Shown: positions 1 through 64,000 of the stretch, one piece after another | Numbering within the stretch: position 1 is the stretch's first letter | Layout of the letters: each line of letters opens with the position of its first letter | Source of the DNA: Heterodontus francisci | Lineage: Eukaryota | Assembly: GCF_036365525.1 (NCBI RefSeq) | Contig: NC_090378.1 | Coordinates: 82,452,357-82,516,356, forward strand | Direction of reading: 5' to 3' | DNA length: 64,000 nt | The notes under the pieces: model-generated | Database searches by the model: none | What the model was told of the DNA's origin: nothing | The model's input: the letters and a program-made list of their open reading frames with translations, nothing else | Program-made: the position numbers and the translations under genes

Positions 1-323
1 CAAAGCTGACTCATAGATGGCGTCTCTGATGTGGGCACACTTGGTCTCAGCATCCCCTGTGGGAGTGTTTTGAAGGGCTGTTACAAGTGAATTTAGAAAT
101 TTTTGTAACAGCTGTGGGTGAGAAATTCAGAATTATTGCATTTATTTATGATCATTTCAGCAATAACAAGTTGCTTTAGATTTTTTAAATATTGGTTACT
201 CTGTTTTTCTGTATTAGACTTTTTATTTAACCAGTAGAATTATCCTGTAACAAATTTAATTTGAATTGATACGGCTGAGATACAGGTGTGCTTTTGTTAT
301 TATCTTTCTTCCTCCTGTTGCAG

Positions 324-617
324 GAACCTCCTGCCTTGAAGAGCCTGCCAGCTACCAGCCTTCCTTAAGAACGTCAGTCTCTACCCGTCTTCCCCGGGGC
401 CCTCTGCCATCGTCATTGATCAAGTCTTCAGACTCTTCGCTCAGGAGCTTGCTTAGCTTCCCTTTTGCACCAGATCCATGTAGTCCTTTTGGCTCTCCTG
501 CTGCAAACCACGTGGGTGACATGATAGACTTGGGCTCGCCCAACTACGGCTCTTTGCACAGCCCTCATGAAGCAAGGAAGGGGCCGAAGCTTTGGACCTC
601 AGCATCTAGTTCATCTG
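324..617 (+). CDS. NDC1: Nucleoporin NDC1 internal coding exon (upstream exons lie before the window)
   Basis: ttgcag| acceptor and |gtaggt donor, phase 1/1; encodes ...SPFGSPAANHVGDMIDLGSPNYGSLHSPHEARKGPKLWTSAS, resembling vertebrate NDC1 'SPQLIRRGPRLWTSAS'. Confidence 0.88.
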
Positions 618-1367
618 GTAGGTCTGTGCTGTGGTTGGTCTGCAGGAGTTGAGATGCTATTCAAACTCATTTATGGAAAACAAAATTTAAAAATTCACCC
701 CAAAATTGACACAATCATGTCAACAGCTTTCCAAATTGATTTGAACATAGCATAATTGAAATGCATAATTATATCGCCAAACTTTAGAGTCTTGATTCTA
801 AATTGGTGACCTCAGGAATTTTGAGGCGTGATTGGGTCAATAATGATTAGTTTGGCGTCTGTGTCTATGTGCGCTTTTTATTTCTGGTCTTCTCCCCCTC
901 CCCCCCCCCCCCCCCCCTCCCCTCCCCTGCTTGTCACCATAGTTTTATCCACTCCTCTCCCGAGGGTGCTGATTGCTGCTACACTACAGATATTACCAGT
1001 CCTCTGCACCCTACCCAAATGGTATTATTTATGTATGAGCCTAAATTGTGCATGTTACTCGTTTAGAGGAGCATCTCAGCCAAGATGAACTCTCTCCTCA
1101 TTCTACATTTTCCAGCAGAGGGTGTTGACTAGCTACCTCTTGTGGTCAGGCTTGCTTTGACAATTAGAAGCATTCGTTGACAAAACAAATGAGGTAAAAA
1201 CTGATGCAGAGTAATTGTAATAGCTTTTAGTTTAATCCACTAGTACATGTGGGTTAAAATTGGTGGAAATAATGACTACTTTGAGAGCCACAGTATTTTA
1301 CACGTTGATATTTGTTTGGGTGAATTATTGGCCTCATTGAGGGTTAACAGTGCCTGTGTGTTTTCAG

Positions 1368-1480
1368 AGTACCCAATGAACACAAGTGAATTTATTGGTC
1401 AAGCTGCCCATGTCAACAGAACTCCTGAAGTAACTAAACACAGTGCCATTTCAGAATGGATGCTTCAGAGACAAGATCAG
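1368..1480 (+). CDS. NDC1: NDC1 coding exon
   Basis: ttttcag| ... cag|gtaaag, phase 1/0; EYPMNTSEF...HSAISEWMLQRQDQ (cf. human SWIQNKREQ). Confidence 0.85.
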
Positions 1481-2399
1481 GTAAAGGTCTCCTGTTTGTT
1501 TGGATGAACCAATCATACGGTGTGTGCTTCCTGAGGTGGATCAATGGGTAAAGGCACTGTGTGGTTCTGGGCCACACCAATTTGATCCACACTCTGTGCT
1601 AAGTTAGCTGATATCGTCTGCGGCAGCAGTTGGGTCTTTACAGGTGGCTGTTCCTGCGCCTCCAACTAGGGTTGTCAACTGTGATTGGAAATACTCCTGA
1701 AGATTTGAACTCGTGCCATTCTGTTCATATGACATCTGATCATGTAATGCCCAATCGCATGGTATCTGATCACATGACTTCTATAAATGTTACTTCATTT
1801 ACCTTTATAAAGGTTGGGTCCCTTGTGACTCAGTGCTTTTGCTCATGGTTTAGCACCACCAGATTTTGTGCACAAGTTCCAAGAACCAGGAGGCCATGCG
1901 GGAGCAGGTGAAGAGGGAAAACCAGGACTGGGGAATCTGAATGTGGGGGAATGATTTTCAGAGGGGTAACTAGAGGTGGGAGGACTTTGATTCCACCAGT
2001 AACTCAATTGTCACTCACTGAAATTGCACAAAAAACTAATAGTAATACTGGTAAAACTTCGATCCCCATCATAACCATTAGTAATGCAATATTCACTGAT
2101 AGTCCATATGTAATTGGCAGAAATAGGTGTGAAGTCCCTATATCCTACCTGTAACGTGTAGTATTCCTATAACCTGCTGACATTCATCCAGAAACCGTAG
2201 CCTGACTTCCCCCTGCACTTCACAAAGTATGATCAGCCTTTCCAGTCAAAGCCACTTGTAACAGGCTCGATTCCTCTCCCTATGTCCTTGGACTCTGATT
2301 TGGACTAAGGTTCTGTGTGAAGGTGACAGCTGTGAACTGGGAGCCTCAGCCAGAGCTGACCTGCATTTGAACTTCACCTATCAAAACCAGCATGCACAG

Positions 2400-2520
2400 A
2401 CTGACCCCCCACCTTCTCTTTCCCCCCACCTTCTCTTTCCCCCCGCCTTCTCTCTTTCCCCCCGCCTTCTCTCTTTCCCCCCGCCGCCCCTCTTTTTCAC
2501 CCCCCCCCCCCCCCCCCCCC
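2400..2520 (+). repeat. Pyrimidine-rich ~20-bp tandem repeat plus poly-C
   Basis: About four copies of ccttctc(tc)tttcccccc(g/a), followed by a long C run. Confidence 0.8.
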
Positions 2521-2838
2521 GCATTCCGGGGAAGACGGGTAGAGACTGACGTGCCATCAGGACCATCTTCCAATCTATGCATGAGTTACTGCCCATTTTA
2601 AATAAGTTAAATGATGGGTTTAAATTACTTGCCAAATATGTGGCATGATTGGACAAATGAAAAGACCTATGGCATATGATTCAGATCTCGCTTGTGACAC
2701 AGAATATAACTCAGTTCTGGCTTGATTGTTTATCCAGTCAGCTGCCTTGTGTAAGATAACTTGCAGCCTCTATCCAGCACCTTAAACCTTAAAACAAAAT
2801 ATATTAACGTGGCTTTGAAATATGTTTTGTTCATTTAG

Positions 2839-2889
2839 GTTAAGACATTCTTGTGGAAACGGGGGCTGGTAATGTATTTATTTAAAAAG
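2839..2889 (+). CDS. NDC1: NDC1 coding exon (51 nt)
   Basis: catttag| ... aag|gtatgg; VKTFLWKRGLVMYLFKK (cf. IKNFLSKRVLIMYFFSK). Confidence 0.9.
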
Positions 2890-4502
2890 GTATGGTCGTG
2901 AGTAATTTATATTGCATCACATCAACAGCATGTCCGATTACACCATTCTGGAAATCTTGCATGTTGCATGCTGCATTGCTTGTCCCTTTGCTCGCACTGT
3001 AGTTTTGTTCAGCATCCTCTTGCATTCGTTAAATGGCTTTGCCAGGCTCAACGGTTTATTTGTACTGCTCTTGGGGCTTTTCTTGGTATTGGCTTGCTAA
3101 CAAAGGGCTCATTCAGTTTCAATTCACATTGAATGAAAGTTGTGTCCAGCTCATTTTATTGATTAACATCAGTTTAGGAATATGAATCTAGGTCTGTTTC
3201 TCACATTGCCATTCACTTTATCAATTCAAAGGCAGTATATGAGTATTTTTATGTTGAAACGGAGAGGATGAACACCAAAGCTTTTGCAAATAATGCATCA
3301 GTTTCACAAGCTGGAAATACAAAAATAAAAGAAATACGCATATTCATAATGTAAAAGATAATGGGTCAGTTTTCCTTTGTAATCAAAGTTTCTGTTTGCA
3401 TTTCAGATTTTATAAATAATGATGTTTTGGTAATGGTATGATGAATACTGCCATCTCTTTCTGTCCTGTTTTAATCTTTTGATGCATTAGTTCCTCAAGC
3501 AGGGAGTGAATACTAAGCTTCTCATTCTGTCCAACTGATTTCAAAGGAAGTGTTTTGTTTCCAGTTGCTTTTAATCTTTTTAGGTCTCAAGACCTACAGT
3601 TCTGTTAACTGCTTGCTATTCCTGAACAAACTCTAATATTTCGTATCTGTCTATATGGTGCATGTATTTTCTTAGGGAAGTTTTTTTAAATTTGTTTCAT
3701 GGGATGTGTGTATCACTAAAATTTACAAGCAGTGGCTGTTGTCCTCTAATCTGAGTAGCATATAAATAACTGCTGTTACCTGGAGTCACCTAGTTAGAGT
3801 TCTGGCCATGGCCTAAATCATATTAGCAGGTAAATATCATAACTGTCATCCAGACCCAGTACTATCAGTGAGCAACGATAATATTCAGTATTAACAGAAA
3901 AGAGGTGACAAATACATATGAATATTTTGTAAGAAACAAACATATCTTCATAGTTCAGCAAAAGTAGTTTTCACTTCATTTACATAGCAGCATTTTTCTA
4001 TAACTCAGGTAGGGCATAATGATGGGATACCTCCAGTGAAGTTAAAATCTACCCCTTTCTCCTTTGGAGAATGTGGGATATTCTCATCCTAATTGATAAA
4101 GGGGTCCTGCGATCTTGGCCTCAACTTCAGCTTCTGATTCAGCAGAGATATTTGTGGAGATTGTTTACGTCAGCCAGAGTTAGTCTCAGTGACCACACAG
4201 GACCAAGATACCACTTATTTCTATAAATAGAGGCAAGTTGGGAGAAAAGCACAAAATGAACAGTACAACATTAGAGGTATTGCTTAAGGAGATGAGTGGA
4301 GATTATACCTGAACAGGAGGGGATGGGGAAGTAGGATGGAAAGTAGTACTCAAAGGGGAGGAAATGAGAAAGGCAAGGGAGAAACTTAACATTTTGAGGT
4401 CTATTCTACCCTCGTTGCATTAGATTTTTGAATTTTTAGATCATTCTCATGGGTGAGTCCAAACTCCCTATGCTTTTCACTGTCTAAACTATCTTTGGGT
4501 AA

Positions 4503-5413
4503 TGTCAGGCAAAACCTGCCAAGATTGAGGCACACATGATTTGGCCACGTGAACATTAAAACTTAAAATTGCAAGCCCCTGACCGGAAAGACATTTCCAT
4601 GGTAACCGACAGTGTTGGAACAAGCGGCAAAGGGCCGTGCCCTGACTCATTCAACCAACAATGACCTTTTGATTACCAGACGTTGAAGGTGGGGGGGAGC
4701 TAGCATTCCAGAGACTAAGGTACAATCCACAAACTTCGCAGGAGAGACTGTTCCATATAAGGAGCTGGTCACATGACTAACCTGCTGGGCAACCTGGGAG
4801 TTTTTTTTTGAAGTTGAACTCTCAACAAAGGAATTGGAAGTGAGACAAAGCCATGTGCTCATGGAGTAAAGATTTCTCCTGGAACTGATGCAAGAATTTC
4901 AGCCTCTCCTGTCTGCCTGCTTCCATCTCCTTCCCACGGAACTGAATCTTGTGAAAACATGTGAAACTCAAAGAGAGAAAAGTTTCCTACGTGAACAAGG
5001 TTTTAAGAAGACTACTGGGCCCCAACGAAAAGCAAGACTGCTTACAAAAGGACTACAGTGAGCTCGAAGCACCATAACAAGATATTGCCTCAAACCCCTC
5101 TCTACTATATTTTCCTCTTTTCTGTTCCTATCTGCATGTGTATATTGCATGTGCATGCTAGCGTGGGCGCATCGTATATCCGTAGATTTGAACTGTATTA
5201 GAGCTTGAGTTTAAGTTTTAATAAAATTTCTTCATCTTTAAACCAAAGAAAGCCTGTTTGTGCTAATTTCTTTGCCTTATCATTGGAAAGTTGTGAACAA
5301 GGATTCACAAAGGGGGAGCTCAAAACAGTGTGTTTAAAATTAAACCCTGTTACAATAAGACCAGGTGAAGATCGTAACAGACCCCTAGACACATTTCTCA
5401 CCTGGTCATAACA
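4503..5413 (+). mobile_element. Solo LTR (911 bp) in an NDC1 intron
   Basis: TGT...ACA termini, 4-bp TSD GTAA (4499-4502 / 5414-5417), internal TATAA (~4757) and AATAAA (~5220), no coding sequence. Confidence 0.8.
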
Positions 5414-6498
5414 GTAATCTCTCCATAATTGACCCAAAATAACTAACAGCTACTGGAATTATCCTTTTGTTAGCTTGGAATTTTCCTCCCATCAATGATG
5501 AACAGTACAGCATCACATTTTTGGGCCTTGTTTCAAGTTTAAATTATTAAGCAAAATGATTTTACAACAGGTGAAAAACATAAAAGTGACATTGAGTATA
5601 TTTAGATAGAATGTTCCTGTCTATCTTAATGAAACTAAGTGATGACCCAGTACCAAGTTATTTTGTAGAATATTATTAATTAAATGGAATGCTTTTATTG
5701 TATTTCTTACTACTCATGGAGCATAAACACCAACATAGACCTATTGGGCTGAATGGCCTGTTCCTGTGCTGTAAATTCTATGTAATTAATGGCTTAAACT
5801 ACTCTGCTCCAAGCAGCCTTTCCAGTTCAAACAGCTACAAATGCTTAAGTATCCACAGAATGACTGGGACTTCCTGACTTTGAATCTCAGACAATTATTT
5901 TTGAATGTTATTGACAGTCATAATTGAACAGTTTGTTTGAAAGTAGCTTCACTCCTTTTCAGACAACTAAATTAAACTTGCAACATTGGTATCGAGTTAA
6001 GCTTGCTTACGAGGTTTTGTCTGCAGTTGATTGCTTATTGTATTGTGACTGGATTTAAAGGAACAGCCGCCGAGCCTGCCCTAAACCAAAAAGCCTTTTT
6101 TGTGACAGAGATTAGCACTTAAAAAGGGAATAATGCAAATGTGCCTGCACTTTGAGGGACAGGGGTTGTGTCAGGCAAGTGAGAAGAAAATGTTCTTTAA
6201 ATTACATCTCATACAAGTTATTTTTAACATGGCTAGTTTCAATTGTGCACGTCTGATTTTGTTTTAAAAAACTGAAATATATCGAGCATAATTTTGCCAA
6301 TTGGTAAGCTGCTTTGAAATGATCCAGATTAATGGTTTCGATATGATCCACTGGGCAGCTTTGCTGTTTGCGTGACTGACATGCTGTGGTGTTTCAAAAT
6401 CCCAACTGCCCTGTCTTGTCCATCTTACTTATGGTGCGTGGTCTTTTTTTAATTTCTTTATCATGGAGAGATTAGTTTTAACTATATTTTCTTTTCAG

Positions 6499-6562
6499 CT
6501 TCCAGAAGCTTCAAGTCAGGCTCTGTTTGCCAACAGTCAAGCACATATATGGGCTCTTGAAG
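6499..6562 (+). CDS. NDC1: NDC1 coding exon (64 nt)
   Basis: ttttcag| ... g|gtaact; LPEASSQALFANSQAHIWALE(G). Confidence 0.93.
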
Positions 6563-7608
6563 GTAACTGCTTATGTGTGAAATGTGGTATTTACAGAATG
6601 AAATCATAAGTGTTAAGGAATTCCTTCAAACCAGCAATAAGTTTTATTCCATTTAACGTGAAACATATTTATAGTTAATCCAACCCAAATGTTATGGTAG
6701 TTTTTCATTAACTCCTGGGGGTTTATAGTTGTGCTTCCCGCCCATTGAACTTGTAACCTTTTTAAAGCGCTCATAATACCATCATTAAGGAATTGTTCTT
6801 TAGCAGCAATCTGCCTGTTTTCATTTTGGCCTAACTGATGCTCTTTAAAGGTATCAAATGAATCCTTGCCCATAGAATTTTTCAGTGATTTTATATATTT
6901 AAAACTGTAGGAAGCTGTTGTGTGATGCTAAATACGTGATGGGATATTGTAACTGTTGGTGGCCTGTTTTCCAAATTGCTGCCCTGGAAATGTACAGGTT
7001 AATATAGTTTTTTTTTAATGAACCACTTTGGTGTGTATCTTCCCCACCCCCCAGCCGTGACATTGCTCCCGGTAAGTTGGGGATAATTGTGTCTGTTCCT
7101 GTATCTGTGTCATCTTTGTGTTATGTGCACACTGCTTGCTTTTTTTCTCTGGCTCTTTGCTTACCTCTCCTTCCTTCTATTTTTCTCTCTTTGTTTCAAG
7201 TGTGTGCTGCTGGGTGAGGAAGGAAGCTGCACACATCCATGTACTGCATTTTGGGGTTGAGTACTGGGATCTAGCCAGGGTAAGAGTCCAGATTTTGAGT
7301 TGCAGATTCGGAGAGTGGGGAGAGAAGGCAGGTCCAGCGAGGCCTGCAGGGAGATTTCAGGTCACGAAGGAGGGGTACAGCCAGGCCAAAACCATAAAGT
7401 AATTTCCTGCCCCTTAGGCTATGTTTACTACTGAACCAGCAACCCAAAAGTTGTGAGTTCAGATCCCTGCATGGTAAGATTGAATTCAGAAATTCTGGTA
7501 GCTTGTGGGCTAACTCCAGAAAGTGACCAGTTCATTTTTATGTCCTTCCCTATCACCCAGTCAAGTCTGGCATGCACGTGATTCTAGTCCCAAGCTATAT
7601 GGTTAATT

Positions 7609-10600
7609 CATAGAATGGTTACAGCACAGAAGGAGGCCATTTGGCCCATCGTGTCTGTGCCAGCTCTCTGCAGGAGCAATTCACCTAGTCCCCACTCCTC
7701 TACCCTTTCCCCGTAGACCTGCAATTGTTCTCTTCTAATTATCTAATTCTCTTTTGAAGGCCTTGATTAAATTTGCCTCCACCACACTCGGGCAGTATAT
7801 TCCAGATCCTAACTACTCATTGCGTAAAAAAGATTTTCCTCATGTCGCTGTCGCTTCTTTTGCCAATCACCTTAAATCCTCCTATTTCTGAATTCTTCCT
7901 CTAATGAGAACAGGTGCTCCCTATCTACTCTGTCCAGACCCCTCATGATTTTGATCAGCTCTATCAAATCTCCTCTTAATCCTTCTCTTCTCCAAGGAGA
8001 ACAGACCCAGCTTTTCTAGCCTATCCACATAACTGAAGTTTTTCATCCATGGAACAATTCTTGTGAATCTTTTCTGCATCTTCTCTAATGCCTTCACATC
8101 CTTCCTAACGCGTGGGGCCCAGAAATGAGTTGAGGCTGAACCAGTGTTTTTTTACAGTTTTATCATAACTTCCTTGTTTTTGTACTCTATGCCCCTATTT
8201 ACAAAGCCCAGGATCCCGTATGCTTTATTAACTGCTTTCTCAACCTGCCGTGCCACCTTCAATGATTTGTGTCCCTCTGCTCCTGCACCCCCTTTAGATT
8301 TGTACCCTTGAATTTATATTGCCTCTCCTCATTCTTCCTACTAAAATGAACCACTTCACATTTCTATGCATTAAATTTCATCTGCCACTTGTCTACCCAT
8401 TCCACCATCCTGTCTATGTCCTCTTGAAGTTTATCACTATCCTCCTCACAGTTCACAATATTTTCAAGTTTTATGTCATCTGCAAATTTTGAAATTGTGC
8501 TCTGTACACCCAAGTCTAGATCATTAATATAGATCAAGAAATGCAGTGGTCCTAATACTGATCTCTGGGGAACCCCACTGTAATACCTTCCTCCAGTCCA
8601 AAAGACAACAGTTCACCAGTACTCTCTGTTTCCTGTCACTCAGCCAATTTTGTATCCATGCTGCTACTGACCCTTTTATTCCATGGCTCTAACTTTGCTG
8701 ACAAGCCTGTTATGTGGCACTTTATCAAATGCCTTTTGGAAGTCCGTGTACACCACATTAACCTCGTTGCCCTCATCAACCATCTGTTACCTCATCAAAA
8801 AGCTCAAGCAAGTTAGTTAAACATGATTTGCCCTTAAGAAATCTGTGCTGGCTTTCCTTAATTAATCCACATTTGTGCAAATGACTTTAAATTGTGTCCC
8901 GAATTATCGTTTCTAAAAGCTTTCCCACCACTGAGGTTAAACTGACTGGCCTGTAATTGCTGGGCATATCCTTACACCCTTTTTTAAACATGGATGTAGG
9001 ATTTGCAAATCTCCAGTCCTCTGACACCATCACTGCATCTAAGGAGGATTGGAAGATTACGGCTAGTGCTCTGTAATTTCCTCCCTTACTTCTCTCAGCA
9101 TCCTAGGATTCATCTCATCCAGTTCTGGTGACTTTAAGTACAGCCAGCCTATCTGGTACCTCCGCTTCATCAATTTTTAGCCCATCCAGTGTCTCAACTA
9201 CCCTCTCTTTCACCGTGACTTGGGCAGTATCTTCTTTGGTCAAGGCAAAGTACTCATTTAGTACCTCAACTCTGCCTCCTGCCTCCATGCTCCCTAATCA
9301 TCCCCACTCCTCCTTTTACCACTCCTTTACTATTTATATGCCTATAGAAGACTTTTGGATTTTTTTTATTCATTTGTGGGATGTGGGCGTCGCTGGCTAG
9401 GCCAGCATTTATTGCCCATCCCTAATTGCCCTTAAGTAGGTGGTGGTGAGCTGCTGGCTTGGACTGCTGCAGTCCTTGGGGTGCAGGCATACCCACAGGG
9501 CTGTTAGGAAGGGAGTTCCTGAATCTTGACCAGTGACCGTGAAGGGACAACGATATAGTTCCAGGTCAGGATGATGTGTGGCTTGGAGGGGAAGTTGCAG
9601 GTGGTGGCGTTTCCATGCATCTGCTGCCCTTCTCCTTCTAGGTGGTAGAGGTCATGGGTTTGGAAGGTGCTGTCGAAGGAGCCTTAGTGAGTTGCTGCAG
9701 TGCATCTTGTAGATGGTACACACTGCTGCCATGGTGCATCGGTGGTGGAGGGAGTGAATGTTGGTAGAATGGGTGCCAATCAAGTGGTCTCCTTTGTCCT
9801 GGATGGTGTCGAGCTTCTCGAGTGTTGTTGGAGCTGCATCCATCCAGGTAAGTGAAGAGTATTCCATCACACTCCTGACTTGTGCCTTGTAGATGGTGGA
9901 CAGGCTTTGGGCAGTCAGGAGGTGAGTTACTCGCCGCAGAATTCCCAGCCTCTGACTGCTCTTATAGCCACTGTATTAATGTGGCTGGTCCAGTTCAGTT
10001 TCTGGTCAGTGGTAACCCCCAGGATGTTGATAGGGGATTTAGCAATGGTAATGCCGTTGAATGTCATGGGGAGATGGTTAGATTCTCTTGTTTGAGATGG
10101 TCATTGCCCAACACTTGTGTGGCACGAATGTTACTTGCCACTTATCAGCCCAAGCCTGGATGTTGTCCAGATCTTGCTGCATATGGACATGGGCTGCTTC
10201 AGTATCTGAGGAGTCACGAATGATGCTGAACATTGTGCAATCATCAGCGAACATCCCCACTTCTGACCTTATGATGGAGAGAAGGTCATTGATGAAGTAG
10301 CTGAAGATGGTTGGGCCTCGGACACTACCTTGAGGAACTCCTTGTATGTTAGCTGCCAGTCTCTTCTCATACTGTCTCTTTGCTGCTCTTATTTGTTTTA
10401 TTCACTTCCCCTCTGAACCTTCTATATTCAGCCTGGTTCTCAATTGTATTATCCACCTGGCATCTGTCATATGTACACTTTTTCTGCTTCATCTTACTCT
10501 CTATCTCTTTCATCAGCCAGGGAGCTCTGACTGATCGCCCTACCTTTTCCCCCTTGTGGGAAGGTACCTTGACTGTATCCAAACTATCTCCTCTTTAAAG

Positions 10601-11200
10601 GCAGCCCATTGTTCAGTTACATTTTTGCCTGCCAATCTTTGATTCCACTTTAGCTGGGCCAGATCTGTTCTCAATCCATTGAAGTTGGCCCTCCCCCAAT
10701 TAATTATTTTTACTCTGGATTGCTCCTTATCCTTTTCCATAGCTAACCTAAACCTTATGATGCTATCATCACTGTCCACTAAATGTTCCACGACTGACAC
10801 TTGATTCACTTGACCCACCTCATTCCCCAAAACCAGGTGCAGCAAAATGCCTCCTTCCTCATTGGACTGGAAATATACTGATGTAGAAACTTCTCCTGAA
10901 CGCACTCTGGAAACTCTTGCCCTTCTGTGCCCTATTATCCAAGTCTATATTAGAATAATTAAAGTCTCCCATTATAACTACTCTGTAATTCTTGCACCTC
11001 TCTGTAATTTCCTTGCAAATGTGTTCCTCTATTAGTTTCCCACCAGGTGGTGTCCTATAGAATACAACCTAATGGTACCTCTATTGTTTCTTGGCTCTAA
11101 CCAAATAGATTCTGTCCTTGACCCCTCTCAGACTTCCTCTCTCTCCAGCACTATAATGTTTTCCTTAATACTGCTAACCCTTCTCCTTTCTTTTCTTCCC
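7609..11200 (-). mobile_element. Decayed CR1 LINE (endonuclease-RT), split by a younger LINE at ~9361-10340
   Basis: Minus-strand fragments LHLVLGNEVGQV...GDSD-like, NWGRANF; CR1 3' tail at ~7609-7660; sequence resumes in register after the insert. Confidence 0.85.
9361..10340 (-). mobile_element. 5'-truncated copy of the tRNA-headed LINE family (RT C-terminal part and 3' tail)
   Basis: GMFADDCTMFS...QQDLDNIQAWADKWQVTF; colinear with 36560-37510; A-rich tail at 9361. Confidence 0.9.
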
Positions 11201-11920
11201 CATACGCCACATGATTGGTGGTGGGGGGGTGGGGAGGGCGGTGCAGGGAGCCACCCTGCATATCATAATGAGATGTGTGCCAACTGCCATTTTTTGCACC
11301 CACTGCTACTCCTGGCTGCAGGACTACAACATCCACCCCATAGAGTGGGTTAAAGTGTGAAAAGTAACAGTAGGCAAAGGGCTATCGGTGAAGTCATAGG
11401 TAAGGGTCATTGCGGCAATGAGAGGGATGAAATATTCCGTCCTCTGACTCGGCTTGAATAATGTCACAGGAAATTAGCCAGTGTATGTATGTACTTATGT
11501 TGAAATTCTCTAAATATCCTCCCTCCCCGCCCGCCCCACCAAAGATACAAACGTGTTATATACAGCTGGCTATGGAAATTTTTTGAAAGTGGGAATAAAA
11601 TTTTATGTTTCACTCCTTGCTGGCAGAGCTTCATAAATGGTGATTAACCTGTTAACTAGAAGAGAATGCAGGGCTTTTCCGACACATGCGAGCATGCATA
11701 ACTCTCTTGTACAATAATCTTTTAAAAATAAAGATTTTTCAGCTGTCAGTGACTGTCTTGTATTCATTTTATGCAATAAAATTATAACAATTTTAAATGA
11801 GGTTTTTTTAAAAAAAGGCTTTAATTACACTTCCTATATTTTAGGTTTGCTATCAATTTTGCTGTTCTTCCTTCAGTTTTAAAAGTAGCTGAAGTTATGA
11901 ATATCTATTTAAATCCATCC

Positions 11921-12020
11921 AGTTCTGATGAAAGGCTATCGACCTGAAACATTAACCTGTTCTCTCTCCACAGATGCTGCCAGACCTGTAGAGCGTTTCC
12001 AACATTTTCTGTTCTTATTT
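11921..12020 (+). mobile_element. Penelope-like terminal repeat fragment with a degenerate hammerhead motif
   Basis: agttCTGATGAaagg...cctGAAAcattaac followed by the family sequence ccacagatgctgccagacctg. Confidence 0.65.
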
Positions 12021-12392
12021 TAAATTCTCCCCATTTCCTGTTGGATACTAAAGGCTTTTTTATTTAAAACCACTGAGACATGCGTTTTCTTGCTCTGGTT
12101 GTATCTCTGGATTGACTGGATCAAATCAATATTGGTTGACGGTTAAAATCCCAAATGGACCAGAGTGTCCAGCCAATTGACACTATTGCCAGCACAAGCT
12201 GCTGATCTGCAGGAACAAGTTATCAAGGTGCTCGAGAGCTTAGAATTGAACTAAATAACTGGATTGTTTTGGATATTATGAAAGTGCTTCTCTTTTTGTT
12301 AAAAATATTTTTTAAAGCATTCATAGTCAAACTGAAGAAATGTAGGACCAGTTTTTTTTTCAAGAGGCTCATCAAGAGGACACTGAAAGAGC

Positions 12393-12493
12393 TAAAAACA
12401 GAAAGTGCTGGAAATACTCAGCAGGTCAGGCAGCATCTGTGGAGAGAGAAGCAGAGTTAACGTTTCGGGTCTGTGACCTTTCATCAGAACTGG
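12393..12493 (-). mobile_element. Penelope-like terminal repeat fragment with a minimal hammerhead ribozyme motif (12491-12455)
   Basis: Minus strand agtt-CTGATGA-aa-ggtc-aca-gacc-c-GAAAC-GTT-aact: core boxes, stem II and stem I (agtt/aact) present. Confidence 0.7.
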
Positions 12494-12494
12494 A

Positions 12495-13352
12495 CTGAGA
12501 ATTAATTTGGCAACAACATTTACTGGTTGTCACATGACTCAAGTTAAAAATAGAATAGAAACCCTGGTAACTGGGGAAGATGTGGGCAGAGCAGTGATAG
12601 TCGCGTGCCCCTTGACAGGACAAGTCTGCTGAAGAAGTGTCACGGAGGAAGAGACAAGATTCTTGCTGAATGTTTAAAGAGTCAAGCCTGCAGAAAGGGA
12701 AGAGAATTCCCAAGGAAGGAGAGACGACCACAACCCAGCTCAGCTTTCCAGCACCTCTCTAATAGACCCTGAGAAGTCCACTGTGTCAACTCATCTCATC
12801 TCCCGTCTTTGAAGAAAAGTCTGCTAAATTAATTTTCAACGCCGCCTCTAAAAGATCCCAGTGACCCATCTACGTGTATTCGGAGGCTAGAGCGGATGCC
12901 AGCTTTGGAACACAACATATCTCATCTGCTGTTTTCTTCAAAAATGAGCAATATTCATCCCTAGTGTTTTTTTTGTCTGTAACAGAGCTCTGAATAAAAA
13001 AATCCCTTTTATTTTTCTGATTAACGTGCGTGCTCGTGTGTGTGCGTGTTCGTGTGTGTGCGTGTTCGTGTGTGTGTTCGTATGCGTGTGTGTGTTCGTG
13101 TACGTATGCGTGAGGTAAAAGGGGAACTTTAAAATTTCAATCTGTGTTTATGCTTTACTTCATTACTGGTTAATACTTGTTTTGTAATCTGATAATTTTG
13201 TTTATTATAAAACCTGGTTAGTGTGTTTTATTCTGGGGAAAAAGAGTATATGATTCACTGTATTGGTAAGGGGAAAATTTAAATATATATTGTGGCCTGT
13301 GGAGAAGTGGAGCTAGAATAAACAGTGCACTCCTCCTGCCTCTGTCGTAACA
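12495..13352 (+). mobile_element. Partial or solo LTR (5' end not resolved) with an internal GT-rich tract
   Basis: Ends ...gtcgtaaca like the other two LTRs; AATAAA near 12993; (GT)-rich repeat 13025-13112. Confidence 0.55.
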
Positions 13353-13640
13353 ACATCAATTGTCATAGATTTAGTGATGTAATTTAAGTCTCATTTAATA
13401 AACCCAAAACCCCACTTGCCAGAATAAATAGTGAGAGCAACTTTTTTTTTCCTCCATGTTTTTTACTCTGGTTAGTCAATCATTAGTCTTTCTGCAGCTG
13501 GTAAACTTTAAATGTTAATCAGTCTACAACAAATCCAGATTGAACTCTTGTCTTTTTTTTCCAGACTGTTCTAGTAGAATGGTGAGATTTTATTTAATTT
13601 TGCTGGTGTTTGAATTCATTTGCTGTATTTTTTTTTGCAG

Positions 13641-13741
13641 GTCTCTCCCATCTTGTAGCAGCCTCGTTTACAGAGGACAGATACGGTGTAGTACAGACAA
13701 CACTGTCATCCATTATGTGTACTATGCTCTCTCTCCAGGAG
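13641..13741 (+). CDS. NDC1: NDC1 coding exon (101 nt)
   Basis: ttttgcag| ... gag|gtaagc; [22 protein letters not shown], a hallmark NDC1 motif. Confidence 0.96.
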
Positions 13742-14894
13742 GTAAGCTTTTATATGATGTGCCAGGCACTGCAGTATGCATCTGTAATGCTTTTTCTTCA
13801 CGTGCTTTAGATTATTATAGTAAATGGTCTGTGATTAGAATTGTATGTCTACCTCAATCTTCACTTTATTTTTCTTCTACTCTCCCCTCCCCACACTAGT
13901 TAAACCCACACTAATTAAATCCCATTAACCCGACAAGACGTAGTGAGTCCTGAGGCTAACTTGGGGCCCATCCACATTAGCAATGTAATTCTGTCAATCA
14001 GGACCTCTGATTATATAACTGAGGTTTTTTTTCATATTGGAGAGGAACTGGATACTAAAAGCTCATGGGTTGTAGCCAATCAGTCTGTTCAGTTACCACA
14101 TTACTTACTTGGCTCACGCATTTGACTTGTCAAGAAGTGTGTATCCTGAAATTGCAAATCTGTAATTCACTCCTTGAGTTGCTTATTTGAAATATGACTG
14201 TTGGCGCAGTAAACATTCCTAATTTCTTGAGTGTCATGTGGGGGCTTCGGATCAGTGTGGGGTATGGGAGACTCGAGCGAAAGTCATATGCTGCCTCAGT
14301 GTCATGGGTAATTAATTTTTGTAGTTCTCAAATAATTGTGTGCATTTGTTCACTTATTAAGATAGGGCGGTGTATCTATAGCCAGAAATGATGTACTTTC
14401 ACACTTTGAGTATAGGTTCACACTACAAACAAACATGACTGTTACAAGGAGAAGCTTCCAACAATTCACTTTTGCCCCAATCGAAGATGATCACTTTCTA
14501 CTGTTATGATGTTTGCATTTCCCATATACTTGCAGATACTTGGAGCTATGTTAAAACTGGTTCAGATCCTTTCATATGAAACATTGGAACCATCAGAAAG
14601 GCAGAGTTTCTGTCTCATCAATCAAACTGGATGTAGGTGCAGTTCCCAGGGTGAAATGACCGCTTTTAATTCACTGTGCCATTCCGTTTCTGAATCCAGT
14701 ACAAACTAGGCACAGCATCTGAAAGAGAAAGACTTGATCAAACTATCTTTTTGTTAGCATTAATTTATATTTCAGACCAGATAAATCTATCTTTCAGATG
14801 CTGACAGAATTTTCCATTTTCTTTCAGATTTCCTTTAAAGATCCTTTTAAATCTCCAATCCATGACTGAGATTGTATTATTTCTTTTTAAACAG

Positions 14895-15055
14895 GCTGTA
14901 GACAGACATTTTAAACTGCCTCATGCCTCCAGCAAACCAGCTAGGTCCACTGGCACCCTGATAGATTCTTCTTACAAGACACTGAGATTTGCCCTTCGTG
15001 CCTCCTTGAAAACTGCAATTTACAGGATAACCACCACCTTTGGAGACCATTTAAA
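14895..15055 (+). CDS. NDC1: NDC1 coding exon (161 nt)
   Basis: aaacag| ... aa|gtaagt; [15 protein letters not shown]...[27 protein letters not shown]. Confidence 0.96.
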
Positions 15056-15127
15056 GTAAGTCTGTCTTTTATGCTTGCTCTAATGTTCTATATAGTACTA
15101 CAAGGTACATTTCCAGCTCTCTCTCTG

Positions 15128-17465
15128 ATAGAGTTGTATAGCACAGGAACAGGCCCTTCGACCCATCGTATAGCCAGCCATCAAGCACCTAACTATTATA
15201 ATCCCATTTTCCAGCACTTGGCCCGTAGCCTTGTATGCTATGGCGTTTCAAGTGCTCATCTAAATACTTCTTAAATGTTGTTATGGTTCCTGCCTCTACC
15301 ACCTCGTCAGGCAGTGCATTCCAGATTCCAACCACCCTCTGGGTGAAAGCATTTTTCCTCAACTCTCCTCTAAACCTCCTGCCCCTTACCTTAAGTCAAT
15401 GACCCCTAGTTATTGACCCTTCTGCTAAGGGAAAAGTTTCTTCCTATCTAACCTATCAATGCCTCTCATAATTTTGTATACCTCAATCATGTCTCCCCTC
15501 AACCTTCTCTGCTCTAAGGAAAACAACCCTAGCCTTTTCAGTCTCTCTTCATAGCTGAAATGCTCCAGCCCAGTCAACATCCTGGTGAATCTCCTCTGCA
15601 CCTTCTCCACTGCAATCACATCCTTCCTATAGTGTGGTGCCCAGAACTGTACACAGTACTCCAGCAGTGGCCTAACAGCTCCATCATAACCTCCCTGCTC
15701 TTATGTTCTGTGCCTCGGCTGATAAAGGCAAGTATCCCATATGCCCTCCTAACCACCTTATCTACCTGTGCTGCTGCCTTCAGTGATCTATGGACAAGTA
15801 CACTAAGGTCTCTCTGACCTTCTGTACCTCCTCGGGTCTTACCATCCATTGTATATTCCCTTGCCTTGTTAGTCCTCCCAAAATGCATCACCTCACACTT
15901 CTCAGGATTAAATTCCATTTGCCAGTGCTCTGCCCATCTTCCCAGCCCATCTATATCATCCTGTAATCTAAGGCTTTCCTCCTCACTATTTACGACACCA
16001 CCAATTTTCATGTCATCTGCGAACTTACTTATCATGCCTCCTATATTCACGTCTAAATCATCAATGTCCACTACAAACAGCAAGGGTCCCAGCACCGATC
16101 CCTGCGGTACACCACTGGTCACAGGCTTCCACTCGCAAAAACAACCCTCGACCATCACCCTCTGCCTCCTGCCACTAAGCTAATTTTGGATCCACTTTGC
16201 CGAATTGCCCTGGATCCCGTGGGCTCTTACCTTCTTAACCAATCTCCTTATCAAAAGCCTTACTGAAGTCCATGTAGACTACATCAACTACTTTACCCTC
16301 ATCTACACATCTAGTCACCGCCTCGAAAAATTCAATCAAGTTAGTTAGACATGGTCTCCCTCTGACAAAGCCATGCTAAGTATCCCTGATTAATCCCTGC
16401 CTCTCCAAGTGGAGGTTAATCCTGTCCCTCAGAATTTTTTCCAATATTTTCCCTACCACTGATGTTGGACTCACTGGCCTGTAATTACCTGGTTTATCCC
16501 TGCTACCCTTCTTGAATAGTGGCACCACATTCGCTGTCCTCCAGTCCTCTGGTACCTCTCCTGTGGCCAGAGAGGATTTGAAAATTTGTGTCAGACCCCC
16601 TGCTATCTCCTCCCTTGCCTCACATAGCAGCCTGGGATACATCTCATCTGGGCCTGGAGATTATCCATTTTTAAACCCGCTGAAACAACTAATACTTCCT
16701 CCCTTTCAATGCTAATATGTTCAAGTATATCACAATCCCCCTCCCTGATCTCTGCACCTACATCGTCCTTCTCCATAGTGAACGCAGATGCAAAGTAGTC
16801 ATTTAAAACCTCACCTCTGTCCTCTGGCTCCACACTCAGATTGCCACTTTGGTCCCTAATGGGCCCCACTCTTTCCCTAGTTATCCTCTTGCCCTTAATA
16901 TACTTATAAAACGCCTTAAGAGTTTTCTTTATCTTATCCGCCAGTGTTTTTTCATGTCCACTCTTCACTCTCCTAATTACTTTTTTTTAGTACCCCCCTA
17001 CACTTTCTATACTCCTCTAGTGCCTCTGCTGTTTTCAGAATCTGCCATAAGCCTCTTTTTTTTTTTTCCTGATCCAATCCTCTACATCACTTGACATCCA
17101 GGGTTTCCTGGACTTGTTGGTCCTACCCTTCACCTTAACGGGTACATGTTGGCTCTGAACCCTCACTATTTCCTCTTTGAATGACTCCCACTGGTCTGAT
17201 GCAAGTAGCTGCTCCCAGTCCACTTTGGCCAGATCCTGTTTTATCATATCAAAATTGGCCTTCCCCCAATTCAGCACCTTTATTTCCGGCCCGTATTTGC
17301 CCTTTTCCATAACTACCTTAACTCTTACAGAGTTATAGTCACTTCCCCGAAATGTTCCCCCACTGACGCTTCTACCACTTGTCCAGCTTCATTCCCTAGG
17401 ATTAGGTCCAGTACTGCCCCTTCCCTTGTAGGATTTTCTACGTACTGGCTCAAAAAGCTCTCCTG
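15128..17465 (-). mobile_element. 5'-truncated CR1 LINE (RT) with frameshifts
   Basis: ORF fragments [35 protein letters not shown]; CR1 tail at ~15130. Confidence 0.93.
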
Positions 17466-17631
17466 ATGGCCTTGCTAAATAAGTTTGCTTAAGATAATTG
17501 TGATAAAATTAACTTTAGATGAAACTGGAAGTTTTCTCTCAAAGCCTTGTGCAATGTTCAAATAAACATATTCAATAACTTACGAATCTAAAAGCAGAAA
17601 CTGGTTTATGTTGAATCATTTTTAATTTCAG

Positions 17632-17695
17632 AGCTGTCCAGCTTTCATCAGAACACAGAAAAAGACTACAACAGTTTCTGGAGTACAAAGAGTGA
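17632..17695 (+). CDS. NDC1: NDC1 last coding exon with stop
   Basis: tttcag| phase 2; (K)AVQLSSEHRKRLQQFLEYKE*, TGA at 17693-17695. Confidence 0.95.
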
Positions 17696-18217
17696 AGCGA
17701 TTAGTAATTTTACATCCTCACAGATCTGATGTTACTTAGTGCAGAGACTTTATAACCCACTTCCAATCTTGTCCTTTTTTTCTAAAGTTCATTTTTATAT
17801 TCTGCACCAGTATAGGATTATTTTCTGTTGTAAAACCTTTTAGAAGAATGATCCTAAGATTTCTTTTTTTTCATTGGGAACACTTTTCAACTTGTTTTTT
17901 TTGGTGGGGGGGCTGTTTGTACATCTTTACAGAGAGTCAGTGTGTGCGTGTGTGTGTGTTTGTAAAGGGCCAGTATTTTCTGTTGAAATGCTGTTTTAAG
18001 TTACACAAAATTAAACCAGAGCTTTTAATAACCAGATATTTTTGACAGCTGTACATATTCAGAAGTCTAAATACGTCTTTGAAATTACCTTTGCATTTCT
18101 GGATGGTAAATACAATTTTAATTGGGTTGAGTTACAATGGACAGCTTTTGAAAATATTTTCTTGTATATAATCTGTTCTCTAAATTTCCAGCGACAGTGT
18201 TCAGCTAACTTCCTATG

Positions 18218-18327
18218 AATAAAAAATAACGTGACAGTAGCAGCTAGCTCTTTTCAGATCCATCTAAAGTTGGTAAATGTACATGTAGAAAAGAACCTGG
18301 TTACTTCAATGAATGGTGAAAAATAAA
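18218..18327 (+). terminator. Candidate NDC1 polyadenylation signals
   Basis: AATAAA at 18218-18223 and 18322-18327 after an AT-rich 3' UTR; the second is followed by GT/T-rich sequence. Confidence 0.45.
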
Positions 18328-20244
18328 TGTGATTTGATTCAAATGTTATGTTTATCAAAAATGATGGTCTGAATTTTTCCCCATTTTCTCTCCTCTCCTG
18401 AAGATCTTGCCTCTTGCTGGGCTACAGTTGTTTTGTTTTTCCTTTTGGAAGAAAATGTGGTGACCATTTGTTTTGTTTATACCAGCAGCTGACACTTGAT
18501 ACCATGAGCAAACCTTGGCTATATGGTTTGTTTCTGAAGCTTTTTTTTAATGCTCAAAGCCAGCAGGATTAGTACTTTCCACTTACTGACATTCACTGTC
18601 TGTCGATTTTTTTTCCTGGTCAAGTACGGAATGGGTTAGATACCAAATAAAGTTCTGTCTACACTGCTGTAAGATATCCTAACCCCAATCTGCATTTAGG
18701 GAAGTGCCTTCCATTGTCTTGCTGTGGCATTTCTATTTTCACACCAGCCATCCACTGGCATTGAGAACTTACTTCCATATTCAGAGCAGCTTTGTGGTGC
18801 AGAGTAACACCCACCAGGAACTGGATTAACCCTGCCTGAAACTCATTTCACATACAATCCCTATGGCTAGGGAAAAAGGAGACTTTCAACCCATCAATCT
18901 GGGCTCAAGTGGTTATCTAACTCTGTAGCACCTTGTCTTTTATTTATCTGTAAGTTTCAAATCTAAATCTATGGTTATAGATTGGAAAAAATATTGAAAG
19001 ATTTCCACTAAGAAGTCAGCCTTCTAATATCTGTATCCAAGTTATTTGATTGAAAGTGGTCAGTGACCTCCATTACAATGCAAGGTTTGATTATTGTGTG
19101 CCTTTGTCACAATCTAATTTTCTGAAATGTACCACGCACATGTGCAACATACTGAAAAATTTCCGAGGTAAGAAACACTCTAACCAGATCTTTTGCCTTT
19201 TGTAGTTTTACAAAGAGCCAGCATGAGATTCAAAGAGTGAATTGCGTTCTGATTAGAACTGTGCAGGGATTGAGTGACACAAGATCAATATTGAGTCTTG
19301 GGAGTTGTAAAATAAAACTATCAATAATGTGGTGCAAAGGGCATTAGACCACTAAACTATAGAAAAATATAACTATTTTGTGGCAAAGGAGTGAACTCCA
19401 AAGTTACTTGGGGGTTGGGGGGGGGAACCAAAATTGTCAAGCTTCCAACTTGCCAGAAATGATTGATTTAATTAAGTCATAGTCTCGTGGCCCCAGCCCA
19501 TTACCAAAATGGACTTGTTTCCAATGGTGCAATAAGCCTAAAAATATAATGGATTTTGCTGTTGAACATACATGTATCACCACTTTTCTATAAAAAGTAC
19601 TTGATCTTCAGATTTACTTAGGATGGGGTCCTGAGCTATATAACAATAGATCATCTGAGGAGGCTGAAGATCTCCAATCCGTCTACCATTTGTAAATATT
19701 CATCGAGGAGAGCGCCTGCTGTTTCTTTGGATTCATCAGAAAGTTGCACATATAGTCCAATTTTAGCTGCTTGTTTGTCCCAGTACAGTTAGGACTAACA
19801 ACTGTAGGAACGCTCTTAATCAATAGTCTACAATAAAATGAGGAAGGTGATCAGTCTTAAGAAAGAATTGGTTCTTTTGAAGTGATAAATTACACTCCCT
19901 AAGAGTCAGTGATCAGAAGCTTGATGGTGATTAAGTGTCTACTCTTTATTCAGTTGCCAGGGATCCTATTTGTTGCTGGTAACATTATGATGCAGTTTTG
20001 GATGGCTGCCAGGCAGACGAGGGCAATATGCGGTTGGGATTTTCTTGGGAGTGAGTCCTTCAAATGCCAGCAAGGAGCCAGATGGTAAAACTTAAAAGTT
20101 ATTCTGTCCCTCTAATGCACCTATTTATTCTCCCAATTTAATAATTAAATAAGCCTGTGTCGATCTTTGAATTACAGACCAGCAGTTTCAGATTTTGCTG
20201 TCCAGGCCACTTGATGCTGCTCCTAATATTACAGAGTACAGTAC

Positions 20245-20905
20245 ATAGTACTTATAGCACAGAAACAGGCCATTTGGCCCAACAGGTCCATGCTGGTGTT
20301 TATGCTGCATACAACCTCCTTCCACCCTTCTTCATCTAATCCCATCAACAGTTTCTTTGATTCCTTTCTCCTTCTTGTGTTTACCTAGCTTCCCCTTAAA
20401 TGCATCTATGCTGTTCACTTGAACTATTCATCATGGTAGTGAGTTCCACATTTTAACCAGTCACTAGATAAAGAAGTTTATCCTGAATTCCCTATTGGAT
20501 TTAGGTTTTATTTATGCCCCTGCTTCTGATCTCCCCTGTAAGTGGAAATATCTTCTCTATGTCTTCCTATCAAACCTTTTCATAATCTCAAAGACCTTTT
20601 ATCAGGTAACCCTCTGTCTTCTCTTTTCTAGAAAAACACAGCCTGTTCAATTTTTTCCTGATACGTATAACCCCTCAGTTCCAGTAACATTCCAGTAGAT
20701 ATTCCATGCATCTTCTCTAGTGCCTCTATTTCCTTTTTATAATGAGACCAGAACTGTCAGAGTACTTGGTGTAATCTAACCAAGGTTCTACACAAGTTCA
20801 GTATATCTTCTCTGCTTTTCAATTGTATCCTTTTAGAAATGAATACCAGTGCTTGGTTTGCTTTATTGTGGCCTTTATTAAGCTGCGTCACTACTTTTAG
20901 TGATG
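20245..20905 (-). mobile_element. Old CR1 3' fragment
   Basis: Tail agcacagaaacaggccatt... and decayed RT C-terminus similar to 7609-8270. Confidence 0.7.
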
Positions 20906-22169
20906 ACTTTTAACATGAAGATCTTGCTGGCCAGCTCATTGAATGCTGCTCCTAATGTGAAGATTGTTTCTGAAGTATTGCCCAACTGGGAGCTTGAGTG
21001 TGAATTACTTTAAAGATCTGTGGGAGGAGCCTTTGACTACTTTGTGCACATCCAGGTTAACAATAGTTGTCTGTGACTTTATTTTCAAGTTAAAGGAAGA
21101 ACGAGGCATAGCAGTTTAGTGCCATTGGGTTAGGCAGTAAGATCTGCGAGCGAAGAGGTTATTTGACGGAGAATTTTGAATCCATGTTTTTATGTCCAAT
21201 TCCATTTGGGGGATTGAAAGGTAGTTGGGCAGATCTTCTCCAGGATATTCAAGAAATGAGGTAGATAGTATGAGGTCCATGGAGTGGGCTCTCTCCATAC
21301 TTCCTTAAGCTCTTTTATAAAAATTACAAAAAGCTTGGTGCTATGGAGAGACAAAACATGAGTGGGAGGATGGAGAAACTGCAGCTGAGATGTCCAGACC
21401 CAAGTTGCTAGAGGTTACCAATCAGACCTGTACATCAGAAGATTTCCATCACTCCTGCTGAAACCACTGAGGGAAGCACCTCTTGGAAGCAGTAGAACAG
21501 GGAAAGAGAGCAGTTAAGAAAAGTACAATAGAGTAACACTAGGGTGAAATTTATCTATAATGCCAGTCTGTGAAGGCATTTAAAACTAATACAACTAAAT
21601 AGTGACGATTTGGCTGTTGTAAGGATTATGTTGAGGTATTCAGCCATCAATAGCAGCGGCATCTGTACAAATTATGGTCGGAGCCTGGGGGAGGGGGTTC
21701 TTGCAATGTGGAGGGTTAAGATGGATTGGTGTTGAAAGATTGTTCATGCACAGGTGATATGAAGGTTTTGGTTCTGATTTTTCTTTCATTGGTAAGGCTG
21801 GTCTACCAGCTGCTGCCAAATAGCTCTGACTGCTGATGTGCAGATCTGCTGCAACTTCTGCATTTTCTTGCTCTTCCAGTGGTGATGACTCCTTGGCTGC
21901 TGCTGGCTGTTGCTAGATGTGGTTATGCAGAATGCAGCAGATGGCACAATACAGGAGACGCAACAAGATAGTATTGAAGGAAACCCCCAGATTTATTCTG
22001 GCACCCTAATTACTGTTTCAGCAAAGCAATGGCTTGCTTGTACTGAACTGGTGCACTCCCGTCTATCATTGTATCACCTTTCATCTGAGGTTTGTGGGTG
22101 TCATCAGCAATGGCAATAACAAGTAACTCTTGCGCCTTAATAGGCATCCTCGAACCTGCTGGTCTTTCT

Positions 22170-22750
22170 CAAAAAGTGTAGCGATATTGGACTGTTTCAG
22201 AATGAACATAACTTCTCCAAGCATGATTTAACCAATTCTCTCTAAAATTTAAGATTACCTTCCTGCTTTTGCTTTCTATTTCTCTTGAAATAAACGCCAG
22301 TGTTTTGTCTGCACACCTTATCAACTCGTGTTGTTACCTGTAGTGATTTATGTATCTGTATTCGCAGATCACTTTGCTCCTCTACTCCATTTAGTTCCTT
22401 GCCTTCCACTGAATTAAATTACCTCCTTATTCCTCCTACCAAAATGAACCACTTCACACTTCTCTATATTTAATTTAATTTGCTATTTATCAGCTCACTG
22501 CAAGCTTGTTTTTCTTCCTGTATTTTGTGTCATTCTCCACCTTATTAGTTATGCCTTTCAATTTGATGCCATCTGCAAATCTCGAACACCATACCAACAA
22601 TTCCTGAGTCCATATATATGGTAAACAACAGCAGTCCCAATACAGATCCTTGCGGGACATCACTTCCCACTTGCTGCTGCTCCAAGAAACTTCTATTAAC
22701 TCCTACATACTATTTTCCTGTTTTGTAGCCATTTATTAATTTTGATCTTG
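22170..22750 (-). mobile_element. Old CR1 RT fragment
   Basis: Reverse complement of GVPQGSVLG (cccaatacagatccttgcgggac) and FADG (catctgcaaa) remnants. Confidence 0.65.
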
Positions 22751-22989
22751 AGTTGATAAGATCTGGAATTTATCTTCAGCATCCATTTATAAAAGGGATA
22801 AAGCTTATCCTGTTTTTGCCAGAACAGAAGAGATTAGGGGATGATTTGATAGAGATGTTTAAAATCGTGATGAGTGAGACAGAGCAGCTAAGCAAACTAT
22901 TTGCAGCTATTGAGGGATATAGAATAAGAGGTAAGATTAAGAGTAAAATATTTAAGCCAGCAAACAGGAGAAACATTCCAGAGATTTGA

Positions 22990-23282
22990 GCAGAAATATA
23001 TAAACTGACACTGCAATGCTGTATTGAGAGAGTGCTGCACTGTCGGAAGTGAGGAAGTGTCCTGTTTGGTAGTTAAACCTTCCTGTCTACCCTTTCGGGT
23101 GGACTTAAAAAACCTCATGGCACTAACATTATCTGGTCATGATCGCTTGCTGTCTGTGGGACCTTGCTGCAGTTCTTAGATTACAAAGTGACTACACTTT
23201 TAAGTGTCTTGTTGGCTGTAAAGCACTTTGGGACGTTCTGAGGTCATGAAAGGCGCTACATAAATGCAAGTTATTTTCTTTT
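22990..23282 (+). mobile_element. Deu-domain SINE (SacSINE1/AmnSINE1-like), internally deleted
   Basis: gtgctgcactgtcgga...caaagtgactacactt...aggcgctacataaatgcaag; related copies at 31555, 32240, 45380, 49895. Confidence 0.7.
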
Positions 23283-23617
23283 TAACAATTGTCATTTATT
23301 CGTGGTTGATATTGAGTGACGTACTTCTGATAAATGGATGACAACCCCAGTCAGTTCAGTACAAAACACTTTTAATCAGTCTTGCAGGATAATTTATAGT
23401 GTTGCCAAAGATTAAAATGTACAGACAGGTGAGATTAGAAATGATTTCACATGATAGTCTTATTAAGTAGCTTTTCGTTAAACTGAAAGCCAAATACATT
23501 TCTGAGAAACAATAAACCTTTAAATGATTCATACGCATTGAAAATTCACTTTTATTTATTAAGTACAATGTGATCATATCCACGTACTGTGTGTACCGAT
23601 TAATTGAGGCTTCCGCT

Positions 23618-24481
23618 TTATTCGAACTGATTTCTCCGCTTCTCTCTGTGTTGTAGAGAATAGTTCTCAGTTTGGGGAAATTCTGTAGATGCTTGTCGAT
23701 GATTTTGCTGAATTGCAGCCTCGTTTTCTTTAGGAATCACCGACACCCGATCCACAAACTTTTGCTTCATCTTCTCCGTCTGCTGCTGCAGCTCCTGCTG
23801 TTTCACAATAGCGTCAGAGTTTCTCTTTTGAAACCTCCTGTAAATGGGGATGGAGGCGATGGTCTGAATGCACTTATCCAAAGTCTGGTGAGATTTCTGC
23901 TGATTAAACAGGAACCGTCTGAAGAGGCGGTTAATCCGCAGGGTTTGATCTCTCTGAATCGTGGCTTCTTCCCACAGTTTTAACACCCGGTCATGCTCAT
24001 TGGTCAGATTCCTTACCTGACTCTGAGCTGCTTGGAGACGATCTTCTAAAAGCTTTCTAACATTTTCCGCCTCAGCCAGATCCGAGGCCATTTGATCTAT
24101 TTCCTGGTGTAACCTGGTATTTTCTTGCAGGAGATTCTTGCATTGTTCCGCCCTCTCCTTCAGTTCTTTTACTACCTCCCTGGTCAGTTTGTTCCTGAGT
24201 CTGGGGTTGGCATCTAGCTGCAGCTCGGGTTGGAGTTTTTTGATAGTTTTATTCAGGCTCTTGTTCTCCGAGTTCAGGGTTTTGATCTTTTCCTTCAGTT
24301 CACGGATTTGTGCTCTCGTCGCCGTCTCGATCATTTGCAATTTATCTCGGCTGATTTCCCCTTTCTTCGACGCTTCGTCTCTTTCTTTCTTGTATTTTTG
24401 TAAGAGTTTCTTGACCTCAGACTTGTTCAGCGTGTTTCTGTGTGGGACAAAGCCCCGGGTCTCCCCCTTTGGGCCGGACAT
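23618..24481 (-). CDS. Uncharacterised coiled-coil protein, single coding exon, 287 aa from ATG at 24481 (MSGPKGETRGF...)
   Basis: Uninterrupted ORF rich in E/K/Q/R/L heptads; ATG in gaaATG context 7 nt after a good acceptor; candidate 90-nt 5' UTR intron 24578-24489; doubled AATAAA at 23560-23551. Confidence 0.75.
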   Translation of the reverse strand: MSGPKGETRGFVPHRNTLNKSEVKKLLQKYKKERDEASKKGEISRDKLQMIETATRAQIRELKEKIKTLNSENKSLNKTIKKLQPELQLDANPRLRNKLTREVVKELKERAEQCKNLLQENTRLHQEIDQMASDLAEAENVRKLLEDRLQAAQSQVRNLTNEHDRVLKLWEEATIQRDQTLRINRLFRRFLFNQQKSHQTLDKCIQTIASIPIYRRFQKRNSDAIVKQQELQQQTEKMKQKFVDRVSVIPKENEAAIQQNHRQASTEFPQTENYSLQHREKRRNQFE

Positions 24482-24919
24482 TTCAAATCTGAGTTTGGGA
24501 CAAACATAGAGAAATGAGTTTGACAGACACATTATACGCCCGTCCCTCTTTGGTTTAAGTTTAAAAATGTACGAATACCTTTCTTCCAAGTTTAGGAGAC
24601 CCTGGTGTTATTCAAGTGGAATGCTCATTGACTGTAATTACAATACTGCTGTCCTCAAATCCAGTCATCTAGCGATAACCCTTCATATTTATTTGAAAAT
24701 AATATTAAGTGATCGGTGTTCTCACTAGCTAAACTGTTTCCACTGGTAGGTGGGTCTATAACCAGAGGACACGGATTTAAAGTAACTGGCAAAAAAAAAG
24801 AGAAATGAGAAGAAGTTTATTTAGGCAGTGAGTTATGATTCGGAATGCGCTGCCTGAAAGGTTGGTGGAAGCAGATTCAGTAGTAACTTTCAAAAGGGAA
24901 TTGGATAAATACTTGAAAG

Positions 24920-25207
24920 GGAGTGTCCCCTGACAAGGCAGAACATGTGCAGAGCCATCACCCAGTCATCGGGTGCGGCTGAACATTTGCCAGCATGCGT
25001 CTGTGCATGTGCACGTCAAGGTCACCTCGTAATGACGGCCATTGAGGGGTGAGGGGGTTTGGGTTCAATTTTTTTGTCAAATTGAGCAGCCCCATTTTCA
25101 TTACTGCCTGTGATGTCGCAGACAATGACGTTTCTGTTGATTGAGGCTGCATTTGCCTATGTGCCAGTACTGCGCCATGGTGGTCGCATTGTCAGAAAAT
25201 GCAGCCT
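24920..25207. mobile_element. 288-bp non-autonomous insertion inside a CR1 3' fragment (24720-25320)
   Basis: Flanked by direct repeat CTTGAAAG (24912-24919 / 25208-25215); subterminal inverted match ctgacaaggc / gcattgtcag. Confidence 0.55.
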
Positions 25208-25384
25208 CTTGAAAGCGGAAATTTGCAGGGCTATAGGGAAAGAGGAAAGTTGGACCAATTGGATAGCTCTTTCAAAAGACCCAACACAGGCACGATGGGC
25301 CGAATTCTATGATAAATATTTCAAATTGTAGCAACTGCAATGACATGAAATAAACACAGCCTTCCTGCTAGTCACTTGAGTTTG

Positions 25385-26700
25385 TTTTTTTTCCTCAAAA
25401 AATATACTTCATTCATAAAACCTGCTTGAGTACATTACAAAACAGTTCAAATTTGACATTACATCAAGTGCAATGCAGATCAGTTTATTTCTTTCAATAC
25501 ACTACGAGGTGCCTCACTACACTTGCCATTACAGGTTGTATTTACAACATATTTCATGCCAAGCATTCTCTGGTGCATACAGACTGAGGGGCTTTACAGA
25601 GTTTCCAACCCTGGACATTCTATGACAGAAGAGCCTTACACAGCTTTGCAGCAGCTGGCCCAAGCTTTAGTGCATCCCTCAGCATGTAGTCCAGGATCTT
25701 GGAATGTGCCAGTCTGCAACACTTGGTCATCGACAACTCTTTGCACTGGAAGACCAGCAAGTTTCAGGCAGACCAAAGTGCATCTTTCACCAAGTTCGTG
25801 GTCCTCCAGCAGCAGTTGATGTTTATCTCAGTGTGCATCCCTGGGAACAAGCGTCCTGCATTACGGAGCTGCTTATGATGAACCTCTCCATCTCTTTCCA
25901 GACCTGTTTTCCAAAGGCACATTTCAGAAGGAGGTGGATGACAGTCTGTTCCTCACTACAGCTGCAGGGGCAACATGCGGAGGCAGAGACACTCCGGGCA
26001 TCAGGATCTGACGGGGAGGGCCCTTCTCACCACCAGCCAAGCTATGTCTTGGTGCTTGTTTGCACGTTCTGACAAACAAGCATTCTGCCAAATGAGTTTG
26101 ACAGTCTGCTCGGGGAACCATCCGACAGGATCCACCATCTCCTTTTCCCACAGGGCTTCGAGGACATTACTTGTGGACTGCTACCTGACAGACTTGTGGT
26201 CAAAAGTGTTTTTCTGCACACTAGGTGGTGTGGCACAGTCCAACTGAATGGAGCGTTCCATGTTAACGTGGCCAGACCCATCCTTCGCAACACTGGGGAC
26301 AGATAGTACTTCAGCACGTAGTAACACTTGGTGTTTGTGTACCAAAGGTCCATACACAGCTTGATGCAGCCACAGACAAAGGTGGCCATCAGGATGAGGG
26401 TGACGTTGGGTATGTATTTTCCCCCTTTATCTAGAGGTTTGAACATTGTGTCCCTGTGGACATGGACCATTTTCAATCTCCAAATAAAACTGGCTCAGGT
26501 GCCTTCCACGGCACAGGAGTGGGGTATGGGACAGGCCTGCGCCACATAAAGCAACCCCGAGAGTGCCTGACATCTGATGATCAGGTTCTTACCCGCAATG
26601 GAGGGGGAGCGCTGCTTCCACATAACCAGTTTCTGTTTCACCATGTCTGCTCACTCCTTCCAGTTGTTTATTTGCTGTGAGTTCAGCTCCAGAGGATGTT
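25385..26700 (-). mobile_element. Decayed L1/Tx1-clade LINE, ORF2 C-terminal region
   Basis: RDTMFKPLDKGGKYIPNV, a C-terminal zinc-knuckle-like CPCSCSEEQTVIHLLLKC in another frame, and an A-rich tail at ~25385. Confidence 0.7.
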
Positions 26701-27949
26701 TTAGCCAACACAAGTAGTGGTTCACCCATTGGGCATTTAGTTACTCCTTAAAGATCTGCCCTTGTTCACACGAACTATTCAACAACTAGTCTACATCCAA
26801 GTCTGTAACTGGCAAAAAAAAATCCTGATTCCCTATCAGAGAATTTTACAGCAGAGGAAAGCATTCAACCCATCACATCTGTATTCTATCCCCTGACCTT
26901 TCCCACATCCTTCTACTTTTTTCCCCTTTTTCAAGTATTTATTCACACTTTTTAAAAGCTATTGTAGACTTGCTTCCCAACTGTTTCTGACAGGATATCC
27001 TAACAACCCTCATCATAATAAAAGTAAATCTTTTAACTTCTCTCCTTGTTCTTGTGGTGCTGATCTGAAATTTCAACTGACCAACCAGTAGAAATGTATT
27101 TTTTCTACAGAATCAAAACCCTGATCATTTTGAACATCTCTGCCAGATCTCTTCGGCCGACTTTTAGGGTCTTAACCTCCTCTGTTCTAGCGAAATGAGC
27201 TCCAGTTTCATCTTTTCTTGTGACTAAAGCCTATTATCCTGATATTTTAGTAAATCCCTTCACCTTCTCCATGGTTTTGACTTATATTCTTAAAGATTTA
27301 TGCTGGCCATCACATTTTAATGTCAAGACTCACTACGCAGTATCCTCCTGGAGCTTATTTCATTTCCACCACCTCCAAACTGTGGAATTCCTTACCTCCC
27401 GCAGTATTCACTTCCTCATGCAACTTACAGACTTCTGCATCCTAACTTGACCCCACACAACAAAATACTAATTCTTGCATTGATCTCGTGGTGACCCTAC
27501 ACCAAGGGCTTGGTCCTGTATACCTGTACGCTAGAGGACACGGTGTTTCCCACAGATGCAGCCTAGACAATTTTACAAATTCAAATAGTTGATCTTTTCC
27601 TTGTGTTTCACTGAAAGCAAGTGACTATTTTCTTGGGAAAGTAAGATATTGTCTGTTAGATAGTCATGTTAGAAAATGTTCAGGTCTCCTAATACATTCA
27701 TATATATGGAGAGATGCCTGAAATGCGCTTCTTTGATAGGACTGTAAAGGAGAAGCATATTCTCCATTGATACAGAACTTTAATTACAAACATTTTGAAA
27801 TTCCCTTTCAGATTTATGTCCTTTGCACCTCATTTTGTGTCATCTTCCATTTCACGATTCTTTATTTAGCCCACTTGAAATATATATTAGCTAACAAACC
27901 TCAAGGCTCCTTTAAATTATTCAGTTTGAGTCGTGTAAAATCAGTTTCA

Positions 27950-28605
27950 GGCATCACAGAATTGTTACAATGCAGAAGGAGGCCATTCGGCCCATCGTGT
28001 CTGCACCAGCTCTCCAAAAGTGCAATTTACTCAGTTCGATTCCCCTGCCTGCTCCCCATAACTCGAGTTTTGGACTTCCCCACAAGTGGAAACATTTTCT
28101 CCACATCTACCCTATAAAACCCTTTCATTATCTTCTACATTCTTCTTTTTCATATAACAGTCTAATTCCATTTTGAATGCTTCAATTGAACCTGCCTTCA
28201 CCGCACTCTCAGGCAGCGCATTCCAAACCTTAACCACTCACTGCAGGAAATAGTTTTTCCTCATGCCTCTTTTGCTTCTCTTACCAAATACTTTAAATCT
28301 GTGCCCTCTCGTTCTCAATCCTTTCACGAGTGGGAACAATTTCTCTGTCTACTCTGTCCAGACCCCTCATGATTTTGAATATCTCTATCAAATCACCTCT
28401 CGGCTTGCTCTTCTCCAAGGAAAACAGTCCTAACTTCTCCAGTCTATCTTCATAACTGAAGTTCTTCATTCCTGGAACCATTCTCGTGAATCTTTTCTGC
28501 ACTCTCTCCGATGCCGTCAGATCTTTCCTAAAGTGCGGCGCCCAGAACTGGACACAATACTCCAGCTGAGGCCAAACTAGTGTCTTATACAAGTTCAACA
28601 TAACT
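27950..28605 (-). mobile_element. CR1 3' fragment
   Basis: [24 protein letters not shown]...RGDLIEIFKIM plus tail. Confidence 0.85.
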
Positions 28606-28606
28606 T

Positions 28607-28704
28607 CAAGAAATGCTGGAACCACTCAGCAGGTCTGGCAGCATCTGTGGAAAGAGAAGCAGAGTTAACGTTTCGGGTCAGTGACCCTTCTTCGGTTCCG
28701 AAGA
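28607..28704 (-). mobile_element. Penelope-like terminal repeat fragment, near-identical to 58342-58430
   Basis: caagaaatgctggaaccactcagc...gtgacccttcttcgg shared with the DIO1-intron copy. Confidence 0.75.
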
Positions 28705-29664
28705 ATCTTATATTTATGACCTCGAGTTTTGGACTTCCCTACAAGTGGAAACATTTTCTCCACATCTACCCTATAAAACCCTTTCATTATCTTCTACAGA
28801 AAAGAGCCTGTACCCTTTGTATTGTCTCTCCATGTTCTTCCTAACAAAACGAATCACTTCACATGATAGGTGAAGAAAATTATTAGATTCCCGCTCATAT
28901 TTGCCCACCAGTTGCTCCGAGGCTGTAGTTGAGATCTGGGGTCTGGTGCATGTTATTCCATCCTCACTGGGCCCGTTTAGCAGAGAAATCGGATCTAAAG
29001 CATAGCTTTGTAATTATAGCAACGTAATGTTGAAACCCTGCCTTACACGTTCTTTACCTTTTATTAACTGTAGCAGTAAACCCAAACCCTTTCCTCGTTT
29101 TGTGCCTATACTATTATCAAAGAACTGCTCCTGGAAAAATAAATTCTTATTTCACTCCCTCCATCAGACTGTAAACATTCTCTTCCTTAAAAGTTCAAAA
29201 GCTAATGAAAAGAACAGCACTCCACTGTGACAATTCAAGCAGTCTTAAAATGTTAAGCGTATCTGAATCAATCAGATTATTCTATTATGAATTAAAAATC
29301 TGAGCTGTCCTGTTTCCAGAGAAGTCTCTGGATATTTCTGTAATGAGTGTTTCTAAGTATCACCTACTCAATTATTTGATACGGTTTAGCAAAAATCGCG
29401 TCTTTTGTCCTAAATGGAATAATCTCACTAACGGTTGTATTTGTAAACCCGTGACATGTTGATTTACTGCTGGTCTTAAAATGCCGACATTTATATTAGA
29501 GAATATCTGCATTGCCATTTTCTATCGATTTTAAAAGATTATGTTTTTCTTTATCTCTAATTCTTTACATCCCTCCCTCCCTCCCCAAGGCGTTGACTGC
29601 TGCTGGGGCGATGTATGGGCCCACGGTTGATAACCGATCTCTCTCAGCCTACTATTGTATTGTT

Positions 29665-30180
29665 ACATCGAGTGTACGGTACAGAAACAGCCTATTTGGT
29701 CCAACTGGTCTGTACTAGCATTTATGCTGCTCAGGAGTCTGCTCCCAGCGTTCTTCATCATCCGATGTGCTTATCCAGCTTCCCCTTAAACGTATCAATT
29801 CTACTTGCCTCAACTACTACTGTTGGTAGCGTATTCCGCACTCTTACCACTCTTTTGGGTAAAGGAGTTTCTCCTGAATTCCCTATTGGATTGAGTAGTG
29901 ACTATCTTATATTTATGACTTCAAATTTTGGACTTCCCCACAAGTGGAAACATTTTCTCCACATCTACCCTATCAAACCTTTTCAGTACCTTCTACAGAA
30001 AAGAGCCTCAGCCTTCCCTGATAAGTTCTGGTATCATCCTTGTGAATCTTTTTTGCATCTTCTGCAATGCCTCTACATGCTTTTATATAATATGGAGACC
30101 AGAACTGCATGCAGTACTCCTAGTGTAGTCTATCCAAGGTTCCATACAGATTTAATGTAACTTCTCTGCTTTTCAGTTCT
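29665..30180 (-). mobile_element. Old CR1 3' fragment
   Basis: Similar to 20245-20905 and partly duplicated at 28705-28810. Confidence 0.7.
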
Positions 30181-30939
30181 CTCTCCAGGGGCGACATCAC
30201 AGCTGTGTCCAGCACTATCCTCAAAATTCACACAGCTGCATTTTCTAACAGAAGCGAAGTTAGGCTGAAATCCCGGCTGCTTTTCCCCAGCAGAGCCCCA
30301 ATCACCACCCTTCCAGCATTACCTAATTTCCAATATCCTGCAATTTTTTCACATTTAATTAAAATCTGTAAAATTCTCCCTAAACCAACACTCGTCTTAT
30401 TTTTCAATGACATTTTAACTAGTCTTTTTGCCGGAAACCTCAATTTGGTAATTTACTGCATTGTATGCAATGTGAAGCTGTAATCATTAACAAAGTGAAA
30501 AGATTTAAGTGCCTCCATACCCGACTCCTGCTAGTGTTTCGTCCAAGATGCGAAAAAGGTTTCTCTTTACAGAGAGTCACTCTGTTTGTGTGGACAGAAC
30601 CAGTCAGCTATTTCCTGATTGATTGGTTTTTAGTTCATTGTCAGTGGAGGATCTGACGTTTGTAGTAATTGAACCCTGTCTAATTACACTCAAGATGGTA
30701 CAATGCTCACTTTTTCCTCAGTTACTAACATATCCAGCTCAAATTGCAGTGACTAATTAATGTCAAGTTGGTAGAGTACACCTCAGATAGAAATATCAAA
30801 GTGTAACAGTATATTATGGTGGTGCTAAAGCTTTGTACCAACTGCAGGTCATTATCAAAGCTGGCATAACTTGGCTCATCTTTTGCAAGTTTGTCCCCCA
30901 CCCAACCCCCCTTATAGTAGTGCAATCCTGACAGTTGTA

Positions 30940-31222
30940 AATTTAATAAGTCTAGTAATTTGTGTTGGCATGAGAAAAATGACCATGAATGCTGCTGTAC
31001 TTCCATAAAACTACAATTGATTCACTACTGGCAAGCAGGGAAAGGAATCTGTTACCTCTTCCTTCCCCCCCCTCCCCCCCCCCACCCCGTCTGTCCTATA
31101 TATAACTCCAGTCCCATACTCATAATGCCCTCTGAGCTGGATTAACAAGCCACTCAGTTGTGAAGGCACCTAGGGATGAGCAATAAATTCAGCCTTGCCA
31201 GTTTGGCACACATTCCCAGAAT
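30940..31222 (+). mobile_element. Old SINE of the head+core+LINE-tail family
   Basis: aagccactcagttg joined to aaggcacctagggatgagcaataaat, the same junction as the 39945-40313 copy. Confidence 0.65.
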
Positions 31223-31554
31223 ATTGAAAAATCTTCGAAGTTGTGAACCTGGATAGCTTTAGCAAGCTATTTAACCATGGGGCATCATAGCCATGCTCAA
31301 GCCTGGCCTGAACTGATGTAAATGCAGTGATTAATAATTAACATCAAGTTAGTCGAGTACACCTCAGATAGAAATATCAATACCTTGCAGTAGGGCAATT
31401 GGATAATGATCAGGAGTAAGAATTCCAGCTGATTGCTGGCCATGGAACACTGAAGCCAGTTGTGTCACAGTTGAGATCAGCTAATTCAGCATTTGAATAA
31501 AGATCAAACGTGAGAGATACCACACTAAGCATTGTAGTTACCAACTGAGGCAAA

Positions 31555-31955
31555 AAAAAGGAAAAGAAAGATTAGCATTCATATAGTGTCTTTCATGATC
31601 TCGGGATGTCTCGAAGCACTTTACAGGCAATTAAGTACTTTTGAAGTGAAGTCACTGTTGTAATGTAGGGCACATGACAGTGAACTTGCAAACAGCAAAA
31701 TACCACAAGCAACAATATAATTGTCAGATAATATGTTTTAGTGAGGTTGGTTGAAGAATAAATAGTAGCCAGTGCACTGAGGAGAACTCCACTACTGCTA
31801 TTTTACGTCCACCTGAGACAATTTAACATCTCATCAGCAAGACAGTACCTCCAACAGTGCAGCACTCCCTCAGTACTGCTCTGGAGTGTCAGCCTAGAGT
31901 TTATCTGTGGTGGGACTTGAGCCAGATGAGTGCTACCACTGAGCCATGGCTAACA
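31555..31955 (-). mobile_element. Deu-domain SINE
   Basis: Reverse complement of the Deu core (acagtgcagcactccctcagtactgc) and tail. Confidence 0.75.
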
Positions 31956-33254
31956 TTTCTTTTCAAATTTCAAGCTGGATTTCTTTTTTCAAATATTTCT
32001 GATTACCAAATGAATACTTAAGAGGCAAGCATATCCAAAACTGAAAGCATAAACCCCCTCAGCACAATGAAAACAAATATGTCAGAAGCAATATAAAGTG
32101 CAACTTCTTCAAAAATTGCCAACCAAGGGTAATGAGCCTCAGCTGAAACTCAACTGAAACATTCAAGAGGGATGTAGATTAGATTCCTTTCTCAGAGTGC
32201 AGATATACGAGACTAAATCTTAGCCAAACTGGTATAGCCGCCTGGATCACAAGTGCAGAATATAGACTTACAAATGAACAAGCTGCACTGTTGGAGCCCT
32301 GGTTTCTCTCTCAGGTGGTTGAAAAAAAAATCCCATGGCACTATTCAAAGAGCAGGGGAGTTCTTTCAGTATCCTGATTGACATTTATCAACACACTAAA
32401 AGAGATTATCTGGTTATTATCACATGGCTGTTCGTGGGACCTTACTGTGTGCAAATTGTCTGCTGTATCCCCTATGACTGAGGTTACACTTCAAAAATAC
32501 TTCATTGGCATTTTAGGATGTTCTCAGGTAATGAAAGACACTATAAATTCCAAGTTCTTTCTATCTTATCCACTGCCATCAGGTGTGTTGAGAGAAAGCA
32601 AGCTTGAAAGAAAAATTAGCTTTCCTCAAAAATGGGCAATCTGTCTTTTTCATCTGTTCTTAAGCATGTACTGTTATCTCTATACTCCTTCAATTTTTTA
32701 CTCTTAGTTGGCTTTTATTTTGCGTGTTTGCCAGTAAGGTATTTTAAGGTCTCTTTTGCAGTTGTCCAGTGATGAACATATTTACTATGTAATGGAATGT
32801 AAGCCAATCCTTACTACTGTTTATATTCAGAAATCATTCTCTCATATTACTTCGTACATGGTTGGTCTTCTGCCTATGGTCCAGGGGTGGTGGGCTGAGG
32901 TTGGGGAAAGAGGGACTGTTATCTCTGGAGGTCAGAGTTGGTTCTGGAGATGCAAGAACAGATGGACATTCTGGAGTTTCCTGGATTACCCTTGAGGATC
33001 ACTTACACATTTGGCTGTATTCTTAGTCTCCGCCTGCAAAAAGGGGAAATATGACAAGATGAACCAGGATGAAGAATACATGTGGCAATCTTTCCTTCTT
33101 GGATACTGTGCGGTAATTTTTTTACACAGGTATTTGTTCCACCTGCAATATGCTGGGGAGGATGGAAGACCTATTGAAGGCTGCTTAATTCTTCCTTTCA
33201 TCCAGATGTGGGCACTGCTTCAGGAGCATGACGTGGTTTAGTCATCTCAATGTT

Positions 33255-34291
33255 TTTATAAATTCATTCATGGGATGTGGGCGTTGCTGGCCAGGCCAGC
33301 CTTTATTGCCCATCCCTAATTGTCTTGAGAAGGTGGTGGTGAGCTGTCTTCTTGAACCGCTGCAGTCCTTGTGAGGTAGGTACACCCACAGTGCTGTTAG
33401 GAAGGGAGTTCCAGGATTTTGACCCAACGACAGTGAAGGAACGGCGATATAGTTCCTAGTCAGGATGATGAGTGACTTGGGGGGGGGGGAACTTGCAGGT
33501 GGTGATGTTCCTATGCATGTGCTGCCCTTGAGGTGGTAGAGGTCACGGGTTTGGAAGGTGCTGTCTAAGGAGCCTTGGTGCGTTGCTGCAGTGCATCTTG
33601 TAGATGGTACACACTGCTGCCACTGCGCGTCGGTGGTGGAGGGAGTGAATGTTTGTGGATGGTGTGCCAATCAAGCAGGCTGCTTTGTCCTGGATGGTGT
33701 CGAGCTTCTTGAGTGTTTTTGGAGCTGCACCCATCCAGCCAAGTGGAGAGTATTCCATCACACTCCTGACTTGTGCCTTGTCGATGGTGGACAGGCTTTG
33801 GGGAATCAGGTGAGTTACTCGCTGCAGGATTCCTAGCCTCTGACCTGCTCTTTTTTATTCTTTTTTTTAATACATATTTACAAAAATAACTTTATTAATA
33901 ACAGAAAAGTAAACCAAAACTCAAATTAAAATGCCATTCTCGGTGTCGATGATGCGCTCCAGTCCCTGCGGTGCCCACCGGTCGCGGAAGGCCTCAAGCG
34001 TTCTGACCTGCTCTTGTAGCCATGGTATTTATATGGCTACTCCAGTTCAGTTTCTGGTCAATGGTAGCCCCCAGGATGTTGATAGTGGGGGATTCAGCGC
34101 TAGTAATGCCATTGAATGTCATGGGGAGATGGTTAGATTCTCTCTTGTTGCAGATGGTCATTGCCTGGCACTTGTGTGGCTCAAATGTTACTTGCCACTT
34201 ATCAGCCCAAGCCTGGATATTGTCCAGGTCTTGCTGCATTTTTACCCGGACTGCTTAGTATGTGAGGAGTCGCGAATGGTGCTGAACATTG
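33255..34291 (-). mobile_element. Truncated LINE of the tRNA-headed family, host of two nested insertions; continues at 37518-37672
   Basis: MEYSPLGWMGAAPKTLKKLDTIQDKAA, QQDLDNIQAWADKWQVTF; sequence resumes in register after each insert. Confidence 0.92.
33853..34001 (-). mobile_element. 149-bp 3' stub of an L1/Tx1-type LINE with a 14-bp TSD
   Basis: TSD TCTGACCTGCTCTT at 33839-33852 and 34002-34015; minus strand TLEAFRDRWAPQGLERIIDTENGILI*, then AATAAA and an A-rich tail. Confidence 0.8.
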
Positions 34292-37200
34292 GGGTAGGCG
34301 GTGGTGTTGTGGTATTATCACTGGACTAATAACCTAGAGACCCAGGGTATTTCTCTGGGGACATGGGTTCGAATCCCACCACAGCAGAAGGTGGAATTTG
34401 AATTTAATTAATAAATCTGGAATTAAAAAGCTAGTCTAATGATAGTCATGAAACCATTGTCGATGTTGTAAAAACCCATCTGGTTCACTAATGTCCTTTA
34501 GGGAAGGAAATCTGCTGTCCTTACCTGGTCTGGCCTACATGTGACTCCAGACCCACAGCAATGTGGTTAACTCTTACATGCCCTCTGAAATGGCCTAGCA
34601 AGCCACTCAGTTGTACCTAACCGCTACGAAGTCAATAAAAAGGAATGAAACCGGATGGACCACCTGGCATCGACCTAGGCACCGGAAACGACAACGGCAA
34701 ACCCAGCCCTGTCGACCCTGCAAAATCCTCCTTACTAACATCTGGGGGCTTGTGCCAAAGTTGGGAGAGCTGTCCCACAGACTAGTCAAGCAACAGCCTG
34801 ACATAGTCATACACACCGAATCATACCTCACAATGTCCCAGACACTGCAATCACTATCCCTGGGTATGTCCTGTCCCACCAGCAGGACAGACCCAGCAGA
34901 GGTGGTGGCAGAGTGGTAAACAGTAGGGAGGGAGTTGCCCTGGAAGTCCTCAACATCGATTCCGGATCCCTTGAAGTCTCATGGCATCAGGTCAAACGTG
35001 GGCAAGGTAACCTCCTACTGATTACCACGTACCGCCCTCCCTCAGCTGATGACTCAGTACTCCACCATATTGAACACCACTTGAAGGAAGCACTGAGGGT
35101 GGCAAGGGCACAAAATGTACTCTGGGTGGGGGACTTCAATGTCCATCACCAAGAGTGGCTCGGTAGCACCACAGCTGGCCGAGTCCTAAAGGACATAGCT
35201 GCTAGACTGGGTCTGCGGCAGGTGGTCGGGGAACCAACACGAGGGAAAAACATACTTGACCTCGTCCTCACCAATCTGCCTGCCGCAGATGCTTCTGTCC
35301 ATGACTGCATTGGTAGGAGTGACCACCGCACAGTCCTTGTGGTGACGAAGTCCCGCCTTTACATTGAGGATACCGTCCATCGTGTTGTGTGGCACTATCA
35401 CCGTGCTAAATGGGATAGATTTCGAACAGATTTAGCAATACAAAATGCTGTGGGCCATCAGTAGCAGCAGAATTGTACTCAACCACAATCTGTAACCTCA
35501 TGGCCCAGCATATCCCCCACTCTACCATTACCATCAAGCCAGGAGACCAACCCTGGTTCAATGAAGAGTGCAGGAGGTCATGCCAGGAGCAGCACCAGTC
35601 ATACCTCAAAATGAGGTGTCAACCTGGTGAAGCTACAACACAGGACTATCTGCGTGCCAAACTGCATAAGCAGCATGCGATAGACAGAGCTAAGCAATCC
35701 CATAACCAACAGATGAGATCTAAGCTCTGCAGTCCTGCCACATCCAGCTGTGAAAGGTGGTGGACAATTAAACAACGAACTGGAAGAGGTGGCTCCACAA
35801 ATATCCCCATCCTCAATGATGGGGGAGCCCAGCACATCAGTGCGAAAGATAAGGCTGAAGCATTTGCAACAATCTTCAGCCAGAAGTGCCAAGTTGATGA
35901 TCCATCTCAGCCTCCTCCTGAAGTCCCCAGCATCACAGATGCCAGACTTCAGCCAATTCGATTCACTCCGCGTGATATCAAGAAACGACTGAAGGCACTG
36001 GATACTGCAAAAGCTATGGGCCCTGACAATATTCCGGCAATAGTACTGAAGACCTGTGCTCCAGAACTTGCCGCGCCCCTAGCCAAGCTGTTCCATTTCA
36101 GCTACAACACTGGCATCTACCCTGCAATGTGGAAAATTGCCCAGGTATGTCCTGTACACAAAAAGCAGGAGAAATCCAACCCGGCCAATTACCACCCCAT
36201 CAGCTTACTCTCAATCATCAGTAAAGTGATGGAAGGTGTCATCAACAGTGCCATCAAGCGGCACTTGCTTAGCAATAACCTGCTCAGTTTGGGTTGCGCC
36301 AGGGCCATTCAGCTCCTGACCTCATTACAGCCTTGGTTCAAAAATGGACAAAAGGGCTGAACTCCAGAGGTGAGGTGAGTGACTGCCCTTGACATCAAGG
36401 CAGCATTTGACTGAGTATGGCATCAAGGAGCCCTAGCAAAACTGAGGTCAATGGGAATCAGGGGGAAACCCTCGGCTGGCTGGAGTCATACCTAGCGCAA
36501 AGGAAGATGGTTGTGGTTGTTGGAGGTCAATCATCTGAGCTCCAGGACATCACTGCAGGAGTTCCTCAGGGTAGTGTCCTAGGCCCAACCATCTTCAGCT
36601 GCTTCATCAATGACCTTCCTTCAATCATAAGGTCAGAAGTGGGGCTGTTCGCGGATGATTGCACAATGTTCAGCACCATTCGTGACTCCTCAGATACTGA
36701 AGCAGTCCGTGTAGAAATGCAGCAAGACCTGGACAATATCCAGGCTTGGGCTGATAAGTGGCAAGTAACATTCGCGCCACACAAGTACCAGGCAATGACC
36801 ATCTCCCCTTGACATTCAACAGCATTACCATCGCTGAATCCCCCACTATCAACATCCTGGGGGCTACCATTGACCAGAAACTGAACTGGAGTAGCCATAT
36901 AAATACGGTGGCTACAAGAGCAGGTCAGAGGCTAAGAATCCTGAGGTGAGTAACTCACCTCCTGACTCCCCAAAGCCTGTCCACCATCTACAAGGCACAC
37001 TTGTAATACTCTCCACTTGCCTGGATGGATGCAGCTCCAACAACACAAGAAGCTTGACACCATCCAGGACAAAGCAGCCCGCTTGATTGGCACCCCATCT
37101 GCAAACATTCACTCCCTCCACCACCGACGCACAGTAGCAGCAGTGTACCATCTACAAGATGCACTGCAGCAATGCACCGCAGCAATGCACTAAGGCTCCT

Positions 37201-37517
37201 TAGACAGCACCTTCCAAACCTGCAACCTCTACCAACTAAAAGGACAAGGGCAGCAAATACATGGGAACACCACCACCTGCAAGTTGCCCTCCAAGTCACA
37301 CACCACCCTGACTTGGAACTATATCACCGTTCCTTCACTGTCGCTGGGTCAAAATCCTGGAACTCCCTTCCTAACAGCACTTTGGGTGTACCTACCCCAA
37401 ATGGACTGCAGCGGTTCAAGAAGGCAGCTCACCACCAGCTTCTCAAGGGCAATTAGGGACGGGCAATAAATGCTGGCCTGGCCAGCGTCGTCCACATCCC
37501 TAATGAATTTTTTTTAA
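34292..37517 (+). mobile_element. Full-length CR1-group LINE with a tRNA-derived 5' head and a single, now frameshifted, APE endonuclease-RT ORF (~34590-37456)
   Basis: TSD AACATTG (34285-34291 / 37518-37524); A box 34302-34312, B box GGTTCGAATCC 34366-34376; ILLTNIWGL, YRPP, GDFN, SDH, GVPQGSVLGP, FADD motifs. Confidence 0.92.
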
Positions 37518-39789
37518 AACATTGCGCAATCATCAGCGATCATCCCCACTTCTGACCTTATGATTGAAGGTCATTGATGAAGCAGCTGAAGATGGTTGGG
37601 CCTAGGACACTACCCTGAGGAACTCCTGCAGTGATGTCCTGGAGCTCAGATGATTGACCTCCAACAACCACAGTGTGATACTTTTTATATGTATTTACCC
37701 AGGGTGCACTTACTTGGATCTGAACTTAGTCCTTGAAATTCACTTGTGAAATTCTACACAAAATCATGTAATATAACGTTTAATCCACTCATGAACATTT
37801 TGTGAAGATTAGCATTTTTGCATAAAGTTCAGCTTTTCAAAAAGTTTAATTATTTGCTAACACACACATTTAACACAATTAAGTAAATCTGTACATTAAT
37901 ATTCACTAGTAAAGAAAAAAATATTCTAAGACAATGATCAAACAACTTTTTACCAAATAAATTTTGTGGAGTATCAGAGAAAAACATTTACAGTCTGCAA
38001 CAAGTACATCCTTTGTAAGACCATGAAAAAGTAGAACAGAAAATCAAAGCCATCACAATGTGAGAATAATCCCAAAACGTAATTTAGAGTTTAGTCAGCT
38101 TGGAGCTCTACAACAGTCAAGTGTCCTGGTGTTCCATTGACCAGACTTCTTTGAAGTTTTTCTTTAATTATGTAACCTAAGTTACATTGATTGTTTAGTC
38201 TGAAGAGCCTTCCCAATTACTGAGACATCAGTGAAAGAATCTGCAAGCAAACACAGAATTTTTCACAAAGAATGCAGAGAACTGACTTTTGATGTTTTCA
38301 AGATTATGAATTAATTGACAAAACATTGACTCAGGTGCATTTTCAATATGGTGAAGAGGAGGTCAGTTAATCATTTCAGAAGTTCAAAGCAAGAAACATC
38401 TTGGAAATTAAGTAGTCAGGGATATTTTTATATGAAGGATAATAGATTTGTATTATAAGTTACCAGACGAGGCCATTGAAACCAACTGTATAGGCTAGGT
38501 TAAGAGACATTTAGATGTGTTTCTGAAGAGAAATGCACTGCAGGATATGGTAATTAGGAAGTGGGGTTGTTATCAATCGAAAAAGGATAGATAAATGGCC
38601 TTTCCTGTTTCTAAAAGCTCTGATATCACATCATAATAAATTTATTTAAAATACCTAAATTTTCTCATTAGCAAAACTTTCTGGCTTAAAATTTAACAAA
38701 AAGGGGAAAATGTTTGGCAGTGAGATCATCTTCACTGATCAGAGAACTCACCCTATATAGGGGAACCTAACAGAACCAACTATCAAGCATCCCTGTTCTC
38801 CTGGTATATCACTGTCTCACCAAAAGCTGTTGAGTAACTGCTGCCGACAGGGCAGAGGCAACTTTTAATCAAGCACAAAGAATAAAGAGGATACAGTGGA
38901 ATATATTTTATAAAAGAAATTGAACTTTATTAATTTTCATAACTTCTGACAACTTGCTTTCAGGATAGGGTAGTAGAGGTACAGGCTGTTGAGTTTCTAA
39001 TATGAGATAAGTAACTACATATCCAAAAACCTTCCTCCCCAACTCCTCACATTAGACTCAAAAATCATAAAGCTGACCTGAAATTCTGAATATGCAATTC
39101 TGCAGGTATTATAGCAGTTTAATTTACCAATCTCAAAAGAAAAAGATAATAACTGAGAAGTGAACGTATTTTTTAAACTGGAAACACTGGTCAATTTTGG
39201 AATGTAAACATGTTGAATGTGAAGAGAGCCAATGTGAATAAGCTTGAAACAATCATATCAAATTTTAGTTTCAAATTTTCTCCTCTCCTGAAAGTGGTGG
39301 GGTAGGTTTCTACAGAGTTGTCAGCAGCTACTCCACTTTAGGGTGCATCAAAGCCAAGCCTGATCCGTTCCTATCTGGTATTCACCGATGCACTTTCCAC
39401 CGGGCATTACTGCAAAGTGATGATGGACAGAAACCCTGGCTGGTATTTTTTCCACTTCTCTACTCCAGAAACATTGAGGCCAATTAAACAGCACCTGCTA
39501 TTCCCTAGCTGAGATTAGCTAAATCAGCAAAGACTTGAAACCTTCCTGTTTTATGTGTGTCAGTAACACAGTTAACCATTGAGCTATTGGACAGCCTACT
39601 ATATTAAGATTTTTAAATTAGAAACCACCAGCCAGTTTTTGGACTGAATCTAAGGTAGAAACACAATGTGATCAAAGTTTAAACAATTGTAATCAAATTG
39701 AGATGTTATAATTATGTTTCTTGGTCAATTACCTGCTACCAGTCCCTCTTTCCCAGGGTATGAGGCTTTGGAAACACTCACCTCGCAGG

Positions 39790-39888
39790 TTATGTTTTGT
39801 GGGAAACCAAAGTAGTCCCATTAATGGTCGCAGTAGTGGTTGTGGGGACAAAAGGTTTGACTTTTTCTGGAGGATCAAAGAAATAAGC
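39790..39888 (-). CDS. YIPF1: YIPF1 last coding exon with stop
   Basis: ccccag|GCT TAT TTC TTT GAT = AYFFDPPEKVKPFVPTTTTATINGTTLVSHKT*; the eight exons sum to 930 nt in frame. Confidence 0.92.
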   Translation of the reverse strand, partial: AYFFDPPEKVKPFVPTTTTATINGTTLVSHKT

Positions 39889-39944
39889 CTGGGGAACAGC
39901 AACAAAATCATTTTAAAATTATTGTAGAACTAAGTTTTTTAAAT

Positions 39945-40313
39945 TCTTTTCATGGGATGTGGGCATCACTGGCAAGGTCAGCATTTATTGCCCATCCCTA
40001 TTTACCCTTGACAACTGAGTGGCTTGCTAGGCCATTTCAGAGGGCAGTTAAGAGTCAATCACATTGCTGTGGGTCTGGAATCATGTGTAGGCCAGACCAG
40101 GCAAGGACAGCAGATTCCTTCCCTAAAGGACATTAGCGAACCATATGGGTTTTACAACGTTTCATAGCACCATTACTGAGATTAGCTTTCAATTCCAGAT
40201 TTTTTTATTTATTAATTCAATTTAAATTCCACCAACTGCCATGTGTCCCCAGGGCATAGCCTGGGCCTCTGGAAAACTAGTTCAGTGACATTACCACTTT
40301 GTCACCATCTCCC
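39945..40313 (-). mobile_element. SINE made of the 5' head/core plus 3' tail of the 34292-37517 LINE
   Basis: Colinear with 34292-34613, then jumps to 37443-37510 at ...ctcagttg|tcaaggg...; B box deleted in this copy. Confidence 0.88.
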
Positions 40314-40354
40314 CCTGTTCCCATTTTAAACATATGCTGGGTGAGTTCATTTCG

Positions 40355-40887
40355 AGTCATAGTCATTTATGCCACAGAAGGCCATTCAGCCCAGCAAGTC
40401 ATGCCAGCTCGCCACAAAGAATCCAGTCAGTCCCATACCTGCGCTCGATCCCCTCAGCCCGACAAGTCTATTTCTCTCAAGTGGCCATCCAACTTCCTCT
40501 TGAAGTCACTGACTGTCTCCACTTCAACCACCCTTGTGAGCAGTGAGTTACCACCTGGTGTAAAAACGTGCTTCTTCATATCCCCCTGCATCACTTGCCC
40601 AAAATCTTCAATCTGTGACCTCTAGTCCTTGTACCATTAGTTAATGGGAACAGTTTTTCCTTGTCTATCATAATTTTGTACACTTCTTATTAAATCTCCC
40701 CTCAATTTCCTTTGTTCTAAGGAGAACAAACACAGCTTTTCCAACATAACCTTGTAACTATATCCTCTATCCCTGGAACCATTTTGGTAAATCTCCTGTG
40801 CACTCTCTCAAGGACCTTCACATCCTTCCTGAAGTGTGGTGGCCAGAATGGGATACAATACTCCAGTTGGGGCCTAACCAGAGCTTT
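40355..40887 (-). mobile_element. Old CR1 3' fragment interrupted by the full-length CR1; continues 45118-45275
   Basis: ALVRPQLEYCIPFWPPHFRKD on the left joins YKSREVMLNLYK on the right. Confidence 0.85.
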
Positions 40888-43800
40888 GCTTTTGCGAGCA
40901 GCAGCTTTGACAGAACGAAGTGCGGAGCGGACTTTCAGCTGAGCGGTCAATTTCAAAAAGTTACAAGTTAATCCCCTTTTGTTTCGGAGGACCAGGGGAC
41001 TGCTGGGTAAGGGAAAACTATTTATTTGGGCAGTGGCAGTACCCGAGACACTACACGTGTAGTGTCTCCCACCCACCCTCCTCCTCTAACCAAAAAAAAA
41101 GGACTCTGGTGTGTTGATAAGGTAAGCTTTTTATTTAAAAAGTTCAGTCCGTCGGATTGCTAAGCGAACAAGTTTTGACTTTTTTTTTTAGTTTGGTTTT
41201 TCAGTAGATTTATTGGGAATCTAGAATAGTGGGAATGGAGGTGAAGGCAGTTGTATGTTCCTCCTGCAGAATGTGGGAGGTAGGGGTCGCCAAGAGTGTC
41301 CCTGCTGACTGCATCTGCGGGAAGTGCACCCAACTCCAGCTCCTCGCAGACCGCGTTAGGGAACTGGAGCTGGAGCTGGATGAACTTCGGATCATTCGGG
41401 AGGCGGAGGGGATTATTGACAGGAGTTATAGGGAGGCAGTCACACCTCAGGTAAAAGAAGTAGGTAGATGAGTTACCGTCAGGGGAAGGAAAGGGAACCA
41501 GCAGGCAGTGCAGGGATCCCCTGTGGCCGTTTCCCTCAACAACAGGTATACCGTTTTGGATACTGTTGGGGGGGACGACTTACCAGGGGTAAGCAGGTCT
41601 CTGGCACAGAGTCTGTCCCTGTTGCTCAGAAGGGAAAGGGGAAGAGGAGCAGAGCATTAGTCATTGGGGACTCCATAGTTAGGGGAACAGATAGGAGGTT
41701 CTGTGGGAACGAGAGAGACTCATGGTTGGTGTGTTGCCTCCCAGGTGCCAGGGTACGTGATGTCTCCGATCGTGTTTTTGGGATCCTTAAGGGGGAGGGG
41801 GAGCACCCCCAAGTCGTGGTCCACATAGGCACCAACGACATAGCTAGGAAGAGAGATGGGGATTTAAGGCAGAAATTCAGGGAGCTAGGGTGGAAGCTTA
41901 GAGCGAGAACAACCAGAGTTGTTATCTCTGGGTTGTTGCCTGTGCCACGTGCTAGCGAAGAGAGGAATAGGGAGAGAGAGGAGTTGAACACGTGGCTGCA
42001 GGGATGGTGTAGGAGGGAGGGTTTTGGTTTCCTGGATAATTGGGGCTCTTTCTGGGGTAGGCGGGACCTCTACAAACAGGATGGTCTTCACCTGAACCAG
42101 AGGGGTACCAATATCCTGGGGGGGAGATTTGTTAGTGCTCTTCGGGGGGGTTTAAACTAAATCAGCAGGGGAATGGGAACCTAAATTGTAGTTCCAGTGT
42201 ACAGGCTGTTGAGAGTAGTGAGGTCGGGGATAAGGTTACAGGGACGCAAGAGGGCACTGGCAAGCAAGAACTTGGTTTAAAGTGTGTCTACTTCAACGCC
42301 AGGAGCATCCGGAATAAGGTGGGTGAGCTTGCAGCATGGGTTGGTACCTGGGATCCTGATGTTGTGGCCATTTCAGAGACATGGGTAGAGCAGGGGCAGG
42401 AATGGATGTTGCAGGTTCCGGGATTTAGATGTTTCAGTAAGAACAGAGAAGAGGGTAAAAGAGGGGGGGGTGTGGCATTGTTAATCAAGGAAAGTATTAC
42501 AGCGGCAGAAAGGACGTTTGAGGACTCGTCTACTGAGGTAGTATAGGCCGAGGTTAGAAACAGGAGAGGAGAGGTCACCCTGTTGGGAGTTTTCTATAGA
42601 CCTCCGAATAGTTCCAGAGATGTAGAGGAAAGGATAGCGAAGATGATTCTCGACAGGAGCGAGAGTAACAGGGTAGTGGTTATGGGGGACTTTAACTTTC
42701 CAAATATTGACTGGAAATACTATAGTTCGAGTACTTTAGATGGGTCTGTTTTTGTCCAGTGTGTGCAGGAGGGTTTTCTGACACAGTATGTGGACAGGCC
42801 AACCAGGGGCGATGCCACATTGGATTTGGTACTGGGTAATGAACCCGGCCAGGTGTTCGATTTAGATGTAGGTGAGCACTTTGGCGATAGTGATCACAAT
42901 TCGGTTAGGTTTACCTTAGCGATGGGCAGGGACAGGTATATACCGCAGGGCAAGAATTATAGCTGGGGGAAAGGAAATTATGACGCGATTAGGCAAGATT
43001 TAGGATGTGTAGGATGGGGAAGGAAACTGCAGGGGATGGGCACAAACGAAATGTGGAGCTTATTCAAGGAGCAGCTAATGCGTGTCCTTGATAAGTATGT
43101 ACCTGTCAGGCAGGGAGGAAGTTGTCGAGCGAGGGAGCCGTGGTTTACTCAAGAAGTTGAAGCGCTTGTCAAGAGGAAGAGGGCGGCTTATGTTAGGATG
43201 AGACGTGAAGGCTCAGTTAGGGCGCTTGAGAGTTACAAGCTAGCCAGGAAGGATCTAAAGGGAGGGCTAAGAAGAGCAAGGAGAGGACACGAGAAGTCAT
43301 TGGCGGATAGGATCAAAGAAAACCCTAAGGCTTTCTATAGGTGTATCAGGAATAAACGAATGATAAGAGTTAGAACAGGGCCAATCAAGGATAGTAGTGG
43401 GAAGTTGTGTGCGGAATCAGAGGAGATAGGGGAAGCGTTAAATGAATATTTTTCGTCAGTATTTACAGTAGAAAAAGAAAATGTTGCCGAGGAGATTACT
43501 GAGATACAGCCTACTAGGCTAGATGGGATTGAGATTCACAAGGAGGAGGTGTTAGCAATTTTGGAAAGAGTGAAAATAGATAAGTCCCCTGGGCCAGATG
43601 GGATTTATCCTAGGATTCTCTGGGAAGCCAGGGAGGAGATTGCAGAGCCGTTGTTGTTGATCTTTATGTCGTCATTGTCGACAGGAGTAGTGCCGGAGGA
43701 CTGGAGGATAGCAAATGTTGTCCCCTTGTTCAAGAAGGGGAGTAGAGACAGCCCTGGTAATTATAGACCTGTGAGCCTTACTTCGGTTGTGGGTAAAATG

Positions 43801-45117
43801 TTGGAAAAGGTTATAAGAGACAGGATTTATAATCATCTTGAAAAGAATAAGTTCACTTGCGATAGTCAGCACGGTTTTGTGAAAGGTAGGTCGTGCCTCA
43901 CAAACCTTATTGAGTTTTTCGAGAAGGTGACCAAACAGGTGGATGAGGGTAAAGCCGTGGATGTGGTGTATATGGTTTTCAGTAAGGCGTTTGATAAGGT
44001 TCCCCACGGTAGGCTATTGCAGAAAATACGGAAGTATGGGGTTGAAGGTGATTTTGAGCTTTGGATCAGAAATTGGCTAGCTGAAAGAAGACAGAGGGTG
44101 GTGGTTGATGGCAAATGTTCATCCTGGAGTTTAGTTACTAGTGGTGTACCGCAAGGTTCTGTTTTGGGGCCACTGCTGTTTGTCATTTTTATAAACGACC
44201 TGGATGAGGGTGTAGAAGGGTGGGTTAGTAAATTTGCGGATGACACGAAGGTCGGTGGAGTTGTGGATAGTGTCGAAGGGTGTTGTAGGGTACAGAGGGA
44301 CATAGATAGGCTGCAGAGCTGGGCTGAGAGATGGCAAATGGAGTTTAATGCGGAGAAGTGTGAGGTGATTCACTTTGGAAGGAGTAACAGCAATGCAGAG
44401 TACTGGGCTAATGGGAAGATTCTTGGTAGTGTAGATGAGCAGAGAGATCTTGGTATCCAGGTACATAAATCCCTGAAAGTTGCTACCCAGGTTAATAGGG
44501 CTGTTAAGAAGGCATATGGTGTGTTAGCTTTTATTAGTAGGGGGATCGAGTTTCGGAGCCACGAGGTCATGATGCAGCTGTACAAAACTCTGGTGAGGCC
44601 GCACCTTGAGTATTGCGTGCAGTTCTGGTCACCGCATTATAGGAAGGATGTGGAAGCTTTGGAAAGGGTGCAGAGGAGATTTACTAGGATGTTGCCTGGT
44701 ATGGAAGGAAGGTCTTATGAGGAAAGGCTGAGGGACTTGGGGTTGTTTTCGTTAGAGAGAAGGAGGAGGAGAGGTGACTTAATAGAGACATACAAGATAA
44801 TCAGAGGGTTAGATAGGGTGGATAGTGAGAGTCTTTTTCCTCGGATGAGGATGGCAAACACGAGGGGACATAGCTTTAAGTTGAGGGGTGAAAGATATAG
44901 GACAGATGTCAGAGGTAGTTTCTTTACGCAGAGAGTAGTAGGGGCGTGGAACGCCCTGCCTGCAACAGTAGACTCGCCAACTTTAAGGGCATTTAAGTGG
45001 TCATTGGATAGACATATGGATGTAAATGGAATAGTGTAGATCAGATGATCGGCGCAACATCGAGGGCCGAAGGGCCTGTACTGCGCTGTAATATTCTAAA
45101 AAAAATTCTAATTCTAA
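40888..45117 (+). mobile_element. Near-intact full-length CR1 LINE (HER1-like): 5' UTR, ORF1 (zinc finger/leucine zipper + SGNH esterase), ORF2 (APE-RT); antisense in a YIPF1 intron
   Basis: ORF1 CSSC...CGKC, zipper, IGDSIVRG, HIGTND, DGLHLN; ORF2 CVYFNARS, GDFN, SDH, QHGF, FADD; attcta-repeat tail; lesions: TGA 41469, an ORF1 frameshift near 41594, TAG 42544. Confidence 0.95.
42151..45039 (+). pseudogene. CR1 ORF2 endonuclease/reverse transcriptase with one premature stop
   Basis: One reading frame from the ORF1 junction to 45039, interrupted only by TAG at 42544-42546 (likely TGG>TAG). Confidence 0.88.
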
Positions 45118-45379
45118 TTTATAAAGGTTCAGCATAACTTCCCTGCTTTTGTACTGAATGCCTCTTTTTATGAAGCCCAAGATCACATATGCTTTACTAA
45201 CCACTCTCTCAATATGTCCTGTCACCTTTACAGATCGATGCACATGAACCCCCAAGTCCCTCTGTTCCTGCACATTCTAACACTGGCTCACTAGATTTTA
45301 TTATGCCTTAGTTGTAGTCCAAAAAAATTACAATTTTCTTTGAAATGTGGTTCAGTAAACCTACACCACATTAGAAAAG

Positions 45380-45842
45380 GAAGAAAAAAAAGGAAGTCAT
45401 GCATTTATATAGCGCCTTTCATGACCACCAGACATCCCAAAGCACTTTCCAGCCAATTAAGTACTTTTTGAAGTACAGTCACAGTTGTAATGCAGGCAAC
45501 ACAGCAGTCAATTCATGCACAGCAAGCTCTCACAACCAGCAATGTGACATTGACCAGACAATCTGTTTTTGTGATGTTGATTGAGGGATTGTTATTGGCC
45601 AGGACATTGTGGATAACTCCACTGCTCTTCTTCGAAATAGGGCCATGGGATCTTTTACGTTACCTGAGACAGCAGACAGGGCCTCAGTTTAACATCTCAT
45701 CCAGAATACGAACCTCCAACAGCGCAGTACCGCACTGGAATGTCAGCTTTGATTTTTGTGCTCAAACCCTAGAGTGGGACTTGAGCCCACAACATATTTG
45801 ACTCAGAGTGAGTGTGCTATCAACTGAGGCACAGCTGACACT
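45380..45842 (-). mobile_element. Deu-domain SINE, near full length
   Basis: tRNA-like head (tgcctcagttgatagcac...gggctcaagtccc on the minus strand), Deu core and gcgctatataaatgc tail. Confidence 0.82.
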
Positions 45843-46531
45843 TATTTTACACTTTAGACAAAAACAGCCAAACAAAATTACAGAAATAAACAGATGGATG
45901 TTCTGAAAACATGAAATGAAAATAATAAATGCTGGAACTACACAAGAATTCAATCAGCATCTGAAAAGATTCCAGTGAAAGATCCCATCCAAAAACAGTA
46001 GATAGTTTGCCCTTTGAGATGAATCTGCCGGTACAATTCCAGCATTCCCCATTTTGAACACAACATTGCAAAAAGTTGAAACCACCACTACAAAATATGA
46101 ATGTCACACTTGAAGAATGCTGATCATGTGAAACTGAAGCTAAACAAACAAATTACGAAGGTTTAAAGAAACACAGTACTTCTCAGAAAATGGGATGAGA
46201 CTTTGTAAATTCTTCCCAAACTGTTTGCTGCCCAGTTTATTTTAGGTGCTGATTGCTCAGTATTGGAACTAGCTAGTGCCACTCTAGATCAGTTCCAGTA
46301 CTGGGAAAATATCTTTGCTGGCAAGCTGAACACAGCATTCATATGAGGCCAATGGAAAAACTTGCTGGATTTGTGGAGGTCTAAAGAAATGAATATAGAC
46401 CAGAAATAATCCTAATTTACAATTTTACCATGTTAATGTGAAACTTAGCAAAAAGCACTTTGCATTTAGGTTTTGTAACAATTTTTCTTTAGAAATGTCA
46501 ATGTTTATCTTTCAATAGAGCAACTTAGTAC

Positions 46532-46714
46532 CTTACAGCCAACTGCAAGCAGGGCATGAAGGATCAAAATGACTGCAATGGTTGCTATGGCAATTCTCTG
46601 GTTATCATCTCGGACGGCTGGCCAAAAGGTCATTAACAGCACGGTGCCTGAAAGGCACATGGCCAGCACTATTGTGATCCAACGTACTATCTCGTTTGGA
46701 ATAATCCACAACAC
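46532..46714 (-). CDS. YIPF1: YIPF1 coding exon 7 (183 nt)
   Basis: ttgcag| ... aag|gtacta; VLWIIPNEIVRW...TFWPAVRDDNQR...LHALLAVGCK. Confidence 0.95.
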
Positions 46715-47499
46715 CTGCAACACAGAGAGAAGAGTTATTTGCTCGCACCAGAGCTATCCTGAGTCTACAATGAAAATTTAATTTCTTTCTCCCCCCTCGC
46801 CACAATTAAGTTGATTAGATCTCCCAAAAACTGTAGTTTCAGTCAAAAGTTTGTGTAGCAATAACCATTGTGGATTCAAGAAAACCTCCTTGGCCTCACA
46901 CTGTGGAGAATTGGATGGATTGCCGCCTGGCTCAGCCTCTGCCCACAAAACTCCTACCTGGAGTTAAAATCCAGGCTTATATCGCTGGTTGATAAAACTG
47001 TCCCGATAAGTAACCATCCTCATTTGCAAATCTCCCAGAACAACAAAGTCCTAACTTGGAGTAATCCTAGAAACACATCTTTTCTCAGAAATTCACTGAC
47101 GCCCAAGAGGTTCTTCAACCCATTACCCTCCCATTATTGGAGGCAGCCTTCCAATCCTTCCTTTGACCTGTCCCACTCCCCAACTCAGATAGAATATGAA
47201 TTTAGCATTTTGGTTTGAGGCGGGCATCAGAATAATGAAAAGTTTCAACTCATTCTCCCTTCACAACATTAAGCACATAGCATGGCCAAATACCGTAAGT
47301 TTAGCCCGAGATGCAGATTTTCCAAGAATCTTTTAATCACCCAACTATTGTTCCGTACAGAACCTCAGGGGGCTAAGTATCTTGAATCCAACTAGCCAAA
47401 AACCACTAAAGTAGACAGTTGGTGAAGTATATGCAAGATCATCTACTGCTAACATCTGTACTTTTGATCAGCTCTGACTTTGGTCATCTGCAGTTCCTT

Positions 47500-48565
47500 C
47501 ACGTTTTGGTTAACAGACAGAAAACAGAGAGCAGAAATAAATGGGTCATACTCAGGATGGCAGGCTGTTACTAGTGGAGTACTGCAAGAATCAGTGCTGG
47601 GGCCACAGCTGTTCACAATCTATATAAATGATTTGGATGTGGGGACCAAATATAATATTTCCAAATTTGCTGATGACATAAAACTACACGGGAATGTAAG
47701 TTGTAAGGAGGCTTCAAGGGGACCTGGACAGGCTAAGTGAAAGGGCAAGAACATGGCAGATGGAATATAATGTGAATAAGTGTGAAGTTATCCACTTTGA
47801 TAGAAAAAACAAAAAAAATGGTGAGGTTGGGAAGTGTTGATGTCCAAAGGGATCTGGGTGTCCTTGTTCATGAGTCACTAAAAGCTAGCATGCAGGTGTA
47901 GCAAGCAATTAGGAAGGCAAATAGTATATTGGCCTTCGTCGCAAGGGGTTTTGAGTACAGGAGTAAAGAAGTCTTGCTACAATTGTATAGAGCCTTGGTG
48001 AGACCGCACCTGGAATATCATATACAGTTTTAGTCTCCTTATCTAAGAAAGGATATATTTGCCATAGAAGGAATGTAAAGGAGGTTCACCAGACTAATCC
48101 CTGGGATGGCGGGATTGTCTTATGAGGAGAGATTGAAGAAACTGGGCCTGTATTCTCTAGAGTTTCAAGGAATGAGAGGTGATCACATTGAAACTTACAG
48201 AATTCTTACAGAATGAGACAGGATGGATGTAGATAGGATGTTTCTTCTGGCTGGTGGGTCTAGAACCAGGGACCTAGTCTCAGAATGGGTAGGCCATTTA
48301 AGATTGAGATGAGGAGGAATTTCTTCACTCAGAGTGGTGAATCTTTGGAATTCTCTACTCCAGAGGGCTGTGGAAGCTCAATCATTGAGCATGTTCAAGA
48401 CAGAAATCGATGGATATTTAGATACTAATGACATTAAGGGATATGGGGATAGCGCGGGAGTGTGGCGTTGTGGTAGATGATCAGCCGTGATCTAACTGAA
48501 TGGCGGAGCAGGCTCGAAGGGCTGAATGGCCTACCCCTGCTCCTATGTTTCTATGTTCTATGTCC
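47500..48565 (+). mobile_element. 5'-truncated CR1 (RT half) with an atgttct-repeat tail
   Basis: VTSGVLQESVLGP, SKFADD; 3' gggctgaatggcctac...ctatgttctatg. Confidence 0.9.
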
Positions 48566-48863
48566 CATGTTTCTCTTCTTTGCACATCCTCCCTGGCAGG
48601 TAATAATCTTAATCAGCTTTCAACACTGAAGATCATAGCTATTTCACAGGATCTGAAACCCTGAAGCTAATAACCCTTCTTGTTCTTTTGTACTTTATTG
48701 ATATTACGATTAGTGCTTCTCTGAGCTTTTCTTTTCTATTCCCCCCAAGTTCCAAATGTATCATTCCAGGCATGCTTTCCTTATTGTGTTGGGAGTCAAG
48801 CATTGTCACATCATCTCCACATCATCACTGTTTCCCAGGTTATAAAAGCAAAGCCATACTTAC

Positions 48864-49030
48864 TGCCGTGGGAATGTAAATAAACAGTGAGTATCCATAG
48901 ACACACACTATCTCCAGGAATGAATATGACACAATGTTCATCACTTTGTTGTTTCTCCACATTAGAAAGCCCCATAGAGCAAGGGGAATGAGCCAGGCAT
49001 AGGTATAGATTGCTGTAGCTGCTATAGAAA
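48864..49030 (-). CDS. YIPF1: YIPF1 coding exon 6 (167 nt)
   Basis: ttgtag| ... gca|gtaagt; VSIAATAIYTYAWLIPLALWGFLMWRNNKVMNIVSYSFLEIVCVYGYSLFIYIPTA. Confidence 0.96.
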
Positions 49031-49894
49031 CTACAAAGAGAAGTATAGTTACACTCCAAAATCTACTACAAATACATTATTTACTGAAATCCATAAGAGT
49101 AAAGAAATGAAATACAAAATGTTTGTAACACTGTTAGTGACTACACAATTACCAGTGCTTATTCTATGCTTTTTCCACATTGTGAATTTGGTCTGAAACT
49201 GACCGCTAAAAAAAGAATTGCAATTGTGTGGCTCTGTCCAGCAGCTGATCTGGAATGAATGTCTTTTTTTAAAAAGTGCAAAAATCATTCATCACATAAT
49301 AGAAATTAGATATTTTATGACTGGGGTTTCCATTGATCCATGAAACATATAGCACAATACATATTAGTTAAACGAAGAAAAATTAGTGTTCAGATTTTCC
49401 ATATTTGTGGATAATAATTTTACTATATTACGGGACTAGTTTAATTTTGTTTCATAATAATACAATTATTACGGAAGAGGAGGTTTAGGAGAAGGGCAGT
49501 ACAGCTTTAATAAATTACTCGCATTTTTATATTACTGTAAAAAAAAAGTCGTTGTAGAAGTTTACAGCAGAGAAAGCGGCCAATAAACCATTTGCACTTG
49601 GCCTGGTTCTCGGGAAAAGCTACTCGTCAGGGCAGGGGAATGGTACTTTCTCCATACACTTTCAGATTTTTCTTTTTCAGAAAGCAATCCATGTCCCTTT
49701 TAAAAGCTTTGTCGATTCTGCTTCCACTGATAAGGCATCCTAACAACACACCGCGTCATGATAACCTTAAAGTTATGCTCTCTAGTTATAGACTCACTCA
49801 CGAGTGCAAATTGTATTTCTCTATTTAACCTATCTAGTCCCTTCATACATATTGCTAACAGCACCTGTGCCAGTAACCTCTTCCAGAAATTAAT

Positions 49895-50190
49895 AGTTTC
49901 ATTACCCCACATTGCAACAGTAACTACAGTTCAAGAAGTATTTAATAGAGCAGGGATGATGTCCTGGCCAATATTTATCCTTCAATCAACATCACAAAAA
50001 CAGATTATCTAGTCATTATCACAATGCTGTTTGTGAGAGCTTGCTTTGTGCAAATTAGCTGCCATGTTTCCTACAGTACAAATTGGCTGTAAAGAACTTT
50101 GAGACGTCCGGTGGTGTTGTAAAGTGCTATATAAATGCAAGTCTTTTTTACATGCTTTGGGACATCTTGAGGTTGTGAAAAGCACTATGG
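49895..50190 (+). mobile_element. Deu-domain SINE 3' part, rearranged
   Basis: tgtcctggccaatatttatcc...aaagtgctatataaatgcaag. Confidence 0.7.
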
Positions 50191-50816
50191 CCTAAGCCCA
50201 CAGTGTAGGACATCATCAATATTGGAAAAGAGGGCAAAAGCTTAGAAAATCATGAGGTAGTAGTTGGGTTTTAAAATCATGTAGGAGAGCTGAAGGTGGT
50301 AAAGCATTCCAAAGTTTTTCTGTGAACTGTGTGATTAGTTTTCATTAAAACACAGTGAGGATGCAGGAAGGGGGACGAGCATGTAGTATGGAATATGAGT
50401 TCTTTAGGAGGAAGAGAGAAGAGGAAATTTCAGAGAAGCAATCCTTGTGGTAGTGATAAAATTGATTGCAAAGTTCTTTATCTCTTTGGATGCATCAAGC
50501 TGCATCTCCAGCTGACAGTGTGAGCCGGTCTCAGCTCCTGAGCCTCTGCCAATTCCATTGTGAAAACAGGAAAACACACTAACTGCTTGGGTGAGGTAGC
50601 TCCCTTGCTGAAAGTAAGAAGTGTTTGATCCCCATTCAGCACCTCCTCACAACGGCATGGCTGAGGTTGGTAACAACATTGGAGAATTGGAAGCGCATTG
50701 CAACTTTGCATTATTCAGCACAGTGTGTTAATAGTTCAAATGCTGTGGCACCTAAAGGACATTTTTAAATTAAATCATATTTCTACACTAAAGAAGCAGA
50801 GGTATTTTCCCCTTAC

Positions 50817-50933
50817 CTTTATGGAACTCAGGCACATAGCGATAACCACGCTGGCCACGGTGAGTCAAGAAATTGGCAAGGTTGCCACTTATTGCAATTG
50901 CAAACACCAGTGTGGCACATATCCAGAAGGGGC
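50817..50933 (-). CDS. YIPF1: YIPF1 coding exon 5 (117 nt)
   Basis: taatcag| ... g|gtaagg; GPFWICATLVFAIAISGNLANFL...YVPEFHK. Confidence 0.96.
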
Positions 50934-51349
50934 CTGATTAAGACAAATTTCAAAAAGCAAGCTCTTACTTTCTTTTTAATACCAAATAACAGGACAACAT
51001 ATTTGTGCAGTTGGATGTGCCCTCGCAATTTTCATAATTATAAGTATTACAGAACAATGATTTCTCTTTAGTTTTGAAACTTTCAAAAACTGAGTAGTCA
51101 CGGATTTTCTTCCTCTACATTTATTACTTACTTTTAAGAAGAAAAAAACTTTTATTTAATGCATACTTGTGTATATAGAGATCGATTCAACAATCATGGA
51201 TTGTAATTCTGTACACTACTTAAATACATTTTTAATTTCTGCATTTCCTGTGGGGAAGTTTGGATAAGAGGCATGACATAACAAAGTAAAATACGTTGTA
51301 ATTGAACTTATTTTTCTTTTTTTGCCTACGATTTTCTCCTCTCCCGAGC

Positions 51350-51672
51350 TCATTCCATTGCTTTTACCTCCCTACCTCCTCCAGCCATACAATCTCCAAC
51401 TCTGGATTTTTGTTTATCTCCAATTACCTTCGCCCCTACATTGGTGGCTGTGCCGTCAACCATCTCGGACCCAAGTTCTGCAATTCCTTCCCTAAACCTC
51501 TCCTCCTTTAAAAACCTGTTTAGAAATCTACCCCTTTGACCAAGCTTTTGGTCACCTGTCTTAATGTCTCCTTCTTTGGCTCAGTATCATTTTTTGTCTG
51601 ATTACCCTCCTGTGAAATGCCTTGTGTCATTTTACTTTGTTAAAGATGCTATATAGTTGCAATTTATTGTTA
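51350..51672 (+). mobile_element. L2-type LINE 3' end
   Basis: ctgcaattccttccctaaacctc...tttgaccaagcttttgg...aaagatgctatata tail, resembling the DeuSINE tail. Confidence 0.6.
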
Positions 51673-51805
51673 TCAGCACATAAGACTAAGGGCAACTCCA
51701 GGACCTCTGCTGCTGCCCTAGCAATGGCCAAACTCAGGCCCAGCACCTTCCTGGTCTGCATGGCTTGTTTCTGCACCTTTGACCGCATCACCTACCCAGA
51801 CATAA

Positions 51806-51988
51806 AATAAAAGCAAAATACTGCAGATGCTGGAAAGCTCAAATAAAAATAGAAAATGCTGGAAATTCTCAGCAGGTCTGGCAGCATCTGTGGAAAGAGG
51901 AACAGACCTGAAACGTTAACTGTTTTTCTCTCTCAACAGATGTTGCCACACCTACTGAGTATTTCCAGCACTTTCTGTTTTTATTTCA
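51806..51988. mobile_element. Penelope-like inverted-repeat remnant
   Basis: Two opposed copies of the gctggaaa...cagcatctgtgga repeat around gacctgaaacgttaac. Confidence 0.7.
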
Positions 51989-52252
51989 CCTACTCAGACA
52001 TTGGGGAGCTCATAAGTAAATTTTTAACTTGAGAAATTCAATAACATTTCTGTATCCAGGTTTAAATTTTATTTCTAGAAAATATACTAAACTGAGATTT
52101 ACTGGGCCAAATACTTACTACATTCCTATTCAGCATTAAAAAATTCAGTTCATGTATGCTATATGATAGAAAGGATTTGTTTTGAAAGCAAAAAAAGGGC
52201 ATTCAGTACTCATGTGGTTTACTTTAAAACAAATAGCAATTCTTTTCTATTA

Positions 52253-52363
<111 letters not shown>

Positions 52364-52489
52364 CTATTATGCAAAGAACAAAATGACAAATTCATCTAAT
52401 TGAAATATTATTTCCATATCAGTGTTTCAACCCTGCTAATTATGTTGTTAGTGAAAGGTTGTTAAAAAGAGTGAATCTGATCCCTGGTT

Positions 52490-52750
52490 ACTGCCAAGTT
52501 AGCTGATTTCAGACATAACAGCAGTTGGGGCACGACATTTGTGCAAAGCTGGGGAAATAAATAAGCTGAGATTCCCTTTCCTGATCACTGCCTGTTTGCA
52601 CGTGCACATGTATGCACATTGGGTGGGACAGGATCAGATTGATGCCCACCACAGTGCAACACTCTGCTGACACTCACTGTGAGAATCACACACAAGGAAT
52701 GGTCATTTGGGTGAGGTACCAGAAGGTTGCTAGCACCCATAGAGCCAAAC
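52490..52750 (+). mobile_element. Old dispersed SINE-like repeat, unclassified; related copies near 1530-1640, 31240-31500(-), 39330-39600(-), 55490-55780, 61550-61860
   Basis: Recurrent agttagctgat(c/t)tcag...ggacaggat...gatgcc...cactcactgt...ggtca(t/c)ttgg motif string. Confidence 0.6.
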
Positions 52751-52883
52751 CACAATACAAATCAGTGCCTACATGCGTAGGATGGGAGAAAAGGAGAGAA
52801 TAAAAATATATATTAGTTACAATATTCCCATTTTTATTAAAGATCACATAATGCCTGGTGGAGAAACTAAACCCTGTGCCTAC

Positions 52884-52964
52884 CTGGTAGGTGTCCACAT
52901 CAAAAAATGTTTGATAATAGTCAAATGTCCAAAAGGGGGCACTCTTCTTTTGGCCTGCAAGCAA
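52884..52964 (-). CDS. YIPF1: YIPF1 coding exon 3 (81 nt)
   Basis: ccacag| ... cag|gtaggc; LLAGQKKSAPFWTFDYYQTFFDVDTYQ. Confidence 0.96.
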
Positions 52965-53492
52965 CTGTGGAGAAAAAATGTAATGGCAAACTTGGTCACA
53001 AATATTCTAATTGTGATCAGCTTTTCTTTGCAAAAAAATGCCAATTTTTGCAAGTAAATACAAATAGGAGAGCTGTATTGCTACACAGCTGAAGTCATAA
53101 CTCAAACTAAATTTCCAATCAACAATATAATGGTTCTTCCTCCCAAATAACTGAACAGAAAAAGAAGCATGATTCATTTCTTCCATAACGCGTAAGGGAA
53201 TCAAACAACTAGATGGAAAAACAAACTAATAAAAGACCACTGGAACATGCAATATAACAGGGTAGAAAAGATAATTGAATGTGTTTCTGGAGTGAAATTA
53301 CAGTGAGGGTTTCAGTGTTAAGGTGGACAGGTGGGGTTGATCAGTGTAAAAGGATGGAATTGTTAGGTCTAACAAACTTTTTCTATTCCTGAAATTCAAA
53401 TGTTTTTGTATAATAGATAATATAATAATTTTATATTTTGAGATAAACATAAATCTACCTTCTTGTGCATTTGCCATTATAAAGTTGCTCAC

Positions 53493-53656
53493 CTCTGCTT
53501 TATCAGAGTCTTCATTCCCCAGTAAATCTTCGTCCTCATCTCTTCCCACCTCGCCTGATCGGCCTCTCTGATTTTTAGGTTTATCATTGGTGTCTGTGAT
53601 GCTTATTGTTGTGGCGTCGGGATTTGCTGCCAGTAGGTTTGTGGCATCATTAAACT
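53493..53656 (-). CDS. YIPF1: YIPF1 coding exon 2 (164 nt)
   Basis: catag| ... gag|gtgagc; EFNDATNLLAANPDATTISI...LLGNEDSDKAE. Confidence 0.95.
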
Positions 53657-54055
53657 CTATGTAAAGCACACAAATGAGCAAAAGAATATCAAATATTACA
53701 AACCATTTGACCTCTCTAATCGCTGCTGGAAAATTAGACTATGCTAAAGGCACTATATAACTGCAAGATGTTGCTGTATATAAATGAAGCAGATTGAATT
53801 AAGAAAATTAATGGAGCAGTGGGCTCTCAAAACAAATACTGAATTAATGGAGGAAGGCACCAGTGAATTAATTCTTATCTTTGCTGTCACTGTTCTGTGC
53901 CCCTATAGCCACTAACTAGCTTTCACCCATTTCACCAGCAGCTTTCAAAGCACCTTGCATTTATCAACAATAAAGCTTCCAATATTTGAGTTAAAAAGAG
54001 GGGTTTAGTTTGCTAAAGCATCTAACTACTATATAACTGTAGAGTATAAGGAACA

Positions 54056-54363
54056 GGGTGGCACAGAGGTTAGCACCGCAGCCTCACAGCTCCAGGGACC
54101 CGGGTTCGATTCTGGGTACTGCCTGTGCGGAGTTTGCAAGTTCTCCCTGTGTCTGCATGGGTTTTCGCCGGGTGCTCCGGTTTCCTCCCACATCCAAAAG
54201 ACTTGCAGGTGATAGGTAAATTGGCTGTTGTAAATTGCCCCTAGTGTAGGGAGGTGATAGGGAATATGGGATTACTGTAGGATTAGTATAAATGGGTGGT
54301 TGTTGGTCGGCACAGACTCGGTGGGCCGAAGGGCCTGTTTCAGTGCTGTATCTCTCAATAAAT
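54056..54363 (+). mobile_element. HE1-like V-SINE (tRNA head, V core, CR1-derived tail)
   Basis: A box tggcacagagg, B box ggttcgattct, core ggagtttgca...gggtgctccggtttcctcccaca, tail gggccgaagggcctgt shared with 45064-45079. Confidence 0.88.
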
Positions 54364-54979
54364 ACTTATAAAGAATATCAGCTCTTTAAAAGTTAGAATG
54401 GGGGGGGGGAGCAGTGGAAACAGGCGGATTGGAGGGTGATTAGATCATGGCCTGAAGTCAGGTGATCAGAAATGAGGTGAGCAATTACCCCAAAAAATGG
54501 GCAAGGTAGTTTCAGTTGCCCCAATTATTATGTGAACAACCCAAAGATCATGTTTTAAACACTCAATAAACAGCGAGAAGAAAATGAAGATCAGGTAAAG
54601 AAAATAAAAACAGCAGATGGGTCTGAATGAGTGACGAATTGTTCTCTGTACTGTACTACCATACTCTCCATTAATTCAGAAGTTTTCAAAAACAAAGAAG
54701 GTTGATAATGTTGATCCAGACAATCTTTTCCTCCTGTTGAAGGATTAAAAAGTAAGGAACATCATTTAAAATGTAGGAGTAAGAAAGGAGGGAAGGTTGA
54801 ACTGTTTCCCATAAAGATAACAGACATATGAAGGAAGGCCTTTGAAGCAAATTATATAAACAGCTTCAGAAGATAACTAAATATGATTTGAGTAAGAGGG
54901 CTTAGACAGTTATCATGAGGTGACAAAAAACAGGAGCAAATATCACTGCATTCAAAAAATAATCACAATATTCAATTAC

Positions 54980-55010
54980 CTTGAAATTGTAAATCATCTG
55001 CCGCTGCCAT
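54980..55010 (-). CDS. YIPF1: YIPF1 first coding exon (CDS part)
   Basis: ATG GCA GCG GCA GAT GAT TTA CAA TTT CAA G|gtaatt = MAAADDLQFQ(E), cf. human MAAVDDLQFEE. Confidence 0.92.
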
Positions 55011-56429
55011 TCACTTGATAGTTCTAACAATCAAATGATCATAAAAAATTTGTTTGCAAAATAAAAATACCGTCACGTTGAGTTTCAGCCCAGATGACAC
55101 CTCACTCAGATCATTATAAAATTTCTCTGTAACAAGAAGCATGGAAATATTTCCCATCATAAAATATCCCAAGTAATATGTATAAAAATATCCAAAAGTA
55201 ACATCACACAAGTTAATACAAAAATTATCTGTTACATAAATTGGCAATAAAAAACACATAGATTCATATTTTAACATATTGTTCCCATGCTGTGCACGAG
55301 CTAAAATTATTTTTAGCTTCAAGATGTCTTTACAAAGCATACATTACATTGCTGATATCCTGATAACATATTAGATTAAGCAGACTTATAGTTAAGCACG
55401 CAACACACCATTTGAGTATTGGCTCCCGCAATGTCTATTATGGCTCAGCTGTACAGATCAAAAATGTCACTGGTTCTAACCCTGGGCTGTTAAATTAACC
55501 AGTCTCAGTTGGGCAGCAGAGAAGTGCCAAGATTGACTTCACTGCCCATAGTTTGGGAAAAGAAAAATGCCACCCCTGATCCTTATACCAGTGACCCTTG
55601 CTATAACTGCACGTGTGGGAGATGAGGACAAGATTCAGCTCAGCTGTGATGCCTTCACTGTCAAACAGCCCATCAACAGTTACTGTCCAAGCTCTCACAT
55701 GTGGAGCAACCACTTGGGTAAGTAACTGGAGTGCAAGTGGCACTATTGGAATGGTACACTGGCAAAGGAGTCACTGCCCTTATGAGAACAGAGAAAATTG
55801 GCAAAAAAATATAATTCAGTATAACAAGCCACCACAATATACCTAATCTAAGCTGAATGATTTTACTGGACGTTTTGAAAGCATTAACCCTGGCTGGTAC
55901 TACAGCAATGGCAGAATGATTGTCGGATCTCGATGAATGACCTGGATTTTTTTAGGAGACAAAAAAAATTATGGCATAAGACCTTCAGCCTGGTAAAACC
56001 AGATAGTACAAGTGGTCAAAGATTGTTTATGGGAAATTCGTGTGGCTGACATCTGCCTGTCTCCGGTGTTGTTACTCTACTTAGAACTGGAAGACTCCAG
56101 TCTTCCACGAGAGAACCTAGCCTTTAAAGATATTAAGTGGAATCATGAATGTCAAGTAGGCTTGATTTAAAGGTTAGAATTTTAACCCAAGTGTTAAACT
56201 TTTTGAAGGCATTACCAAAGGTAAATCAATATCACTCCAGGGAAGGGAGTAGAAAAGGGCCTTTTTTTGCAATCGCAGATTCCCATCCCTCCTTCTCACC
56301 AGGTCCAGTGGTTTAATGTGGACCACTTTATTATCGCCATTTGGATGACCTAATAGTGAATGTGCCTTTGGACAGACTGTCTGTTAATGGCCCAATCCTG
56401 GGCTGAAGGTTGCCAGGGAGAACCACTCA

Positions 56430-57100
56430 TCGCCAACTGTACACCAGGACCGTCCAACGGAGCAGCTTCTAGAAGTACTGAGGCGGCGGGTGGTTACTAT
56501 GGTGATCATTACCCCCTACACCCATTACTATGGAAAAGGTCGAGTTCCTCTGCGTTGGCATGCAGACAAGCCTAGGCCCAGGCCTCCCTCACCGCGGGCT
56601 CAGGGCCGGCCCCTCCGGGCAGCGGCCTGTGTTACCCACCCGTTATATCCGGTTCCGGCTCCGGGGGCTAATCCGAAGCCACAGCGACCCTTATTAAAGG
56701 GGCTGTCACTCCCGCAGACTTTAATACGCCGACAGATACCCTAACCGACCTTCCCCAGATCCCTGCACTTCACCGCCCAGGCTGTGTCGCACACATTGCT
56801 GATCCAGTTAATTTGTTTTTGCATTGTTTTGAATTGACCAAGGGCAGCGTTAAGGCAGCTGACGACACAAGTATTTTCTTTGGACACCACAGTTTTACTC
56901 ACTTCAGTTATATTTGGTATTCCACTCAATACATTGTTTTATCTGCATCAAATGAATTCCAGTTTTCACCTCAATATCTGGGAGGTCATCCAGAGCTTCC
57001 GCAGAATTAGCTTTCACGGAAATGATGTAGGCACAATTGAAACGTGAACATTTTTGGTGAACATCGGCAGAGCGCAGCTGCAAGGAGTCTTCCACGAATA
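56430..57100. promoter_or_regulatory. CpG-rich bidirectional promoter region between YIPF1 (-) and DIO1 (+), probably including a non-coding YIPF1 exon 1
   Basis: Local GC/CpG enrichment at about 56560-56790, CCGGAA (ETS-type) on the minus strand near 56655, minus-strand donor candidates at 56639 (gtgggt) and 56592 (gtgagg); genes diverge from here. Confidence 0.7.
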
Positions 57101-57430
57101 TGGGCAAACTGGCTGTGTACGTGGAGACTTTTGCCTTGTTGGTGTTTGTTTGTGTGCTGACATTTATAGGCAAAATTATGATGATCCCCTTTCCTGAAAT
57201 GGTGAAGAAGTTCGTGCTGAAAGTTGGGTTGAAAAGCACCATGACTCAAAACCCAAAGTTCAAATATGAAGACTGGGGACCCACATTCTTCAGTTTGCGC
57301 TTTGTGAAGATCGTGTTTAAGCACTTACTGATAAATTGTGGAGATGAAGCTTTTAAGGGTTCATCTGCTCCCAATACACGGGTCATTGACTTGGAGAATA
57401 AAGAACATAAAGTACTTGATTTCTTGAAAG
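57100..57430 (+). CDS. DIO1: Type I iodothyronine deiodinase, coding exon 1
   Basis: N-terminal hydrophobic anchor, MTQNPKFKYEDWGPTFFS and GSSAPN motifs; aaag|gtatgt donor, phase 1. Confidence 0.95.
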
Positions 57431-58341
57431 GTATGTATGAATTCCCTTAGCATTAAAGGTAAGTGGTGATAATAGGAATTCTTCTGAAAACAGTAATATG
57501 CTCAGGGTAATGGGGTTTTTGGAGTTCAGAAAATGTATTTAACCTATTCTGTGTAATCCGTGATTTAAAAATGTGACTGGATCCCTTGATGGTAAAAGCA
57601 CAATATGATTGCGGGAATGAATCCGCAAATGTGCTGGGATAAATCTGTATTGAGTTAGCTGCGGAAGCGTATTTAACGATTTTTAAAAATGATTTACGGT
57701 AAACCAATTTTACACAAATTCTGCATAAATAACTTATGTAAGTGTGCCCCGCCCGAGCTTCTGTTATCTTAACGAAGTGCAGCTGTCTGAGGAATTTTGT
57801 TATCCGCCATCAGTTTGATGTAATTCGAGCAAATACGCCCACAGCGTACAACTTTTCAAAAACAGATTGGATCTCACTGGTGTTTAGCAATCAAGCATAC
57901 AATGCTGAACTTTGGTCCAGGACTATGTGCTGAGGGACACGCTAAAACTTAAGACAGCCACTGCAAAGGCTCAATGGGGAAAGGTTGCTGTGTAACGCCC
58001 GCCGAAGTATAGAGGGGTTGGAACCCATGTAAAACCCCTGGGGCTGTATGTACCAGAAAATGTTTGATGTGTAATGTAAATGTACATTGTAAATATAACT
58101 TGAAATGGCAAGTGTGGTGAGACACCTCATGTACTGTATCGAAAGTAACTGACTTGTTATGTAATGTAGTTTTACAAATTTCACTCTCTAAATAAAGTGA
58201 AAGATGATGTGGGTGACCGCCACAGTGCAGGAGCGAGTGTGGGCCAGACCTGCACCACAGAGCACCTTGTATCTGATAACCAGTTTCTTGGGTGCAATGG
58301 AGATGGAATGCCCAGTAGGCTAATAAACATATAGCAGAAAG

Positions 58342-58540
58342 CAAGAAATGCTGGAACCACTCAGCAGGTCTGGCAGCATCTGTGGAAAGAGAAGCAGAGT
58401 TAACGTTTCGGGTCAGTGACCCTTCTTCGGAACGTTAACTCTGCTTCTCTTTCCACAGATGCTGCCAGACCTGCTGAGTGGTTCCAGCATTTCTTGTTTT
58501 TATTTCAGATTTCCAGCATCTGTAGTATTTTGCTTTTATT
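58342..58540. mobile_element. Penelope-like perfect inverted repeat (66-bp arms, 23-nt loop) in DIO1 intron 1
   Basis: 58342-58407 is the exact reverse complement of 58431-58496; the loop holds the hammerhead stem II. Confidence 0.85.
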
Positions 58541-58643
58541 ATATAGCAGAAAGCTCTCTTCATGGATACATGCACTGTGGTACAAAGCCTTACAAGAATA
58601 TCCCAGATCTGTGCATGATACACTTGTAAGTCAAGATAACATA

Positions 58644-59542
58644 TGTTACCCTCATGTAAAGTGCAGCAATTGAAAATACAAGACTCAACCTGAAGAGTTA
58701 TAAAAATGGACTTTTTAAAAGTGGACAATGTGCTTCAAAATGGCCACTGAAGGTCAAAAGACCTGGCCTTGTATATTCAAACTGTCCACTATCTGGCAAG
58801 GACAGAAGGATAGATTCCAAAGTTATGAGGTGTCAATTACACCCATCTTGAACCCAAGACATATTTGAATTGAATGGGTTCTTCTGAAACAAAGGTGTGA
58901 AGTAGCCACATCCTGGGTCATTGTTGGTCACCATAGGGAGGAAGATCTGCGCTTCCCAACAGAGACGAGATATGAAATACTTTTAGTTTAAAAGGTATAT
59001 CTCGAGAGAGAGAGAGAGAGACCCAGGACAAAACATCACCAAAGCCTGTCCAGCTGAGAGCTGGGAGAAAATCCAGCAAGCCAAATGGAAGGTGCCCTGC
59101 TGTGAATTCTATATTTCAACTTGTGCAGTAGAACATTAGAAGTGATCCCTTAGACTGAAATGTTCAACCTTCAGAGAAATCCACAAACACACCAGGCCTG
59201 CAATGTTAGAGAAATTGACCTGCCAGAAGATTCAACAGGTTTACTGTGAACCCTACCTCACTTCAAACCACTTACCCCATTCCCTCTCTATCTGTCTCCT
59301 CTTGCGTATGTGTGCACGCGAGTGAATGCATGAGTGGGTGCAGTTGCAACAATTTTGGAATAAGGCATATTGCTCAATAAGTAATTTTCTGTTTTAAATC
59401 TACAAGAAAACCTGTCGCTGTCTGTTTATTTGACAAATAAAACACAAAGGGGTTAAAACCCTAATAACAAAAACACTTGCTGTAGTCAGGTGGGAGTTGA
59501 ACAGTGGAGACCACCCACACTCCTTGCCATGTGGCCGTAACA
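58644..59542 (+). mobile_element. Solo LTR (899 bp) in DIO1 intron 1
   Basis: TGTTAC...GTAACA inverted termini; flanks CATA/CACA (4-bp TSD with one mismatch); AATAAA near 59436. Confidence 0.72.
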
Positions 59543-59741
59543 CACATTCAGCTGTGGTTTGGTCACTTTGGAGGCGTTACTATTTGGTCTTTTTGACTCT
59601 ATTCTGGATATATGTATATTTGTATTTATAGAATCATACAAAACTAAAGGAGGACATTTGCCCAGCAAGCTTGTATTGACTCTTTGAAAGAACTATCCAA
59701 TTAATTCTACGCCTCTGTACTTTCCCCATGGCCCTGATTCT

Positions 59742-60266
59742 CTCCCCCCTCACCCCCCCCTCCTCCTCCTCCCCTCACCCCCCCCTCCTCCTCCTCCCCT
59801 CACCCCCCCTCCTCCTCCTCCCCTCACCCCCCCTCCTCCTCCTCCCCTCACCCCCCCCCTCCTCCTCCCCTCACCCCCCCCTCCTCCTCCCCTCACCCCC
59901 CCCCCTCCTCCCCTCACCCCCCCTCCTCCTCCTCCCCTCACCCCCCCTCCTCCTCCTCCCCTCACCCCCCCTCCTCCTCCTCCCCTCACCCCCCCTCCTC
60001 CTCCTCCCCTCACCCCCCCTCCTCCTCCTCCCCTCACCCCCCCTCCTCCTCCTCCCCTCACCCCCCCTCCTCCTCCTCCCCTCACCCCCCCTCCTCCTCC
60101 TCCCCTCACCCCCCCTCCTCCTCCTCCCCTCACCCCCCCTCCCCCTCCTCCCCTCACCCCCTCCTCCCCTCACCCCCCCCTCCCCCTCCTCCCCCCCTCA
60201 CCCCCTCCTCCCCTCACCCCCCCCTCCTCCTCCTCCCCTCACCCCCCCTCCTCCCCCTCCCCTCCC
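59742..60266 (+). repeat. C-rich 24-bp minisatellite (cccctcaccccccctcctcctcct)n inside a CR1 tail fragment
   Basis: About 20 units, homogeneous centre and degenerate edges; gives spurious (LLLLPSPP)n and (GGGGGGVR)n ORFs. Confidence 0.95.
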
Positions 60267-61043
60267 TTTTTCAAGTACATATCCAATTCCCTTTTAAAAA
60301 TTACTGATGAATCTACTACCCTACACTTTCAGGCAATGCATTCCAGATCATGACAACTTGCTGCAGAAAATAAAATCTCATCTCGCCTCTGGTTCCTTTG
60401 TCAATATTGTAATTCACATTGACAAAATTCTTTAAATAAAAAGATGAAAAAAATTCCTTTTATTGTTCTTCCGTTGCAGTGTTTTATCATGCATTATTTT
60501 CATGGTATACAGCTTGCGGAATTTGGTGTGGTAGATAAAGTATGTTTAGGAGTTGTATGTGGACTGCTCTTATTGTTACTAGTCAAGTGAATCACACTGA
60601 ATAATAATCATTCTTTATTCTTCTACAATATTTTATTTATAATTTACAATTACTCTTTACTTCAGCATAAACAATTTACAAGCAGAGCAGTTAGAACACA
60701 ATTTAACATAGGCATGCATTTATCTCTTTGTATTACCTATAAAAAGAAAATGCTTATATTTATCCACTATTTTCCCCTAGCAAACTAGAACTTTTTTCCT
60801 TCTCTCCGGATTGATCATGTCACTGCACATTGCCTTATATGGTAATCCCTTCCTTAATTCTGAGTAAACATCAGTACATGCTTATCCACACTGATGTCTG
60901 TTCAGCACACCTCAGCAACTTTTCTGTTGTTGCAACCTTGAACAGACTAGCTGACAGCATTATTTTCATCATGTTGCTAGGCTGACCTTGAACTCAATTC
61001 ATCTTGTGTATCAACACTCATAGATTTTTTTTTTTCTCTCTAG

Positions 61044-61187
61044 ATAACAGACCACTGGTGTTGAATTTTGGAAGCTGCTCCTGACCCCCATTTCTTTTCA
61101 AATTTCATGAGTTCAAGCAGCTCGTCAAAGATTTTACCTCTGTAGCCGATTTCCTAATTGTCTACATTCAGGAGGCGCATGCCACAG
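61044..61187 (+). CDS. DIO1: DIO1 exon 2 with in-frame selenocysteine TGA (61082-61084)
   Basis: tctctag| ... ag|gtacaa, 144 nt; [21 protein letters not shown]...[13 protein letters not shown]; missed by the ORF track because of the TGA. Confidence 0.97.
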
Positions 61188-62198
61188 GTACAAAAAGATT
61201 CCCAGCAACAAAAACGTTTTGAGTTTGCTAATCTTCACTGCACTGTAATAAAACCGTATCTTTAACGTTTACTGAAGGCTAGGCGGTAGATGCCTTACTC
61301 AATATTGTACTGAGTGTATATATTCCAGGAAGGTTCCAGGTTCCACCCCCAGACTACTGCCTAGCTGATCCCAGCTGGAGCTGGTTAGTGCCTGTCAGTT
61401 AGCTAAAGAGGAGAGAAAACCTCCAGGATCTTAGCCTTAGTGTAGACATACAATCATTTCAGTGAAGTTCTTCCTTCTTAGTACTGAAATCAAAACTCCA
61501 GTTAATGCACCCTACTTTTAATTGTACCAAGCTTTTAAAATCCACAAGTGGGTCAGTGGTTGCTTAGCTTGATCTCAGCTGGGGCAGCAGTATGGGGACT
61601 GTAATTAGTTGTAACACCCCTGAATTAGAGTAGGGGAAATTGGCCATGGTTCTCTTGATTATTTTGCAGTGACCCCTTTATGGAAGTGCCTGTGCATGGA
61701 AACAGGTGAAGATAAAATTGGGTTCAGCTAGTGTCTTCCAGAGCCAGCCTGTAGGCATATCCTCTTTTGGCTCACAAATAAATAATGGCCACTTGGACAG
61801 GGTGTTCGAGTGCGGCTGCTATCCCAGGAACACTATCCTAATGAACGAGTTAATGCCCTTTACTAGGGGGAAGAAATATAAAACCAATATTGGTGTCCCC
61901 TAACCATTGCTTCCTTGTTTGCTTTATTTTCTCTCCTGCATTTACCAATCCTGGTGGCATCCTTCAGTACGTATTTAGGCCCTTTACCCAAGTTTCTTGT
62001 CAGATTAAATTTCACCTATTTTGCTTTCTTCTGTACATAAATGAAGTTTTGGAGTATTTTAGTTTGTGTTAAGTTTGACTAGTTCTACTCATTCTCAAGT
62101 TGAGAAATCACCTCAGTTGTCCATATCTACAGCAAAATGACATGGGTATGATGTAAATCTTTCCAATATTTCCTTAATTTTGATGCTATTCATTCCAG

Positions 62199-62398
62199 AT
62201 GGCTGGGCTTTCAGAAACAATGTGGATATCAAACAACATCAAACATTAAATGATCGTTTCAACGCGGCAAGGCTGTTGCTGAATGAGGAGCCACCCTGTC
62301 CAGTGGTAGTGGACACTATGGATAATGCGACTAGTGCCAAATATGCAGCTATGCCAGAGAGACTGTATGTGGTGCATAATGGCAAAATCATTTACAAG
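62199..62398 (+). CDS. DIO1: DIO1 exon 3 (exon 4 and SECIS expected beyond the window)
   Basis: ttccag| ... aag|gtaaca, 200 nt; DGWAFRNN...[10 protein letters not shown]...YAAMPERLY. Confidence 0.96.
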
Positions 62399-63537
62399 GT
62401 AACAGAGTACTTTGATACTCGTGATAATGTCCATTTATTGAATGGTTTCACTACTAGATTTTGAATTGATATTTTCTTTCTCCCCAAGCTTAGGATAATG
62501 CATTTGATTTCCAACCCTTGCTTTCCCTGAAGAAGCCAATTCATGCTGGGTTACAATTCCATAGATGTCAGCAGCCCTTTAATAATCCAGTCCAAAGCTG
62601 CTGTAATTTGACTACTGTAGAATTGTGCTTCTGGCCTGCTTGTTGTCTTGCTATGCTTTCAGTCTGTTTTCCTCAATCATAATATTCAAAAAAAAAAGAG
62701 TAAAAGCAGCAACAGACTCACAACTTTTAACTATTTTTATTATTTACCAAACTCCCATACCCTAAGAAACAAATAACTAGGGGCACAGCCATTCTTTGGA
62801 CCTATTGCTTCAATCAAATATTGGTTATTCAGACAAATCCAGGTTAGATTATGATAACCAATGAGAGGAAGATGTACCCAAGGACTGGGATGGTCATGAG
62901 CCATGCAGACAAAAGTTGTAGGAATGATTAGAAGATGGGATCGGTAAATTTATAAATATATTTGTGGATTTAATTTTCTGAATTATTGAAGCTTTTAAAT
63001 GTTACATATCTCTCCAAAAATATCATTCCTAGTGTATGTGGAGTTAGGTAGAATTTTGTTTGTGTTTGGAGAGAAAATAGAAATGTGGGGAATATTTTGG
63101 GAATAATGAAAGAAAAGAATAAAGTTGAAAGGAGAAAACATGACATTTAACCAGGGATTAAAAAGAAAATCAGCTCAATAGTCACCACATGGATGACAGA
63201 CTCAGTTCAGAGGTTTTATAAAGCTTTGAATAAAAGCTGGGAGTTTGACCTTCAATCCACATTTAGCAGCATAATCAGCCTAATTAAACTAAAATGTAAA
63301 TGAAACTACTGGCATAGATGACAAAGGAATGCTGGTTCTTAAAGCCTCTCTGAAAAACTAGCTTATACACAATATGTAGCTAAACAATTGTCGTGGTGAG
63401 TGGCATTCCTAAAATTAGCTGTATACACTCAAAATGTTCTATTGGAGCTGACCACAATCACGGAGTATATTGGTAATATGAGCCATAGGTTGTGTTTTTA
63501 CTATTTTTATTTAAGATTTTATCATGAAAGGGAACAT

Positions 63538-64000
63538 TGGCTGGAATTTTACACCCCTCAAAAGAGCGGGCTGCTGGCCAGGGTGGGGTAAATGGAGTGG
63601 GAGACTCCAGGAGGGGGGGGGGGGGGGGGGGCATTCCCGACCCGCTCCCGCCTCCTCCACTATTTTATGTGGGGCAGCAGCAAGAAATGGCCAACCTACC
63701 CGTCCTCCGCAACGGGGATTTTACGGTTGGCAGGCAGGCGGGCGGCCTAGGCCTCAGAAAAGCCGCCTGATAAAAGTAGGTGGCCTTCTGGGGGGGCTGC
63801 TCCTGATCGGGCTGCCCCCGATGCTTCTACTGCCCTCAACACCCAACATGCTAGCCACCCTCACAATCGACCTCCCCTTGTCTCACCAGGGCCCGACCGA
63901 TTCCCCACCCCGCCCCGTGAGGCCCCAAAAACTTACCTGTTCTGTGGGGCTCCCTGACATCTTCAGTCTTCAGCTGAGTTGCAGTCCCAGCAGTGGCCGC
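63538..64000. mobile_element. GC/CpG-rich dispersed repeat, probable non-autonomous DNA transposon, running off the window
   Basis: Abrupt switch from AT-rich intron to GC-rich sequence at ggctggaattttac; no DIO1 exon 4 peptide found in it. Confidence 0.4.

Follow-up and report, generated by a model that had tools for sequence, protein, structure and literature searches.

A candidate RNA polymerase III-transcribed autonomous LINE of sharks with a tRNA-like head and a sense strand depleted of T runs

The retrotransposon copy at 34292–37517 and its setting

A retrotransposon copy of 3.2 kb occupies positions 34292–37517 on the plus strand of the window, i.e. the 64,000-nucleotide stretch of contig NC_090378.1 of Heterodontus francisci (genome size 6.0 Gb) that was analysed here. 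The length of the elements of its family is 3.3 kb. The copy, its parts and the related elements of the window are the following:

34285–34291, plus strand: left target-site duplication (TSD) AACATTG, the same seven bases of the interrupted sister copy on either side
34292–34386, plus strand: tRNA-like head, the 5' end of the family with +1 at 34292; unrelated flanks stop here in most long copies
34302–34312, plus strand: A box, family form TGGCGTAGTGG, with two changes from this form in the present copy
34366–34376, plus strand: B box GGTTCGAATCC, exact (for the consensus and copy counts, see below)
34387–34613, plus strand: AT-rich linker and conserved core, common to the SINE derivatives and not a Deu domain
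34590–34598, plus strand: in-frame AUG in a strong context, Ala codon and UAG, the probable translation start
34599–37456, plus strand: single endonuclease and reverse transcriptase (RT) frame, broken here, 975 codons in the family
37456–37500, plus strand: predicted nested 3' stem-loop, also present in the SINEs, a probable RT recognition signal
37508–37517, plus strand: T8 and residual A tail (family form T1–9 and then a short A run)
37518–37524, plus strand: right TSD AACATTG, matching the left one
33260–34291, minus strand: older truncated sister copy, the target of the insertion, interrupted at 33853–34001 and continuing at 37518–37672
37518–37672, minus strand: 5' remainder of the interrupted sister copy
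9368–10342, minus strand: 5'-truncated sister copy
39935–40315, minus strand: ORF-less SINE that shares head, core and 3' tail with the LINE
41468–45039: CR1 element of the window, used as a comparison LINE

The original prediction, made from the letters of the window, described a frameshifted element with a tRNA-like head and an endonuclease–RT ORF within a single 7-bp TSD. The duplication was borne out: the target is the minus-strand sister copy, whose element positions 2373–2379 are found on both sides of the insertion. Both promoter boxes lie where they had been placed, the A box with two departures from TGGCGTAGTGG and the B box identical to GGTTCGAATCC. The coding capacity for endonuclease and RT was confirmed by matches to Pfam PF14529/PF03372 and PF00078, and the copy is indeed dead since its ORF is broken by eight deletions or insertions.

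As had been read by eye, there is no sense-strand T4 in 34292–37507, the first one being the T8 at 37508; A4, C4 and G4 runs occur 16, 10 and 8 times, respectively. The sister copy upstream had likewise been considered free of sense-strand T4. The interval 33255–34291 does contain four minus-strand T4 runs (33886–33931), all of which lie within a foreign 150-nt insert separating the two LINE-matching pieces of the sister at 33260–34291, so that the claim holds for these pieces and not for the whole interval. The estimate that about five T4 runs would be expected by chance was reproduced by base shuffles (4.99), whereas dinucleotide shuffles gave only 2.35; the probability of finding none in this single copy was 0.008 and 0.066, respectively. 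The absence of T4 from this copy alone is weak evidence, and the strong signal sits at the level of the family. An assignment of the sister copy at 9368–10342 to an older separate subfamily was rejected, as its best matches are ordinary young copies.

Head, reading frame and 3' end of the family

The fusion of head and ORF, which had been seen at one locus only, is the normal 5' end of the family and occurs in its older subfamilies as well, which retain head, core and ORF at 78–89% identity. When the whole element was used as a query, 18 of the 30 best loci spanned the element from positions 1–6 through the 3' end. Similarly, 27 of 29 loci selected by the head aligned from positions 1–3 into the ORF and had unrelated flanks. 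The 5' end was tested in an unbiased way with copies chosen by an endonuclease protein query only (n = 29 besides the present copy). Nineteen of them start at positions 1–4, nine are truncated at positions 21–411, i.e. in the head, the core or the start of the ORF, and one is rearranged. None of these 29 copies carries an alternative shared 5' sequence or an ORF1. The proposed lack of ORF1 was confirmed in this way, with just 307 nt lying ahead of the frame.

A 29-nt pattern spanning the core–ORF junction gave 6,794 exact matches in the genome, and its reversed control gave none. Most of 13 copies chosen by an older variant of the junction also join head or core to the ORF, at 78–93% identity and with few T4 runs; one of the 13 is a short deletion form. 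The fixed 5' ends, the number of junctions and the older copies together show that the fusion is neither unique nor recent. Chimeras of other small RNAs are known to arise by chance, and template switching might in the same manner have fused SINE heads with truncated LINEs, locus by locus. This explanation is refuted by the recurrence of one junction in both old and young subfamilies and by the lack of any other 5' end among the protein-selected copies, and we give it almost no credence.

The A and B boxes are exact in the consensus of 56 copies. The B box is also exact in 35 of the 56 full-length copies, and 13 more deviate from it by CpG decay only. The head is tRNA-like by its boxes, their spacing and its T-arm and weakly so by profile. 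ARAGORN detected no tRNA in the window, and Rfam provided neither a tRNA match for the present copy nor any family for the element core. A better-kept copy (L204) produced a full-length match to the tRNA clan of Rfam with 20.8 bits (E = 0.09), which is under the gathering score.

The majority consensus was computed from 30 copies and then from 56 full-length copies (63 examined). It has one stop-free frame of 975 codons, beginning at position 308, and 935 codons of this frame are open in a natural copy (L201). The divergence of the copies from the consensus ranges from 2.9 to 5.8%. Outside CpG, private changes comprise 1,310 non-synonymous or stop changes versus 456 synonymous ones, which corresponds to a site ratio of 2.45 and to neutrality. 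Among the changes common to at least four copies, also outside CpG, 56 are non-synonymous and 72 synonymous, with a single stop among the 128. Since the shared changes are mainly synonymous and the private ones neutral, the protein was under selection in several source lineages. The 975-codon endonuclease–RT frame was thus under purifying selection and the family was autonomous, in agreement with the original prediction of an autonomous coding LINE. Its dispersed copies, fixed 3' end, 5' truncations and lack of LTRs are further LINE traits. Searches of the ESM Atlas and PDB provided only generic endonuclease–RT, L1 ORF2p and R2 matches.

The first AUG within the frame is codon 285, which lies past the endonuclease. 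Just ahead of the frame there is an in-frame AUG whose Kozak context is strong and which is kept in 76 of 82 aligned copies. The AUG is followed by GCC and then by TAG in 69 of the 82 copies and by a sense codon in the other 13. The genome contains 5,489 exact matches; in the first 100 of the list, the third codon was TAG in 84, GAG in 11 and CAG in 5 cases, and the sense codon was also found in older subfamilies. Seven shared non-CpG variants fall within 40 codons downstream of the UAG, and six of them leave the encoded residue unchanged in the ORF frame, which indicates that translation starts no later than about codon 6. The AUG that closes the core is probably the start of translation, and the UAG may be passed by read-through or by re-initiation at a near-cognate codon behind it. 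Eight AUGs lie upstream of the proposed start, which argues against plain scanning. Owing to these AUGs and to the dominant UAG at codon 3, translation from an uncapped RNA would require an extra mechanism.

The sense codons at the UAG position are in accordance with a division of labour, in which RNA polymerase III (Pol III) would produce the template RNA, whereas the protein would come from rare Pol II copies or from UAG-free sources. The UAG-bearing copies would then move in trans like long SINEs. The GAG and CAG codons among the listed matches and the 13 aligned copies with a sense codon, occurring also in older subfamilies, fit this explanation. However, the shared variants were obtained from copies that mostly bear TAG, and these variants are mainly synonymous, with only one stop, including those just past the UAG. 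Passengers would not have kept such a pattern, and we therefore consider the division of labour quite improbable.

The 3' end differs from the original prediction in two respects. The T8 of the present copy is not a family feature and not a terminator of the family: T runs of four or more were found in only 8 of 51 parsed tails (56 examined), 29 of the 51 contain no T or one T, and about half have a single T. No conserved terminator was found among the 51 parsed tails, which counts against transcription by Pol III. Nor is the TSD typical of the family. A duplication of at least 5 bp is present in only 8 of the 56 full-length copies (3.6% under a shuffled-pair null), and one of at least 7 bp in 4 of the 56 (0.4% under the null). 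No compensatory changes were seen in the predicted 3' stem-loop. Three AATAAA sites are tolerated in the sense strand; AATAAA-dependent tailing as in T+ SINEs was unsupported, as most aligned SINE copies read AACAAA there.

Depletion of T runs and the transcribing polymerase

Vertebrate Pol III terminates at T4. The 56-copy consensus contains no T4 and eight T3 runs, in comparison with 14 A4 and 44 A3 runs, and neither of the patterns T2VT3 and T3VT2 was found in it. Within the ORF, four T3 runs are present versus 12.8 expected when synonymous codons were shuffled among like residues (P < 0.001, 5,000 shuffles) and 23.4 expected under codon resampling. The corresponding expectations for T4, which is absent, were 2.07 (P = 0.08) and 4.86 (P = 0.003). 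Codon usage shows the same depletion: TTA is used for none of the 93 Leu residues and TTT for 4 of the 18 Phe residues. The Phe content itself is 1.9% versus a median of 4.26% in 141 homologues, of which only one, from lancelet, has a lower value; several of the nearest relatives contain 2.3–2.9% Phe. In the 56 full-length copies (181.9 kb in all), 25 internal T4 runs were counted versus 820 A4 runs, and 35 copies are entirely free of T4. Many of these T4 runs recur at a single CpG beside a T3. If a source without T4 had decayed neutrally, 28.4 T4 runs would be expected, close to the number found. The flanks contain 6.9 T4 per kb.

The ORFs of at least 450 codons from 63 of 80 related metagenome loci were used as controls; they are distant (at most 38% identity), partly redundant and not the nearest protein relatives. 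The ratios of observed to expected T3 under two nulls were 0.17 and 0.32 for the family, 0.40–1.42 and 0.66–1.25 for the 63 controls, and 1.12 and 1.05 for the CR1 of the window. The avoidance of T runs is thus far stronger than in related LINE ORFs, and the claim of a sequence without internal T4 is valid for the family consensus. Some results count against a role of Pol III. The T3 ratio is as low as 0.40 in T-poor control LINE ORFs, and the absence of T4 by itself misses significance under the strictest nulls (P = 0.066 and P = 0.08). Moreover, the ORF of one of the 63 controls (L081) is also T4-free, and no tRNA-like head was found in the 294 bases upstream of it. The purge of T runs is an observed property of the family, and its cause is what we infer below.

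With a probability of roughly two in three, we interpret the family as an autonomous shark LINE, similar to the CR1/L2 group and lacking ORF1, which would be transcribed by Pol III from its internal A and B boxes. It is called a shark family because three named genera of sharks have gene models that include parts of the protein at 65–86% identity, and because the 5' part of the element is present under seven organism labels. As for the original proposal of a 'SINE-headed LINE' read by Pol III, the anatomy, the family-wide fusion, the autonomy and the purge all stood, and the polymerase itself is the interpretive step.

The life cycle would proceed as follows. TFIIIC would bind to the A and B boxes and Pol III would start at +1, consistent with the boxes and the fixed 5' end that were found. 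The purge of T runs from the sense strand would enable the polymerase to cross 3.3 kb, and termination would occur, in an Alu-like manner, wherever a T4 is first met in the tail or the downstream flank. The presumably uncapped RNA would be translated inefficiently, starting with the AUG that closes the core, with passage via a leaky UAG two codons on or re-initiation just behind it. As in established LINE biology, the protein would bind to the 3' stem-loop, nick the target and begin reverse transcription there on the short A tail of the RNA, producing the full-length and 5'-truncated copies, mostly without TSD, that were observed. Internal deletions would finally have given rise to SINEs, several times as judged from the several junctions.

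The head might instead be a SINE captured as the 5' end of a LINE and used as a Pol II promoter, or the element might be read through from host Pol II transcription. The purge would then have another cause, such as the avoidance of U-rich splice, polyadenylation or decay signals. This explanation would agree with the view of LINEs as Pol II transcripts expressed in a passage of PMC5786205. A capped RNA would also ease translation, the AUG at 34590 being in a strong context, and many related LINEs are mildly T-poor on the sense strand. It does not account for the maintenance of exact A and B boxes in the source elements, nor for the fact that most long copies have their 5' end at the tRNA +1. 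No such purge is seen in the Pol II-type controls, among them the CR1 of the window, the AATAAA sites are tolerated, and a scanning ribosome would hit the eight upstream AUGs. We regard this alternative as unlikely, although it retains some weight.

In each of four RNA-type sequencing runs, all 30 bins were covered. The data are assembled contigs, three of the runs being only guessed to be RNA, and this coverage thus provides no evidence on the start, strand, cap or polymerase.

Passages in PMC5786205 and PMC7805219 separate LINEs, which are coding and transcribed by Pol II, from SINEs, which are non-coding and transcribed by Pol III. If transcription by Pol III is true, a family of thousands of copies with a Pol III promoter and a selected 975-codon ORF breaks this textbook split. 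It would also represent a natural vertebrate example of a messenger made by Pol III and allow new SINEs to arise in one step, and the origin and conservation of SINE bodies would become directly testable in a single construct. In a wider and tentative reading, for which we put the odds a little below even, the SINE core would be a LINE 5' UTR serving ribosome recruitment, and the low-Phe relatives (from lancelet and other animals) might be members of a wider clade of Pol III LINEs.

Relationships to known elements and the SINE derivatives

The family shares with CR1/L2-group LINEs an APE endonuclease and RT in one ORF, a 3' stem-loop, 5' truncation and mostly missing TSDs, as well as, according to the alignment, the absence of a C-terminal zinc finger. 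In contrast to CR1, L2 and Crack, it has no ORF1, carries a tRNA-type head with A and B boxes and is purged of T runs. Moreover, unlike in the CR1/L2 group, there is no free AUG ahead of the endonuclease. L2-2_CM and CR1-4_DR-like LINEs are described as partners of shark SINEs in passages of PMC5499810 and PMC3747384. In a quick RT tree of 61 rows, the element is far from the CR1 of the window and in no well-supported group; its group in this tree, which is without named L2 or Crack references, is weak (support 87) and comprises a lancelet protein and proteins without a name.

A single-protein metagenome scan for non-shark relatives bearing the head gave none. The alignment-based metagenome scan provided 80 distant loci; no tRNA gene was present in the 60 that were scanned for it, and no match to the head, the core or the tail had an E value under 0.02. 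Five distant loci were obtained from prokaryote genomes and none from the viral scans.

R2 elements are co-transcribed by Pol I, released by self-cleavage and site-specific, have a different endonuclease and use an uncapped RNA with non-standard initiation. The shark family resembles R2-type single-ORF LINEs in having one ORF, no ORF1 and probably non-standard initiation; its similarity to R2 is confined to the RT core (E 1e-7).

The features common with SINE2 elements are the tRNA-like head with A and B boxes, the conserved core, the LINE tail, the short A end and the T4-free sense strand. The family differs from them in its length of 3.3 kb and in having its own enzyme under purifying selection; the 0.4-kb derivatives, in turn, are short, non-coding and non-autonomous as SINE2 elements are. 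SINEs cannot encode protein according to a passage of Kojima 2018 (PMC5786205). SacSINE1 and the Deu-SINEs are also tRNA-derived shark elements with an L2/CR1-type tail. Identity with them was rejected: the head is unlike that of SacSINE1 given in the supplement of PMC5786205, and four Deu motifs taken from this supplement had no match in the 5' 450 nt when up to one mismatch was allowed. Nor does the element resemble a SacSINE1-like copy in the window (about 45385–45840, minus strand; best E 0.78). The core motifs of the element had no match in the published supplements searched, in the parts covered, the Meta, V and CORE domain consensuses lying outside them. No description of a tRNA-headed autonomous LINE was found among the publications listed by the literature searches; Repbase, Dfam and SINEBase, which may contain the family, were outside this search. 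A literature search for AmnL2, a Dfam name, yielded nothing of relevance.

The SINE at 39935–40315 is 0.4 kb long and has the head, core and tail of the LINE. At least 39 further copies of it, at 81–84% identity, are among the matches listed. Its main core–tail junction has 695 exact matches in the genome, and the same join was found in contigs of four sequencing runs. Another 55 joins of core and tail, with breakpoints of at least four other kinds, were detected by a gapped pattern, and some of these alternative joins still contain the codons at the very start and end of the ORF. One copy with such an alternative join (L276) is 96% identical to the young LINE at either end. Since the promoter is at one end and the RT signal at the other, any internal deletion yields a ready SINE. 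Repeated internal deletion of the LINE would be a simpler account of the sequences than a single insertion of an ORF into a SINE, and the LINE may thus be the parent of several SINEs, a direction that we infer. An ancient capture of a SINE at the origin of the LINE lineage is possible.

The derivatives are analogous, as internal deletions of an autonomous LINE, to the bipartite non-autonomous LINEs and SIDEs of RTE, Vingi, Ingi and R2, in which the two ends of such a LINE, 5' and 3', are joined, as presented in a section of PMC5786205. Zenon-derived Persaeus is a further bipartite element formed by internal deletion (PMC6740152). In the Repbase-wide comparison reported in a section of PMC5786205, only RTE and Vingi 5' regions occurred in SINE bodies. 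In the Kojima model, as outlined in that section, the deletion comes first and the small-RNA head is acquired later, whereas in the shark family the head is already part of the autonomous parent and deletion alone gives a SINE.

T runs in the sister copy and the CR1 control

The interval of the sister copy, the older minus-strand member of the tRNA-headed LINE family into which the element was inserted, contains four runs of four T (T4), all of which fall inside a foreign insert. This insert, which may be Tx1/L1-like, is bracketed by a 14-bp duplication. The CR1 copy of the window served as a control for the T-run comparison; its ORF2 retains 830 open codons, plus a piece upstream, and contains 14 T4 runs.

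33853-34001, minus: 3' fragment of another LINE (~150 nt) with an A-rich tail, interrupting the sister copy
41468-45039: CR1 element in which part of a GDSL-esterase ORF1 survives and much of ORF2 is still open

Tails, deletion points and relatives of the LINE family

In most copies of the LINE family, the T and A residues of the tail ahead of the flank add up to 9-12, as though A had been swapped for T starting at the 5' side. The same T-plus-A pattern was found in the tails of the SINE copies, the ORF-less derivatives. The core end (34597-34613) and the ORF end (37425-37444) loosely resemble each other and can be aligned, and this sequence likeness may have guided the recurrent internal deletions. 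A short deletion form, L306, also occurs in an older subfamily that is represented by the genome copies L299, L300 and L306 and has a differing head variant (73-80% identity). The phenylalanine content is likewise low (1.5-2.5%) in the closest protein relatives of the LINE (P0053, P0046 and P0206), one of which comes from lancelet.

Other features of the window

The SacSINE1-like copies of the window are unrelated to the tRNA-headed LINE. The frames at 57061-57450 and 62141-62464 are candidate exons of an iodothyronine deiodinase gene.

About 45385-45840, minus: SacSINE1-like Deu-SINE copy
Near 23180, 31562, 32325 and 49959: further SacSINE1-like Deu-SINE pieces
57061-57450 and 62141-62464: open frames
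23618-24607, minus: open frame of 329 codons encoding a charged-residue-rich, coiled-coil-like sequence

Follow-up and report, generated by a model that had tools for sequence, protein, structure and literature searches.

In R2 and other non-LTR retrotransposons, an HDV-like ribozyme is accompanied by an uncapped RNA and cap-independent translation, and L1 ORF2 is translated by AUG-independent reinitiation. The R2-type ribozyme elements and L1 are Pol I or Pol II transcripts, and we know of no anticodon-codon mimic in either. Mimicry of this kind as a means of AUG-free initiation has been described for viral RNAs, and how it arose is termed obscure (PMC13273307); the words "retrotransposon" and "LINE" occur 0 times each in that paper's main text. 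In the dicistrovirus IGR IRESs, pseudoknot I (PKI) imitates an anticodon stem-loop that is base-paired with a codon, and it positions the next codon for decoding (PMC10275262, PMC13273307). A loop 3 linker is also described in the IGR IRES (PMC4709265), and the start codons of type 6d are given as GCU or ACU (PMC10275262). A further body of work concerns SINEs, the conservation of whose core domains is unexplained in the account of PMC5499810; for SacSINE1 and LmeSINE1, the partner LINEs are described as L2-2_CM or CR1-4_DR-like (PMC5499810, PMC3747384).

The locus considered here lies in a stretch of 64,000 nucleotides from Heterodontus francisci (the window) and consists of a LINE and a SINE derived from it (Table 1). 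Near the beginning of the endonuclease-reverse transcriptase (EN-RT) frame of the LINE stands the sequence ATG-GCC-TAG-CAA, which is proposed to be part of a predicted mimic of a tRNA anticodon stem-loop rather than a start codon followed by readthrough. We infer that the loop triplet AGC would pair with an in-frame GCU 21 nt downstream, that this pair would occupy a ribosomal tRNA site in the manner of dicistrovirus pseudoknot I, and that the EN-RT protein would begin, without any AUG, at the codon after GCU (ACG or ACA), on an RNA that is likely a Pol III transcript. Sequence comparison gives this reading a probability of roughly two in three.

Table 1. Features of the element and of the SINE derived from it, in window coordinates
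Feature	Position	Strand	Basis or remark
tRNA-headed single-ORF EN-RT non-LTR retrotransposon, full-length but decayed copy	34291..37519	+	alignment of 121 copies
tRNA-like head: A box 34302-34312, B box 34366-34376	34291..34385	+	motif matches
Core common to LINE and SINE	34386..34613	+	blastn to SINE 40297-40011, 76% identity
Predicted hairpin CUGA-aa-UGGC(CUAGCAA)GCCA-c-UCAG	34585..34610	+	in MFE and centroid folds
Spacer, 12 nt, variable between lineages; codon 9 TAA in some	34611..34622	+	
In-frame GCT, codon 12, complementary to loop AGC; predicted codon mimic	34623-34625	+	
Predicted first decoded codon (ACG/ACA, Thr) and basic linker to endonuclease	34626..34727	+	putative start position
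APE endonuclease and reverse transcriptase frame	34728..37456	+	ends TAG 37454-37456, inside tail common to SINE
3' tail common to SINE, T8 (37508-37515) then A	37444..37519	+	likely Pol III terminator
SINE copy: head and core to hairpin end, joined directly to tail (to about 39949)	40011..40297	-	

In the window copy, the ATG at 34590-34592 is followed by GCC, the TAG at 34596-34598, CAA and a frame open into ILLTNIWGL, and on these points the sequence-only reading agrees with a fresh reading of the letters. Its further statement that 34590 is the only in-frame ATG was mistaken, as another, at 34578, lies in the same open segment (and is altered in an older lineage), and those at 34491 and 34539 are also in frame, both separated from it by stops. 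The window copy is itself disrupted downstream by frameshifts and stops, and the question of the start was therefore put to the whole family. To count TAG against other first bases throughout the genome, exact patterns of 35 nt that single out the LINE junction were used; they match 4751 copies with TAG and 967 with C, G or A, and the identical 15-mer recurs in the SINE on the minus strand (40035-40021), so that the TAG is, as had been supposed, no private decay of one copy. Among the first 100 of the 967 sense-base matches listed, about half are GAG. In copies selected by RT protein the codon is covered in 38 of 60, and 29 of these 38 have TAG. The family-majority frame has 975 open codons after the TAG, and the first in-frame ATG that follows is residue 285, beyond the endonuclease. 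The missing AUG is real and ancestral, and the central claim, that the family has no usable AUG and must rely on a non-AUG or IRES-like start, is borne out.

That a protein is nevertheless made from this frame is indicated by its pattern of variation. The 121 copies, the window copy included, align to 3292 core columns; outside CpG sites, their divergence from the majority is about 2-5%. Variants present in at least 8 of the 121 copies comprise 32 nonsynonymous and 54 synonymous changes, against a neutral ratio of 2.46; in 50 TAG copies taken alone, variants present in at least 4 divide into 35 and 57, and singletons behave neutrally (1584 nonsynonymous, 505 synonymous; expected ratio 2.46). 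Purifying selection acts on the 975-codon EN-RT frame, and because the synonymous excess is found among variants common to several copies, the source elements required their own protein. On copy L034, Pfam models PF03372, PF14529 and PF00078 are matched, with the endonuclease at 47-250. The family has the features of an APE-type non-LTR element: APE and RT in one frame, an A-rich 3' end and 5'-truncated copies. Open frames of 1073 and 945 amino acids were rejected as 5'-truncated copies fused to flanking sequence. Full-length copies appear unusually common, 27 of the 60 RT-selected copies reaching the 5' end, a share that selection for RT similarity and long frames may inflate, and inspection of the RT-selected copies by eye revealed no clear target-site duplications.

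Several other pieces of related sequence were noted in passing. The full-length element interrupts an oppositely oriented, 5'-truncated member of its own family (window 33260-34291 and 37518-37672, minus strand), which has a further gap at about 33853-34001; an older 3' fragment of the family (83%) lies at 9368-10342 (minus), a short diverged core fragment covering the hairpin at 31118-31161 (plus), and a distant LINE with an 830-codon open EN-RT frame and no T-run depletion at 42547-45039 (plus). Elsewhere, L010/L011 (G000:C5:42205005-42208805) is a head-to-head inverted duplication of the 5' part of an element.

The predicted hairpin presents a 7-nt loop, CU-AGC-AA (34595-34601), with AGC in the anticodon position (34597-34599). 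In what we take to be the corresponding tRNA numbering, it reads C32 U33 AGC A37 A38, and the TAG is U33-A34-G35. The basic linker begins at the GCT. What defines a PKI, an anticodon-loop hairpin complementary to an in-frame triplet immediately before the first codon, is predicted from the sequence here. The hairpin has no lineage-level variants, codons 4-8 show no synonymous lineage variation, and the GCT is altered mainly by CpG decay. In contigs from three other organisms (those at least 80% like the element, guessed to be RNA), no variant of 2% or more is listed in the hairpin or the GCT, and the spacer varies. The earlier placement of the start signal in the core, at 34380-34610, holds in part, as the hairpin is there, but the key element extends beyond it to the GCT. 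The stability of the hairpin is not above that of shuffled sequences (z -0.82; for the whole core, z 0.04).

Where translation begins is bracketed from both sides. On the upstream side, codon 9 (34614-34616) is a stop in some lineages: there are 220 TAR matches, with TAA in 87 of the first 100, and about half of the 30 codon-9-stop copies examined fall on one young haplotype with nested further changes. In contigs of organisms B and C chosen by the same 80% likeness, A accounts for 29% and 27% of the depth, respectively, at the corresponding base of codon 9. The TAA lineage has 4 nonsynonymous and 2 synonymous private changes, and its autonomy remains putative. On the downstream side, the frame to TNIW is intact in 19 of 26 older-lineage copies, including those with common 3-nt length variants or deletions, and codons 13-20 vary strongly in the older lineages. 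The upstream TAA and the retention of frame downstream place the start at about codons 10-14, which argues against readthrough and against a frameshift.

Evidence for the same arrangement outside the family comes from a group of distant relatives. The protein P0002 is 41% identical to that of the window family and groups with it at an SH-aLRT of 91 in a quick tree of 53 rows. Two loci of the P0002 clade that retain their 5' ends, L253 and L257 (86% to P0002), have no 5' DNA similarity to the window element that could be found. Each nevertheless has a 7-nt loop on a stem in the range of 11-12 bp, CCAGCUA at L253 622-628 and CUAGCGA at L257 464-470, and, 23-24 nt after the loop, an in-frame GCU ACA AGU with a basic linker. 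A matching AGC arrangement arises by chance in 0.4-0.6% of 3000 Markov resamples. In L257 the loop sequence AGCGA can form 5 bp with UUGCU, and an in-frame TAG again lies in the loop, with no ATG upstream of it. Differences between the two stems include changes from G-C to G-U, and long nested stems are predicted in the folds of both loci. Their 5' leaders (L253:452-610, L257:368-452) are short (127-200 nt) and highly structured, begin GGGUAG-GG-G in resemblance to the first bases of the window element, and in L253 include an additional GCACC-GCUUA-GGUGU hairpin.

Relatives known from protein only can be approached by back-translation. Among proteins whose frame extends far enough towards the N-terminus, 4 of 4 are compatible with such a hairpin at the aligned residue; at neighbouring residues the count is 0 of 20, and in windows drawn at random it is 12 of 400; the criteria were fixed after the sequences had been inspected, and one of the four, P0015, is the protein of L253 itself, so that three cases are new, and these are interrelated. 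P0132 and P0025 are compatible with the hairpin-codon arrangement, and P0020, which has Val where the others have Ala, is compatible with the anticodon GAC only, which fits a compensatory GAC/GUC pair predicted from its protein. The called starts of the P0002 clade lie at scattered positions, 0 to 63 residues ahead of the endonuclease, in keeping with a start without AUG. Against generality, called Mets lie near the start region in P0025, at the position of ATG 34590, and in P0030 and P0150, at or within the linker. A hairpin scan of 8 more distant loci (the L259-L277 set) revealed no AGC or canonical loop arrangement upstream. Searches of viral contigs returned no relatives, those of genome contigs 3 distant fragments, and an Atlas search only generic EN-RT clusters. 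Some distant single-ORF relatives (L259, L260, L268; P0042, P0068, P0173-P0183) have instead a 2A-like D-x-x-NPGP before the endonuclease.

The main rival to a start at the codon after GCU is another non-AUG route within codons 10-14, in which GCU itself would be decoded first, with the frame set by a GGUU(A)/(U)AACC helix or by reinitiation after the 2-codon uORF, probably with initiation factors. This route is rather unlikely but a serious competitor, as the codon-9 TAA and the downstream retention of frame fit it equally well. In type 6 IRESs, moreover, GCU is described as the codon usually decoded first, and in HalV the P-site codon is ACC (PMC10275262); GGTT (34565-34568) and AACC (34619-34622) are stable between lineages, with an adjoining A-U pair acquired in the young lineage. 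GGUU is not in a loop, however, and L253 and L257 have neither the helix nor the uORF. Among the relatives compared, the aligned codon tracks the loop triplet, while the residue after it varies (T, R, C).

A start at ATG 34590 that relies on leaky readthrough of UAG-CAA, one of the routes named in the sequence-only reading, is unlikely. UAG-CAR is a leaky context and UAG-CAR-YYA a readthrough motif; the context here, UAG CAA GCC, does not fit the longer motif, and amplified lineages have a second in-frame stop, the TAA at codon 9. The ATG, the TAG and the frame are all conserved, as readthrough would require, and the P0025 protein reads M-D-Q-Q opposite M-A-stop-Q, but L253 and L257 have no ATG at that place. 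The lack of synonymous lineage variation across codons 4-8 also speaks against it, as does the behaviour of sense mutants, which arose repeatedly and never spread as a lineage. This last point was followed in 120 fetched copies, 60 by RT protein (picked from the best 140 RT-protein candidates for long frames or high rank) and 20 each from the GAG, CAG and TAG pattern matches. A tree was built from 78 copies, with GAG and CAG overrepresented on purpose; its retention index at codon 3 is 0.10, whereas most lineage sites score 0.5-1.0. The sequence-only reading had named a sense codon in the youngest copies as the outcome that would tell against it; on the tree the shortest-branch copies mostly have TAG, and the sense codons are scattered. 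The non-coding SINE shows a similar sense share (229/1111, against 967/5718 in the LINE). The UAG-CAA makes better sense as part of an anticodon loop than as a signal for readthrough.

The origin of the sense-codon copies appears to lie in mutation. At CTA sites, T>G is found at 3.0%, against 0.2-0.6% for T outside TpA, on both strands, and the effect looks like a genome-level mutational hotspot. Family-wide, T>G at CTA/CTAG runs some 5-10 times faster than at T outside TpA (for example at window 34676 and 36581), and TpA sites also show a doubling of T>C. The sense-codon copies are scattered hotspot mutants and form no subfamily; a sense-codon master subfamily, suspected from the excess of GAG, was ruled out on three grounds, namely the tree, the comparison with the SINE and the hotspot at CTA. 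Much the same evidence makes it improbable that the TAG copies are passengers whose mobility in trans depends on sense-codon masters or on a LINE that differs at its 5' end. The 967 sense-codon copies do exist, and a different 5' end could have escaped a search in which only the best 140 RT candidates were scored; yet no other common 5' end appears among the 60 RT-selected copies, the sense codons make no clade, and purifying selection acts within the TAG copies. A -1 shift after initiation at the out-of-frame ATG 34645, as had also been suggested, is hardly credible. In the window copy that ATG (+1 frame) has a purine at -3 and a frame open past the endonuclease start, but among older-lineage copies it survives in only 12 of 26 (G>A in 15 of 30). 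Frame 0 is also retained ahead of it, and no canonical slippery heptamer was seen by eye. A second out-of-frame ATG, at 34655, is CpG decay in the window copy.

Another question raised by the tRNA-like head is which polymerase transcribes the element. The head matches the A and B box consensus, although ARAGORN calls no tRNA in it, and the 5' end is sharp: 27 of the 60 RT-selected copies begin within 8 nt of the 5' end of the window copy, with unrelated flanks. The family majority (3292 nt) contains 0 internal TTTT and only 8 TTT runs, against 41-49 for A, C and G. Within the ORF there are 4 TTT where codon shuffles lead one to expect 12.8 (none of 2000 as low), and 6 of 6 control ORFs, including the other LINE of the window and the relatives, show no TTT depletion. 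The depletion of TTTT is by itself weak (0 against 2.1 expected, P 0.09), and the control L259 has a comparable dip (P 0.044). The T8 near the 3' end is the only run of at least 4 T in the window copy, and such a run is present at the 3' end in 15 of the 77 ends scored. From these signals in the sequence, Pol III is the likely maker of the element RNA. Because the relatives have no A or B boxes and no T-run depletion, the hairpin-codon unit likely predates the tRNA head.

The SINE retains the hairpin and has neither the GCT nor the ORF; its junction is matched exactly throughout the genome by 882 copies with TAG and 229 with a sense base. Its core, which we take to be Deu/SacSINE1-like, comes from the 5' region of the LINE. 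In 2018 Kojima reportedly held RTE and Vingi to be the sole clades contributing to SINE bodies. With the hairpin present in the SINE and the codon lost from it, the conservation of SINE cores can be tested directly on this pair.

A broader proposal may be built on the tRNA-mimic reading, but it is tentative, with the odds somewhat against it. A clade of animal LINEs would start its sole protein by a factor-free, tRNA-mimicking, dicistrovirus-like IRES, placed here behind a tRNA promoter to give an autonomous protein-coding Pol III retrotransposon, and the SINE core would be the ribosome-binding 5' leader of the LINE, cut just before the codon mimic and docking SINE RNA on ribosomes. If true, the mechanism would have a LINE counterpart in a host genome, which would bring retroelements within its reach and suggest how it could have spread; a protein-coding Pol III unit of 3.3 kb would require just such a cap-independent start, and the conserved domains of SINEs would gain a function in ribosome docking. 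A full-text literature search, whose coverage excludes most subscription journals and Repbase, found no paper on this LINE arrangement.

Comparison with described systems places the locus between several of them. Like the DeuSINEs SacSINE1 and LmeSINE1, the SINE has a tRNA head, a conserved core and a LINE-derived tail (PMC5499810, PMC3747384). The DeuSINE partner LINE is described there as having the tail only in common, whereas here the LINE has the whole head and core, and the SINE corresponds to the LINE with the whole stretch between hairpin and tail, spacer included, removed. As in the case treated by Kojima in 2018, the middle part of the SINE comes from a LINE 5' region; the passage in question has LINEs as Pol II transcripts, whereas the present element appears to be a Pol III transcript (PMC5786205).

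The likeness to the dicistrovirus IGR IRES lies in an anticodon-like hairpin loop, a short linker and a complementary in-frame triplet before a non-AUG start (PMC10275262, PMC13273307, PMC4709265). The differences are the retrotransposon host, a PKI-like unit that is predicted from sequence, and a pairing limited to 3 bp (4 with U33) because A37 and A38 face CC; the MFE fold moreover pairs GUGGUU with AACCGC in a competing helix that would hide part of the GCU. The L1.1 motifs, described as U[G/A]A[U/C]C and UGCUA, or UAUACG and G[U/A]CAGG (PMC10275262), have no placed pair (L1.1a/L1.1b) in the window, L253 or L257. As L1.1 is out of place, no further pseudoknot corresponding to the PKII or PKIII upstream of PKI in type 6 is resolved in the folds, Rfam gives no IRES match and the 3-4 bp face a competing helix, the element is not filed as a member of type 6. 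Among retroelements, the single-ORF APE elements with 2A (StopGo) N-termini resemble it in having no ORF1 and a non-canonically translated EN-RT (PMC3894237). They differ in that neither the present element nor the P0002 clade has a 2A motif, and in its place stands the hairpin-codon unit.

Follow-up and report, generated by a model that had tools for sequence, protein, structure and literature searches.

A tRNA-headed Zenon LINE of elasmobranchs and a SINE that is probably its internally deleted derivative

Background

Zenon LINEs have been described from elasmobranchs, coelacanth and hagfish as elements that lack an ORF1 and carry a poly(A) end (PMC13343379, main text and Table S2), and the name CR1-Zenon, with no head attached to it in the passages concerned, is used in a whale shark preprint (10.1101/443036). 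An internally deleted Zenon derivative is known from moths: Persaeus, a SIDE of lepidopteran Zenon, is composed of the 5' UTR, the ORF's last part and the 3' UTR, with a variable central region and neither a Pol III promoter nor homology to tRNA, according to the sections of PMC6740152 that deal with it. SINEs with a tRNA head followed by both a 5' and a 3' part of a LINE, such as Bov-tA and the RTE- and Vingi-derived versions, are accounted for by the bipartite model, in which the tRNA head joins an already deleted, Pol II-transcribed LINE (Kojima 2018, PMC5786205, in the part setting out the model). Among shark SINEs, the pertinent passages give SacSINE1 as a 463 bp element with an L2 partner (PMC2746220), with which, in the form of L2-2_CM, it shares the tail alone (PMC5499810). 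Further context is found in parts of PMC7245038, PMC4824008, PMC3747384 and PMC11481361.

A full-length Zenon with a tRNA-like head

The window analysed here, i.e., the whole stretch of 64,000 nucleotides from Heterodontus francisci, contains a full-length LINE and truncated relatives of it, with the following features:

34292..37517, plus strand: full-length, decayed LINE assigned to elasmobranch Zenon, one insertion unit (target duplication, protein and consensus matches)
34285..34291, plus strand: left target-site duplication, 7 bp (sequence comparison)
37518..37524, plus strand: right target-site duplication, 7 bp; the site occurs once in the paralogous Zenon at 10215-10250
34298..34386, plus strand: tRNA-like head of the LINE, with an A box at 34302, a B box at 34367 and a long extra arm (motifs, ARAGORN at a lowered threshold, fold)
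34469..34614, plus strand: conserved non-coding core in the LINE 5' UTR (alignment, reads, consensuses)
34644..37456, plus strand: single APE-RT frame, with frameshifts and stops in this copy and no ORF1 (Pfam, protein matches)
37443..37517, plus strand: last ORF codons, 3' stem-loop and A-rich end, common to the SINE (alignment, fold z -3.2, reads)
9360..10342, minus strand: 5'-truncated Zenon copy (BLASTN, protein match)
33248..37672, minus strand: older 5'-truncated Zenon, split by the full-length insertion into 33248-33852, 34002-34291 and 37518-37672

The element spans 3,226 bp, with similarity to APE domains beginning about 440 nt from its 5' end and the frame extending to 37456; matches were recovered to PF14529 (E 6e-14) and PF00078 (E 1e-14). 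Its protein relatives are, in the first place, fragments of shark gene models at 70-84% identity, followed by single-ORF elements of about 950 aa, which at 33-41% identity are the closest non-shark proteins. The shark gene models P0012, P0032, P0035, P0036, P0074, P0099 and P0111 contain pieces of the Zenon ORF that were either exonised or mis-predicted. The LINE is assigned to elasmobranch Zenon, in the CR1 group, on the agreement of its nucleotides, as judged by eye, with the consensuses given that name in Table S2 of PMC13343379 over their first 400 nt, where CarCar_Zenon, HypSab_Zenon, RhiTyp_Zenon, ScyCan_Zenon and SquAca_Zenon resemble it; the elasmobranch versions described there are further alike in their length of ~3.2-3.3 kb, the one APE-RT frame, the lack of an ORF1 and the poly(A) end. 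Neither the head nor the SINE partner, nor the depletion of T runs reported below, is described in the main text of that paper, in which the words "tRNA", "promoter" and "polymerase" have no matches and SINE appears in one reference title only.

Both the A and the B box are found by motif in the LINE head and can be recognised by eye in the published consensuses. At default settings ARAGORN finds no tRNA in the 64-kb window; at a lowered threshold it calls the LINE head, labelled Ile, along with 126 calls in 80 unrelated loci, so that the call taken alone is weak. Rfam yields a weak tmRNA-type arm match at 34337-34381 (E 0.006) and no gathering-level match in 30000-41000. The head, which may be of tRNA-Ser-like origin, folds better than its shuffled versions (z -2.6), as does the 3' stem-loop in three copies (z -3.2, -2.6 and -2.0), whereas the core does not (z -0.6). 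In the dogfish consensus both sides of the extra-arm stem are altered, as judged by eye. The 3' stem-loop is likely the site recognised by the RT. As for the end of the element, the copies at 9360 and 33248 are A-rich there, and the 3' end of the full-length copy bears a T8 that is private to it; behind position 37500 the loose-end consensus of the reads ends in an A run in three of the four runs listed.

Two further observations pertain to these copies. Positions 33853-34001, within the older Zenon copy, hold a 150-nt insert that is unique in the window, with a minus-strand A-tail and a short flanking repeat, and it resembles the 3' end of another LINE, perhaps a Tx1/L1-like one. Over 37346-37405 many reads jump back by 46-56 nt, which points to a subfamily or satellite in which a segment close to the 3' end of Zenon is duplicated in tandem.

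A SINE composed of the two ends of the LINE

The short element is represented in the window by two copies:

39935..40316 (about), minus strand: whole copy of the SINE with its A-rich end (BLASTN, alignment)
40226..40316, minus strand: tRNA-like head of the SINE, whose B box was lost to a 16-nt deletion in this copy (alignment)
40011..40225, minus strand: middle and core; LINE 34393-34614 is the homologous stretch, with the core at 93% (alignment)
39935..40011, minus strand: tail, homologous to LINE 37443-37517, with the shared T at 40011 (alignment)
30915..31232, plus strand: older, more diverged copy, in which core and tail are joined in the same way, at 31161/31162 (BLASTN, alignment)

The preliminary description of this DNA had placed the SINE at 39945..40313; the element is real, with its limits now extended to about 40316-39935 on the minus strand. 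It is short, non-coding and repeated, and it ends in the 3' tail of its partner LINE. BLASTN aligns SINE 40297-40011 with LINE 34309-34614 (76% over 317 columns, E about 1e-61) and SINE 40014-39949 with LINE 37440-37507 (82%, E about 1e-12). Taken by part, the identities are 60/82 for the tRNA-like segment, 54/68 for the middle, 130/140 for the core and 49/58 for the tail, the core thus standing above both the head (73%) and the tail (85%). No clear target duplication was found flanking 39935-40316.

The SINE amounts to LINE 34292-34614 fused to LINE 37443-37517, with no private sequence: the join is a single T common to LINE 34614, LINE 37443 and SINE 40011, no base is inserted, and the tail begins within the last four codons of the LINE ORF. 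BLASTN and the junction alignment thereby bear out the initial claim that the SINE consists of the 5' part of the LINE continued into its end from 37443 over one shared T. Likewise upheld was a diverged copy with the same junction near 31150-31220, save that it starts further 5', at about 30915; its core is 78% identical to both the LINE and the SINE, and its tail 72-77%. The long period of amplification that had been proposed agrees with these two window copies, with cores at 93% versus 78%, and with several junction forms in the reads. Very diverged core-like and tail-like pieces of the SINE/LINE family are also seen at 7565-7612 and 3687-3717.

This architecture can be set against the systems introduced above. 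Like Persaeus, which is 260-390 bp long, ends in poly(A) and occurs in high copy number, the SINE is a non-autonomous element with Zenon ends, and in both the tail starts in the end of the ORF (PMC6740152, in its account of Persaeus). They differ in that Persaeus has a variable central region and is devoid of both tRNA homology and a Pol III promoter, while the present join is free of filler and the head is found in the parent LINE. In terms of what defines a SIDE, the SINE possesses both LINE ends but departs from the absence of tRNA homology, having a tRNA-like head in common with the LINE; the copy at 39935-40316 is without its B box. It also parallels the bipartite SINEs in combining a tRNA head with 5' and 3' LINE parts; in those, however, the small-RNA head is missing from the partner LINE and was added later (PMC5786205, in its statement of the model), whereas here the full-length LINE carries it. 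Given that head, a deletion alone would give the SINE.

The head as a family-level feature

The window has only one head-bearing LINE copy, which by itself would be in keeping with a one-off chimera, formed when a SINE fragment came by chance to lie before a headless LINE. This explanation is nevertheless contradicted on three counts and can be regarded as vanishingly improbable. First, the 7-bp target duplication encloses the head and the ORF jointly. Second, raw reads from four of 24 listed runs were compared with 34240-37540 at 85% likeness; X20-X22 contained next to none of the words and were excluded, while in each of two raw-read runs about 2,200 reads span the border between head and ORF. 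At position 34618, barely within the LINE-only part, a single letter that is not that of the SINE is shared by 2,065 of the 2,176 reads of X23 and, in X24, by 2,066 of 2,223. Third, all seven elasmobranch Zenon consensuses, from five species, begin with the LINE head and core and run into the same ORF-proximal sequence, while none of the three from coelacanth and hagfish has the head in its first 400 nt. This comparison covered the 10 Zenon entries in Table S2 of PMC13343379, over their first 400 nt and by eye; a 14-nt core motif was found in six rows of the 1,004-row sheet of the same source, all of them elasmobranch Zenon. Hence head-bearing LINEs are no rare chimeras, a possibility that had been named as fatal to the original reading, and alignment, reads and consensuses alike trace the head, core and tail to one LINE family.

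The reads also reveal the short forms. Read depth in X23 is 15,207 in the core at 34577 and, beyond the head-ORF border, still 3,862 at 34725. Among the 15 of 9,107 joints that are listed, seven head-to-tail joints have defined ends, and all of these land at 37440-37444. Their starts in X23, again among the joints listed, lie at 34609-34612 (974 reads), 34589 (776) and 34576 (285); the best-supported runs from 34611 to 37443, 2 nt shorter than the form in the window, whose exact joint is absent from those 15 of 9,107. There are accordingly several short subfamilies with a common 3' breakpoint, a pattern that fits one origin followed by small deletions.

The order of events

The preliminary description offered two alternatives: the SINE arose by deletion of the ORF, or an old SINE captured an RT ORF. 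Deletion remains the favoured origin of the short form, but the history is better cast as two steps, the first being the acquisition of the head by the LINE. We consider it likely that elasmobranch Zenon gained its head and that an internal deletion then yielded the SINE. In the first step, an ancestral Zenon of sharks and rays would have acquired a tRNA-derived type-2 Pol III promoter and a non-coding stretch of 230 nt as its 5' end, probably through template switching onto a tRNA-headed RNA, perhaps that of an extinct SINE. In the second, a deletion that began at the end of the 5' UTR and ended four codons ahead of the stop would have removed the ORF, leaving the head, the core, the 3' recognition stem-loop and the poly(A). 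The short form would thus retain a promoter and the tail bound by the RT, and could be mobilised in trans by Zenon; several short subfamilies would later have lost more bases 5' of the join.

That the SINE derives by internal deletion from the head-bearing Zenon line is, in our estimation, the probable reading, and it is favoured by the way core and tail meet directly, with nothing private to the SINE between them and a microhomology of 1 nt. The parent was not the LINE subfamily in the window. Sites were counted as informative if the window LINE and the SINE disagree there and the dogfish consensus departs from both the white shark and the catshark one; at all six of these (by eye, one ambiguous site dropped) the SINE agrees with the dogfish-like state and the window LINE with that of white shark and catshark. 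The SINE would therefore have split off earlier. The higher identity in the core than in the head and tail could reflect a later exchange between SINE and LINE.

The converse order, in which a headless Zenon received head and core from a tRNA SINE with a Zenon-type tail, draws on several of the same observations: the outgroup Zenons are without the head, the SINE keeps dogfish-consensus states missing from the window LINE, and short forms are at least as frequent as head-ORF borders (2,035 reads in listed joints against 2,176 in X23, with a core depth of 15,207). A tRNA followed by an anonymous body is, moreover, the typical architecture of a SINE, which makes a SINE donor plausible. In a variant of this scenario an RT ORF was inserted into a SINE, creating an autonomous element, with today's SINE descending from the donor line. 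Both versions have to contend with the LINE's head-ORF border, which shows no SINE-only sequence or tail remnant, and with the precision demanded of the switch, which must strike the SINE's own core/tail boundary within ~3 nt of ~300 (estimated at ~2% by chance). We therefore rate the SINE-first order, in either form, as unlikely, and retain head gain by the LINE followed by internal deletion.

The origin of the head

The 5' ends of RT relatives, whose inspection had been proposed, lack the head in every relative examined by BLASTN, alignment or consensus. None of 80 metagenome RT relatives has head similarity by BLASTN (80/80, best E 0.3), and of the six having upstream DNA none gives a head alignment above shuffle or contains an upstream B box. 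Rfam finds no match in eight relative loci, an exact 20-nt core motif has no matches in the viral, metagenome and prokaryote collections, and nothing turned up when prokaryote and viral contigs were scanned for ORFs. The outgroups compared were coelacanth, hagfish, the metagenome relatives and the moth derivative; the headless state of these outgroups points to a gain in the elasmobranch Zenon line. We infer that the head is derived there, on the sequences compared, unless the crustacean sister elements named in PMC13343379 have it.

That proviso bears on another possibility, namely that one Zenon sub-clade possessed the tRNA head ancestrally, for instance by bringing it along from an invertebrate, with the SINE still a deletion product. 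In the phylogenetic part of PMC13343379 elasmobranch Zenon groups with crustacean elements and not with other vertebrate Zenons, and the closest non-shark proteins are merely 33-41% identical; still, no head is present in the metagenome, coelacanth and hagfish relatives seen, and all but one of 80 relatives carry T4 runs. We deem such an ancestral head very unlikely, and continue with a head gained in the elasmobranch line.

The non-shark Zenon-like elements L001 (5' ~390-560) and L002 (1-90) share short 5' UTR motifs, which by eye also resemble the coelacanth Zenon consensus and have no Rfam match. Judged from sequence, these may represent an ancestral 5' element that was replaced by the tRNA head.

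Terminator depletion and possible Pol III transcription

Over 3,216 nt, the sense strand of the LINE has not a single run of at least four T (expected 5.0, P 0.006), as compared with 16 such runs of A, 10 of C and 8 of G. The four remaining Zenon pieces of the window are likewise without one, though being homologous they are not independent, whereas three CR1 pieces have 14, 9 and 5. At least one T4 run occurs in 79 of the 80 RT relatives, and the five relatives with T at 23% or less predict seven for the LINE (P 0.0009). Since TTTT or TVTTT are reported as the shortest working Pol III terminators (PMC8466645, in the part on terminators), both were counted: the LINE has one where 8.6 are expected (P 0.002); in its coding segments there are none, against 4.1 in a permutation of their own codons (P 0.004). 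T4 alone is not significant in a dinucleotide shuffle (P 0.088) or a permutation of the LINE's own codons (P 0.071), nor is the Phe TTT/TTC bias on its own (P 0.12).

The first 264 codons of the frame have no in-frame ATG, versus 13 in the next 654 (P 0.005); among 17 relatives, 16 show an internal Met within that first stretch. At 34645 an ATG lying out of frame starts a frame of 46 codons; this ATG is present, by eye, in six of the seven consensuses.

The depletion of terminators on the sense strand suggests that the LINE is autonomous and has Pol III as its polymerase, and we lean slightly towards elasmobranch Zenon being such an element, with cap-independent and perhaps non-AUG translation. 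The fuller picture, to which we give little better than an even chance, is of a Zenon RNA made end to end by Pol III from a captured tRNA promoter, 3.2 kb in length, uncapped, free of oligo-T and translated although no in-frame AUG precedes the endonuclease, with deletion of the ORF giving rise to a SINE in one step. Alternatively, the head may act as a Pol II promoter and the T-poor composition may have another cause. Comparable among LINEs is R2, a single-ORF element whose RNA does not arise as a capped Pol II product and in which translation may start without an AUG; R2 is co-transcribed by Pol I and freed by a ribozyme, whereas the window LINE is proposed to use an internal promoter of the tRNA type.

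Should the Pol III reading hold, it would break the working rule by which LINEs belong to Pol II and SINEs to Pol III, and would provide a natural protein-coding Pol III transcript of 3.2 kb, the translation of which is directly testable. No report of a tRNA-headed or Pol III LINE was found in the literature searched, which included few subscription journals, and no paper in it proposes the origin of a SINE by internal deletion of a tRNA-headed LINE, though the consensuses themselves stand in a 2026 supplement. Nor was a name for the SINE found in that literature, including by a text search for four motifs, with Repbase, Dfam and SINEBase outside its scope. As kinds, a Zenon and an internally deleted derivative are both known already; the pair would become categorically new only with a demonstration that Pol III transcribes the LINE. 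The preliminary description, sound on the anatomy, had overlooked the Zenon identity, the known internally deleted derivatives of Zenon and the terminator-free coding strand; what is added here is that identity, the outgroup polarity, the junction classes, the codon-aware terminator test and the separation from SacSINE1. The pair also offers a path by which a LINE turns into a SINE in a single step, and it bears on the origin of SINE bodies, in that head, body and tail all lead back to a single living parent family. In repeat annotation of sharks, the head and core would be masked randomly as SINE or LINE.

A second SINE family and other features of the window

The name SacSINE1/Deu was considered for the short element and dropped. 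The Deu-SINEs are alike in being tRNA-headed shark SINEs with a conserved middle, as laid out in the relevant parts of PMC5499810 and PMC2746220, but SacSINE1, at 463 bp, has an L2-type tail, while the window SINE is ~380-400 bp long with a Zenon tail; the short element is thus probably not a member. A better-fitting repeat lies elsewhere in the window, namely a second, unrelated SINE family of ~455 nt at 45388-45850 on the minus strand, with no T4 runs on its sense strand and with partial copies at 23177-23283, 31562-31796, 32325-32509 and 49959-50148. Its segment 45396-45848 (453 nt) fits the length of SacSINE1 and gives no alignment with the window SINE above shuffle in any of eight comparisons. 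It resembles a Deu-SINE and may be one.

A nearly intact CR1 LINE at 41468-45228 on the plus strand, with an esterase (GDSL) ORF1 and an open APE-RT frame of 830 aa, was used as a control; CR1 fragments also occur at 7742-9119, 15289-16974, 28161-28607 and elsewhere. An open frame of 329 codons at 23618-24607 on the minus strand encodes a coiled-coil-like protein with no Pfam match above the cut-off and is probably a host exon. A long C/T-rich tandem repeat occupies 59742-60264. Finally, a family of palindromic short repeats is found at 11918-12490, 28607-28695, 51802-51988 and 58338-58544, of which 28607-28695 is identical to 58342-58430 over 89 bp.
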